Part shown: positions 1-64,000 of the stretch, one piece after another
Layout of the letters: each line of letters starts with the position of its first letter
How positions within the stretch are numbered: the stretch's first letter is position 1
Source of the DNA: Microthyrium microscopicum
Lineage: Eukaryota
Direction of reading: 5' to 3'
Assembly: GCA_010405405.1 (NCBI GenBank)
Contig: MU004243.1
Span: forward strand, 243,340 to 307,339
Length of the DNA: 64,000 bases
Notes under the pieces: generated by a model
What the model was told of the DNA's origin: nothing
Databases searched by the model: none
Seen by the model: the letters and a program-made list of their open reading frames with translations, nothing else
Position numbers and translations under genes: made by a program

Positions 1-177
1 CAGAATATCATGAACAGTTATCATGAAAAGCAGGCGACGGCGGCGAATGATAATGGGATCTATAAGCCGGGAGATTTCATTGTCAATTTTGGCGACTGTA
101 ATCAAAAGGCGAAAGGGCGGAATTGTGAGAATGAGATGAGGCCTTATTACGCCCGGTCGGTACAGGCTGATTTGTAG
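1..177 (+). CDS. 3' end of a GT34 (GMA12/MNN10/MNN11-like) glycosyltransferase, partial
   Basis: Frame 1 reads QNIMNSY...YKPGDFIVNFGDC...RNCENEM...* (TAG 175-177). This resembles the C-terminal 'QxxMNSY...GDFxxxFxxC' segment of fungal GT34 proteins. Confidence 0.6.
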   Translation, partial: QNIMNSYHEKQATAANDNGIYKPGDFIVNFGDCNQKAKGRNCENEMRPYYARSVQADL

Positions 178-663
178 GGAAATTAGTCTGGGGACTGGCG
201 TGGTGAGGTTAGATCTTGTCTAGATATGATGATTCGTTTTTCAGCAATGTTATTATATGCATATGACTATCATATTGATTCTTATCAAATACTCGTACTC
301 GTCAAAATACTCTACTTCCCCAGATATATTCTCACTTCTGGTGCCAATGTCACGGACTGGAAGTTCACTCTAGATGGAAAGTATATAAAATATGATATCG
401 TCTCACATCAGTGATTTGGAACGATAAAAGTTGGATATGCCACTGGTAACAATTGTATCATGGATTAATATTTATCCTACAGCAATATAACATGCCGTAC
501 TACTCTACAAAAGAAACTATATCTCAGATCTATATTCCCAAAAACATCAACGGCGCACTGCGTTGTAACCCCAAAACTCCAAAAAGTGTCAAAGAATAGG
601 CTCAGAATGGTATACCCAACTCCGCTCAAAAAATGCGTATCAAATGTACAGTATACCGCTATT

Positions 664-2259
664 TCACTGTGGTAATATTCTCCCATTCTCCTTACTAACA
701 TCAACCACGACTTTGCCCTCCACCCATCTTGCAAATCGTACACTCGGCGCATCCACAAACCGCCAAAACACATCCGCAGCCCATATTATCAGTGGTATGT
801 TGATACACGCGGCAAGTACAAAGCCTGCTACGTATTGACTCTCTGTTTCAACACCGGTGATTGACCATGCCCAACCTTCGACGATGTAGCCGACGACGTG
901 CATGACTGGTCCGTGGACGAGGTAGAGCGCGTAGCTGATTTTGCCGAGATATTGTATTATGGGGGTGTTGAATGGCGCTTGGAGCAGCGGGAGACGGGTG
1001 GTGGCGAGCATGAGACCGATGCTGCCGAGAGTTTGGTAGAAGCGGTATTTTTCGCTCCACCATTCGGGGATTAAGGTTGCTAGGTAGCGCCAGCCGGGGG
1101 CAAGTTCGAAGTGGTCGTCAGGCTGGGACATGAAGTAGAGGGAGAGGATTGCGAGGGAGAGGTAGAGGATTGTGCGTGTTGACTTGAGAGAATGCAGGGA
1201 GGAATGAAGCGGTGCGACGGTAGGTGGTGTGGTGATGGCGGATATGAGATCGAGTTCGGCGAGGAACATGCCGCTGAAGAATAGCATGAGTTCCCAGCGG
1301 TCATTGCGCATGACGAAGAGGAATAGGCCGGAAAGAAAGGTTAGGCGGAGACCTGGACGTAGACGTGCAAGGGCGACGAGAGCGAGGAAGAGCATGAGGG
1401 AGGCGCGGAATTCGACGGGGATGGTCCAGAGATGGAGATCGTAGTTTGTGGAGCCGGAGAAAGTGGCCCAGTTAAAGACGCAGATGAAGTTGAACATTTG
1501 CCATATCCAGTCGTAGAATTGGAGTTTGAGGGTTAGTTGGGGCTCTAGGTGGTATTCTTGGACATTGCGGTGGAATGTTTTATCAATGGCTAGTGGACGG
1601 GTGCGTTCGAACCAGCCTAGACGTAGCATGCACAGAACGAGGAATGTCGAGGTAATTGTTGGGACGAAAAGGCGGAGTGCTCGTCGAAAGACTGAAGAGG
1701 ACATGGTCGTTAGGAGAGAATCATATTGGTGGCTCCGCATTTGTTTGAGCGGTTTGAATGATAGTGAATAGCCTGATATGACAAAAAAGACGCAGACCAT
1801 GGGTGGTCCAGAGTAGAATAGTCGTATAAAAGGGAGTTGTAGGAAGTTGCGATTCTGATCTGGTGGTCCATATCCATATCCGATTGTAATCACGAAACAT
1901 GTGTAGGCCATATGACAGAGGCATACTGCAAATGCAGCCAAACCACGCATTCCATCGAGATATGCAGTTGGTCTTAACCTTTCAGGCTTATGGGAATCTT
2001 TACTCAAACTCGATTGAAGAAAACTTGGAAGTATGGCCCATAATGATCGTAGTACAGTCGACTGTAAAAGAGATGGTCGTAATGTCAAACGTAGACATGG
2101 CCGTATTATCTTCAAAACGAATGAAGGCTGAGGAAATAGTCGTTCTGATGCTTCATGATGGTCATCCCAATCCGAATCGCTGGTTTCTGATGGTGGTGAT
2201 TTCTCATTTAGTAACGACATGGACTCGCCCCTTATGTGTCTCTTCCCTTGAACCGCCAT
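664..2259 (-). CDS. Acyltransferase family 3 (OafA-like) integral membrane O-acyltransferase
   Basis: 531-aa intronless ORF with TAYLDGMRGLAA, VFFVISGY, RRALRL, HLWTIPVEF and YLGKISYALYLVH motifs and many hydrophobic segments. Confidence 0.9.
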   Translation of the reverse strand: MAVQGKRHIRGESMSLLNEKSPPSETSDSDWDDHHEASERLFPQPSFVLKIIRPCLRLTLRPSLLQSTVLRSLWAILPSFLQSSLSKDSHKPERLRPTAYLDGMRGLAAFAVCLCHMAYTCFVITIGYGYGPPDQNRNFLQLPFIRLFYSGPPMVCVFFVISGYSLSFKPLKQMRSHQYDSLLTTMSSSVFRRALRLFVPTITSTFLVLCMLRLGWFERTRPLAIDKTFHRNVQEYHLEPQLTLKLQFYDWIWQMFNFICVFNWATFSGSTNYDLHLWTIPVEFRASLMLFLALVALARLRPGLRLTFLSGLFLFVMRNDRWELMLFFSGMFLAELDLISAITTPPTVAPLHSSLHSLKSTRTILYLSLAILSLYFMSQPDDHFELAPGWRYLATLIPEWWSEKYRFYQTLGSIGLMLATTRLPLLQAPFNTPIIQYLGKISYALYLVHGPVMHVVGYIVEGWAWSITGVETESQYVAGFVLAACINIPLIIWAADVFWRFVDAPSVRFARWVEGKVVVDVSKENGRILPQ

Positions 2260-3931
2260 TTTCCCAATATTTGTAATGAACGTCCAGAAAGAAACCCAAG
2301 AATGAAAGACGAGAGATTTTCGACCCCGTAAACCTGCTGCAGATGGTGTTTATTGTAGACAGATAATCATTTGAAAGAGTGTTGTCCTGATAGCCTGGAA
2401 CAGGAGGATTGAAAGATGATAAAGAATGATAGAAAAGGCACGCTCTGCAGGTTGTTTTCGTGAACCGTTGAAATGAAGGGGATGTAGATTAAACAGCAGC
2501 CCTTTCCCTTGTTCCTGAGCAGCTCTGAAGTAAACGATCGACAGAGTTAACGTTTCAGTCCTGAGAGCTAGCATGTGCTTCCCCACGGCCAGAGTAAGCA
2601 TATAACGATGAGTTGTTGGAATGTAGAAGAGCTTTGCAAGAATGTTGCTCAAGTGAGGGGAGTAAAGATGCAAAACTGACTTGCCGAATTGTCAAAGAAA
2701 GAAGAAAACGAGGCCCAGAGCAAAGAAAATTGCAAGCCACTCCACATACTGGTCGACTTGTTCAGAAACCACTCAGAAATGGCAGTTGTTCTGTTTTAAA
2801 AGTGGAGAAGTGAAAGGCTGACGCGCGCCCTGGAATGATTGCTACTGGCCTACCAGACCTCTCCATGATCCTTATTGTTGGTTTGGAGATCAACTCATCT
2901 TACAGGCAGGTGGACAACGGTAACAGGTCATGTAGTTGAATCAGGACCTGGGTTTCCTTGCTCTCAGCAGCATTACGTGTGTGTTGTAAGGGACCATGAA
3001 ACCCGCGACAACATCTGTTCCAGACACTGACGAAACTTAGTTTACTGCGTCATTCTTTATGTTGAAAAACTATTGTTACTGGATCTAAAAGGTTTACGGC
3101 TGCAATGTCAGTAGGATAGAAACGGAACGACTCGGTGGTTGGAACGACCAGCTAGTTATGAACCTTGGATATCTTCAAGCCAATGCTAATAGTCTGTACT
3201 CGTGAATGCAGCACCTATTTCGAAGTGTGCATTATTTCGAGATTTCGATGGAAGAGTTCCAAACCTTCCAGAGTCAGCTCGTGAGCTCAATAATTGAATG
3301 TGCTCCAAGCTTGAAAAGACTTGAAGTGGCTTGCATATAAGACCCTGTGCGACTGATACAGCGAATGAGGTGCGGCTAAAGATGAATGAGGCTCTTCTCG
3401 ATGCAGCCAAAGACGGGACGCTGCCACGCTGGCGCCGGTTGAGATTCGATGTGCGTCGCTCGTGGTCATTTGAACCAATCATATGGCCGTGGCAAATCAG
3501 ACAAAAGGGGCACAGTGCAGCTAGGCTAAGTCGCCAACCAGTCTCCAAGCCATGTGGCACTTTTCAGGGGTTGTATGATTGTGGATCCAAGCTGAAGAAG
3601 AGAAAAGGACTAGAAAACCTTGTACTTCAGCCTTATAGAGGTCCTTTTCCATTGCAAGAGTCTTCTAGATCCTTGTTCTTCATCTGACAATAGTACAACA
3701 TCACAGTAGGATTCAACACTTTACAGCCTGATCCAATGCCTCACAATCAAAACACTGAACCACTGCTTAAGCCTTGAGGCCCGCTTGTTACTGCGACATC
3801 GGCCAGTCTCAATTACAGACAGATATCGTGAATGAGAGAATACCTTCCGGCATAGTCTAATCATCTAATGAGACTATTTGACTGTCTTCCCATACATATC
3901 GGTGCCAACAGTATATCTCTCCAGGGTCATC

Positions 3932-6085
3932 ATGGAGATTTCCGCCGATGTCACGTCACCGAATGCGGAAACAATCAAGCGCTTTAACTTACTCGATCGA
4001 AAATGCAGAGCCCAACACGGCAAGGACTTTAGCAGCACGCTCTGCACCGTCTGCGCAGCTTTAGATCTGGATACTCTTCTTGCACCCGCAAAGAAACAAA
4101 GTGCTGGTCGTATGCGAGACGATATCCAACTCGGCTCGCTTTCGCAACTTCAGGACTGCAGCAGCCATTGCACATTCTGCAAATACGTCCTTGAGCAAGT
4201 TCCATCCGTCATTGGACCAGAGGCTATGCCGCCAAAATACGTCGATTACAAAGAGTTTGAATTCGAACCTTATCCACCGCCGGTAGACCATTGGACTTAT
4301 GCGGAGTGCGTCCCGGAACTGAACGAAATCATTGTGATGTTGAGAAGCATGCGCGGTGATACAGAGGAGTGTCAGGACTTGCCGATGATAAAATTGAAAG
4401 ACTACCTTAAGGATCCAGCGGCTACTTGGATTGACATGGTGATCCACAGCGGTGGGCCTGGGTCCAAGACTCCAACAGCAGGAATGGCTATTACATGCAC
4501 AAAATTCGTTCCTTGCTCTAATGGCCTCGTTAAACAGGCACTGAGTGGTAGACTGATTCCTGCAGAAGTAGACTATTCTGAGCTAAAAGGCCATTTGAAT
4601 CTGTGCTTGGACAAACACGAGGAGTGTTTCTTACGTGACGTTGATGCAACTGCTGTGGAAAAGTATCTCTGGTTAATTGACATTGCCAATAGGAGAGTAG
4701 TGCTTGCAAATTCGAGTACAGATTACGCTGCTCTAAGTTATGTTTGGGGTGCAGCACGACGTGATTACACGCACTTCCAAAATATTAGATCTGAGCATTC
4801 CGAGAGTTGGCCAGATATTGAGATGCTTGTGGACGAAAATGAAGTACTGAGCACTGAACTTCCTCAAGATCTACCGGCGACTATATCTGACGCAATTGAG
4901 TTTTGTAGTAAGCTTGGCATTGAGTATCTTTGGGTTGATTCGATCTGCATTGATCAAGAGAGCAAAAAAATGAAAGATTATCTCATTGGGAGAATGGACA
5001 GCATATACATGAGAGCAAAGATTACCATCATCGCAGCTGCGGGTGACGATGCAAATGCCGGGCTTCCTGGTGTGCGTTCTGGAACGCGGAAGGAAAGCAG
5101 AAGAATTACTGACCTCCAAGGAGTGAACTTTACAACTGCGCGGCCCTTTGCAAAGCGATTGATCGCTGACTCAACTTGGTGGAAAAGAGCATGGACATTC
5201 CAAGAAGGCTGGCTATCTCCTCGGTGCTTCATCTTCACAGACCAAGAAGTACTTTATTGCTGCACGCGATCAACACATAGGGAATCTCTGTACTCGTATG
5301 ACCCGTTAGTCAGAAATGGACTTGCCGATCGGCTTTTTATGACTCAAGAGATTGGCTTTCCGACAGGAATCGGGCAGGTCAGCAAGACGCCCAAATTCAG
5401 AACTCTTTTCAACAACGTGATGACATTATATCACAAACGCCAACTCACATTCGAGGGTGACAGGATAAATGCCATCCATGGATGTGTGACTGTGATTTCC
5501 GAACGATTCGGTATTTCCAACTGGTATGGCATGCCAATGCAATGGGGTCGTGGTGCTGGGGCATTGATATGGCGACATATGAAGCCGGCTAAACGGATAC
5601 ATCTTGAGTTCCCAAGTTATTCCTGGGCGAGCTGGAATGCGGAGCCTTTCTATATTGATTATATCACACAAGTTCATGATACGCCGGACATGTTCGAGAT
5701 TGATTTGGACTGGGACATCGTCAAATCTTTGGGCGCTCCGGCTGTACTGTTCAAGGGAGAGGTTGCCAAGCTGTACATCAAGCCTGATCAGTCCAATGAG
5801 TGGCGCTTAGATGAGCAAAAGCATCCAAAACAACCGTCTTGGCTGTCCACGGAATGCTATCTGGATGATGATCTTTCGGTTCAAGAACGTGACAGCATCA
5901 GCAGTGGACCTAGTGAGTTTTTGGGTCTGGCTAAGGGGTACTCTGCGGTTGGCGGCCAAAATGTGGTCATAGCATTGATGATCGAAAGAAAAGAGACACA
6001 TGTGGTCAGGAGGTCAATTATCTGTGTGACAGATTTTGCTTGGATGAGGGCGGTTCGGGAAGACGAGGAGTTGGTGCTGCTCTGA
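3932..6085 (+). CDS. HET (heterokaryon incompatibility) domain protein
   Basis: Intronless ORF (first ATG 3932) with HET motifs LIDI, YAALSYVWG, LPATISDAI, YLWVDSICIDQ, MDSIY and RAWTFQE, plus FPSYSWASW. N-terminal CxxC pairs (CTVC, CTFC). Confidence 0.92.
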   Translation: MEISADVTSPNAETIKRFNLLDRKCRAQHGKDFSSTLCTVCAALDLDTLLAPAKKQSAGRMRDDIQLGSLSQLQDCSSHCTFCKYVLEQVPSVIGPEAMPPKYVDYKEFEFEPYPPPVDHWTYAECVPELNEIIVMLRSMRGDTEECQDLPMIKLKDYLKDPAATWIDMVIHSGGPGSKTPTAGMAITCTKFVPCSNGLVKQALSGRLIPAEVDYSELKGHLNLCLDKHEECFLRDVDATAVEKYLWLIDIANRRVVLANSSTDYAALSYVWGAARRDYTHFQNIRSEHSESWPDIEMLVDENEVLSTELPQDLPATISDAIEFCSKLGIEYLWVDSICIDQESKKMKDYLIGRMDSIYMRAKITIIAAAGDDANAGLPGVRSGTRKESRRITDLQGVNFTTARPFAKRLIADSTWWKRAWTFQEGWLSPRCFIFTDQEVLYCCTRSTHRESLYSYDPLVRNGLADRLFMTQEIGFPTGIGQVSKTPKFRTLFNNVMTLYHKRQLTFEGDRINAIHGCVTVISERFGISNWYGMPMQWGRGAGALIWRHMKPAKRIHLEFPSYSWASWNAEPFYIDYITQVHDTPDMFEIDLDWDIVKSLGAPAVLFKGEVAKLYIKPDQSNEWRLDEQKHPKQPSWLSTECYLDDDLSVQERDSISSGPSEFLGLAKGYSAVGGQNVVIALMIERKETHVVRRSIICVTDFAWMRAVREDEELVLL

Positions 6086-6616
6086 AGTAAAAGACAGTCA
6101 CGCCAAACACGCCAAAACTACTCCGAATGCATCGATAGGGACATCATAGGATTGCAAATTGTCGAGTACGAAGACGACATAGCTTCCGTTAATCACAACA
6201 GTCTGAGGCAGCCATCGTCTTTAATGACAGACAACTACAAATACCTGAAGAGGTACATGAGAGCACTTCGAATTTTCGAGTGCAATAGGAGACACGGCAT
6301 CTCATATTGAGAAGCTGCTGGTAGTCAATTCCTCTCATGGGAAATGTGCCATTCCACTTACCCATGCGGTCTCACGTCAAAGACGCAAAAACTACGGATG
6401 TATCAAGAGGGGCATGAAAGCACTTCGAATTGTCCAATGCCATGGAAAAGACAGTATCTTATATTCAGTGGTCTCGTGATCCTAATATTGGAGATACTAT
6501 CTATGGAGCATGTCTCATAAACAACACCATCGTCAGAGCACATAATCCCATCAAACCACCAACGCCATAGCAGCATATATAACATTAAACATTGCATATC
6601 AATCAACTCTCAAACA

Positions 6617-9600
6617 TCAAATCTTAAACACCTTCACCCCCTCCACCAACCCATCACTCAACTTCGTCGCCACACTCCACCGCGGCATAAACCGCAGCAC
6701 CTCATGATATGCGGGTATCGTACTCGGCTCATTAGCATCGCTCCATAAGCACACCACCTTCCCATCCAAGCCTGTGCTGTTTCTTCCTTTCACACCAGCC
6801 TTCCACGTCACATCCACATCCCACGCACCTCCCCACTCACGTGTCCATAGGCGGATACTCTTACACCCCTTCTCGCCAACGGCGGGAAAGCGTGGGTCGA
6901 CGGTATACCCTGCGACGTGAAAAGACTCGATAGGTGTATCAAAGAGTAACCGGCAGGCGCGCGTGTTTCTGCCCTCGATGCGGAAGTGTGCTGTCGTCGT
7001 ATTGGCCTCGCGAGTAGCGGTGTAAGTAAGCCACGACGAGTAATTCTGCACTGGCGGGATTTTAGAGTGCTCAAGCACATTCGGCGGGAGGCCAGGCCAG
7101 GAGCACTTGGTGAGGCCCTTGCGGGCTGTATAGTCTACGCCTTCGTCGCAGGAAATGTGTTTGCCAAAGGCGCTGGGTATGCCGTTGGCGACGGTGCGGA
7201 CGTATGGATCTAGACCGGTTAGACTGACGCTGTTGATTCCGCTGTCGAGGTCCACGGATTGCAGGAAGTAGAGTTTTAGGCGTGATGAGTCGGAGAAGGG
7301 GAAGGCGAGGAGGTTGTAGATTAGGGTGCCGCCGAAGATGAGGAGGACGAGGGTGGGGAGTGGGAAGGAGATGCGGTGGATGAAGGGTGTTGCTGGAGCG
7401 AGGAGAAGGACTGTGAGGAGAGTGATGAAAATGTAGATGTTCAAGACGGGACTGCCGTCTGCTGGGGTTTGGTATAAGGCGGACGTAGTGAAGAGGGCAA
7501 GTTGGCCGACTAGTATGATTGGCATGGGGCCGAGGATGAGGAATTGGAGAAGCCAAGTCCATGATGGGAGTTTGCCACTCCAGGCTTGTTCTTTTCTGTA
7601 TGGGCGAGGTAGAGCGCGGAAAACTTCTGGCTCAATTTCGTCGAGACCTGTTGAACGACGTCGTCGAGTGCCGTAGCCGGAACTAAAGCCAGTAGCTCGA
7701 TCATCGCGTAGTAAAGAGGTTCTCTCGGTGGCATCATCATCATGATCATGATTCTCTCCAGGTTCACTTTCCCCTGTTGTTGCTCTCACAGAAGAGGCTT
7801 CGGCAGCATCAATGCCTGCGATCAATTCTGCATAAGATGTCTTTCGAGGAAGGGCAAAGAGCTCAAGGTAGGAGATCAATAAGGCCACAAAGACTGATGC
7901 AAAGTAGATAATCACAAAGTATCCACCAGACATCTTGAGGTTATTTTCCATGACGGTGACACCGACCAGAAGAAGCCAGTTTCCAATGTACATCCACATT
8001 AGAGTATAGAACCTATGCAGTGCTGATGGACGCATTGCATCAGCTCCACGCATCAAGAACCAGTAAACAACGAACCAGGCTGAGAGGAACATACTTTGAT
8101 ATGTTAGCAAGGGCTTGAGGAAGTTGTTTGATATACTTACGCCCAAACAGAATATTCGCTACTGTATATGATGTAAGGATTGATCTTCGTCAAAAGAAAC
8201 GAAAGACCAACAAGAGCTGCAGTGGAAATGGCAGAGACAATGGGAGTCCGGAAGAAGGCTCTCAATCCGTCAATGGGAATAGAATCGTCTGCCTCGGGAA
8301 TCGATTTGTTCAAGGTAAATGGATACCATTTGTCAAAGTGAGACAGTAATGCAGTGAGTGCGATCAAAATAAATGGAGTCACGACCAGCAAGGTTACCGA
8401 CACAGCAAAGAAGCTATGAAGCTCAAAGACGGCAAAGGATCGTCCATAGATGTCAAACCAAACCGAGTCTGAGCCTTTACCAGCTGGCACCATTCCCTCT
8501 TCGAGAGGCTCGCCATCAAATTTTCCACTGGTGTCTGATGCAAGGCCTTCGACAGTTGCAATAGCTGCCGAAAGCATATGCCATAAGGAGCCTTTTGATG
8601 TATATCGAGTGGAGTCTTCTCGAGTATGGTATCGAGACCTGCTCCCGGTTAGTATATAATCAGGCATCCACTAAAGGCCTCATTACCTAGGCTCCATGAA
8701 AGCGACATCCAAGCCACGCATTCCAAGTAGTCCATTGAACACGACATAGTCAGTTTGGGACCTCACAAGACCGGCTTTGAATCCATCTGAGCTGGACACA
8801 GTGCCAAATGGACGGGGAGCTTTCTTGTAGTATCTAGTCACTTCCGTGTCAGTGCTGCGAAAGAGGACTGCTCTACCACCTGCGCCAGCTCCTTCCAAGT
8901 TGAGAAAGGTATGTGGGAATTTGGACAATGGATGTTGAGAAAAGGCATAAGCTCCGTTCAGATAGTCTTCTTCGCCATTGTTCAGAAGAGCAACGATTCC
9001 ACGCTTTGGTTGATTTTCCGGGACAGTAAAGTACGATATGAGCTGAAGCACTGATATCACACCAACTCCATCATCTGTAGCTCCAAAACCAGACGGCACG
9101 CTGTCGAAGTGTGCGTTTACCAATACACCACCTTTTGGATATTCGTCTGATGTTCGTGCCTGCTCCCAAGCTCTTCCCGCTTCATCATCAGACCCGCGAA
9201 TATATACTATAATATTCGTGCCTGTGAACGCAACACTAAGAGCCGAATCCGATGACGAGAAGGCGAGATTACTCTCAATATCATTGAAGATCTCCGCAGG
9301 CAGATCTCTCGCAGTAGCACTAGCTGGCTTAAGAGCACCATTTCTTTTCAAAATCTGCTCGATTCTCCGCAACAACCAATCCCGCACGACATCATTTCTC
9401 CGGCTATTGTATGGATGGTAGCCATTGGTGAGGAATTGTAGATCATGCCAAGCTTCGGTCAAGTTTATGCCACTGAGTGGAGCAGAACTCAATGGAGGAG
9501 AGGGTATGATGTTGTGGTAGGATACCAGAGAGGAGTAGAGAGCAGCGAGTATGGCTACGACGAAGAAGGTTACGGGCCATGGGGTGAATCCTATGGGATT

Positions 9601-9621
9601 TCGACTTCGTTTTCGTGGCAT
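6617..9621 (-). CDS. PFF1: Vacuolar membrane protease, peptidase M28 family (PFF1/YBR074W-like); exons 9621-8687, 8638-8141, 8093-6617
   Basis: M28 motifs VNAHFDSV, GATDDG, NNGEE, FLNLEGAG and YHT, followed by a multi-TM region. Introns 8686-8639 and 8140-8094 join the three ORFs in frame. Confidence 0.88.
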
Positions 9622-10243
9622 CGTGAGGTATTGGCGGGTTGTTCAGCCTTGCAGCTGTTGGTGTTGAGAAGGAATGGAGCTTTGTTTACGGAGACTTGGG
9701 ATGGTGGTGGGTGGCTGGGCTAGGCCCAAGAGGTCTGATTTGTGGTTTGCGAGCTACGACATGACAAGATGATTCTCCTTGAGACTAAGGAATACAATAT
9801 GAAGGACAGTCTCGGGTTAGCTGTGGTATTCGATATGAAGCTTGGGAAAGAAGCAGTCTGGAGCTTGTGAGCTTGCATGTGGTGGATGATGAGTGGACTC
9901 TTTCTCTCTCCCCGCATCTCAGACCCCAGACTACTCAAATGGCGAATGCTTCAATCTTTGACTTACTAGTAGGCAGATCAAGTCCATGTAAATGTCAATG
10001 CCAGGGCTGGGCTGCATATGCATGTACTATGTAGGTATGTACTGCTGCAATAATCCTTTGATCCCTCGTATTGCTACTCCATGTACTCTCCTCGGGTCCA
10101 CCCGTAAAGTAAACCACCAAAATGCCAGGTCCGATACAGCGCTGTCCTCCCACTCTCGCCCTCCGACCATTCATCAATCACCATATATCCAGGACCAAAT
10201 GCACGCCATCCAGAGACATACAAATGCTATACAATACCAAGAC

Positions 10244-10995
10244 ATGACCACTGAACCACCTCTTCAACAACAAGCCACTCTCCAGCTACCCGCCTTGGGA
10301 TCCTCACCCACATTCCATCCCGACTGCTGTCTCAGCCTCTCCACCACCATCATCGCGACCATAGCCGACAAACTCTCCGGTCATGGCGATCTAGTGCTAT
10401 CCGTAGGTTCGGGATCTGGACTTCTTGAAACCATACTTACCCAACACGACTCGCATCTCCAAATCGAAGGCGTGGAAGTAAGCCAGAACGACCAGACAGT
10501 AAACACCTATCTGCCCGAGGAACGTATACACGTCGTCAACGGTACATGGGCAGTTTCACCACTAGCATTGCTTTGTTCAGCGCTGTTATTTGTCTATCCG
10601 CGCGATCCAAGTCTACTCGCGCGATATATACAAGGAGCGGCGGCATCGCCGAATTTGGAGGCGGTGGTGTGGATTGGTCCGAAGGTCGACTGGGACGGTA
10701 AGATTACCGTGCAAAACCACGTTTCTCAGAGTCTTCAAGTTGATGTGGAGTATGAACCAAAACTATATTATCTCCCATCGCACTCGCTGGCTACCATAGA
10801 ATGCGATGGGTGTTTTATGGTTCACAGCTTTACAACACATGGTCTTCAGGGATGTAAGATTCGGTTGTATTCTCATACTTACATGTTCTAGATTATAAGC
10901 GTTGTTTCAAGAGCAGGTATGTCGTGGAGGAGGCGGTTAAGCTTAGTGAGTCGGAGATTTTGGTGCGAGCGTTGAGGAGGACGGTGGGGGAATAG
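10244..10995 (+). CDS. Hypothetical class I SAM-methyltransferase-like protein; exons 10244-10697, 10892-10995
   Basis: VLSVGSGSGLLE glycine motif, IEGVEV strand and LLFVYPR. A GTAAGA...TAG intron (10698-10891) gives the in-frame end DWDDYKRCF...GE*. The start codon is uncertain (10199 is possible). Confidence 0.6.
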
Positions 10996-11304
10996 TCGTG
11001 GCTATGGATATGATTTATGAATTGCGATTGCATGGCATGACAAAAGCGTAGGAAAGGGTATCTGATACGATTGATGTGAGAAAGGAATGGTGTTTGGATT
11101 TAACCTGCCTAGAGGGAAGCGTGAAGCTCAGAAACTTGTATTGCTCATGGTACATCATACATTAAACCGATATATCCTTTTTCCGCCTTTCTAATCGCTA
11201 GACTGATTCCATTCCATAATTGAAACGCTCATTGAAGGGTTTCTTGTATGATACACTACGCTGAATCGTCTATTGCAAACATACACTGTAGACGACGCTC
11301 GATC

Positions 11305-12881
<1,577 letters not shown>

Positions 12882-13603
12882 GGTGGAGATGCGTAATGGG
12901 TTTATCGGGGGGGAGTTTTGTCGTAGATGATGGAGAGTTGTGGAGGCGTGGAGGAAGGAAGATGAGAATTTAGGTGGTGGATGGGATGAGGCTGGTCAAG
13001 GAAGTCGCGACAAGAAATCTGCAACACCAAATCATCCGTGCGTTCTTCTCTCCCGTAACTTCATCCCCTTCCAGTCTTCGAATACTCCTCACTTTGTCTC
13101 ATTGCATAATGCTCTATGGATAGATGACGAGATTATTAGTGAATATACAATTTCCAAAAGAAGCCAGTGTAAATGCTTGAATCTTGTAAGCACACTATTG
13201 CATTGAGCTACCATACGACCAGTTTCTTCTGACCCAACCTTTCCCATTCTTCTCTCGCAGTATTTTAGAGTAATTTAGATGTTCAGAGGAACCGCCATGA
13301 AGTCAGTTGTTGACTACTGCATCTTCATCTGGCGTTTCAGCCTTGCACCATAGTGCGTACTAGCTGCATCTGCAAGTTTGCAACAACATCGTCAAACACC
13401 CCGAGAACCATATTAGAGACTAAAATACCATGATTCGACATGGCATTCAAGTTACAGTAAGGCCGTCATCATAGGTAAAATAAATGCTCTTCTTTTCGAA
13501 GAATCCTCCAAGATTCCCAAGCTCTCACTTTCTTGACATATCCAAGCTCTTTGCCATCCCAGAATCACATACCACGATTTGATATTCTCAATCCATATCA
13601 ACA

Positions 13604-14044
13604 ATGAACTACTCCCTCTGCAATAACCTCGCAATCCCCCTACCACCAACCGCCAGCGCAAGCTGCGGCGTCGCCAGCACAGTTGCCAACTTCTCCACCA
13701 TCCTGAAATCCTGCTGCAATAACGGCCCCATCGCCAACTACTCGCAATCGCCCTCAAGAGGAGGTGATCCCAACGGCCCAACATATTGTTTTGAGTACTG
13801 CAACATCACGGATCCCAATTTGAGCTATCTTGATGTCGAAAGATGTATTATGGGCAATATCACCCTCAATCAAAACTTGAGTGCAATCGGCCAGCCTCAG
13901 GCGTTGGATGTCTTCTGTATACCAGCCGCGAATGGAACGCTGACGGTGTCGACGGGGTCAAAGACTATAGTGGGTGGAATGAGTCGGGTGGTTTGGGCGA
14001 TTTTGGGGATAGGACTTGTTGGGGCGGTCTTTTCTGGGTTGTGA
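13604..14044 (+). CDS. Small cysteine-rich protein with hydrophobic C-terminus (possible GPI/membrane anchor), unknown function
   Basis: 146-aa ORF with 8 Cys (C-C-CC-CxxxC-C-C), several N-x-S/T sequons and the C-terminal hydrophobic tail VVWAILGIGLVGAVFSGL. Confidence 0.65.
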   Translation: MNYSLCNNLAIPLPPTASASCGVASTVANFSTILKSCCNNGPIANYSQSPSRGGDPNGPTYCFEYCNITDPNLSYLDVERCIMGNITLNQNLSAIGQPQALDVFCIPAANGTLTVSTGSKTIVGGMSRVVWAILGIGLVGAVFSGL

Positions 14045-14507
14045 GGAGATGGAATTGATGGAAGGGAGTGGATATGGAGATGATCTTGGCTGTGCAGGTT
14101 TAATCTTGCATTCATGATGACTATGCCTCCACAAAATTCAGTTGCTACAAATTGCGTTAATGGGCTCTGGGAATGCTGTGCAGGCGGTTGGTTAGATCTC
14201 CGGACTGATTGTATAGTGTGTATGTCGATACACGCTAGCTATTGGCATTGGCAACAAACGAGATAAAGAGCATAGAAATACGACCGCGGGCTGCGATAGC
14301 CCTCAAAGAGTCACTATGAGTGCCAAAGAAGATGTTCATGCATAGATAATGCTAACATTTGTTTATCAAAACCTTTGTACCAGCAGCTCCAAACACTGAG
14401 ACTCAATGATTACGCGAGGAGTAATTCTGCCCGGCTGTGTTGTATCCATTACATGACATCGCTTTGCTGTCCTCAACCACTATAATAGCTTTCCCATCTC
14501 CATAGCA

Positions 14508-15690
14508 TCATCCATCAACCTCAGAATGGGTTCCATTTTCGTCCTTCAGGCTCTTGCGAAACTCGGTCCAAGGCACTATAGTCTCTGCGACTTTGTCAAA
14601 GACAGCGGGCATGAAGACAATTTTTGCACTGCCTTCCTTCTTGCGTATAACTGTCACTTGAAGGTCCCTTGCACGTAGGTTGTTGTCGAACTCGATATCG
14701 TACTCTCCAAACAGTGCTTCCAACCAACCCTCAACGCGTAAGGTAATATAAGCGTACTTCATACATTTACGGCATTGAGATGCAACTACTCGAGCATCCT
14801 TCTCAGGATCTTCGCTAGGAAAACTTTCGGTAAGCATAGTGATCTTTCGTAAGTTGGGAAATTGGGTGAAAACCCTGGAACGCGTTAGTACCGAGATCCT
14901 ACGAAGGAGCTAATAATACTGACCAAGGCAAATCAACCCAATGACTTGGTAGAACAGTCATGCAAGTAACGAGCTTCCTTGTGGATGCGGGAAGGCGTTT
15001 GGTATTAAAGTCGAAGAGACGATAGGTCGTACTCCATCGGCCCAGGTGGTCTTGCTCGCGCCGACTCGTTATCTTTTCCTCAGGAACGAACATGTTGAGA
15101 TGTTGGTATATTTGTTCACGGTCGTGATAGTAGATGGTTCTGCAGGTGCTGAGAATGGCCATTTGAGGCATAGGAGCCGGGCTGTTGCGAAACCGTCTGG
15201 ATGCTTCAATGCGCTGATAGAAGTCCTTGATGTCGCCGCTTGCCAACTCATCGTAAATCGACCATCGAATTTCAGGCGGTAACCGTAGAAAAGGAGTGTT
15301 GCTGTTTTGCACCGTGATGTCTTGTGTTTTGGGGTTGACTTCCGATATACTCATGTCCAGAACTGAGCCATCAACCTGAGAACTATAAGCATGAGATTAC
15401 GAGAAGCGTGCTGCAAGTCTTCAAAGCATATTCTTCGACGATAGTCAAAAACATCTTGCTCAGACTTTAATCAGACGTTAACGCGGCAAGCTTACCAACG
15501 CCAGTGTATCCCTTCTGTTGCATAATGCATCCCGCATATATGCTTGATGCAGCTCCACACGCCTCCAGTGACGATCCAGTTCCGCAAATTGGTGCGGCTG
15601 TAAATGCCAACGCAGCCAGATGCCGCCCACCCATTTGCTCGGCCATTCTCGTTCTTCCCACCATTTGCTGCTCTTTGGCGGTAGAGCCAT
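14508..15690 (-). CDS. Tandem F-box-like (2EXR/DUF7730-type) paralog, copy 1, intact; exons 15690-15496, 15375-14924, 14874-14508
   Basis: MALPPKSSKWW...DTLAL|VDGSVLDMSISEVNPKTQDITVQNSNTPFLRLPPEIRWSIYDEL...ILSTCRTIY...DLPW|VFTQFPNLRKI. Phase-0 and phase-2 GT-AG introns splice in frame. Confidence 0.8.
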
Positions 15691-16140
15691 GTTGGTCGCT
15701 GGTACGACTGTAAATTGACAAAGAGTTTAAATTGACGTGAGCGGGAGTTTTAAACTGGAAGTAGACTGTATGTAGAGGGGCAGTAATAAGGTTGCCCGGA
15801 AACACGATATGTTATATCACGTCAGAGACTTCAGCCTAATGGACGGCATGTGTCAGCCTGATGGAACATATCTAGCCTTCCACATTCTCAAGTCTCATGG
15901 CTGCTAAAAAAATTCTACCGATGCAAACACTTATAGCTGCCAGGTCAGTAGTTACATGGTCTTGATTGCAATTCAAGTGATTTTGGATTATATGTACAAG
16001 TAAAGTTTATATTATATTTCCAGGGTCTTGTCCTCATGAACAGCCATGATGGTCCCCACTTGCCAACCTCGATGACTTCCAACAAAATCTTCCACCTTTG
16101 ACCCTCAGCTGACTCTGAACTTATCCCAGTCTCGATTGTC

Positions 16141-17405
16141 TCAAATTTGGTTCTTGTACTTGACTTGGATAATCTTGCGAAGCTGACTCCAAGTCATCAG
16201 TTCTTTATGAGCTGAATCTAGGATCAAAGGCTTGTAGACAACGGTCTCGCTGCTTTGGTTCTTGGAGCGAATAGTCAAATCAAGGTTGTCCGCACGTATG
16301 TCTTTGTCAAACTCAAGATCGTAATATCCACCAAGCCGTGACACAAGACACAGATGGAATCTGCGGTATTCGTGGTCAGGCGAGCCAGGGGCCCGTAGCA
16401 GGCGGGTATGAAGGTCCGCCATAGCGCCAAAGCATCTTGATGTCGCCAACTGCTCATCATCGGTCGCTTCACTGCTGAACTCGCAGACCACGATGCTTAT
16501 CTCCTGAAGATTTGTGAAGCTTGTACATAACCTAGAACGCAATCAGTGTCAGGGAATCACAACGTATTATGAGGTAGCAGGCGAAATGCACACTATCGGT
16601 GGTTGTAAATCTGGGAAAATTCATACCATTCTAACAGACCCCAATGCATGCTCATAATGGTCATGCGTGTGATCATATTCTTTGTGGAGTAACCGAGATA
16701 TTGGGTGTTGAATCTGAATAGCAAGAAGGCGTAATTGTCGACAGCGAAAATGTTCGTAAATACGAACCTGACGCCAGCGTCGTCAGTGTATTTGCGACCA
16801 TTGTTTATGGAAAGTGTCCTTGCAGGAACGATTAGGTCCAAATCTCTGAACATACGACCGTGAGCCTCGCAATATATTGTTCGACAAGATGCAAGAATGT
16901 GAAGCATAGAAGCTGACTTGTTGAGATTTGCGAGAGTCCTCGCATTCATGATGCGGTCGTAGCGGAGGCTTTCGTCGTCCGCGATCATTTCGATGTAGAT
17001 CATATCGCGAATTTCCTGTGGTAAGCGAAGGAAGCTGGAGCTTTTCAAGTTGCGTAAAGTAGCACTTTCTGTTACGAAATTGAATTTGGTGATCTTATGA
17101 TCGTGGGGAAAGCCGTTTGCCTGAAGGTTGTAAGTAAGAGTCTACATTGATAGAGCGCTGATTATAGCGGCAGTCCTAATGCGCTGACAGAAGCGACCGT
17201 TTTGGCATTGCTCTTGAGTTTAATACAATCAATCTAGGAGGACTTTTACCTTTTGAAGCTTTACCAAGGCCCTGGATTGGTAGAGTCTCTCAGACATAAC
17301 AGCTTGATGAGCTTCGAGGCGTCTTCGTTCTAGGCTATATCCAGCCCACGTGTCTTCCATACCTTCACCTTTCCACCATCTGGTATTTCGGGGCGCCAAA
17401 GCCAT
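16141..17405 (-). CDS. Tandem F-box-like paralog, copy 2, intact; exons 17405-17250, 17120-16627, 16531-16141
   Basis: MALAPRNTRWW...LEAHQAVMSERLY...KLQK|ANGFPH...SSFLRLPQEIRDMIY...ILASCRTIYCEAH...LEW|LCTSFTNLQEI. Same intron positions and phases as copy 1. Confidence 0.8.
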
Positions 17406-18041
17406 TGTGTTGGTGTCTGCGGATGGCAGCGTCCTTGGGTTCTAATTGCGTTGAGTTCCGCAAGCAAAAGCTGGAGGAGAGGTGTCAGAGAAGGAATTGA
17501 GAGAATGAGGCTGGGTATGGGGTAGAGCATGTGACATTTTAAATTGCAGTGGCATAAAAGGTAGTGACTGGAGGTTTTGAAAATCAAATGTAATGGGGAA
17601 TGCGGAAAGTTCAACCTAACGGGTTGTGGTCTGCCTTCCGACTTCCTTCCGCATTCAATACTCACACACCCTTACCACAGAGTTCCTTCTTGATAAGGAA
17701 GAGTAGTGCACGCTCTTTCCTTCCGAGTTACAAGCCCTGTCAGTTATATCAAGAACCTTTGTCAAGAAAATATTGGGGTTTTGACTGAATTGCGCTTATT
17801 TAACACTGGTCCAAACATATCTTTGTTCGGTATCTATGGAAGGTCCATCGAGATTTGAAGAATTCCTCAAGCTTTCAGCGTCAAGTCCAACAAAAGCAAC
17901 AATCGCCGAGCTTAGCATTCACTCCGTGGATAATAACATCCAGTCGCAGAGCTTATACCCCCATTTCCAGGCTCAATACTCCCTGACGAGTCCCTGTCCT
18001 CATAATGCCCGATCATGAATTGGAACAGCTACACTCTGCTA

Positions 18042-19159
18042 TCAATCCACCACTGCATTAGGTGCTGCGCTTTGCAAGATAGTCTTGCGAAGCTGGGTCC
18101 ATGTCAGCAACGGGTGAGGGTTGTGTTCCAGGAAGAGAGGCTGGAAGACAATCGGCAGACTTCCCTCGCGCAGAACCGTCACATCAAGACTCTCCGCCAT
18201 TTCGTTGTCGTCGAACTCAACATCGTAGTCTCCAACTACCGGAGCAATGACATGGTGTTTACGAAGCAGCATCTCGTCAAAACATGTCATTGTTGACCGG
18301 CACCGCCACGCATGAATTTTACCATCTCCATCTTTATCCCGCCGTTCTTCGACAATTATGGTGACAACTTGCAGGTTAGGAAAGTTTTTGAACACCCTGA
18401 AGCTAGTTAGTGGAAAGCGGTTCTCATCTGAGCAAGCTGTCTTACCAAATCTCTTCGAGCGATTCATTTGCCAGAACAGTGATGCGGGTAACGACATCTC
18501 GTATGAGTGGGCGGAGCTGTGTTGTTCGGAGTCTGAAGAGTTTGTAGCTGTAGCTGTCCTCGCGAGTGCTCCAGTATTCTCTTTCATTGTGTAACGACAA
18601 CGACTCTTAGGGTACGAAAATGTCAAGCTGCTTGATGATGTGATCGTGCGCTTCATGGTAGGTGGCTCTACAAGAATCGAGAATAGTGAGTCTGGGTATG
18701 GGAGTTCTTTTGTTCGGATATGTCTGGGCTTCGACAACACGTTAAAGTAAGTTGACCCTATCTCTCGCCAGTCCATCGTAGATCATATATCGAAGTTCTC
18801 GTGGTAGAAGAAGGAAAGAAGATGTTTGATTTTGGTAAGTCACTTCCTTTGTCTTAACGTTTAGTTCGGTCATCTCCAAGCTCTGGCTAGCCAGACGAGC
18901 GAGATCCTATTTGGTAGTGATCAAGTAAAGTGACAGAGTCGACTTGCGTTGGCTGATGGAAGCATTGTGCAGCTCTTCAGAGACGGGAAGACCAATGACT
19001 TACCGACGGAAAATTTGGGGCAGCAGCGCGCTCTCGACGAAATAACCTCCATGCGTAAATGATGTAGCTCTATCGCGAATTCCGGTGAGCCAGGATACGG
19101 TGTACTGGTTCGGTCTCGCGAAAGGTGATACGGACCGCGCGAACCCCCAAAGAAGCCAT
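18042..19159 (-). pseudogene. Tandem F-box-like paralog, copy 3, with in-frame stops; exons 19159-19004, 18906-18446, 18396-18042
   Basis: Exon 2 reads SSFLLLPRELRYMIYDGL...NLL*RVVEA...ILDSCRATYHEAH...IFVP*ES...EIW|VFKNFPNLQVV. TAA at 18742-18744 and 18607-18609, and TAG at 19070-19072 in the putative exon 1. Confidence 0.8.
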
Positions 19160-19550
19160 TGGGTCGAGATCGTGCTTCAGGGAAGCCACGTCGGCCTCGA
19201 CGTTCCATTTCGGTGTAACGTACACGATGTAAAAATCGTGAGGCCCTGAATGTCAAATTTATGTCGAGATCTTGAAGCTATAGGAACACGAAGCGAGGAC
19301 ATGTCTCAATGTTGCAATGTTGCAGTGTGGAAGAAATCAGATATCTTTTACGTACTTCTGCACGAGGTAGACATAAGTTGCCAGCCACAGTAGTCGTTCC
19401 TTCCTAAAAAGGACGAAGCATCTGCTCCTTCCCCGTCAGTCTATTCTCGCGGTATCAAGAATCAATCAGAATACCTCATGTTCTGTTCATCAAATTAATT
19501 CTGCAGCCCGGTTCCAGTCTCTTGATCGATCATCATGACTTGGATGCGTC

Positions 19551-20726
19551 CTAACGTTCTCTCTGCGTTTCACCATGTGCGATATTCCATAGCTGGGTCC
19601 AAGTTACCAACTCGTCTGAATCATGAAAGATGATCACAGGTTTGACAGTGATCGATGGGCCTCCTTGACCCTTAAGCTGTACTATCAAAGTGAGATCCTT
19701 CAGTAAAAGGAGTTGCTCAAGAGTTACATCGTCCATTGATTCGTGGTTCTCGCCATCAAATTTGACCTCATAGTCTGTCTCTGAAGGCGGCGCAGCGAAA
19801 GAGCTTCGTTGGTTGAATGGATCATGTTCTCCGCCTTTAGATTGTAAGTAATATATGCCAGCGTTGCGGCGGACTAGAACATCCAGATAGGGAACGCTCA
19901 TGTTACACATCCAGCGAAGTGCTTCGGCTGGTTCGTCGTATTTGGGTACAGTGACATTGTAATCGCTGCTCACATATGAGACTTCGGTGATTGTTCGCAA
20001 ACTGGGGAAGCTTTCGCGTAGCCTCGAACTGATCAGTATCTAATGTGGTCGCCCGAGTCGAAAAAACTCACCTCGAGAATCTGATATATGACTTTGGAAG
20101 TATGGTCAAGCGAGTAATAAGCTGTCCAGTAGAAAGATGAAAATGCTTGGTACTCAAGTCGAAGAGAAGAGACGCAGGGTTTACCTTCGACGTTGAGGAT
20201 GCACTATTATTCCCAGTGAATTCAGCAAAAAGAAGGATGTGCTCGCTAGGAGTAATCATGTTGAGGTTTTTGAAAACATCGTTGTGGGCTTCGTTGTAGA
20301 TGGTTCTACATATGTTGAGAAGAGCTATTTGAGGTATGCGCGATGGCATGATATCAAGTATTTGAGCTGCTCTAATACGCTGTACGAAGCCCGCATCGTC
20401 TGTTGCAAGTTCCAAACAAATAGCCAGTCTTATTTCTTGCGGTAGCTTCAAGAATAAAGATTTTTCCAAGTTCTGAAGAGTGATGGGCTTGGTCTTAACG
20501 TTGTAAACAGTGATGTCTGTTCTTTGGGACGACCCGTTGACCTGAATAGTGTAAGTAGGTAGGTATGTACTTATGTAGTCTTATATAGCTACATCGTGTT
20601 GGAAAACGATGGGCAGCTTACTTTTGCAGCTTTATCTTCGTGTTCTCTGCTATAATATTTCTCACTGATACGGAGCCGATGCGCCTCAAGAAGCTTTGGG
20701 TCCGCACCCTTCAAATCTATGTTCAT
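19551..20726 (-). CDS. Tandem F-box-like paralog, copy 4, apparently intact; exons 20726-20622, 20541-20072, 20028(or 20022)-19551
   Basis: MNIDLKG...LLEAHRLRISEKYY...KAAK|VNGSSQRTDITVYNVKTKPITLQNLEKSLFLKLPQEIRLAI...LLNICRTIYNEAH...|LRESFPSLRTI. Conserved intron positions. Confidence 0.78.
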
Positions 20727-21705
20727 CGGATATCCTTTCAATGGATTGGCCGAACCGTGGCTACTTGATTTCTTGATGTTGAGATTGAAAGGTCAACAAC
20801 GGGCAGTTTCAAAAGTGTAACGAAGTTTGATAGACAGCTTATTTTCAAGGTTCGATTTGGTTTATGCGAAATTCCTGCGTAATGGGGGCCAATATGCAGC
20901 CTGCCATGCTGGCAATGGGCATGCACCTCATATAAGCGGTGCCCAATACTATGATCACTTCAAACTCAAACGCTATTCTCCGCCATTGATCATGGTTGGC
21001 TTGTGCTACATCCCGATCACTTCAAACTATCATGTATAGGCTGCCATAATTCCCGCGTAACCTATCAATAAACGACCACCCAAGCCATCCCATCTGTACC
21101 TCTCCAGATTCATTCGCCGTGTTGGATTCCAATTATGCTATGAAATTACGACCTACTAAACAGCTCTCCGGAGTCGGGATTGCAGACAGCCAGCTTGGAG
21201 ACAATTGCTGGCCCTGCCTCTCGTCCCACAGTCAAGTCGAGATTCTCGCACAAAGGTTGTCCTCAGACATCCAGACATCATGGTCTCCAAGCAAACCAGG
21301 AAGATATGGCATCAAGGAATGTTGAGAACAATTATAACATGCTCGCTCATGTTCATTCCACCTCTATGACATGGCATATGCCAAGTTGAAATCTCAGAAT
21401 CCCCTCACTACTGTGATTGGGGTTTAAAAAGGCTAGATGAAAGGAGCAGAATTGAACGGATTCAACATGTTTGTATTATCCTTTAAAGAGACCTCTCTCC
21501 TACATTCCTACTAACGATGAGCAGCTCGAAGACTTGTTAAGTCCATTGGAAACTGCTTCATGCATGAGACCGCGAAAGTCGAGACAACATACAGTTCTCC
21601 CGGAGCGCAGCATCCTAATGGGCTTTGATCCTTAAATTGCTTTGAACAACAGCTCAATTTCGCCACCGTGTCAGCCATGAGGTAACGCAATACGATCGAA
21701 TCATC

Positions 21706-22820
21706 TCAGTTGAGGTCGTCTTCGTCTGTTGGAAAGCGATGACCAGAGGGTTTGAAGATGTCGACCTTCTTGCAAAGCTGACTCAAGGTGGAAAACTCAT
21801 GAGTTCTAACATTGAAGACGAGGGGCGTGATGGTGATTGGCACACTTCCTTTTCCTTTGCGCCGAATAATAATGTCAAAGCTCGTGCGTTCTTCATTAAG
21901 AGTATTGGAGACATCGTATTCTCCAAGCACTTCTTTCACACTTCCATATAATAGTATGACTTCGTTGCAATCCATGCCCTCCCAGCTGTTGTCACAGTCG
22001 TGTGCCTCATCCAGCTTTGGAATCACGTTGGCGGAGCCGTAGGTAAGTATAGTGATATCTCGCAACCTGGGGAAGGTTTCAAAAAGCCTGTAAGCGGTCA
22101 GTAAACGGAAGGATATGGTAGTAGGCATAATATGTGACGCTACATTCTTACCATCGCCATTTAATGAATCGAGTTTTCATGATGGTCATGGAAGTACACC
22201 CGTTTGCAAAATGTCCTTTCCACCTGACCCCCTCCCCATTCATACTTTTCAATACTTTTTATGGGGTTTTCATAAGGAATTGGCCAACCAGGTGGGCCAA
22301 ATATACTAGTCTCTTTTCGGTCCCAGACTTTACTAAGAAAACTTAGGTTATAATGCCTTTGATTGGTTATATTGTCCCAAAAAACATGTATTAGGGGAGA
22401 GTGGTAGGTGGAAAGGACATTTTGCAAACAGGTGTAATGAGCTTTGCGGTGGACAAGGGCAAGCGAATGGTGTTGGATTCGAAAAGTCGCAACGATACAT
22501 TGAGTTCCCCACCAGGAGCATCGCACATAGGATGATTACGTTAAGGCGCTGGTAGATCCGATCATGACCTTCACAGTAGGTTGTTCTACAAATGCTAAGG
22601 ATGGCAGTCTCAGGCATCGGAAGTCGATCCTCTCGAGGCAGGCTGCTCCGACGTTGCCAGAGACTGGCCTTAACACGTTGCAAGTAGTTTTCATGGTCTG
22701 CAACAACTTCATCGTAGATCATGAGTCGAATCTCCGATGGTAGACGAAGGAAGGGGGATTTGCCCAAGTTCTCCAATGTGATGCTTGAGACTCTTTCTTG
22801 CTGCGACCTTGTTTGATGCC
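21706..22820 (-). pseudogene. Tandem F-box-like paralog, copy 5, disrupted by a frameshift and a MITE insertion; 5' end unresolved
   Basis: SITLENLGKSPFLRLPSEIRLMIYDEV...ILSICRTTYCEGHDRIYQRLNVII, then a 1-nt frameshift near 22530 into ...LRLFESNTIRLPLSTAKLI[MITE]TSMTIMK...W|LFETFPRLRDI (intron 22151-22088). Confidence 0.8.
22197..22434. mobile_element. 238-bp MITE with 29-bp TIRs and TA target-site duplication (Tc1/mariner-pogo type, non-autonomous)
   Basis: Left end CACCCGTTTGCAAAATGTCCTTTCCACCT (22197-22225); right end reverse complement CACCTGTTTGCAAAATGTCCTTTCCACCT (22406-22434), one mismatch. TA at 22195-22196 and 22435-22436. AT-rich interior. Confidence 0.92.
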
Positions 22821-23390
22821 ATCGTGAAATTATGTGGCGTTGAGAATTGGTAGATGGTTTTGAGTGGAGTATATGGGGTGTGAGGTAAAACAAGCAAGGT
22901 CTAAAGACCTGATGATACAGAATTTTATGGGGTGCTTTTTGGACGACAGCAACAACTCAGAATCTGGTTAGGAAAAAGGTTCGGCGCTGGTAATGGTGGG
23001 GTTTTAGTCTTCTTTGAGTGCTGAGTGCCTTCCTAGAACGGAAGGTGCTCCTGCGTCAAAATCACTGGAGAGCGAGAGCTCTGAAACCTCGCGTGGAAGC
23101 TCTTAGCAGTAGACGGAACGAAAAGTTATGAGCGAATTGGATCATCTTGATGCTGTGTAATGGATACTACAATGTAGCTTAGATAACTAGCATTTATCCT
23201 TTCCAGTCTACCTCACAACTAACAGATACTGCCTCAATCATAAACGTTAGTGTGTGAGCGCAGTTCCAGATACAATTTTCTGAACCCAAAATGCTTGCTC
23301 ATTCGCGGTCATCGCCGCCATCAATATCATTGCCAGAGCCAATCCCTACAAAACCTTGCCTTAGTTTCGCGCCGTCTCCGCCATTGCTAG

Positions 23391-24693
23391 TTACTGAAGC
23401 GGCTTCTTCATCTCAAGGATCTGAAGAAGCTGAGCAAAGAACATAAGCTCCCCGGAGGCTTGATTCAAGACGGCGGGTTTGATTGTGAGGATCGGGCTTC
23501 CTTCCTCCGATTGCCAAACTGTCAGGTCTAGGCTTTTGGCGATTCGGACTGCTGCACGAATATCGCGTCTGGATAGTGCACGACTCTTGCCCGCGCTGGA
23601 CACTGGGTACCGGTCCACACCTTCGAAATCAAGTTCATAGTCCCCAGCCCATGAATGAGGCGGCCAGTCTAGCATGCAGCCGTAGACGCGTTTCATAGCA
23701 TCTCTACAGTGGAATGCTTTGCCGTCACAATCGTACAAATAGCTTGAAGGACCCGAATGGTCGATCAGTAGGATGATCTCCTTTAACTCAGGGAAATAGC
23801 TCAATGCCCTGCGAATGATTAGTCGGCCTGAATGATGATAAATTGTCTCGCATCATATCTGCCACGATACAGGTATAAGACAATCTTCAGTAGCACGCTT
23901 CGCTGTGATAGTTCATCCTGGACCAAACAGATATGGAAGATTTGAAGTAAGAAAGGGGATTGCGGCGACAGATCTTACCAAAAAATTGCACGCGGATCAA
24001 AACCTGGAACAGTTATGCGTGTAATCAGCTTTCTCGAGGATGTGCTCAGTCTCTTGGTGTTGAAGATGAATAGTTGACGCGCAGGGTTCTTCAGAAGTTC
24101 GTGGTGATGACTATCCCACAAATAGAGGTCAGGCACAGCCAAATTTAGTCGCTGGAAGGTTCGATCATGGCTTTCCCAGTGAATTGCTCTACAGGTTCCG
24201 ACCATAGCCAGTTGAGCCATCGGAGGCTGAACCTTGCGGAGATCTCGACATTCCTCAAAGCTGGATGCCAATTCATCGTAAATCAAGTATCTGAGTTCGC
24301 GCGGCAATCGAAGAAGCAAACACTGTTCTTGGTTTTGACGAGTTATGCTTTCTGTGCGCGTGTTGATTTCGGGGATTTCGAGATCTCGATGAGCCGAATC
24401 GGGCTGAATTGTGTAAGTAAAAATCTTTAACAGCATTGCAATTAAAAGTGAGGCGGAGAAGCGCAATTAATCCAATGTCTACCGCTGATGAATTAGCGAT
24501 CAAGGCTTACCTCTGTAGCCATCATTGACTCGACTTGGTCGGCAAGATGACTAGCGGCTGATTCTGCTTTGCGGACTTCTAATAAGTTTGCTTCGAACTG
24601 GGCTGCTTTGCGAACTTCTGACCATGCTTCGAGCTCGTCTAGAAGTAGGTCTTTGAGACTCTTCTCCTCAGATTTGGCTACTTGGTCCGACAT
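23391..24693 (-). CDS. Tandem F-box-like paralog, copy 6, intact; exons 24693-24511, 24403-23979, 23808-23391
   Basis: MSDQVAKSEE...MMATE|PDSAHRDLEIPEINTRTESITRQNQEQCLLLRLPRELRYLIYDEL...VGTCRAIHWESH...AIFW|ALSYFPELKEI. Conserved intron positions and phases. Confidence 0.8.
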
Positions 24694-24727
24694 TATGCGC
24701 CAACACTTGCTAGTAAAAGTCGCAAGA

Positions 24728-24817
24728 AAAGAGGATGGATGGGTGTGCGAGGATGCAAAATGTGCGAGGTTTAAGAGGCGGGTGGAAGTGGAAAGGAAAG
24801 AGGATGGATGGGTGTGC
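24728..24817. repeat. Perfect 21-bp direct repeat (AAAGAGGATGGATGGGTGTGC x2, 69-bp period)
   Basis: Copies at 24728-24748 and 24797-24817, just upstream of the copy 6 ATG. Confidence 0.85.
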
Positions 24818-24965
24818 CGCGAACTTATTAAAGAACGAGGTTGAGCAGGTTGTGACAACCAGAAGTTAGAGGTTCATGTTTTCAGCCTGATGGTGAAGCT
24901 CGAGGCGCCTGGTCCAAGGGGTGGTGCGTGCCCAATTTAGTGCTTCACGTGCGTTCGTGGTTACC

Positions 24966-25002
24966 ACGCGAGTGGCGTCCCTTCCTGAAAGGGACAACGC
25001 GT
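24966..25002. promoter_or_regulatory. Possible MCB (MluI cell-cycle box) elements upstream of the Artemis/SNM1 gene
   Basis: ACGCGA at 24966-24971 and ACGCGT at 24997-25002, ~120-150 bp before the ATG of a DNA-repair gene. The motifs are short, so a chance occurrence is possible. Confidence 0.3.
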
Positions 25003-25117
25003 ACTTGCTCTTCCCTTTGCGATTTATCCGCTTCATCGATCGTGTTTGGACCAGAAACGCACCCTAAACCGCTAAAAGATGCATTAAGAGATGCATCAAT
25101 GTCATTAGCGGTTGATA

Positions 25118-27246
25118 ATGTCGACCTTCCGGGGCTTCCTGTCCGGTATGGGTCTCCTCGCTGGCTCCGTTTCCGTTCTTCTACTAACAAAACCCAGAGT
25201 TTCCTCGAATACGCATCGACTTCTTCAGAATAGTGGATGGGCAACCTCCACCATTGGCATGTTTTCTGAGCCATGTTCATTCGGATCATCTGGCAGGACT
25301 GGAATCGCTCAAGGCACCATTTGTGTACTGCTCACCTGCAACAAAAGAGGTTAGTTGGACCTTGATCTCCAAATGGTCTGCTTCATTTGATCTGTATCCG
25401 AAATCTATTCCCTCAATACAATTTATCCGAAATCAATAGCTTACGTGTCCAGGTTCTGTTACGGCTTGAGAAATACCCATCTCGTATGAACTTTGCGAAA
25501 GGAATTCTGGAAACTAGACTACAGACATACAAGAACCTCAAGAAACTATTGAAGCCCGTCCCGTTCGAGACACCCACAGAGATTGAATTGCAGCCTGGCA
25601 ATACCATCCGAGTAACGCTGTTCGATGCAAATCATTGCATTGGGGCAGCAATGTTTCTGATCGAAGGCGATGGAAAAGCTATCATATATACAGGAGACAT
25701 TCGATCCGAATCATGGTGGGTAAACTCGCTAGTTCAAAACCCAGTCTTGCTTCCTTATGCCTCTGGCCTACATTATCTTGATAACATATATCTTGATACT
25801 ACCTTCGCCACGAAGAAAGCCGTCTATCAAAAGTTTCCATCCAAGGCGGAGGGCCTCAAAGAGCTCCTAGAGAAAGTATCACAGTACCCAAAAGACACAA
25901 TGTTCTATTTTCAATCTTGGACGTTTGGTTATGAAAATGTTTGGATCGCGTTATCTTCGTTTCTGGATACACAAGTTCATCTTGATTCCTATCGTTGGGG
26001 TATATATCGTTCTCTGGCCAAAGTAAAGGAAGGTCCTCCATGCCAGGAGGCGCCTCAACTCTCTGGCTTTTACTTGGGCAATCATTTCAAGCAGGGATGT
26101 CTCACTCAAGAATCGGCTGGAAGACTTCACAGCTGTGAAAAAGGCTCTGGCTGTTCAGTGATAGACGGAAATTCAGAAGTGGTCACAATACTCCCAGTCA
26201 TAACTCGCCGTCAGGATGGTCTTACAGTCTACGAAGTTGGAGCTGGAGGTGGCCAAGGAGACTTGAATCAGATCCAAGAACTAGAACTACCAGACGTTGC
26301 ATCGTTGGACCAGCTGGTCGAACTTTGTGGCGATGTGATTAGCGACCAGAAAGTCCTTCTGAAAGTCGTCAAAATGCTACTTACCAAAGGCAAAGGACAG
26401 AAATCTCGAATACGACTAGAATCTCATGTCAATGATATCGGGGCCGACAGCTTCGAGCAACAAGTCAAAATAGAGAGGCTAGTGGATGAACTAGTGCGAA
26501 TGGTGGATACTCCTGCCAGCGAAGAAGCTGATGATTCTTATATTCCAAACTCAACGGCCGCCCAGTTGCCCAGGACAATCACGTTTCCATATTCTCGCCA
26601 TAGTTCGTACTCAGAATTATGCGAACTTGTCTCTGCATTCCAGCCAAAGCAGGTGTACCCATGCACAGTTGACGAAATGACCTGGACGCCTGCAGTCGGA
26701 ATGGCACATTTGTTTGGCCACTGTTGCTCTGGCACTCGTTTTGAACATGACGATGAGATGATGGTAAAGTATAGTGATCGGGTGGAACAGGAGACGCAAG
26801 ATCAGGAGCAACAAACGCAGACGGACTCAAATATACGATCTGATAGTGCTACCGAAAGCCAAGTGACGCAAATCCTCATTGCCGAGCAGATCAGTTCCCC
26901 GGCAAACGCAGAAAACAATGTGAAGCATACCGCTGAGCAGAACCACTTCGCTGGTACCCAGTACGAAACTGTCAATGAATCTTTTCGAAGTGCTCGATCC
27001 AATGCTGCAAGCCTGGATCGCCAGTCATCAGTAGGGGAAGTCCCGTCACCGAAGAAGTCTCAGAAACGGAAACGTGAGGGTGGCCAGAGCAAGGCCGATC
27101 AATCTCGACCTGGAAAGGAAAGTACGATTATGGAATGGGCTTATCAAGCAGCTAGAAGTGGTGATTGGGACAGCTTTTCGGCAGGACTCGTGTCTGTTCG
27201 AGGATTAAACGAGTCCTTTGAATTACCGCTCATGGAGGATGATTGA
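25118..27246 (+). CDS. Artemis/SNM1-family metallo-beta-lactamase beta-CASP DNA repair nuclease; exons 25118-25145, 25198-25349, 25453-27246
   Basis: FLSHVHSDHLAGL (HxHxDH), DANHCIGAAMFL, YTGDIR, IYLDTT and FPYSRHSSYSEL motifs. Two canonical introns splice in frame. Confidence 0.92.
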
Positions 27247-27872
27247 TGTTGAGATTTGCGTACGACTTATGATGTTTAGATACCCATTTACGAGAACAAA
27301 GATAAGATATAATGATTCTGAAAACGACCTAACATATGATTCCACGAGTGAGGCCAGTCTTAAATGTCATTTCTTGATCCAGAAAGGGTGGAGAGATCGG
27401 GCCGACGAACTGGCTCCGATCGGAGGACCAGGATTAAGCGGTCGGCAATTGGAGGCCAGTGAGGTTTGTTAGTGTCACATCCTCCCATCGATACTGGCTG
27501 CTACTAACTTACTAGCAACAACTACTACTCTACTACTACCTACTCACCACCTTACCGCTTCACTCCCATTTCTCTCATACACTATATTCATACCGCTAAT
27601 CGCCTTCCCAATACTTCTATCTACTAATTCTTCCATCTCTTGTACCTCAAATATCCCCGCCAATCATCAGCCAGTCTGCTCGCTACAATTCCCCGCTCCC
27701 AAAGTCCCCGCCAAGTTCCAACCGGTACAAATTTAATACTCTAGAGTACATCCTGCGACCGTGTTTCAACCTCCAGTCTTACGTGCACTCTACCCCAGGG
27801 AAAGCATCTCTCCACCTAGCGCTACTTCTGACCTGTCAACAATTCTTTTGCCGGCTTTGCTCCGGCTGCTCA

Positions 27873-30800
27873 ATGCTCATGAGCCCGCCAAATCAAAAAG
27901 GTAACACCCGTCAGACATCTCTAGTCTCCGGCAACCGGCTTGCACCTTGCTGTCGTCACAGTCTTCTGTCACACGGCATGTTGTCTTGCAAATATATGCA
28001 CGGGCTAATAATCAAATCTAGATCGATTCCAAGACATACCAAACCCCTCGAGTAGTCATGTTGCTCGCAGACAAAATCCCATTCCGAAAAATTACAGCAC
28101 CTCAAACCTATTGTCCGTTGTGAACCCGCCGAAACTCAGTCTATCAACCCCTAGAAACCGCTATTCGCTCGATGTAGAAAGTGTTCTCCGTGCGGGTGAA
28201 GATGCCGACAAACTTTCACAGTATGTCAACAGTGGCTAGACGTGATTGTAGCGTTTAACCGTCATGTCAATTCCTGTCTTGGACCATTTGCTGATACATT
28301 GGGTGCTTTTAGATCCCCAATGATTCCAGAACATGCTGGCGAGCATGGATTAGGCCTATCTGGTTTGCGAAGGATAAGACAAGAACCCAGTGCTTTTAGA
28401 GACAATGGAGTAAGAAATCCCCATAGAAAGTTTCCCTCATTTGCTATCTAAACACTTGAACGCCGGCCCTCGTGTGTCTGATCCTTACCCTGGCTCCAAT
28501 TATTCATCCGCAAACTGACTATATACTGATGAATTCCAGAGTGCTACAGCTCCTCAGTCGAGATCTGCCTCGCTCAGTCTCTCGCCGAACGTCTCCCGAT
28601 CGCCAAACCCCAGTCGGTCACCCTCATCATCTTTGGCTATGCCACCTGTTATAAAGTCCATAGAAGATCTTAGCCGGTTTCCATCTGAATCTCTCCATTC
28701 CTTTTCCTTTGCACACCAATCCGAAGAATCGATACACAATCGACAAAATGTTCTCAAGCGATCCATGGACTTTATGAGAGACAAGCTTGGTTGGGCAGCG
28801 AGTAATCCTGGTTTAGCAGCAGCACAAGCTCGTCTAAGCGGCGATCATGAAGTTCAAAGCATGATGGAGCTGTTGTCGAGGGCAAATCTCATTGGTGACG
28901 ATGCGCATCACGCACATGGACTTGGAATTGCTGCTCCCATTACTGGACCTGCGGATATATCTGGAAATCCTTTTGATGACAGCTTCAGTCTCCCACGTTC
29001 AGAAAGCCCCGATCATCTCGCTGAATCGATAGCGTCTGTCACCAGCTTCAAATCACCTGATCTTGCTCTGGACTCACTTTCTCAATTAACTGAGAAGTCT
29101 ACTGAAATCAGAGGCGAAACTACTTTGGATACCCTTTCCAAGGCCGTTGCTGATGACCCCTCACACCGCGAAACTGCACCGCGACAACCCCGATCTTTTC
29201 TCAAACGAACTCTCACCAATACAGACGATCTCTCATTACAGTCTAAACTTAATGAGACTTTGGCCCAGCCATATACAGTTAATGAAGGTCGCTCTATAGA
29301 TCCCTCACCGTCTCGTTATCCTGGACTGCCCCCCTTGAAACTCGCCACTTCAATGACTGCTCCGCCTAATCATATGACTCCTGTTACAGCCGCACCCCAT
29401 GGCCATGGAAACCGATGGGCCCCTGTTTCCCAAGCCATTTTTACAACTGAAGCAAATGCTCCTTGGACGATTACTGCTGCCAATGACCTGGCTTGCCTTG
29501 TGTTTGGAGTGACTAACGCAGAGGTTCGAAAATTGGGCATCCTCGAGGTAGTGAAGGAGGAACGTCGAAAATGGTTGGAAGACAAACTTCGGGACCCAGA
29601 GGGTGGCTCTTCTAGAAAAGCACCTCTAAGTCAAAGTCAAAGGAGTAGTCCCAGCGCGACTACTCACATGAAAGTTGGAAGTGGGATAACAGCCAAGCTT
29701 CTAAGTAAGCCTTCGTCGCGTGTGACTGGAGTTGGGTCTAAACGAAGAGCGCAAACAGATGATGGCGTCGGCTCGAGCTTTACATCGAAAAGTAAAGTCA
29801 AGGGTGGTCTCAACCACACTGCCCACAAATCGCGAGGTGTGCTGCTATGCGGTGACGTTGTACCCATCAAAAAGCGTAATGGGACTCTTGGTTCTGCTAC
29901 TCTGTGGGTGAAAGAAAAAAAGGGCGGTCTCATTTGGGTTCTTGAAGAAATCGCTGAAGACCTTGCCTTCGTTACTGTTGATGAGGTAGGTTGTGTGGTT
30001 AAAGCCGAAGGTGCTGTGGAACAGATCTGGGGAGGTGAAAGAATAAGACGAGGAATGGATATCAAGAGATTGATTCCCGCGATACCTCGACTTGCCGGCA
30101 CCAATACTGGTGCTCTGGATTACCAATCCATCACCGACACCACGACTTATACCGCTAGAACATCAAACGATCTCAGCATACCCGTGACCGTCTTCCCAAC
30201 AGATCGAACTTTTAGTGTCTCCAGCTTTCCACACATTGCCGGAATTATGGTTCTCAATAGCCATAATTTGCAAATATCTAGCTCCAACACCGTCTTCTCC
30301 AATGCTCTATTTGGACAATCTCGACCCGAAGGGTTACACATCAACGAAATTATTCCCGGATTTGACACTTTGCTCCACCTCATATCTGACGAGGAAAAAG
30401 TAAAGCTTGTGGACGGTATGGTCATTCCAGAGCACAGCTTTCGACGGGCTAGAGCACTTGTAGCGATGCGCGAAGGGCATTCCAGTGCTATTTCGATCTT
30501 CTTACGACCAAGTGGAATACCTGCTCGTCATCGTGATGGATCAGAAATCATGGTTGACATTCAGATGAGAGTAGTCAAAAGCGAGAGGTCTCATGTTGTT
30601 GAAGATGTCATTGAGGAATTAGAGGAAGAAGGAACCGTTGGTTCTAGCCAACAACCTACCACTGAAGTAGTGTACGCCCTCTGGATCACGTACTCTCGAC
30701 ATCTTCATGCTTCTCTTCATGAACTCGACACCGGCGTACTATCAAAGCCCTCACGTGCTCCTTCACCATGTCAACAGCCCGCTCCAGGTCAATCCGATCA

Positions 30801-31851
30801 TGTTCCCGATCTCCAATTGGATGATGATTCGCACATCCCATCCAAGACTTTGACAGCACTATCCCGTCAGCTCAAAGGCGTTGTCAAATCACTCACCAAA
30901 GACAAATCTGCTCCTTCTAGCGAATCCGAAGGATCTACAGACATCAAAGATGGGACCCCTCAGCGAAAGACAATCAACGACTTTGTCGTTATCGAAGATA
31001 TGGGCCAAGGTGCTTATGGTCAGGTCAAACTATGCCGCTACAAGCGTCCACCGGGCAAGAAAATGGTCATCAAATACGTCACAAAGAAGCGCATATTAGT
31101 CGACACTTGGACGCGCGACCGCAAACTCGGCACTGTGCCTCTCGAAATTCACGTGCTCAACTACCTGCGTCGTGAGGACCTCAAGCACCCGAACATTGTC
31201 GAGATGGCCGACTTCTTTGAGGACGATGTCAATTACTATATCGAGATGGTCCCACACGGCCTGCCAGGCATGGACTTGTTTGACTATATTGAGCTACGCG
31301 CAGACATGAGCGAGAAGGAGGCGCGTAAGATCTTTGTACAAGTCGCCGAAGCAGTCTGCCATCTGCACATCAAAGCTAAAGTCGTACATCGCGATATCAA
31401 GGATGAGAATGTTATTCTTGATGGTGATGGTAATATAAAGCTTATTGACTTTGGGAGTGCGGCGTATATTAAGAATGGGCCGTTTGATGTCTTTGTCGGC
31501 ACTATTGGTCAGTCTAAAATTTCTATCTTTCTTCTCCTTTTCCTTGCGCTAACATTATATCTAGATTATGCTGCACCCGAAGTTCTTGCTGGTCAACCAT
31601 ACCGCGGCAAAGAGCAGGATGTCTGGGCTCTCGGCATCCTACTGTACACCATCATCTACAAAGAGAATCCATTCTACAGTATCGACGAGATCATGGACCA
31701 CGATCTGCGCGTGCCATACGTTATCAGCGAAACCAGCATTGATCTGGTACGACTCATGCTGAATCGCGACGTAGACCAGCGCATATCCATCACAGAGGTA
31801 TTGGAGCATCCTTGGTGTCGCGGCGTGGGCGCGGAGGAAGACCAGAAGTAG
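27873..31851 (+). CDS. PAS-domain serine/threonine kinase (PSK1/PSK2/Ppk6-like); three short upstream exons, then 28539-31507 and 31565-31851
   Basis: PAS-like QAIFTTE...ANDLACLVFG. Kinase domain GQGAYGQV, HRDIKDEN, DFG, GTI|DYAAPE. Upstream exons (approx. 27873-27900, 28022-28220, 28313-28409) splice in frame. A 57-nt intron lies at 31508-31564. Confidence 0.9.
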
Positions 31852-32359
31852 GAGCAAACGATGAAGATCATGAAATGGAATCATGAAATAGCAACATGAG
31901 ATCATGAGCTGGCTTTGAAATGAAACAGGATGGACGCACCATTTTATCAGAGATGTGGGTCGTGGAGCTTTTCGATAGAGATGACTGTTGCTGAATTTGG
32001 GTATTTTGATGCAGCAATGTGTCTAATTTGTCCTTTTCTACGTTACTAGGTCTATATGGCGTTATGATACCAAACTGGGCCAAAGGGCTTCCCCAGGCAT
32101 AGGATGCAGGCAATGTTGATTTTTTTCCGGAGTCGTGCTACAAAGGCACTGGGATCTGATATGAGGATGAAAATAGCCTCTGGCTACTGAACAGTAGAAA
32201 TTGTATATTTCGCTGATACCTACCCTGGGCTCTGCGTACTTGATTCGCCTCGTAAATGTTTTTACAATTGAGTTTCCTTACAGGTTCTAGCTTTACAGCT
32301 TGCTAATCATACAGGTATCGTGTCGCCTCCCCGTTGTGTTGTTACATAAATGCGGACAT

Positions 32360-33513
32360 CTATGCTACGAAAGGAATCATTGTTGCCCGCTTCTTCTTGT
32401 ACTTGTCTTGAAACTCCTTGCGATACCTTCGTTCTTTCTTCTGCGCCCACACCAGCATCTGTCCGCCTGCCACCGCCGTGAAGAGCACAGTGCTCCAGCT
32501 CAGCGTCACAAGACACATGCCTACCCAAGCTAGCACCTCAAACGTGTAGTTGGGACATGTCACGAGCCCAAAGCCGAATCCGCGGGGTATCGCTCGTGTC
32601 GTCGTGCCCGCTGGTCGCAGGTTCGCTAGCACGTAATGTGTGTAGAGGTTGCCGAGCTCTCCAATGACAAAAAGCGCGAGGCCGACTTTGACAATGAGGG
32701 AGTCGGATGTGAGAGATGCGGTGGGTGAGGTGGGTGAGTACACCCAGTAGGCGATATTGGCACCCGCCAGAGCCCAGTAATGCGCGCTATTCTTGACGAT
32801 GTTGAAGGCTGGCATAGTCGCCGAGCTGAATCGATGCAGAAAGAGTGTTTCTAGCTCGCGTTTGGCGAAATGGATAGTGCTGAGCACTAGTGCTAATGTC
32901 TGCGCGCTTGATGGTGCGGGGAAGTCAAGTTGTGTGCCTGGGCCATTGGGGTTGCCGTACAAGTGCGCGCGCGCAAAGTAGAGGATTGGGTGGATTAGAA
33001 GAGGTCCGAGATATTCGATGACGAAAACTGTACGCCATGCGATTTGAGGACCAAGATCTTTGACGCTGAGAACGGTGCCATCATTGAGCGATGCGGTTGC
33101 GAGAGAGACGGGGTTTGAGGCGGCAAGGACACTTGAGTCGTTGGTAATGCGTAGGCGGTGGATTGAGAGGCCAGTTTTCTAGAGAGTCGTCAGTATAATT
33201 GGAGCTAACACGCTTGAAAAGACTAAATGGTCTTTTTCGTGGTGAAATCATAAAACGCTCATCGCATTCGATGGTAGCCACAGGACTCATTAAAGAACGC
33301 ATTCTATGGTAACCATCGAGTAAGAAGGGAGATATGATAGTTTCGAGTATGTTGGATTTCAACAACTGTGGTTTTGCACGGGGAAATCTAGAGTACCGAG
33401 GACAGGTGGTTGTAGATGTCGGCGGTGGAAGCAGTCGAGGGGAGAGTGATTTCTTTAGGGAGACGTTTAATAGGCCGGCCACGCGGCTGAACTTGAAAGG
33501 TGATGTCGGCCAT
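32360..33513 (-). CDS. TSC13: Very-long-chain enoyl-CoA reductase; exons 33513-33397, 33178-32360
   Basis: KDLGPQIAWRTVFVIEYLGP, HFAKRELETLFLHRFS, KNSAHYW and CPNYTFE motifs. Confidence 0.93.
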
Positions 33514-34237
33514 AGTTGTTGATGGCTGGGGGAGTGTTATTTGTGAGAAGAGGGAAGAAATGACCAAGATGTCTCGTTTGGGAAGTTGGTGATGGGACAT
33601 TGAATTGACAAAATCGCCAATGCACGACTTCACGTGATATTAAATTGCGCTTACTACAATACCATCCAGCCTCTAACATTTCAAAACCTCACAAAAGTAC
33701 GGAGTAGTTTGTTTCGACAAATGTGCTGGTTCTTAGACGCATTGCTTGACTGTTTACTGTAAATCACTTTAACTTCCAAAGCAGGCTGTTGAAGTTTGAC
33801 GTCAGGCAGAAGGATTCGTCCACGTTCAAGCTTTTCGCTCAACCTGTCCATGACCGGAGAACTACCTTTGTACGATCTGCTCGTGTATCGTTTATTTGAC
33901 TATGATCTCATCTAGAGCTCAAGTGTTTCGATGTTCGGTGTACCACCATGGATGGTCGCTTGTAACAGAATGAGGAGGTACCAAACACGACCTAAAAAGC
34001 TCTATATGGCGTCAATCGTTCAGCCTGATGGACTGCAGCTTACAAATTTCACAGACGAATCCATTCATGCCCCTCATCTGCAAGCCTGCTACAGGAGAGG
34101 TCGAGGCTATGATTCATTCTTGGATAAGCACATCGCCTCAATCCTCCTAACTTGCATTCAAACATGAGTACTTAGTACTTACCGATCAAACTTCTCAATT
34201 AGACCCGCCGATAAACCCCAAATTGACCCCATTCATT

Positions 34238-37060
34238 ATGGGAAAAGACAGGAATGGCAAGAGCCGACGTGAAAAGGGCTTGTCAAAGCGACAAGATAAG
34301 GAACCTGAACTGAAGACTGAGACGAAAGTGATTAGTGATGAGCCCATCTGGGCGTACCAGAATCTCCAGAAAGATCAATTTTACGCTGCTCTCTACTTCT
34401 TCACCTACTCGAAATCTACACAGCCGACAGACTATCTTCAGAATGCTGCTGTTGCCATGGCAGGAGATGCGAGAAATCAGTTACTTGATAAACTGGCATT
34501 ATTGTTTGCCAGATACCGAAACTCTGAGAAGATGGATCGATATGGATGCCCGCCAGAATTCGAAACCAAAACAAGACCATCGACCACTGCAGAGAATGTC
34601 ACTGCTATAGCGCTTGAGATGCCCCCTGAGCCAGACCGCCATATAAAACAAAGGTCATGCAATTGGACATTTTGGATTGCAAAGAACCGTGGGAGTCAGG
34701 ATTTCGATGCCATGAATGATGATATTTTCGCTAAGAAACTTGAACGATGGTACAACGACTTTGAAGGGCCGTTGATTTTGAACGTCGGAGATGAAATCTG
34801 GTCAGACGTGCAGCAGTTTTGGATGCGACGTAGTTGCTATTACTTTGAAATTCTTCAAAAACTTCGCAGTAAATGGTTTCCGGTAGCGAAGGATCCGCTG
34901 TACACCACTGAACCTCCTCCTAAGCTTTTGGAATACTTCTCGGCCATGAATCCAGCGAATGTCAGGACTGACTGGGAGCATGTCTGGAGCCTCATTGAGA
35001 AATTGAAGTTCAACAGCAATGATTGGAAGCAATCAATCAACGACTATGTCAATTGTATCTGCTTCGAAGACACCCAAACCTGGCGTGAGTCTCAGTATGC
35101 AAGATATGGCGCCAGGTCGGCACAGGCTGGGAACGGGGAAGAAGATTCAAAGACGAATCTTTCAACAAATCAACTCAGAGAGAAGAGCCAAATTGCGAAG
35201 GAGTTCCGCGAAGCTATCATTTGTTTACAATTGTTGAGAACACCAAAATCTGTGTTGGAGAAGTTTCTCAATTTTCGACACAGACAACAGAATGCAACAA
35301 GCATCAGCATCCGGTTTCTTCCGGTTACAAATGTGGACAAGCTGAAAGCGGAGAGAATTCATTCCACGATCAAGGCATGGTATGGTGAGAAAGTCAAAAA
35401 TGTCGACGGACAGAAGCTCTTCGCATTGGATGGAGCCAGATCCAATTTAACCTTCAAGCAGCATTCCAAGCTTGTTCTAAGGAAACTTCCACGCGAAGCG
35501 CAAGAGATTCATACGTCTTTTCACTGTGAGCTTCAACTGTTGGGAAAGTTCATGACAAATAAAAATGTACACATGTACTTTGGTTGCAGTAAACTGTCAT
35601 GCTATCTCTGTTGGGCGGTGCTTACAGGATCCAGATTTCGGACTCGAGGATCACACGGAGAAATATCTCCAGATTGCGTCTTTCCTTTCCAGTTCTCAGG
35701 TGAAGATGAGGACAAAAGCTATAACCAGCTTGCAGAAGCATTGAAACGCGTCGAAACCCACTTCCTTGAGCGCATTCGCGATAAGGCCAGCAGAGATGAT
35801 TACCTAGTGACAGATCATCTCGCAATCACCCAAACCCAAGCCAGCGATGCCGCATTTCTTCCTTATGGGCCACATCAAGTCTACAAAAACACATACATCT
35901 TCCATTTCAAAGAATCAGATATCCCAGATACGAGGCACCGACAGCTCATGAACACAATACACGCAAGGAATAAGAGGCCTGCATTAGGTCTTGATCCGCT
36001 ACGTACTCTGACACCAGTGCGTCTCCGCACCTTGTGCAAACCAGGCCAAATGGGTTATCGATTGCTTCGAGCTGTCGAAATACCCCCAAATCTCATCTCA
36101 GATATGGATGCGTTACTTCTCAGCACCGACATCGCTTTCACGGGTGTCACTGAGAAGCATACATATCGGATACCAAAGGTAGAAAACCCACAAAACAGCT
36201 TGTGGATCACGAATTTCAAGTTAGACCAATTGTCTCAATCCCTGCGAGAGCATCATGTAAAGAGAAACAGCAAACAGGGACTCTGGCAGCACGATTTTCT
36301 TGTCGACCAAAGTGACGAACATTACAAAAGTCTCTCATATAAGCCGGCACTAACCTTCTGGCGAGTCCAAGGCTACCCAACCTCTTTGGTCAACTGGAAA
36401 GACCGTACCAGCATGCAGAGCCCTTTTACTGCCAGGGGAAAGTTCTTCGTCTATGAGGCGCCTAGTAGTGAATCCGTCCTGCACAATGAGCTTGCGACAG
36501 AATACATACAGAAGGGCTGGTGGCACTACATTGCTGTGAGGGCTCTACCTGAGGACCCTGTGGTGGTTCAGTTCGCAGAGAATTTCAGCTCTGCAAAGAC
36601 GGTATTGAAGTGGCTACCCCAAGAAAACAAGTATTGGCGGAATTGGGAGAATCATGGAAGGGCATCTGGTATCCCCACCTCGACTAATAATCGAGACCTA
36701 GAGCAGACAGAATCTCTGATCATTTCAAGTGATGGCGAGGAATTTGAGTTTGAGGCTACGAGTTCCGTTGGCGATCTACTCTACGAAGGCGATTCGGAGG
36801 GCGCAAGGAGTGAATACGAGCGTGAACGCTTAGAGATGATGAAACCCGGGTATAAACAGCAGAAGTTGACCACATTTTGGGCAAAAGATATCTGGAGCGA
36901 TGAAGAGCAAGACGAAGAAGAAGGAGAAGAGGAGAGAGAAGAAATGGATGAGACAGAAATGATCAATGACGAACTGGATATGCCTGGAATAGACGATAGA
37001 GAGGGTTCCATGGCTAGTGATGATGAAGAATGCTCATGTTTCCTGATTTCTGATAAGTAA
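34238..37060 (+). CDS. Large protein with OTT_1508-like (nucleic acid/nucleotide) deaminase motif and acidic C-terminal tail
   Basis: Intronless ~940-aa ORF with HCELQLL...YFGCSKLSCYLC (HxE + CxxC zinc motif). N-terminal LLDKLALLFAR...VTAIAL...IAKN block typical of fungal members. D/E-rich tail. Confidence 0.8.
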   Translation: MGKDRNGKSRREKGLSKRQDKEPELKTETKVISDEPIWAYQNLQKDQFYAALYFFTYSKSTQPTDYLQNAAVAMAGDARNQLLDKLALLFARYRNSEKMDRYGCPPEFETKTRPSTTAENVTAIALEMPPEPDRHIKQRSCNWTFWIAKNRGSQDFDAMNDDIFAKKLERWYNDFEGPLILNVGDEIWSDVQQFWMRRSCYYFEILQKLRSKWFPVAKDPLYTTEPPPKLLEYFSAMNPANVRTDWEHVWSLIEKLKFNSNDWKQSINDYVNCICFEDTQTWRESQYARYGARSAQAGNGEEDSKTNLSTNQLREKSQIAKEFREAIICLQLLRTPKSVLEKFLNFRHRQQNATSISIRFLPVTNVDKLKAERIHSTIKAWYGEKVKNVDGQKLFALDGARSNLTFKQHSKLVLRKLPREAQEIHTSFHCELQLLGKFMTNKNVHMYFGCSKLSCYLCWAVLTGSRFRTRGSHGEISPDCVFPFQFSGEDEDKSYNQLAEALKRVETHFLERIRDKASRDDYLVTDHLAITQTQASDAAFLPYGPHQVYKNTYIFHFKESDIPDTRHRQLMNTIHARNKRPALGLDPLRTLTPVRLRTLCKPGQMGYRLLRAVEIPPNLISDMDALLLSTDIAFTGVTEKHTYRIPKVENPQNSLWITNFKLDQLSQSLREHHVKRNSKQGLWQHDFLVDQSDEHYKSLSYKPALTFWRVQGYPTSLVNWKDRTSMQSPFTARGKFFVYEAPSSESVLHNELATEYIQKGWWHYIAVRALPEDPVVVQFAENFSSAKTVLKWLPQENKYWRNWENHGRASGIPTSTNNRDLEQTESLIISSDGEEFEFEATSSVGDLLYEGDSEGARSEYERERLEMMKPGYKQQKLTTFWAKDIWSDEEQDEEEGEEEREEMDETEMINDELDMPGIDDREGSMASDDEECSCFLISDK

Positions 37061-37453
37061 ACAAATTAGCACAGTCACTTGTTTGATGATGGATCTCTGT
37101 TATACTATACAGTACTGGTGTTCAATATCTTTCAAGCTAAGTGAGTTCAATCACATTTGTCGTATAATTTCACTACTTTGACATGTTCCTGTGACATAGC
37201 TCATGAATTGAATTAGATTATAGCATTTGCTTTGACTTCTGTAAATTACACGCCCTTCCGCTTAGAGGCTCAAAATAACTCCCAGATAAGTCTTTGACTT
37301 ATCAAAATGCTCCATCATCAAGTCGTAACGATCACAAACATTCAATCCGACACCGAAAGTATCTTCCTCTTTCCCTAATCTCGACATCCTAATCAGACAT
37401 CTCTCACTAACTCAGTAGAGTTCAAAGCGAAGAGACGACCAATATCTAAGTAT

Positions 37454-39290
37454 TTAGTGAGCCATATCAGATGCAACTCCCGTCTCTTCATCATCTCCTT
37501 TGTACGCGAACCTCGAAAAGCGCCTGATGCTCTCGCCCTTGAAGTAGAACACGTACGGAATCGCACAACAAGCCAGCGCAATGAAGCCCAACAAAGAGCT
37601 CGCCCACTGATATCCCAAGCGTGCATACATCTGCTCCGTGAACAGTACCGTCGCTGCTCCCCAAAAGCTGCGAATGCATGTCTTGGCTGCCAATGCTGAT
37701 GCTGCCTGGTGTTGGTAGCTATCGACCAAGTAGTTGTTGGCGCTATTGTAAAGAAAGATGAAGCCGAAGCCCACGGGGAAGCCGCCGCCAATAGCTGGAC
37801 CAGCCCACGAGAGAGCTGGGTAGGAAGACCAGGCGAAGATGAACAAGCCGACGGGGATGAACCAGCAGAAGATCATCATGGGGATCAGACGGGCTTCTGG
37901 TGGTGGTCTGCCATTGAACTTTTTCATGAGGGAAAGGTAGTGTTTGTTGACGAGGGGGGAGCAGATGGCGGAAGCAATGACGCCGACGGCAAGGGGAATG
38001 AACATTAGTCCAGTGGTGGATGCGCTGTAGCCTTTGCCTTCTTGGTATATGATTGGGAAGGCGATGAAGAACCTGTTTGGTCCTGTTAGTATTTGCTCCC
38101 AGCTAACGAGGTGAGTGAATATGACTTACATGTAGAGCAGGCTATACAAGACACTCATGTAGAGCGATATGAGCAGCACAATTGGCTCGAGGCAAAGCAG
38201 TTGGAATGGTCGGACGAGAAAGACCATGAGGCGCTGAGTGAATGGACGCTCATCCAGTTCAAGCTCAGTGACAAACGTCTCGTCGCCTGTAGTCTGTCTC
38301 AACTTCTTCGCCCGCCGAGCCAGAAGAGTTGGTGCATATGTCTCGGGAACAGTAAAGGTAATCAGGATCCAGCACACAGCAGATAAAATGAGTTGAATCC
38401 AGTACAACCACCGCCAACCGAGATTGTCAGAGATAAAGCCACCGACAAGTGGTCCAATGGCCGGCCCAATGAAGGGAGCAGCAGAGAACGCAGCCATAGG
38501 TATTCCACGCTCTTCATTCTTCCACAGGTCCGCCAATGTACCGCCAACCAAAGTCATCGGCGCGCTGAAGGCGATACCATCAATGGCGCGGGTGACAAGC
38601 AGTGTTGTGATATTCTTCGACACGGCGCCCGGAATAATAAAGATGACAGCAACCAGCAATGTAGTAGCATAAATGATTCTCCTGCCCAAAATCTCACTCA
38701 ACGGCGCGAACACCATTGGCCCTATTGAAGAATTAGCACTGCTATTTCCCCCATCAACCTCCGTCTCGTCTCAACGTACCAAGACCGAAACCCATCACAA
38801 ACACCGTAATACTCAACAACGCCACCTCCTCACTAACCCCAAACTCCTCCGCCGGCCCCCTAATATTCGCCGTGATAACCGCACTATTGAACGCAACGCT
38901 AAAACACGTAATGGCCACCATCATCGTACACCACCACTTATACGCCTTGCTCCAATTCTTCGGATTCTCAGGATCGTTGATTGTCCACGTCACCAACTGC
39001 CATGGCTCGATTTTGCCTGTCTTATGGGATCTGACTTGCTTAAGAATCTGGCCAGTCGCTGTCTCCTCTGTATACTCTTCAAGAGCTGCGTCGGCGGCAC
39101 CATTGGTGAGTGTGCGAAAGGGGAGGTTGACTAGGTCGGATTCGTCAACGTGTGCTTGGGAGCGGACGGAGCGGGTTGTGCGGTTTGTGGGGAGGCGGTT
39201 GAGGGCATTGGATTTGGTGTTGAGGATGCCGTTGTAGTGGGCGTCTTTTTCGTTGCTGGATGTTGAACTGCTATCGTCGAATTGATCCAT
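37454..39290 (-). CDS. MFS drug:H+ antiporter DHA1 family (TPO2/TPO3-like polyamine transporter); exons 39290-38780, 38721-38130, 38072-37454
   Basis: [39 protein letters not shown] and YLVDSY...AASALAA motifs, with two canonical introns. Confidence 0.92.
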
Positions 39291-41060
39291 TTTGGTTTGT
39301 AATTTGTATGATTATAGCTGAGAGGAAATAATAGGTACAGTGTGTGAATTGGAGGCACAATGTGCAAGTGTATTAGATGTTGGTAATGTCACTGAAGTTT
39401 TCTAGATGTGAATGATATCAAACTCCCTCAAAACACCTTCCATGCGACGATATTTATCCTTTTCTCCAATATCCCCACCATCAAATCTTCATCCCGAGTC
39501 TCTTCCTAAATATTGACACTACATCATCATTGTTGTGAAGACATCCAGACGACCGACCAATCAGAATCGCGAGCAATATCCTGACCTCCTGAATTTCGAG
39601 TGTCCGAGCCAAATCCGACAGAACCCCTTTCCAGCAATGCGGAAGAGATACCGCCTCCAACAACAACATTAGTGCGGAACATCATAAAGCTATCAGAAGT
39701 TCAGCCTCACTAACCCATATTCGGATTCTGTACTCGAGCGAGATGCATAAAATATGCCGCAATCCAAGCCATGCTGCTCAATTATAATGAGAAGCTGCGC
39801 AGCAACCACACCCATGACTGCGAATATGCAGCGTTTAGCGTGGAAAGGTATTTGAGCTTTGTGGTGAGTAAATCCCGACTGACCGATGGAGTACTCTCGG
39901 GTATCTTAATGTCTATTCAAATTTGTAGACTTCCTATGAGAATGCGATGTCTCGTTACTGATTTGCATTGATGACTGACCATTTGACTAGACTCTGCAGG
40001 CTGGTTGCTATCTCGTCACACCATGGAGCAATACGTTCTCTCCCACGGTACGGACATTTACCAAGAAAGAAGTGCGTAAACAGGCAAGAGAGTTCAGTGA
40101 TTATAGAACTGTCCAAGATACTCCAGAATATAACGTTCAACCAAGGTCATATAAAAAGTCCTATCGTTCCCATTCCCAGAGATATATCCATAATCCCCAA
40201 ACTCCAAGTTAGAGGGCATTAAATAGCAATCATCAACAGGAATATATGATGGACGGTCTGAAGAGTAAGCAAGTAATATTTCCTTATTTGACTTTCTTTG
40301 TTGCAGAAAGGAGAAGCAGAGACAAAAGTGAGAGAGTATTATGCACCGCACCCTGCGAACACTTTAAAAGCACCGTTTCTCCTCGAGTCCATGTACACTT
40401 TCGCCTGTCCAAACCCTTGAGCAGACAATCATCTTTTCATTTTCAACGCGTCTCATATCTCAGACCAGAGTAAATCAGAGTGATTTGAAAATGCCAACAA
40501 AACAATGAACGATGTGCAAGAACCAAGGGACACTAGACAGTTCTCCAACGCCGTAGAGAATATCCCAAATTCAGAGGTACCAGCAACGGGTCCGTTAAAA
40601 TAACAGGTATTGAAAGGGGTATAGGAGAGAAGATATCGAGTTTTGGTGAAACAAAAGGCCATTATTCAACGGGTACTAGTTTGGAAGAAAGTCTGCAGTA
40701 GATTGATCGCTTGCAAGCCAGCTGATTAGAGGCTCATGTTCGAATAGTCGTACCGCAAAGAAACTCGGGGTTTGTAGAGATATGTTCAAATCATGAAGCA
40801 GATTGCTTTTTGGTCCATATCTAGCCATCACTGAAAAAGCAGTTAAAAGGCCACCAATGAAATAAATGAAATGAACACCCGGAAACAGCTGGCCACCAGG
40901 CAAACCACAAAACGCCAAAGGAATGATCGATTCCAGAATATGCATCGTCAGGGGTGGGGGATTTCGCAAGATAGCAAGTTACACAGGCAGTGGGGCGACC
41001 TGTGGGCTATCAAGGGTAATTGAGATAGTCTTTGAAATCGGTGTCTGTAAGCTCTGTCTT

Positions 41061-43322
41061 CTAGACGTTGGTGCCAGCTTCTACCGGATTGTCGAATCCC
41101 ATATCATTAATTGAGAAGCTCGTGTCCTCAGTCTGTAGGAAAGACTCAAAATCAAAATCGCCAAGAACATCGGTGCTATCGATGCCGGCAAAGTCGAGGC
41201 TAAATCCACCATTCTATCAAAAAATTAGCAGCGTCCGGTAACGAAGTGGGTCATCCAATCTTACATCATCGGCCATCCCATTGTTGTTAAACATATTGTT
41301 GCCATTGTCAAGCGGTTGGACTTGAGCTGGAGGCTGTGTCGTTGCATTGCCAGCGGCAGGGTTGGCGCCACCTTTATTACTGAAGGATTCACGACCAGGC
41401 ATAGGCGTTATTGGTGTTGAAGGAGCCGATACTGCAGGTTCTGAGCTTTCAACGGGTGTGGCAGCAGCGGCAGCACCTTTCTTAGCAGCGGCCTTCTGTT
41501 CATTGGTTAGATTGGTCATGAGCTGGAATTGCTTTGTCTTGCTTACCTTCTTGCCAGTTTCCTTCTTTTTCGGGTTGCCTTTCGCAGTTTGAGATGGGGT
41601 TGGTGGAGCTGGCGGCTGCGCAGGCGACGATTCTTGAGTTCTTTGTTGTGGTGTGGGCTGATTCTCGGCTGGGGCTGGCGGTGGAGCCATAGTGCCAGGA
41701 CGAGGTTGAGGAGTACCGATAGATGCGGGTCCTGGTTGGTTACCTGGATTCTGCATGCCAACACCAGCGCCTCCAGGAGGCCAAGATACGCCGTTTGGTA
41801 ATCTACCATTTTGTTGAGCTTGACGCAGCATTTCCATTTGTTGTTGTGGATTTGTGCCTATTGGGAACGCCGGATGCGAACTTGGTGGCCGATTGTTCAT
41901 GTTAGGCATTTGCGCATAATACTGCTGAGGCATTTGGCCATTTGAAGCATCAAAACCAGGTGCTCCTGGTGAGTTCCGTTGTTGCGGCAGACCAGGCATT
42001 GGAGAGCCAGGTAAATCGCCTTGGCTCATCTTTGGTGTTCCTCGTTTCATTTGATCAGCAGGATTAGGTGATGGCCCACCTCCTCTGCTACCAGAAGGCG
42101 ACATGTTAGGAGCGAAAATTGTATTGCCTCCTGGACCACTGCCTGGACCGCCTGGACCACCTGGGCCGCCGGGACCGGGGCCCTGGTTGTGGGTGATGTG
42201 GTCTTGTTCGCGTCTAGCTTGCAATAATCGTTTCTTATTCTGTTGCTCCAACAGCATGAGCTGCATCTGGTAATCTTGGAGAGCGTGTCTACCATCTCCA
42301 CCGCCATTATTGGGCATGCCCCTCGCGTTTGCCATGTACTCCAGGTCAATGGACTGGCCCATTGGGCCGGTAGGCATACCATTCATCCCTTCTAGTTTCG
42401 GTTGACCGTTTGGGCCATTGGCAAAGGCATTGAGTTGAGCTTCACTCATTCCATTTTGTAACATGGGATTGCCCATCTGAGGGGTTCCCATAGGTCGGCC
42501 ACCTGCCATCATTGCCGAACCTTCAAAGCCGTTGCCATTATCGAGCCTAGGCTTTTTCGATGGTGAGGGAGCGTTGTCCATGGTCCCTCCGGGAGTGTTG
42601 GGACGTTGGCCTTGACCGGGCATACCCATACCGGATGGATTGCGCTGCATTTGAGCATTTCGAGCTTCCATTATTCTTTTGTAATCCTCACTATAATGGT
42701 CAGTGCTGTACAATAGACGAAGAGATCACGACTTACGGGTTTGTCTGGGATAAGTTTCGCATCTGTATCTGGTTCATCTGATTCATGTCTAGCTGTTGTC
42801 CTTTTACCTTGGCAAATTCGGCCTTGGCAGGGTTGTAAAGCATGGCTTTCGTCCTTTGTTGTTGCTTGGTTGAGCGTTAGCATGAGTTAGTTAGAGGAGT
42901 CATGCTATACTTACGACATAGTCATTTGTGATAGCGCGAAAAAGTGGTTGTCGACCTCCCGTACGTGCGGAATTGAATGTATCCCAAAACATACAAAACC
43001 ATTCATAGAGAAAAGAATTGTCACTGAAATTTACCCCAGTGTCGGCATCAGGGAGATCGGCCGGCCGCTTTACACCCTTGTCACCATCCATATTCATGCC
43101 GTTGACTTTCGGATCTTTGACCTTCAAGGTATTTTGGCTCTTAAATAGGCGTGCTGTGTCCCATTGCTTGTTTTTCATAAGGTGGTCGTAGATGTATGTG
43201 TTGAGCATTTGAGCATGTTGGTCCTCGGCCTGGGAACTTTGCTGCATTCCCATCTGCTGTTGTCCACCCATAGGAGGTATGCCAACAGGGCCACCGGCCA
43301 CCGGCATGGTCATTCCGTTCAT
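41061..43322 (-). CDS. SOM1: LisH-domain transcriptional regulator SOM1/FLO8-like (cAMP-PKA pathway), multi-exon
   Basis: LisH/LUFS block LNTYIYDHL...SFLYEWFCMFWD, conserved ALQDYQMQLMLLEQQNKKRLL, Q/P/G-rich body and terminal exon DVLGDFDFESFL...* (stop 41061-41063). Confidence 0.88.
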
Positions 43323-44797
43323 GACTTGAGAGGGTGTGATGCCAGAGTGAGGTGTTGATGAAGTTGGCGACAGTCAGGCGGATTGCCGGACGGGGCACAA
43401 GATTAGGGCAGCAAACTACCAGTAATCGGAGATTCTGGGTGGGGAGAGCGCGGATGCGTTGTGGAGGATAGGATGCGACCTGGCAATGGGAAAATATTCA
43501 GTCGCGAGCAAAAAGACGGGTCGCGAGGCGAAGTCGAAGAGGTGAGTCGAACGAGGATGATGATGCAAGTTGATGTAGGCCAGCGTGGTGGGTGCTATGT
43601 AGTGTCGAAGGTAAATGCGTGCAGGCAAGCCGCAGGCAAGTGCGAGGGTACTCAGCAAGAGCAGGTAGACGTATACTGAAACGAAGCGCAAAGAGAATGA
43701 GATAGCTAGCGAAACAGGAAGATATGGTAGTAATTGGAAGTTGCGTAAGGTTGGTAGTGGTGGTATATTGAAAGTAGTAAGTAGTACTAGCAGGACTAGT
43801 AATAGCAAAAGTTAGGGAGGCGATGGGCGTCGGCGCAGGCTCGGGCGCAGGGCTGGTTAACTACTAGCAGAAGAGACGGGATGGCGCGAGGGAACGGCGC
43901 ATCAGACAGGTAGCTAGCTGTACCGAGTGTGCAGGCACAGCAACGAAGGAGAAGAGAGTGATAGTAGGAGAAAATTGACAAGAGGCCACTTTGAGGTGTA
44001 GTGTTGGTGTGAAGGAGAAGAAGGTGGTTAGGAGATGGCGAGTTGCAGGCCGGGAGATTGTGGAGACTGGATGGGAGTGGACTGAACTTGAGAGGGAAGG
44101 AGTTTGAGAGATTAGGAGAGTTGAGAGCCTGGGAGGGAATCAAGAGAGGGCAGGTCCCAGGCACTCCCACTGCAAAATGCCAAGACTGAAGTAAGAGAAG
44201 GGCAGGAACTAGTCAACCTGTCCAATCAATCCAATCTATTCTGCCACCATCTCTCATTAAAGCTTAGCGTACCACATCATCCCTGGCATATCGAGCCCTA
44301 ACCCCGTTACATGCCTGAAATTTGTGCCTGAATGCCTACCGCAGCCACGCGCTTATCAGCCTGAATTACTACAATAGCCGCCATATATCTTTAGAATCTA
44401 CGGTCTATTCGTTTAGACAAGCATGGACTAGGGCCTCATAAAGTTTGCCTAGTAGTGGAGCATGATATCGTTGCTTAGTCAGAGAGGCCTACTTCATTGC
44501 TATCAGCTTGCATGTAATACAGTGATACTCTTAGAACCACTCTCTCAAAGACAAGCTCGCTCGATCGCGATATATACCTGACCTGACTCCTGATAGTGTT
44601 AGGCTTTGCCTCCGAGCGTACACTAAGCCTGAATGTTTGTCCAGACATGTCCTACAATGGGCTCTTGGTCATCAGGCCTCACAGCTGCCGGTAGGAACCT
44701 TTTTCATCATGAAAGCCGACTGCCACGACCTTAGACTTTAGAGCTTGGTCTACAAGTTCCAATTATCATCATTCATCAAACTGCCTCGCGTAACCAG

Positions 44798-45599
44798 CTA
44801 GTCGTCCTCCGGTGGCATCTCATCCTCCAGGTGCCGCACTAATGTTATGCGCATCTCTGTTGTGTCATTCCCTCGAAGCACATCACTGACGAAATGCGCT
44901 TCCACTTGTACGTGGACCTGCCCGAGTTAGTAAGAGCCTCTCTCCAAGTTTGACGACCATACCATTTCCAAGGCCCCACGCAACACCCCACAAAGTATAT
45001 TCGAGTACCAAAGCTCATCCTGCGCTCTTCCATCATCAGGCAACTCGACAAAATCCGCCAATGGGTTCTCCTCAAACACCAGAGAGAATTGTTTGCTGTC
45101 GCTCGTCCAGTTGGTCACTATAGGTGTAATGTTTAGAAAGACCTTGAACCCGACCTGTACCCTTGAGTCAACTCTAATGTCATCCAAGAAATTATGCTGT
45201 GTACCTTTGATATGACTTCAGCAGTTTCTCGGAAATTGCTGCATCCCATTGGCACTGTCGCCTTAGCCAGAAAGTCTTCTATCAGCCGTAATCCGATATT
45301 GTAGCCCATCTTGTCTAGCTGTCGATTGACTTCCACATAGTTGCCATCAAAGTCTTTGCAAAGTTGTGCGACTATTGTGCCGTATGTGAGTGTAACGAGT
45401 TCGGCGCTGACTTTGTCCACTTTTGTTCTGTGGTTTCGTCAGCGGGGTCGCTGAAGGTATAATCGATGGGCGAGGGCATGCTGGCGGGCAAGTTACGTAC
45501 TTCCATATCCTATAGACACAATTAGAATGGAAAAACGGTGAACTGGACAAGTAGTTGGGCTTACTCTTCACCAATCCGGGCTGTCTTTGCAGCGGACAT
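44798..45599 (-). CDS. BET3: TRAPP complex subunit Bet3; five exons including a 9-nt microexon
   Basis: ELVTLTYG, LDKMGYNIGLRLIEDFLA, ENPLADFVELP, LWYSNILCGVLRGALEM|V and ...MPPEDD*. Confidence 0.95.
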
Positions 45600-46750
45600 G
45601 GCTGCGGATATGAGGCGTGGCTTCGGTAGGTAATAAGGTGCTTTCTATAGCTTGAATGGTATATGGTGAAAGTCGAAACTGGTCTCTTCGTAAAATAACC
45701 AGGGTGATGAGATACAATCGTCGTGGGGGTCTGGGGGTGTTGAAGTATGTAGAAGGAAGCTTTGGTGACAGGAGCTAGGCGTCTTTAGTCAGGCCAACGC
45801 TTGGGTGCGGTGCTCGCGAGTCGCGCTTACGATTAGATCGATCTACAATGTAAAACACTAACTAGGACTAATTACCTCTAACTACCAGTGCCTTCTTTAC
45901 TACTTCATTGTTCTCATCCTCGTTTTATCGGTTTCCATCATACCCTGGGATATATGATGCGGTATTTGTCGAGTCGTATTGTCGAAATCAGTCCCATATC
46001 ACTGTGAACAGTGGGGAACTTGGACACTTTTGCCATACATCCAACTGCTCCGAGAGTGGTCTGATCAGGATGCGTTTGGAATCAAACAAGACATTGAGAC
46101 TTGGAATCGACCGCATATACGTCTTGGCCAGCAACTTTGCCAGCACATTAGGAGTAGGACCGTAGTTCGTTTCGGAAGATACGATATGCGAGCAAGGGTC
46201 ATCAATGGCCAACTTCAAGCAGACCAGAAAACTCCTTTGCTTTTGATTCATCGACTGTCGATGTGCCAAAAGTACTTTGCTGCAGGTGGTCATTGTTGGC
46301 CTCATACATGGCCTCGTACACGACTCTGATAACTACTCTTTTGAGATTATCACTGACAGGGAGGGGACTTCGTTTGCCTTTTCTTCGGATGCCTTGTTTC
46401 TCCAAACCACATCCGGTTCAACTAACATTGGTGCTGCATTATGGCTGAAGTAAAGGAAAGTTGTCCGCAAACCAAATCATTCGAAGGTCTAGAGCTCTTT
46501 TCCAGTCCTGCACCTTGCTGCGGGAAAGGTGTGCATGGCGGCTTACAACCACGTCTGGCATGAATTAGCTTGATAGTATTTCATACGGAGTTACGCCCGT
46601 CGTGGTGATCTTGAACCTTTTCGATTGCACCCGCTTATTCCCAAAAACACGTACGTTATACCCAACCTGACGAACTAGAATTTGACTGATTGAAACCCAA
46701 TCTAGATAGCATTGAGAATAGACTCTGTACCTCGAGTCTACCACCTGTGG

Positions 46751-48330
46751 ATGCCACAGGCTCACCCAAGCTTGCCGTTGCGGGGAATAGAGCTAGACTG
46801 CTACAAGTTCCACCCGCCAATTCAACAAATCGCCGACGACCGAGCTGTCTCTCCTCAAATCAGAAACTACTTTCCTCCAGACCAGGAATATCGTTATGAC
46901 CTGGAGGCCTGTCGTACGACCGGTAATGACGAAATCCTAGGCAGTCCCAACTCATCCTTGGAATACAACGATCGATCCAATGATACCAGTAACGCTCATT
47001 TTGGTCAACTAGCCTTGGACAGCTCGCCATACGCATGCATTTCTGATTTCTCTCAAAACAACCAAGCCAATTCTATTCCGCCAAATCACTTCTCGCTTTT
47101 TGATCATTCAGCACCTATTGTGCACTCGCAACCTCCTATTTCGCTTACTTGTCCTGGTTATTTCAATTTTCACGATGAATTTTATAAGCGACGGCCGTCT
47201 CATTCAGGCCGTCAATCGCGACATACTTCCTTTGTCAACAGCGCGCAATCAGGCGTAGGTTCGGCTGGTTACCCTTTTGAGCCTACCTTTAGCCCGCCAA
47301 ACGTTTGCCCTCATGTTCTGCTATCAAGTCCACCAGCGTGCGACGAACACAGCATCTCACAGGGTTGTTATGAACTAGCCTATGGCGATGATTTATTTGA
47401 TTTTTCAGCGTATATCAATTATGACAACTTCGACGAGCCTTTAGAAGAGCAGTGTTCAACGAAGGCCCAAGATGTCGATGCTAATGGTGATCTTGATATA
47501 GATGATGAGGTATGTCAAAAGTTAATCTTCATTGTCTCCAATATGTTCAATTGAGTTCTGATGGACTTAGCTATGCGTGGACGAACCTGAGACTAACAAA
47601 CGATCAGAACCCTGTTGACTACGACTCCATGGACTGCATGGATGACAGCTCGACTCTGATCTCATATGCTGGCACACCACAAGACTATATCTCCTGGGAA
47701 GATATCCAGCTTCAATCATCGCTTCCAGAGCAGTCGACGCCTGGGTCGGAATGCTCCAACTCGACGTGGAACGACTCCGCCACTTTGCCTTCATCGCCTA
47801 CACCTTTCGTGGACAACTATCCTAAGCCCAGGCGTTCGGTAGCTCGACCGACACTAATCCCAAGAGACCCAAAACCTGTCACTACTAGACAAGGACGTGG
47901 CAGAAATAATCCCAACTACATTTCCCCTCCACCTGCGAGTATAGATTTCGACGAAGAAGGCGAAATCAAGCACGGATGTCCGGATTGCTCTAAGAGCTTT
48001 GCCAAGCATCATCAATACAGCAAGCACTACAACACCCACTCCCGTCCATATAAATGCAAACATGTGGACTGTGATAGCCATACCAAGGGCTTTGCGGTGC
48101 GTCGAGATCGTGATCGGCATGAGAAAACTCGACATGGACCTGCTGGTTCTAACAACGAACTTCCAATGGATTGTTTCTGTCCTTACTCGGCTTGTCGACG
48201 ATCTAAAAAGGGCAACGGTGGCTTTTTCAGTCGACGAGATAACTTGTTACGACACCTGCAACGAGTTCATAAAGAGCCTTGCCAACAGCCACAAGGGAAA
48301 GCCCGCTCACCCAATAACTGCGGCCCGTAG
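46751..48330 (+). CDS. C2H2 zinc-finger transcription factor; exons 46751-47509, 47608-48330
   Basis: Three C-terminal fingers (CPDC..H..H; RPYKC....C...H...H; CPYSAC...FSRRDNLLRHLQRVH). A GTATGT...CAG intron joins the two ORFs in frame. The start is uncertain. Confidence 0.82.
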
Positions 48331-48591
48331 TTCGCGCTCTATTCTTCTGTCCCCTTTGTCTCTTCGCTCACTACCTCCTAACTTTCTTTTGTATCTGTGC
48401 GATCGTTCGAGACTATCTCCAACATTCATTCTTATCTTTACTTTGTAATGAAACACAGTCACTACAACACAATTGCCAAGCTTCAATGAACATCATCGTG
48501 TGAAATACTCTTCCAGCTTACATAAAAGCTACGAGTGATCTTCGTGATTACGCGCCTTACAATTCCCTACATTTATACAATGACTCCTCTC

Positions 48592-50018
48592 TCAAGAGTC
48601 TCGTCCTCCGCCAGTGAGCCAGCCCAAGAGCCCACCACTGGGACTACCACCAGCCTGAGGTCCAGTCGGACTAGTCATCTCCAATCCACCACTCTTTCCC
48701 TTTCCACCACGCTGACTCTCCTTTCCTCTCCAGCCCGGATCCAGCTCCCTATCCGGCCCACCCACAGTCTGCGCCGTAGGAGTCTCCGCATACGTCCCAT
48801 CACAGTACATCACCCAGCCTCCCAAATCCAGCTTCTTAACCGCAGTACTAAACATCGCACCAACCGTACTATTCGGCAAATACGGGAATCCAAAATTATT
48901 CTGCAAACAATAATAGCTCAGAATATCCGCACTGCTCAGATTTGCCCAGTTCTTGTACACGCTCTGAATGCTCGGTGCTCCACGGCTAAACAGGCTGGGG
49001 GAGTTGACGTTGACGTACTCGAAATGGAATACGGGCTTGCCTTTCGCGAGGAAAGGTACGTAGAGCATACATCCATCTTCGTCGGTGGAGTAGGTGGCGC
49101 ATTCTTCGTTGACGGCGAATTCGATAAAGTCGGTGACGTTGGCGAGGATGGACTCGGCGTTTTTCATACCGACTGCCATGCCGTAGTAGTGGGCTTCGGC
49201 GGAGAGGTTGCGAAGGTAGTCGACGGAGTCTGCTTCGGTTAGGGGTGGTGTGAAGCCGCCGCCGCGTTCAAAGTCGTCGTTGAAAGGATCTAGTATAGCG
49301 TTAGATGGTATGATTTCCCTTGGGAAGTTTGGAGTTTTACGTACCGACGTTATCGGGGTCAATGCCGTCGCAGCCCTTGTCGTAGGCCATTTTGATGCGA
49401 TCTTGCATCAATCTCCAGACTGTAGGACTGCGGAGGTTTAGATAGCGTTCGCCTTTCCATTTTGGCATGACATCGCCTAGGTCGGACTTGGGGATGGTGA
49501 GGAAGTCAGGACGCCATGATTCGGAGCCGCCAACCTGGGATTATGATCAGTTACTTGTTCATTCTTTTGTGACGAGAAACTGACTGAGAGGTAACATATC
49601 ACTCTCTTTCCATTTGCGTGTAGAACATCAATGGTTTGTTTTGTGGTATCAAAGAGATCCAAATCCCAGATATCAGCCTGCTCGGGAGTAACTCTTGAGA
49701 ATTGTGTCAATTGAGCTACCTACGAGTTTGTTAGCCAGAGTTACGAAAGACAATTCTGCCAGATCAGCCCTAGAGATGTAATTATTGTGAACATACCCGT
49801 CGATCAAGAATAACCTGAACCTTCTGCCCAATCTGCGGTTTCCAAACCGGCCCACCAATCCTCGGACCAGAAACAGGTGCTGCCGGTCGAATCTGGCGAG
49901 TCATCAACTGTCGCGGCTTATACGCCTGAGCATCATATATATTTTCCTCCAAATCCACATTAGATGCCGAAACACCTACAGCCGCCAAACAGGCCTGCAA
50001 AAACAAAAGACTCCGCAT
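48592..50018 (-). CDS. Secreted GH114 endo-alpha-1,4-polygalactosaminidase (Ega3-like), multi-exon
   Basis: Signal-peptide-like MRSLLFLQACLAAVGVSA. Motifs DIWDLDLFD, RVICYLS|VGGSESWRPD, KGCDGIDPDNV|D, GMKNA, FAVNEEC and KPVFHFEY. Confidence 0.9.
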
Positions 50019-50865
50019 CTTCAAAAGTCTTGGAAAACGAGAGTATATGGGTCAACAACACAAAAAGGAGCGTAGTGTAGTTTAACAGGCACACGACCGC
50101 ATTTATGAAACAATTATAGCATCTGTGAACCGAGCAGAAAAAATATACCTTATAGTGTCCATTACGTCAAATCTGCTATAGATCTCAATATCGATCTCAA
50201 TCTAGGGTAAACCGAGATCCCCCTTTCAAAATGTCCGCTAGGAGCGGTCCGCCCATGTAAGTTTTTCTTTCTCGAAGCAAAGTTTTGTAGTCCATCACCA
50301 GACTCGGGTGACCGATCCGCTGTTTACCTGAGCTTCTCCAGGATAACTTTAATAGGCGATTGGATAGAATACAGCGTATGCACTGACGATCAATATAAGC
50401 ATATATCGATCTTGACGCATCGATCGAGGGGCTAACTGTGATTGATGGCAGTCTCCACACTATAGCAAAATAGGTCAAAAGTTTGATATATATAGCGCCG
50501 TGGGATAGGAGCGGCGATGTAGTTTGCCGACGAATTTGGGGTCGAGCAATATGACTGCAACGGGGTAAATTAATATACAAGAGGTTGTTTAAGGCAAAGA
50601 TCGACGCGTAAGCTTTCCTTGGCTGTAGTTTGATGCGAGAAGATCCCCTTGTACCTTGGACAGAGCACTTTGGAATAATGGCAAGGCTGAAAATTTCTGC
50701 GTAGTGTTGTTCCTGGATCTGGAGATCGTTAGAGTGTGATTCCCCGAGACGCACAAATGGTGAAGCATTTGTTGGAAATGTAAAACCAACGATCAGAATA
50801 TCTGATGCTAGTATGTATGTCGTTTAGCCATTTTATACAGATGCAATAGTATGTACAACAATTAC

Positions 50866-52937
50866 TCAGCTTTTTCCTCCATTCTTGGGTGACTTCTTCT
50901 CTTTCAAGAGTTGAGATATCATATCCTTGAGCTCATCAACTTCCTTCTTTAATTTCCTCATCTCAATAATCGCACCATCAACTTCGACATTCGGTTTCGT
51001 GGCTTCCACCTTCTTGGCCCAACCGTCTTCTTCAAAGTCGCATTCGCCTGCTAGTTGCTCCCACTCCTCAATAGTGTCGTCGTCTTCGGCACTACGACGA
51101 CGATTTGACTTGACAACATGTGCTGCGCGGGTTTCCACTGCGGCAGTAATGAAAAGAAGTGGCGAGTATATCTGCGACGAGTCAGTGAACAATATGTAGT
51201 GAACATAGGTGTAACGTACTGTGGCCATGATGTAGTCATTCAATCTTTCATATGCTTTCTTCGACATCCACCACTCCAACGGTAAGATCAAGAAGAAAAT
51301 CTCAATGAGGTTGAAAGCTATAAAGATTAGCATGATAACTTGACATATTTAAGAAAACTTACGAGGAATGAACACATTCTCATCTGGTGCTCTGACAAAC
51401 TGTAGTGTCTTTTGAGCAAACAGAGCCAGATACTCATCAGTAGCATTGTCAGTAATATCCTCGTAGGCACTGTTGTAGAGCGCAATAAGGATATTGAGCA
51501 AAATGACCATGACGACAAATGTATAGATATAATACAAAATCAAGCCAAAAGGTGGTGCATAGCTGTCAAATCCGTCAAATTCCGGGCTAGTCATGATGGC
51601 GTTTAGCATGGCTTTTGTCACAAACTTGACGGCTGTGAGCTCATTATCAACCTGATCGAGCCCGACAAATGCTTGGAGAAAACCCAAGCAGATGACAACC
51701 AGCAAGGCGAAGAAGATGAGAGATTCTCGCATCATTCGAGATATGACGATGATCATGGCGCCAATGAAACGGACCGTGTCGAGATATAGCAGCAATCGAC
51801 CCCAAAAGAGTGGCGCACAGCATGCTAAGAAGTTGTAGCTGAGGACGTTGAATTTGGCTCTATCGTCTGAATCTGCTGCGTTACCGAGAGCGACCATTCG
51901 AAGGACAAATGAGACCATCAGGAGCAGGTATAATGTGGAGTTGAAGATATTCCTGTATATGTCAATATCGTGGCCAGCAAAACAGTCTGACTGGTACGTA
52001 CCAGAATTGTATGTAATTCAACCCAATCTTGAACAACTTTCCAAATTCGTCGCACATGAATCCGAGGGTGAAGATGTAGAGCAGTCCTTCAATCGCATCC
52101 AAATCACCACTAGGATTGATGGTGTTGATGGCTCCGGTGTAAAATGCGAGGTACAAGACCGATATTATGATCTGCATGGCATTTTGGTATACCGGAACAC
52201 GCATGCGATCAGGGTCCAGATGTTTCCAGTACGATGTATTAGATCGTGCCTTGTACTGAATGAACCGCGCTGGGTCGTCGGGGTCTTGCATAATCCAGCC
52301 TCGATATAGGTATGAAATGCACTTCTGATAGCCAGAGGAACCAATGACACGCAACGCATGTAAGTCGACTGCTTTCTCGACCGCATTGGCTGGTGCAGTC
52401 TCTTCCATGTCGATGATAATCGAGTATCGTTTAAGCAGAACTTCTTCCATTAGATAGTCCAGGTCTTCTTCTGCCTCAATAATCTCCTTTGCTATAACTT
52501 CGCAGGCCGTTGCACGTACGAGGTGCAGATCAGCGTCCCAGAGCTCGAGAATTGCCTGGCGCTTGAACCATTTTTTGACCATCATGAGACAGAAGATGAC
52601 AGCTCCCTTGTGCTCGCTTCCCCCGGCCGATTTGGCGGTCTCAATAACTCCTTCAGTGATGACATTGCTGTGGGGTTGGGTAACGCGTTCTTCGTCGAGT
52701 TCGCAGGGTATTACGACCTCGATTTGGTGCTTTAGTCGCAAAGCTATTATTGTGACCTCTTTGGCTGGTATCGCAGAGGGTGGAATTCGTTCGCGGCGTG
52801 TAGGGAGCACTAGACGATGGTCAGCTCCTGATTTGAAGCGATAAAAATAGCATGATCATACGAGACTGCATCTGCGCCCGCAACTCGGGGCCATTGCCTG
52901 ATTTGAATGGATTGAGAAAACTCCAATTGATCGACAT
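50866..52937 (-). CDS. YVC1: Vacuolar TRP cation channel (TRPY1), multi-exon
   Basis: ANAVEKAVDLHAL..IGSSGYQKCI..L..GW, DPDRMRVPVYQN, LLNILIALYNSAY and FVRAPDENVFIP motifs. Confidence 0.93.
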
Positions 52938-53787
52938 GATTGTTGTGCTCGCAAAGCTCAAGCTCGCTGCGACCTCACCTGGGAGCTCGAAAAGCTAGAT
53001 CTTCAGATCTGGCGGCTGAAGATCAGTGACGTAATGGTATGGTAAGGTGTAGGCCCCGCACAGTTTCAATCGTCCACAGACTACCCAGGTACGCGTTGAA
53101 CAGATACCAAAGAATCGGATTGTTTCAATTGATGAAGTTTGAAGAAAGTAAAAGTCTGAAAAAACTGATTGTTCAAAGTCAAGAAATACGCCAAATTCCC
53201 CACTTGTGCCAACCTCCAAGTTACATCCTAGCGCGAGCTTCCAACTTCCTGCTTCATGCACGATTGCCGAGAGGTCAAATGAAATCATCTTCGACATACT
53301 ACCTTAGTGATATATTTGACCTTGGAAGAACATTATGCTGACCCATTGATAAAAGGCTTGGTCTGGCCTTCGCTTGCGCTGAGTCTGGCTCTCATCCTGA
53401 TGTACCACCGAGTGTGATCTACCTGGTACGCTCACAACCTTACTCTTTAACGACTTCCAAAAGCGAACGAACCTGCTCTTATCAATGATCATTTACATGG
53501 TCTCGCGTCAGCGACAGCATGAGACCAACAGTGGCTACAACAGCACCTTTAATCTAGCCTTGGACATATTCCCATTGAATATACAGACCATATTTAAAGA
53601 CATAGCGTGTCGGCCGAGAGTCAACCACTTGTTTTCAAACGACAGAGGCTTATGATGGTATGAGCGAACTCTGTCAAACTGATAGACTGTGTATAAGTAT
53701 AGGATAGCTAAAATAATGAGAAGTAAGAATATCATATCAAAGTGATGGCCAACCATGCTCCACGCTTAACAGCAATCCAACCCAAGT

Positions 53788-54632
53788 TCAATAAGTCAAA
53801 CTCACACACCGATCATTCCACTCCCTAAAATCGCCCTTGACAAGATTCTCAAACATCCAGAATCCAACATCAGCCCGCCTCACGCCATATCCAATCGCCG
53901 GACCAATTCCACCCGGCCCAGGAGCCAGAACGTGTCTGTCCCAGCCCATGCGCACCTTATTCAATCCTTTTCCCTCTCCATCCATCAGAAGAGACGGTCG
54001 GATGACTGTATATCCAGCAAGCACTGATGGGCTTTGCTTGGCAGCAGTAACGACGATCTTTTCCATCGCCTCCTTGTCCGCGTGCGGATCGTGGAGCATG
54101 ACTTTGTAGAGCGGATACATGGCCCATGGCAAGTCGCGATTTGGTGTGTTTGGCATACCTGTTGAGCCGAGTACCACGATGTGCGGTTTGACGGCTAGAT
54201 TGTCTCCTTCTTCTTGGAGAGCGGTGATGATGTTTTTGGCAGTATCTTCACAAATTGTCGGTTGATCGAGGCCGAATGGGCGGATGAGGTTGGGCCGTAT
54301 TGTTGGTGTGCCGCCCACGCCGGATATGACGAGTGCTGGTGCGTAGACGAGGACTTGTTTGATTGATGCGAGGTCCGTTACGTTTCCAGTGACAATGGTG
54401 AGATATTGGTCTATTGTTGATTGGGAAATTGAATGTGGGGCCTCTGTGAGGAGTTTGCTGAGCTTTGCTGGTGTTCGTACGACTGATAGTATCAGCAAGA
54501 ATGGTCAGGATGCAGCATTGGAATGAACGTACAAGCAATGCATGGATATCCGGCATTGAGTGCGTGGACGAGAGTGTTCAAGGCACAACCGCCGGTAGCA
54601 CCGAAGAAAGCAACTGTTGGTTTCATGGACAT
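53788..54632 (-). CDS. NAD(P)-binding Rossmann-fold oxidoreductase (flavin reductase/NAD_binding_10-like); exons 54632-54533, 54482-53788
   Basis: VAFFGATGG, VRTPAKL, PHADKEAME, TVIRPSLL and GYGVRRADVG motifs. Confidence 0.85.
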
Positions 54633-55956
54633 GTTGAAGATTGATTGAGATCTTGTTTTTGTTAGTTCTGGGAGTTGTTCAAAAGCTAGGTTGAAAGTGT
54701 GCGAAATTTAGTTGTGATGGTTTGATAGTGACATAGGAAGTTGTGAAGGAGATGCATTATTTATATCTATGGAAAGAATCTATGATTGACATCGCGTCGG
54801 AGCATCAGACCGTATTCAGATCAACATCTATTGAACATTGGGGACTGATGTTGCATTAAGGTACGGAACCGGATAGTTTGGTGGTTGGAGAAGCAAGTCA
54901 AAGGTGTCCGATAGCCAGCCGAGCAGTTGGCATTATTGAGGCTCAGTAGGTAGTTGGAGCGAGCCATGACCGTTACTGCACATCTGAGTACAGGGGATCA
55001 AACCACAACAGGTTAGTTGGTTCTCAAACTTACTCAAGGAGGTTAATGACAGCGCTCCTGGGCGGAGGTTGACAAAGGACAGGACCGAAAAGAGCGCGAG
55101 GAGAGTCGGAGCAATGACTCTCCGATCCCATTTCCATAGGTACTTACTTCTAGTCCGTGCGCTCCCCATTCATTCACGTTAACGTCCTGAAAGCTGCAAT
55201 TGTCAACTGTAGAACATGGTCACATAATCGTCGGCGATAGGTTCGAAAGTCAAAAGATACCTAGGTAGGTAGGTACCTGGCTTCTTGCTATCTACAGTCT
55301 CCCCCCAAGCTGCGCGCCATGAATGGAAGCCAGATCTTTCCGCAGGAACAGCTCGTCAAGCACATTCTGGCAGACGCAAGCTCAAGGTATGATATGTGCT
55401 AGATGGTGTTGAATGCAATAGCAATTGATTTCTTGCGGAAACTCAAACAGTCCTGGCCTATCACTGATTGACTTGCTTGTTGGCGGAGCGAGAGTGGATT
55501 CGTTCAATACCTTTCCAGCTGAAAGGAAGCCATACTTTCCCCTCGCTCTAGATCATTGTTAGTTACATTACACGATAAGGTCGGAGCGCCTCATCGATCG
55601 CTACAGACATTACGAGCCTCACAGTGACAAGTGTCAGTTGTATGAAAGAGTAGATAGGTTGAGTAAACGTTGCAGGTGGTCGACTGATTCGTTGTCTGCT
55701 CACTTTCTTTGTCTACTGTTCGGTTCAGATGTTTTGTTCATTCATTGTATTTGGACTACAAAGGTGCTTCTGTGAGGTAGCATAAAGCAGTCAACATGAG
55801 CCTTAACAATGAAATTGAGGGCTGTCGTCTTCGCTAAAAAAATCATTATGCATGCCATAGTAGATCGATCATAAAACGTCGTCGAGTACAGTCAATGGAG
55901 ACATAGACAACATTCCCGGACTTATCAAGTGACAGTAGAAAACAAATATAATCATC

Positions 55957-56844
55957 ATGTCTAACGCATACACTCTTCGAGGATACAACATTGACTCTGT
56001 CATCCCAGAGACTCGTGACATTACAGTATCCAACCACCGCAACGCCGGACTTCTCCAATTGCCTCCAGACGTCCGTCTATGCATCTACGACGCTCTTGTC
56101 GAAAGGTTCAGCACCCGCCACAACTCCAAGACCATAAAGTCACAGCCCCTGAAGGTGCTAGCCTCCACCTGTCGAAGCCTATATGTTGAAACTCGTCCCT
56201 ACACTCTACGACGGACAATTGTTGACGTCAAGGTTCCCATGAGACAACTTGACCATTCCATCAGAGCTGCGCGCACAGTCACAAGGACTATAAGCCGCCT
56301 CAAAGCCCTGCCAGGCGGTGAAGACGTCCACGCAGACATAACCCACCTGACCGTCCGTCTCATCCACGAGAAGAACGTCCCCGGCGCCATAAACCGCGCA
56401 TTCGGCGAATTATGCGCCTGCCCAAACCGAGAGATTGGAGAACCCTGCTACAAGCCCGTAGAATCAGTTGCAGCAGTGCTAGTCCTCGCTCTAGTAACGC
56501 TCCTCCCGAGGCTGCGGCAACTAATCGTGATGATACCAGCAAAGCTTGGCGACACCGTTGATGGGCTATGCGCTTATAACCATCATCGCGTGGTGGACAG
56601 GTTTGCGGAGAGGATTGAGTATGCTCTTGGGCCTACGGTTGACGGGGGACGGAATGTTCGCGTGCACGTAACATATCCAGTGAAACGGCCTGAGGGCAAG
56701 TTTCCGCTGCATATGTTCACGGAATCGGTATGGGTCGGAAACAGTGAGAGGAATGCGAGAGACGTGCTCACTATCACTGTTATGACAAACTCGAGGTATA
56801 ATGTTGGTCCATATCATTGTCACCGTCTGATAGACTTGCCATAG
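55957..56844 (+). CDS. Dispersed, intronless F-box-like protein related to the 14.5-24.7 kb array family
   Basis: IDSVIPETRDITVSN...LLQLPPDVRLCIYDAL...LASTCRSLYVET...ITHLTV...LPRLRQL matches the array consensus blocks. Confidence 0.72.
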   Translation: MSNAYTLRGYNIDSVIPETRDITVSNHRNAGLLQLPPDVRLCIYDALVERFSTRHNSKTIKSQPLKVLASTCRSLYVETRPYTLRRTIVDVKVPMRQLDHSIRAARTVTRTISRLKALPGGEDVHADITHLTVRLIHEKNVPGAINRAFGELCACPNREIGEPCYKPVESVAAVLVLALVTLLPRLRQLIVMIPAKLGDTVDGLCAYNHHRVVDRFAERIEYALGPTVDGGRNVRVHVTYPVKRPEGKFPLHMFTESVWVGNSERNARDVLTITVMTNSRYNVGPYHCHRLIDLP

Positions 56845-57066
56845 GCGACTGCTAGATGTGTCTTCGAAACACGAACATGGTTCGACCAAGCGTTGTCTGG
56901 TTTCGTGCCTAGAGCCCGATTGTAAGTTGATAGTACAATATTACTTTTTTCTTTGCATACCTTGACCTTCTATCATCATTAATTCGCCACATGATACATT
57001 CATGTGATGCTTTCGTTAATCTTGTCTTTATAATCCATAATCATACAAACATCATCTCCCCATCCC

Positions 57067-58056
57067 CTACATCTCCCCCTCGATCCTCTCAACCTCCCTC
57101 TCCAAGTCCCCTTTCCTCTTCAAAACAACCGCATACCTCTCCGCAATCTGCGTCATCCCCCTCTCCCTCTTATACCCCTTCACCTCCTCCTCCATCTCAC
57201 CCACCTGTCCCATCAACAACTCAATCTTACCACCCAACTCCTCACCATATCCCCTCATCGCTGCCCCAAGCGTCGGATCTTCTTCACCTCCAGCTTGTAT
57301 AAAGCTATCACTCTTCCCAAGAATCCGTACCTTTAGATCAACACCCTTCGCCACAACACCTAAATGCTCTGCGCGCGCACGTACACCTCTTGCCACACTA
57401 CCATGCATCGTCTGTTCGAGAATCCGCACGGACAGTTCGAGGGCATCGCGGTGGGTGGATGCTACTTGGGCTAGTGTGTCTGCTAGACGGGCTCGTAGGG
57501 TGTCGATGGAGGTTGCGTCGCGTGCTATACTTGTTTGTAGAGCGTTGATATGTGCAGGTAATTGGTTGACTGGCAGCCGAGAGCTTGGTGACGCAATATG
57601 TGCGAGAGTATGGGTAGAAGTAAGCAAAGATGTTGAGATTGCGGCGGCGATGGCGGGTGAATTTTGCGTGAAGCGGGTAAGGTCGTCGTGTAGGATTTCG
57701 GCGTCGGAGGGGGAAATTTGGTGGGATAGCATGGCGAGGACTACGCGGGAGGCTTGGAGTAACTAATATATAGAATTAGCACTCTTATACATGGTGGTGA
57801 TTAGGGAGTGTGTATTTACTTCTTCAGGCAGACTATTCCCTGCAATGACATCGCTGAGTGCTCCCTGTACTAGCTGTCGCCGCGCGAGGTCGATGCGGTG
57901 TTCGTATAAAGCTTTTTCGACATCGGCGGCGGCGCGTTGCTGCTTGATGACTTTTGTGGTGCCGTCGGGGTTGAGGCGGCTTTGGACGATTTCTTGGTAC
58001 AGGCGGGCGAAGCGGGGGTTCTTTTCTTGGGTTGTTGTTGGAACTGGAGGAAGCAT
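57067..58056 (-). CDS. Conserved fungal coiled-coil protein, probably HAUS augmin-like complex subunit 4-like; exons 58056-57820, 57762-57067
   Basis: N-terminal MLPP...NPRFARLY...LNPDGTT, RILEQTMHGSVARG and a heptad-rich C-terminus. The family name comes from recollection only. Confidence 0.55.
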
Positions 58057-59268
58057 TTTGTGATGGAGCTTGAAGGAACCTAGGATTGGGTGTTTTGAAG
58101 GTTCAATGGTAGATTCAACATTAGTACGGCATTGTGTCTGATTTGAATCTGAGCTGTTTACTACTTTCAGGGGACGAGAAGTTGGAGATGCGGCGTTAAG
58201 GAGGTGCTTGAAATGTTAGGGCCGTTGGTGTTTAGTTGAATGCAATTTCCGCCTCAGAGCCGCACATGCTTGATCTATGAATTGATTTCCTTTACTTTCA
58301 TCTGATCTTGAGATAGCAGAGACATGTATTTGATGATGGAGATATTAGAATATCTTATCTATCTTATACGGTACATTCAAGAGGTGGCCTTCACGATGTA
58401 CAGCAACAAAGATGTACTCAGAATGGAAGTATCGTAAGGAGAACAGAACATACCTAGCACCTAGTACTTAATGTTCAAAAAGCTCTCTGTATGCTCCATC
58501 ATACACCGTAAACATATACTCTATCCTAAGGAATACCTCGCTGTCACGATGATTAGAAAATCCGGGGTAGAGATTGTGATAGTCATTGTACAATCTGTGA
58601 CAAAGTGATGCGTCCGATGAGGCTACGGAGTGCTCCGGCAGATCTGTATCTTTGGTCATTTGATACCTTGACTTCTTCGACGGTACAAGATGGTATAATA
58701 AGCAAGTATATCAAGGATAGAGAGCGATGATGGACATGACAAATGAATAGAAGGATGAACATATTGCTTTGATGCCGCTAACCAATTCCGGACTCCAGGC
58801 TATTCAGCCAATCAAAGCGAGGAGATCAACGCTAAGCCCATCATGAGGAAGAGTAAATTTAGAAACAACCTGAATCTTTTGCTATTTTGCTTAAGACTCT
58901 ATGCAAACAGCATGCGCGTATTTCTTTAAGCACTTTGATAATGAACCGTGAGCCACATGCATCGCATCTCCATCAGGACTTGGCGGTTTTATCCACATGT
59001 TCATACGTTGATAGGACCCAATTTTAATGTTTGTAGGGCAGGCGCCGTTATGGCCCCCCTTGAGAATATCTCCTTCAACCTGGCTAATATGAGATCACCC
59101 TATGACGATTTGCAGTCTTTCAGTTCCAGTGTGCTAGGGACAATAGGTTGGGGTTACAGCAAGATGGTATATTGATGTCATAAAATGTTGGTTGAAGGTC
59201 TCGGGAGGCCAGAGACATGAGAGGATGGATACAGTGAGCCTCCTGAGGAACGCGGTGTGCGGCGTTTA

Positions 59269-59575
59269 CCGAAAACTTCTGTTGAAACGCAACATGCTAG
59301 CGTGCCTATTTGGATCAGAGAAGGCTTTTGGGCTTGCGCTAGATGGGGCAAAAGGGGTCAGGAAGGGTGTCAACAGGGATAATTCTCTTCTAAATGTGGA
59401 TTACTTACCGTCTTTACTACTTCAAAATACCTTACAAAAGACCACTAAAGGGCCCTAAAATAAGCCTCTACAGGGGTAAGCTGCAGCCACCGGTAGGGGC
59501 GACGCCCGCTAAATTTAGTGGGACCGCGACCCAAATAGGCACGCTAGCATGTTGCGTTTCAACAGAAGTTTTCGG
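59269..59575. mobile_element. 307-bp MITE with perfect 45-bp TIRs and TA target-site duplication (Tc1/mariner type, non-autonomous)
   Basis: CCGAAAACTTCTGTTGAAACGCAACATGCTAGCGTGCCTATTTGG at 59269-59313 and its exact reverse complement at 59531-59575. TA at 59267-59268 and 59576-59577. Confidence 0.92.
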
Positions 59576-60735
59576 TAGATGCATGGAAACAGTGGTAAGC
59601 TCAGCCTCAGCCGCACAACACATGGTCAGGAGAATAGAGGCTCAGATCCAGCAAAACTAAGAGAGATTGGATACTCTAGAGTATCTTAGAGTACCAAGAG
59701 TTTATCTTCAATTGCTCATTGTCGTCTGCGCCTCAACCTCAGCCGCTGAACTCCCGGATATGAGTACTTTAGAGTGTAGTAGAGAAAGATAGAATCGCTA
59801 TGTACAGTTGAGATACCTTGTACCTCTCTCAAGACATGGCTTGAAGAGTCTAAGAATTTACAACAAAGTACAAGTGATTTTGGTTGGGGCTGAATCATTC
59901 TCACTGCAAGCCATCAAGATCATTCTTTCGCCAACCACATCCACATCCACCACCACTTCACATCCTCTACCCTTTCTATCTTTCCCTTCCTCCTATCGCT
60001 GCTCCACTAACTCTCTCTCTCTCTCTTCTTCCTCATCCTATAATCATTTCTTCTGCTCCTATACTACAAGTAATACCCCTCGTTTCTGCGTGTCAGTACT
60101 AGTTCCCGTCCCGTCAACTGTCTCCCCGCCAAGGCCGGATCGCGCCAATCCAGTCCTTCTCCTCATTTCCTCATTTCCTACAATACACGTCGCAGACTTT
60201 TCCAGGAACATCCTCTCCTTCCCTTTCGCCCACAGCCTATCTGTTTTGCACATCATCGAAACAGTACATCCGCGTTTTCCTTGACGTCGCGCTTGGCACT
60301 CCAGTCTCTGCCCTGCTCCGCCTGCGCCCCAACGCTGCCGCTCAAACATCCTTCCACTAAAAAACTTAGAACCAACGTCAGCAATCAAATATTCCTACAC
60401 ACTCGGGCCTTCTATCCTTAACGAAACCCCGGCCTGTTCCTCGTGCTCATCACCTGTATTGAAACACAACTCTCCTGTTCCCGTTGGTGCTGCTCGGCAT
60501 TGTACAACTACCACTCAATCGCACCTCAGACCCCCTCCTATTCTGAAGCCAGCGCCTGCATCGCGGGTGCCTCGCTTCAGCCTCAACCACCGCAACCATT
60601 ACTTCATACGAGTCCCGTTCATCACTTCTAGGTGAGGAGTCTGGTCCTCACGCGCCGCCACCCTATACTGGAGCCGGCGGCTATCATAACCGTCAAGATA
60701 CTGTAGGCGGGAGACCAAAAAGAAAGGGTTTCAAG

Positions 60736-61950
60736 ATGTATCTGCCAACATCAAAATGGACGTGGAGCTTTCTCGCTGTCACATTGTTACAAGCCATCAT
60801 TGGTCTTGCGCTTGAAGGGTAAGTCTAATCGTTTGTCATCGAGACCTGGCACTAACTTGTCGCGATTAGCTACATATTTGGTCTTTTCAACAGTCAACTA
60901 CTCCCTGAAGCCCGCAATCCCCTATCAGCCGACAAAGGCAACTACACAAAAGCCATCCCTACCGATCTATCCCTCCTCATTTTCGCCTTTGTATATCAAC
61001 TAGTCCTCGTTTACGATGCATTGCGCAGTCAAAACACCATTCAAGTCATTGGTCTTGTCGTCATGAACCTCGGGATTGTAGTTTACTGTGCCCTACAGAA
61101 AGAGCAGGTCTATCAAGCTGCTTTTAACCTGAACAGACAGAACTTCCTCCCCATGTCATATTGGGACCAAGTCGATGCTTATCTTACCGCGCTACCATGC
61201 GTGGTCGCGCTGGGCAGTGCTTTGCTTGGATTTATCGCCTGGAAACTATACGGTGAATTTGGATGGAATATTTACAAGCAAATTGGTGCAGATCGCCGCA
61301 TGAAGAATCGTTATATGATTTACCAGGTATGCGCTATCAAACCCTTCAACTCTCTTTGGAATCGCTAACAACCATAGATTTACATTGCTCTACTCAAGTT
61401 CGATTTCTTCCTATTCGTCGGTTTCGAAGTTCAATTCTTGGTCCTAGTCAGCGGAACATCGGATAGCGAACGATACGTTACAGTGGCTGCAGTTCCTATT
61501 ACTGTTCTCGTTCTATTACTTGCCGCCTGGTTCGCGCAACGAGAAAACTTTTATGGCTCATTAGGCGTCATGGTACATATCTGTCCCAAACATTACTCCC
61601 GAACCTGCTAACCTTTCTTCTAGTTCGTCTACTTCGCAATGGCTGGCTACTTCATCTTCAAGCTCATCCGCATGTATGATTCCGACCGCGTCGACGCCTA
61701 CCGTCCGGCCCGCCGAACGCTCACAGTCTTCGCCATATTCACACTATTACTGGTCACAATAACGATCGTCATTGCGTCTTGGTGCATGATGAACTATAAC
61801 AAGGGCCTCAAGGACCACCTCGTCAAGCGCCGGCCAACTTCATCTAATGCCCCGGCCGGCAAGCAAGACATTGAGCTGGACTACCAAGGAGGCCAACAAG
61901 GCTTCAATCAGTCACGTCCATATGGTGGAAGCCGCATGGAAATTGATTAG
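60736..61950 (+). CDS. Multi-pass membrane protein, UPF0658 Golgi membrane protein-like, four exons
   Basis: IPTDLSLLIFAFVYQL..YDALRSQNTIQVIG, KLYGEFGWNIYKQIGAD, YQ|IYIALLKFDFF and NYNKGLK motifs, with canonical introns. Confidence 0.8.
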
Positions 61951-61960
61951 AGCGCTGCTG

Positions 61961-62010
61961 TTTTGCACTATGCATGATCATTTTTGCACTATGCATGATC
62001 ATTTTTGCAC
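61961..62010. repeat. 21-bp tandem repeat, ~2.4 copies (TTTTGCACTATGCATGATCAT)
   Basis: Exact units at 61961-61981 and 61982-62002 plus a partial unit to 62010, in the 3' UTR of the membrane protein gene. Confidence 0.9.
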
Positions 62011-62674
62011 ATAGGCTTCTGCGCGTGGTCTGGCTTTAGCGTCGACTGGTGGCGCATAATTCTTATTGGGAGCCTTTTTGACGATTCTGGCGTACTGACG
62101 GCGTTCAAACCGGCCTAACCGAGCGGTTTGCTTTATGGAACGCACTGTTTGCCATGAGCAAACGCAGTATTTCTGGACGGAGAAGAAAGCAGCGACAACT
62201 AGGCGAGGTGTTGTTCGCTGCTATGATGCGTGAATATGTTCTTTACGCTTGTGATAACCACCCCAATATTTGTCTTTACTACTATTTTTAACGAAACGAC
62301 CTACTTACAATTGCTCTCTGTTTTGCTACTGTTGTTTGGGGCGAGATACTCCGGCGTTTTATAGCGGCAATTGGGCCGATTTGTATGTATCAGAGATAAT
62401 GTCTCCAACGTAAAGAATCAATTTAGCGTCACATACATGTTGAATCGTGAAATTGCTCCGTAAATCAACTGTGCTGGGGTATCTTATTCGAGTAGACGAC
62501 TGCGGGTCCTTGAAATCTTAGCACTTTCGTTTCCAGTGTTTATCCAAACGCCTGCTCAATGCATAATGAGTAACGCGCAAGCTCGCCTGTACAATGCCCA
62601 TCAACTGCGCAATTCAACAACGAACCGTGAGACCAAGACCGCTGCACAATCCGCAGCCCATGGACAACTAGGCC

Positions 62675-63361
62675 CTACGCCTTCTTAACAGTCTCCACCA
62701 CCTTCTCCTTCGTCGCCTCCGTCTTCGTCTTCCCGCCTCCGCTATTCAAATAGCTCAAATAGCAATTCCAACCCAACGCCACAACATTAACCAACAGCAC
62801 CCTATGTTCCAACGGAACCACACTGAAATTCGCAATCTGCACCCACGGCCAAATCAACAAATTCTTACCAAACGCCTGTCCAAACGTACTCCCCATCTTC
62901 TCCCTCACCCTCTCTCCCGCACTCACACTGCTCCCATTTACGCCGCCCCCACCCACACCAGTACTGCTCTTCCAGCCTTCCATAACTGCCATGGAGCTCA
63001 AAAAACACGTCAAATTGATCGGCGTGAACACCAATTGATCCAAGCCAACGCGCGCGGCGACGGTGGTGGCTTTGGAGCTGAGGTTTACGCGCGCTTGCAG
63101 GAAGCGGTACCACGTTGTTGCTGCGGGGCCGAAGATTGTGCCGCCGTACAGGGCCATGCGGGCTGTGCGGGAGTAGGCGTGGTTGGAAGGGCCGGTGGAT
63201 TCGACGAGTTGTTGGGCGGCGATGTCGCCGGTGCCGAAGAGGATTGCGGTTGTGAGGGATTGGGTTAGGAGGGGGCGTCGTTTGAGGACGGATTGATACC
63301 CGGGGGGTTGTTAGTAGAGGACTTGAGAGAGATTGGATGGGCGGACTGACCAGCGCAGCAT
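62675..63361 (-). CDS. SYM1: Mpv17/PMP22 family mitochondrial inner membrane protein; exons 63361-63351, 63299-62675
   Basis: MLRW|YQSVLKRRPLLTQSLTTAILFGTGDIAAQQLVE, RTARMALYGG, RVGLDQLVF, WPWVQIANF..VP and WNCYLS. The intron acceptor reads CGG. Confidence 0.9.
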
Positions 63362-64000
63362 CTTGGTGGTTGTGATGTTGGTGGGTTTTGTAGTGGGTTT
63401 CGTAGTGGGTTTTGTAGTAGTTCGTGGGTGCGCGGTAATGGTTGAGAAGGAGAGTTGGAGACCAGAGGAGGATTCTGAGTTGGCGATGGTCTCAAGCTCT
63501 CAAATGGTGAAGTGCTGGTGGGGAGGAAAGGAGGAAGGTGCATTGGCTAAAAGAGGAAGGAACGTTTGTTGCGTCATTGCCCTTTCCGGGTTCCCAAGTG
63601 AGGTTACACTATCAGGCTGACAAGAGCCACAAGGCTGACCTCCTGAGCAATCGATTGTCCGAACCACATTGCCCGTTTGTAGCTCGATTTCTCAGATTCG
63701 CTAGTGTGCTCTTGGAGAAAATATTGAACGCAGCAGGATATCGAGATATCGAATTAATCCTGACATGACAAATCTTTGGCAATGTCAAACCCAAAGCCCA
63801 GTGCCAACCCATTTACATACAGTATATCGACAGAAGTCATCCTTTACTGCGGCAGAAAACATCAATCCCTCAAACTTCTCAAATACTACAATGCTATGTT
63901 GGCTATGTTATATACCTGAACAATAGCGAGCCTCCTTGGTCTTTGTCAAATTATGCTCTGTGTAACCTGAACCTTTCAGCTCAACAACATGCATTCCGAG

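Follow-up and report, generated by a model that had tools for sequence, protein, structure and literature searches.

The DUF7730 and 2EXR protein families are widespread in filamentous ascomycetes. In plants and nematodes, lineage-specific expansions of F-box genes form tandem arrays of adaptor-like genes that include pseudogenes and have divergent C-terminal parts; work by Thomas in Genome Research in 2006 is reportedly an example of such expansions, with positive selection said to have been measured in the substrate-binding parts. In this study, we characterize a tandem array in Microthyrium microscopicum that resembles these expansions in its adaptor-like genes, its pseudogenes and its divergent C-terminal parts, but that has only six copies and silent sites so saturated that they allow no measurement of positive selection here. 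The array has in common with DUF7730 proteins (PF24864) the order ITxxN, (S)P(L/F)LRLPxE(I/L)RxxIY, LLxxCRxIYxEA, a Q..I..L strand and FPxL(R/K)x(I/V). To this plan it adds a helix encoded by exon 1 and a tail of about 120 residues that none of the 139 outside matches has, and it forms a clade of its own. The 2EXR domain (PF20150) is named after two conserved ExR motifs (PMC9621593). All five spliced models of the array, and its remaining copy too, have the first ExR inside LPxE(I/L)R, whereas a second ExR at a common position is lacking. Our literature searches found no published function test for DUF7730 or 2EXR and no paper using the term DUF7730, an accession search gave nothing relevant, and the entries listed for Microthyrium and for F-box proteins in Pezizomycotina include nothing on this family.

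The six paralogues, c1 to c6, share a three-exon design and all lie on the minus strand of the window (the whole stretch of 64,000 nucleotides of contig MU004243.1 that we analysed), extending from the c6 ATG, which begins at 24693, to the c1 stop codon, which ends at 14508 (Table 1). A preliminary description of this DNA had proposed six same-strand genes spaced about 1.5-2.2 kb apart between RVB and Artemis neighbours, four of them intact and two dead, and this layout holds. Start-to-start distances run from 1567 to about 2240 bp, TIP49/RVB and DRMBL/Artemis-like genes flank the array, and c1, c2, c4 and c6 are open while c3 and c5 are broken. The intron phases are also as described: the first intron is in phase 0 in the five copies where it can be seen (c1, c2, c3, c4 and c6), and the late intron is in phase 2 in all six, splitting a TG/G (Trp) codon in c1, c2, c3, c5 and c6 and AG/G (Arg) instead in c4. 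The spliced translations of c2, c4 and c6 match P0146 (KAF2664097.1), P0001 (KAF2664098.1) and P0002 (KAF2664100.1) letter for letter. Our models correct the public annotation of the other three copies: c1 is a full 337-aa protein rather than the truncated 134 aa of KAF2664096.1 (P0003), with which it has an identical exon 2/3 junction; c3 is a pseudogene that was left unannotated; and the 157-aa model that alone represents c5 (P0005, KAF2664099.1) is a remnant.

Table 1. Positions of the array copies and of other features discussed, in window coordinates.
Feature	Position	Strand	Description
c1	15690-15496, 15375-14924, 14874-14508	minus	intact, 337 aa; both introns are X5 joints
c2	17405-17250, 17120-16627, 16531-16141	minus	intact, 346 aa; both introns are joints
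c3	19159-19004, 18906-18446, 18396-18042	minus	pseudogene; no annotation in GenBank
c4	20726-20622, 20541-20072, 20022-19551	minus	intact, 348 aa; joints skip 80 and 49 nt
c5	21706..22963 (exon 2 remnant 22830-22531, exon 3 22087-21706)	minus	pseudogene
c6	24693-24511, 24403-23979, 23808-23391	minus	intact, 341 aa; joints skip 107 and 170 nt
TIR element	22195..22436	none	242 bp, inside c5 exon 2
Possible exon 3 relic of a further copy	21149..21262	minus	weakly supported, within the broad gap from c4 to c5
Seventh, distant DUF7730-type gene (P0060)	55957..56841	plus	intron-less, 295 aa; outside the array
TIP49/RVB gene	11305-12458		flanks the array
DRMBL/Artemis-like gene	25366-27246		flanks the array
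HET-domain gene	3872-6085
OTT_1508 deaminase gene	34151-37060

The two dead copies carry different lesions. The reading frame of c3 is interrupted three times, by one stop in exon 1 and by two in exon 2. In c5 no exon 1 could be recognised, and the exon 2 remnant, in frame 0, is followed by a frameshift and by the insertion of an element with 43-nt terminal inverted repeats (TIRs) that are 88% complementary and flanked by TA on both sides. When this element is cut out computationally, '...STAKLITSMTIMKTRFIKWRW' is recovered in frame with the original donor. The genome has a second copy of the element, on a different contig of DNA run X3, that differs at 15 places across 188 nt. A family HMM places 'LCENLDLTVGREAGPAIVSKLAVCNPDSGELF', from the gap between c4 and c5, at profile positions 249-282 (E 0.035 among 1,025 ORFs), weakly suggesting the relic of a further copy.

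Ten of the eleven predicted introns are present as exact GT..AG joints in intron-less contigs of run X5, and such contigs cover all six copies. No run is recorded as RNA; we treat X5, which is probably RNA, as RNA-derived because the GT..AG joints appear in it alone, and none of the array's intron joints is present in DNA run X3. The joints also set the c2 donor (17250) and the c4 acceptor (20022). Intron 1 of c3 is the one without a joint: it is retained in an X5 contig in which c3 intron 2 is spliced and which also spans c4, and the transcript over c3 may be no more than 3' read-through of c4. Intron 2 of c5 is a joint as well, in a contig that is unbroken across 22151-22963. A spliced transcript of the plus strand also lies at 21469-21524. 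Runs X6 and X7 contributed 8 and 4 short, low-depth contigs, identical and free of variation. The four intact copies are transcribed, correctly spliced genes for soluble proteins of about 340 aa, and c3 and c5 are transcribed pseudogenes. Since spliced contigs cover both pseudogenes as they do the intact copies, transcription alone proves nothing.

That the copies are homologous well beyond the short LPxEIR motif is evident from the spliced models, which align over their full length with 27-35% pairwise identity across 237-314 aligned positions. The blocks T..IT..N, FLRLPxEIRxxIY, CRxIYxEAH, LFxFNT...ITR.T, FPxLRxI, a Cys, GxYDxEFD and WxQLxK occur in the order proposed earlier, and the sequence between them is, as had been noted, very divergent. 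When each copy was compared with the window by tblastn, the other five were found at E 1e-8 to 1e-37, and the remaining ~54 kb yielded a single further place, at 55987-56397 (E 4.7e-8, with c1 as query). This place lies in the P0060 gene, which an HMM built from proteins outside the family matches at E 4.2e-25 over profile positions 11-209 and which has no Pfam match at E<=1; in our tree it groups with P0041, apart from the array. In that tree the six copies group together as a single clade (SH-aLRT 97; none of 500 label shuffles scored as low). A DNA-level repeat search found that they have only short coding motifs in common, with no intergenic similarity. The array is a tandem cluster that arose by local duplication of one ancestral gene. 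Its products have a three-part plan: a long helix from exon 1 that differs between copies; a DUF7730-homologous core comprising the TxxITxxN helix, LRLPxE(I/L)RxxIY, CRxIYxEAH, LFxFNT..ITRxT and FPxLRxI; and a tail of about 120 residues with the Cys, GxYDxEFD and WxQLxK.

The relationship of this core to DUF7730, proposed earlier as a DUF7730/2EXR-type N-terminal motif, is borne out by profile comparison. In hhalign, the family alignment A2 matched 59 outside proteins (A5) with a probability of 99.6% (E 9.6e-25) over c6 residues 68-221. Because the alignment spans 139 columns, from upstream of LRLP to FPxLRxI, the homology is more than a short LPxEIR motif. In support of this, an HMM made from outside proteins only matches exon 2 of all six copies, at E 5e-18 to 7e-24 for the five unbroken exon 2 ORFs and at 6.8e-8 and 8.9e-6 for the c3 fragments. 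PF24864 was found on 91, 2EXR on 41 and F-box-like_2 on 7 of the 105 rows of alignment A3, which holds search matches that we selected plus the family's own rows and, its exon 3 fragments being misplaced, serves for this tally only. Neighbours in the ESM Atlas (score 0.96) belong to Ascomycota clusters of the F-box/DUF7730/2EXR kind. No copy reaches the Pfam gathering threshold for DUF7730 (27 bits), the best score being 25.2 for c2 exon 2, with 13.9-19.8 bits for the remaining copies and 11.8 and 13.1 for the full c4 and c6 proteins; nor does any reach that for 2EXR (24.8 bits; best 19.4). Exon 2 of c1 alone, used as a query for homologous proteins, gave 0 matches.

The C-terminal part, which the preliminary description could not recognise, is private to the array. 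Among the 139 outside matches, the best-scoring stretch never passes profile position 215 of 302. Of 145 matches in 1.84e9 representative proteins, the only ones to cover positions 220-300 are proteins encoded in the window plus two near-identical fragments. A word-based protein search that took the exon 3 alignment as query recovered P0003 and P0005, both from the window, and nothing else. The family has been seen in this genome only, which fits the earlier claim that it is lineage-specific; that claim is weakened by the sparse genome sampling of this order. The array represents a subfamily, restricted to its lineage, of a superfamily that is known but uncharacterised.

The copies had also been called rapidly diverging, a view that our comparisons do not support. 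By the NG86 method, dS could not be computed in four of six pairs and was 4.1 for c1-c4 and 1.6 for c1-c6, so that paralogue dN/dS is uninformative on rate; dN was 0.65-0.92 across pairs (0.70 for both c1-c4 and c1-c6), and third-codon-position identity between copies was 28-40%. Saturated silent sites mean that the duplicates are old and, with no pair above 35% identity, that there was no recent birth. Of the proposed birth-and-death evolution, then, the deaths of two copies stand and recent birth does not. Selection has kept frames open and motifs intact in these old duplicates, as seen in the four open frames of 337-348 codons (the chance of one 340-codon frame is about 8e-8). Comparisons between isolates, covering a c2-like and a c3-like fragment only, point to constraint on the intact copy: the c2-like P0004 is identical at 125 of 131 positions and keeps all motifs, and the c3-like P0006 is identical at 73 of 82, with changes within GDYDVEFD. 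The array is not under uniform constraint, since two of its six copies are dead. We considered RIP as a driver of the divergence and found no signature of it, the array's indices (TpA/ApT 0.69; (CpA+TpG)/(ApC+GpT) 1.28) being the same as those of the flanks, with c3 lowest at 1.08.

How far the array resembles an F-box repertoire depends on the N-terminal helices. The Pfam profiles F-box, F-box-like and F-box-like_2 (PF00646, PF12937 and PF13013) had no match at E<=1 among 11 exon ORFs and the full c4 and c6 proteins. The only related Pfam match was a sub-threshold one of the F-box-like PRANC to c1 (E 0.036; 14.8 vs 25.8 bits), and the UniRef entry for c4 carries the name 'F-box domain-containing protein'. 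No F-box chain turned up at E<=10 when PDB sequences were searched with a profile, and Foldseek with the c2 and c6 models gave no match at E<=0.001, F-box complexes appearing only at E 0.26-0.79. The predicted structure of c2 (m3cea585480f3) has a pLDDT of 74 overall and 80-90 around the LP motif; that of c6 (m574b678ee6c2, from a 9-row alignment) has a pLDDT of 65 and is unusable for the F-box-like region, where values fall below 50. Compared with canonical SCF receptors such as Fbw7, Skp2, FBXL3 and Legionella AnkB, the array proteins are without a Pfam F-box match, have an additional helix (separating the LP and CR helices in the c2 model), and have a predicted body that is not WD40, Kelch or a clear LRR. 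We tentatively suggest that the LPxEIR..CRxIY helices may act like an F-box, docking the protein on the Skp1 subunit of an SCF ubiquitin ligase, that the alpha/beta body and private tail would choose the substrate, and that the array could be a small set of candidate substrate receptors with differing specificities.

It is also conceivable, if somewhat less likely, that these are DUF7730-type proteins but not SCF adaptors, with the helices forming a structural cap or a site for a partner other than Skp1 and the protein serving as a scaffold, a regulator or an enzyme-like alpha/beta domain. Arguing against this, a Skp1-bound F-box can be overlaid on the predicted helices at 1.9 A for 46 of 48 residues, seven related proteins match Pfam F-box-like_2, and a search of the array proteins for catalytic motifs such as a P-loop was negative, the Walker A motif GxxxxGK[ST] being absent even though the best structural neighbours of the body have a P-loop GTPase-like fold. 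A far less probable view is that the array is functionless DNA in decay, merely transcribed, and that its four open frames are leftovers. The spliced contigs of both pseudogenes and the lack of a known function would be in keeping with this, yet decay would hardly have spared four such long frames while silent sites became saturated, nor would it be expected to leave canonical splice sites and motif blocks conserved.

The preliminary description favoured a rapidly diversifying adaptor repertoire, subject to birth-and-death turnover under conflict-type selection by non-self, viruses or drive. We consider this unlikely, although several features are in its favour, namely a tandem array in which two of six copies have died, one through insertion of a mobile element, a tail private to the array, very divergent sequence between motifs, and HET-domain and OTT_1508 deaminase genes within the window. 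Housekeeping genes, however, separate the array from the HET gene, and the saturated silent sites and low identities leave no room for recent birth. Where dS is computable (c1-c4 and c1-c6), dN/dS is below 1, the array's end branches, at 0.7-1.5, fall short of the median of 2.14 over all tree rows, which are mostly other DUF7730 proteins, and between isolates the intact c2 differs less than the pseudogene c3. More unlikely still is a fuller version in which the copies are lineage-restricted SCF receptors, their beta-rich tail a new substrate-recognition module, diversified against non-self or selfish-element targets. If true, this fuller version would be the first functional handle on the very large, uncharacterised DUF7730 family of filamentous fungi. 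At present we regard the array as an ordinary case of an old tandem family; it does not amount to evidence for an arms race.

Altogether, the reading that we prefer, and to which we would give almost an even chance, is that the array consists of old, retained tandem duplicates of DUF7730 type that are putative SCF receptors. As a compact and tractable case, the array brings together, at a single locus, four paralogues that are expressed and two copies whose deaths are dated. It offers a clear test of LPxEIR-Skp1 binding, and its private tail lends itself to swaps from copy to copy.

Six minus-strand units were resolved in window 14508-24693 from stop-to-stop ORFs and three-frame translations, and spliced models were built from canonical GT..AG sites, with two junctions set by transcript evidence (c1 to c6 in the table). 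Translations of c2, c4 and c6 exactly match the Microthyrium microscopicum GenBank entries KAF2664097.1 (P0146), KAF2664098.1 (P0001) and KAF2664100.1 (P0002), respectively; KAF2664099.1 (157 aa) is the c5 remnant, c3 has no GenBank annotation, and the array genes are deposited as hypothetical proteins. KAF2664096.1 (134 aa) is c1 cut down, lacking exon 1 and the greater part of exon 2, and transcript joints support our full-length model against this public one. The preliminary description regarded the six as same-strand paralogues sharing motif blocks in a common order, and we find the same. The proteins align end to end, beyond the LPxEIR motif, at 27-35% pairwise identity with the blocks in that order, and by tblastn within the window every copy matches the other five (E 1e-8 to 1e-37; one other window site matched). 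In a tree of the six copies, 38 outside relatives and a seventh window gene, c1 to c6 form one group (SH-aLRT 97; none of 500 label shuffles was as low), within which the sole join, c4 with c5, is weak (87). A repeat search limited DNA-level similarity among the copies to coding motifs.

Features of the array and its surroundings (window positions)
Feature	Positions	Strand	Remarks
HET (heterokaryon incompatibility) domain gene	3872-6085	+	
TIP49/RVB gene	11305-12458		
c1	15690-15496, 15375-14924, 14874-14508	-	337 aa, three exons
c2	17405-17250, 17120-16627, 16531-16141	-	346 aa
c3	19159-19004, 18906-18446, 18396-18042	-	three in-frame stops
c4	20726-20622, 20541-20072, 20022-19551	-	348 aa
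c5	remnants 22830-22531, about 22519-22437, 22194-22152; exon 3 22087-21706	-	
Inverted-repeat element	22195-22436		242 bp, 43-nt inverted ends, TA both flanks; inside c5 exon 2
c6	24693-24511, 24403-23979, 23808-23391	-	341 aa
DRMBL (Artemis/SNM1-like) gene	25366-27246		
OTT_1508-type deaminase gene	34151-37060	+	
Seventh DUF7730-type gene (P0060)	55957-56841	+	intron-less, 295 aa; outside-protein HMM E 4.2e-25

Expression was assessed in X5, a sequencing run produced in a separate study from the genome reads and listed only as 'RNA?'. Its contigs match the window at ≥99% identity with zero differing letters, and 10 of the 13 GT..AG or CT..AC joints in the stretch examined coincide exactly with predicted introns, namely the first and second of c1, c2, c4 and c6 and the second of c3 and c5. 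Since the source DNA run, X3, shows no joint, we read X5 as transcript-derived. The first intron of c3 is retained on a 2,758-nt contig that spans c4 and c3 (18445-20620) and carries an extra minus-strand intron downstream of the c4 stop and ahead of the c3 ATG (19422-19474); the c3 transcript may be read-through from c4. Contigs cover all six units, their depth gives no ranking of copies, and because both pseudogenes are transcribed, expression alone does not prove function. In the c4-c5 gap, the X5 contig that carries the minus-strand c5 intron also has a plus-strand GT..AG joint at 21469-21524, pointing to a spliced transcript, antisense or neighbouring, that is not annotated; no convincing ORF was apparent there.

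On exon 2, Pfam DUF7730 and 2EXR fall below threshold (best scores 25.2 against 27 bits and 19.4 against 24.8 bits), and the Pfam search returned no F-box family match. Against 1.84 billion representative proteins, the family profile gave 145 matches at E<=0.001, of which six are proteins from the window or fragments nearly identical to them. For the remaining 139, the best-matching stretch always lies within profile positions 6-215 of 302. In an alignment of 94 of these with 11 family rows, Pfam assigns DUF7730 to 91 of 105 rows, 2EXR to 41 and F-box-like_2 to seven. In hhalign, the family matches 59 outside proteins at 99.6% (E 9.6e-25), with 139 columns that start upstream of LRLP and reach the FPxLRxI strand. 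An HMM from those 59 alone detects exon 2 of c1 to c6 (five unbroken ORFs, E 5e-18 to 7e-24; two c3 fragments, 6.8e-8 and 8.9e-6). Judged by sequence, then, a divergent DUF7730 domain forms the core. Neighbours in the ESM Atlas are Ascomycota clusters named F-box, DUF7730 or 2EXR. Of the F-box/2EXR/DUF7730-type N-terminus proposed earlier, the DUF7730/2EXR part is supported, and no F-box family matched. The 2EXR family takes its name from two ExR motifs (PMC9621593); the array proteins share a single one. The C-terminal part, previously called unrecognised, is blank to Pfam on exon 3 and covered by none of the 139 outside matches; the last ~120 residues appear private to the array. The seventh gene has no Pfam match at E<=1; P0041, from another fungus, is closely related to it and shares its N-terminal block, 'YTLRGY.I......T..IT'.

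The two copies described as dead are so: c3 by its stops, one a TAA where c1, c4 and c5 have Gln, and c5 by the element in exon 2, a frameshift and an exon 1 that could not be recognised. Excising the element in silico puts '...STAKLITSMTIMKTRFIKWRW' back into the frame of the ancestral TG|G donor of c5, which still requires the frameshift between 'QRLNVII' and 'LRLFESNT'. A second copy, ~92% identical, lies on another X3 contig; the element resembles a small inverted-repeat transposon with TA as its target, a candidate MITE family in this species. In the wider c4-c5 gap, a weak profile match (21149-21262, E 0.035) may be what remains of one more copy. A 32-nt direct repeat (24717-24817; 91% identical, 69 bp apart) sits close upstream of the c6 start codon, and several short variant contigs map to 24785-24909 in the source DNA run; this stretch may be repetitive or polymorphic.

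Pairwise NG86 estimates for the four intact copies give a dN of 0.65-0.92; dS could be computed for only two of the six pairs (1.6 and 4.1), and third-position identity is 28-40%, so the duplications are old. That frames stayed open over such a period, at a chance of about 8e-8 per frame, requires purifying selection, and makes pure decay of the array highly improbable. In two short proteins from other assemblies, a c2-like sequence is 125/131 identical with every motif intact and a c3-like one 73/82 with three changes within GDYDVEFD, a direction, from small numbers and differing regions, that suggests a constrained live copy and a drifting dead one. Given this direction, end branches of 0.7-1.5 against a median of 2.14 for all tree rows, and no RIP signature in the array, there is no evidence for the unusually rapid divergence claimed earlier; of the proposed birth-and-death, the deaths are documented and the births ancient. 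Diversification driven by conflict is accordingly unlikely. The RVB and Artemis neighbours were found as described, and the HET and OTT_1508 genes, separated from the array by ordinary genes, carry no weight here.

DUF7730 homology, domain order, expression with splicing and selection for open frames are established. Beyond these, we tentatively prefer a mechanism in which the LPxE(I/L)R..CRxIY helices would dock on Skp1 while the alpha/beta body and private tail would pick substrates. The c2 model (26-row alignment; pLDDT 74, pTM 0.68, 80-90 pLDDT around the LP motif) predicts a long exon-1 helix, five helices from TxxITxxN to CRxIYxEAH and an alpha/beta body closing with a four-strand sheet and terminal helix; the c6 model (nine rows, pLDDT 65) is poor in the N-terminal module. 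Neither matched the PDB in Foldseek at E<=0.001, and a sequence-profile search of the PDB found no F-box chain. The main rival, a DUF7730 protein in a non-SCF role, is also a real possibility. In the literature searched, the term DUF7730 is absent and 2EXR occurs solely in the paper creating that family. Very few Microthyriales genomes have been sequenced, so finding the array nowhere else is partly a sampling effect. Altogether, the array belongs to a known, uncharacterised superfamily, of which it is a lineage-restricted variant.
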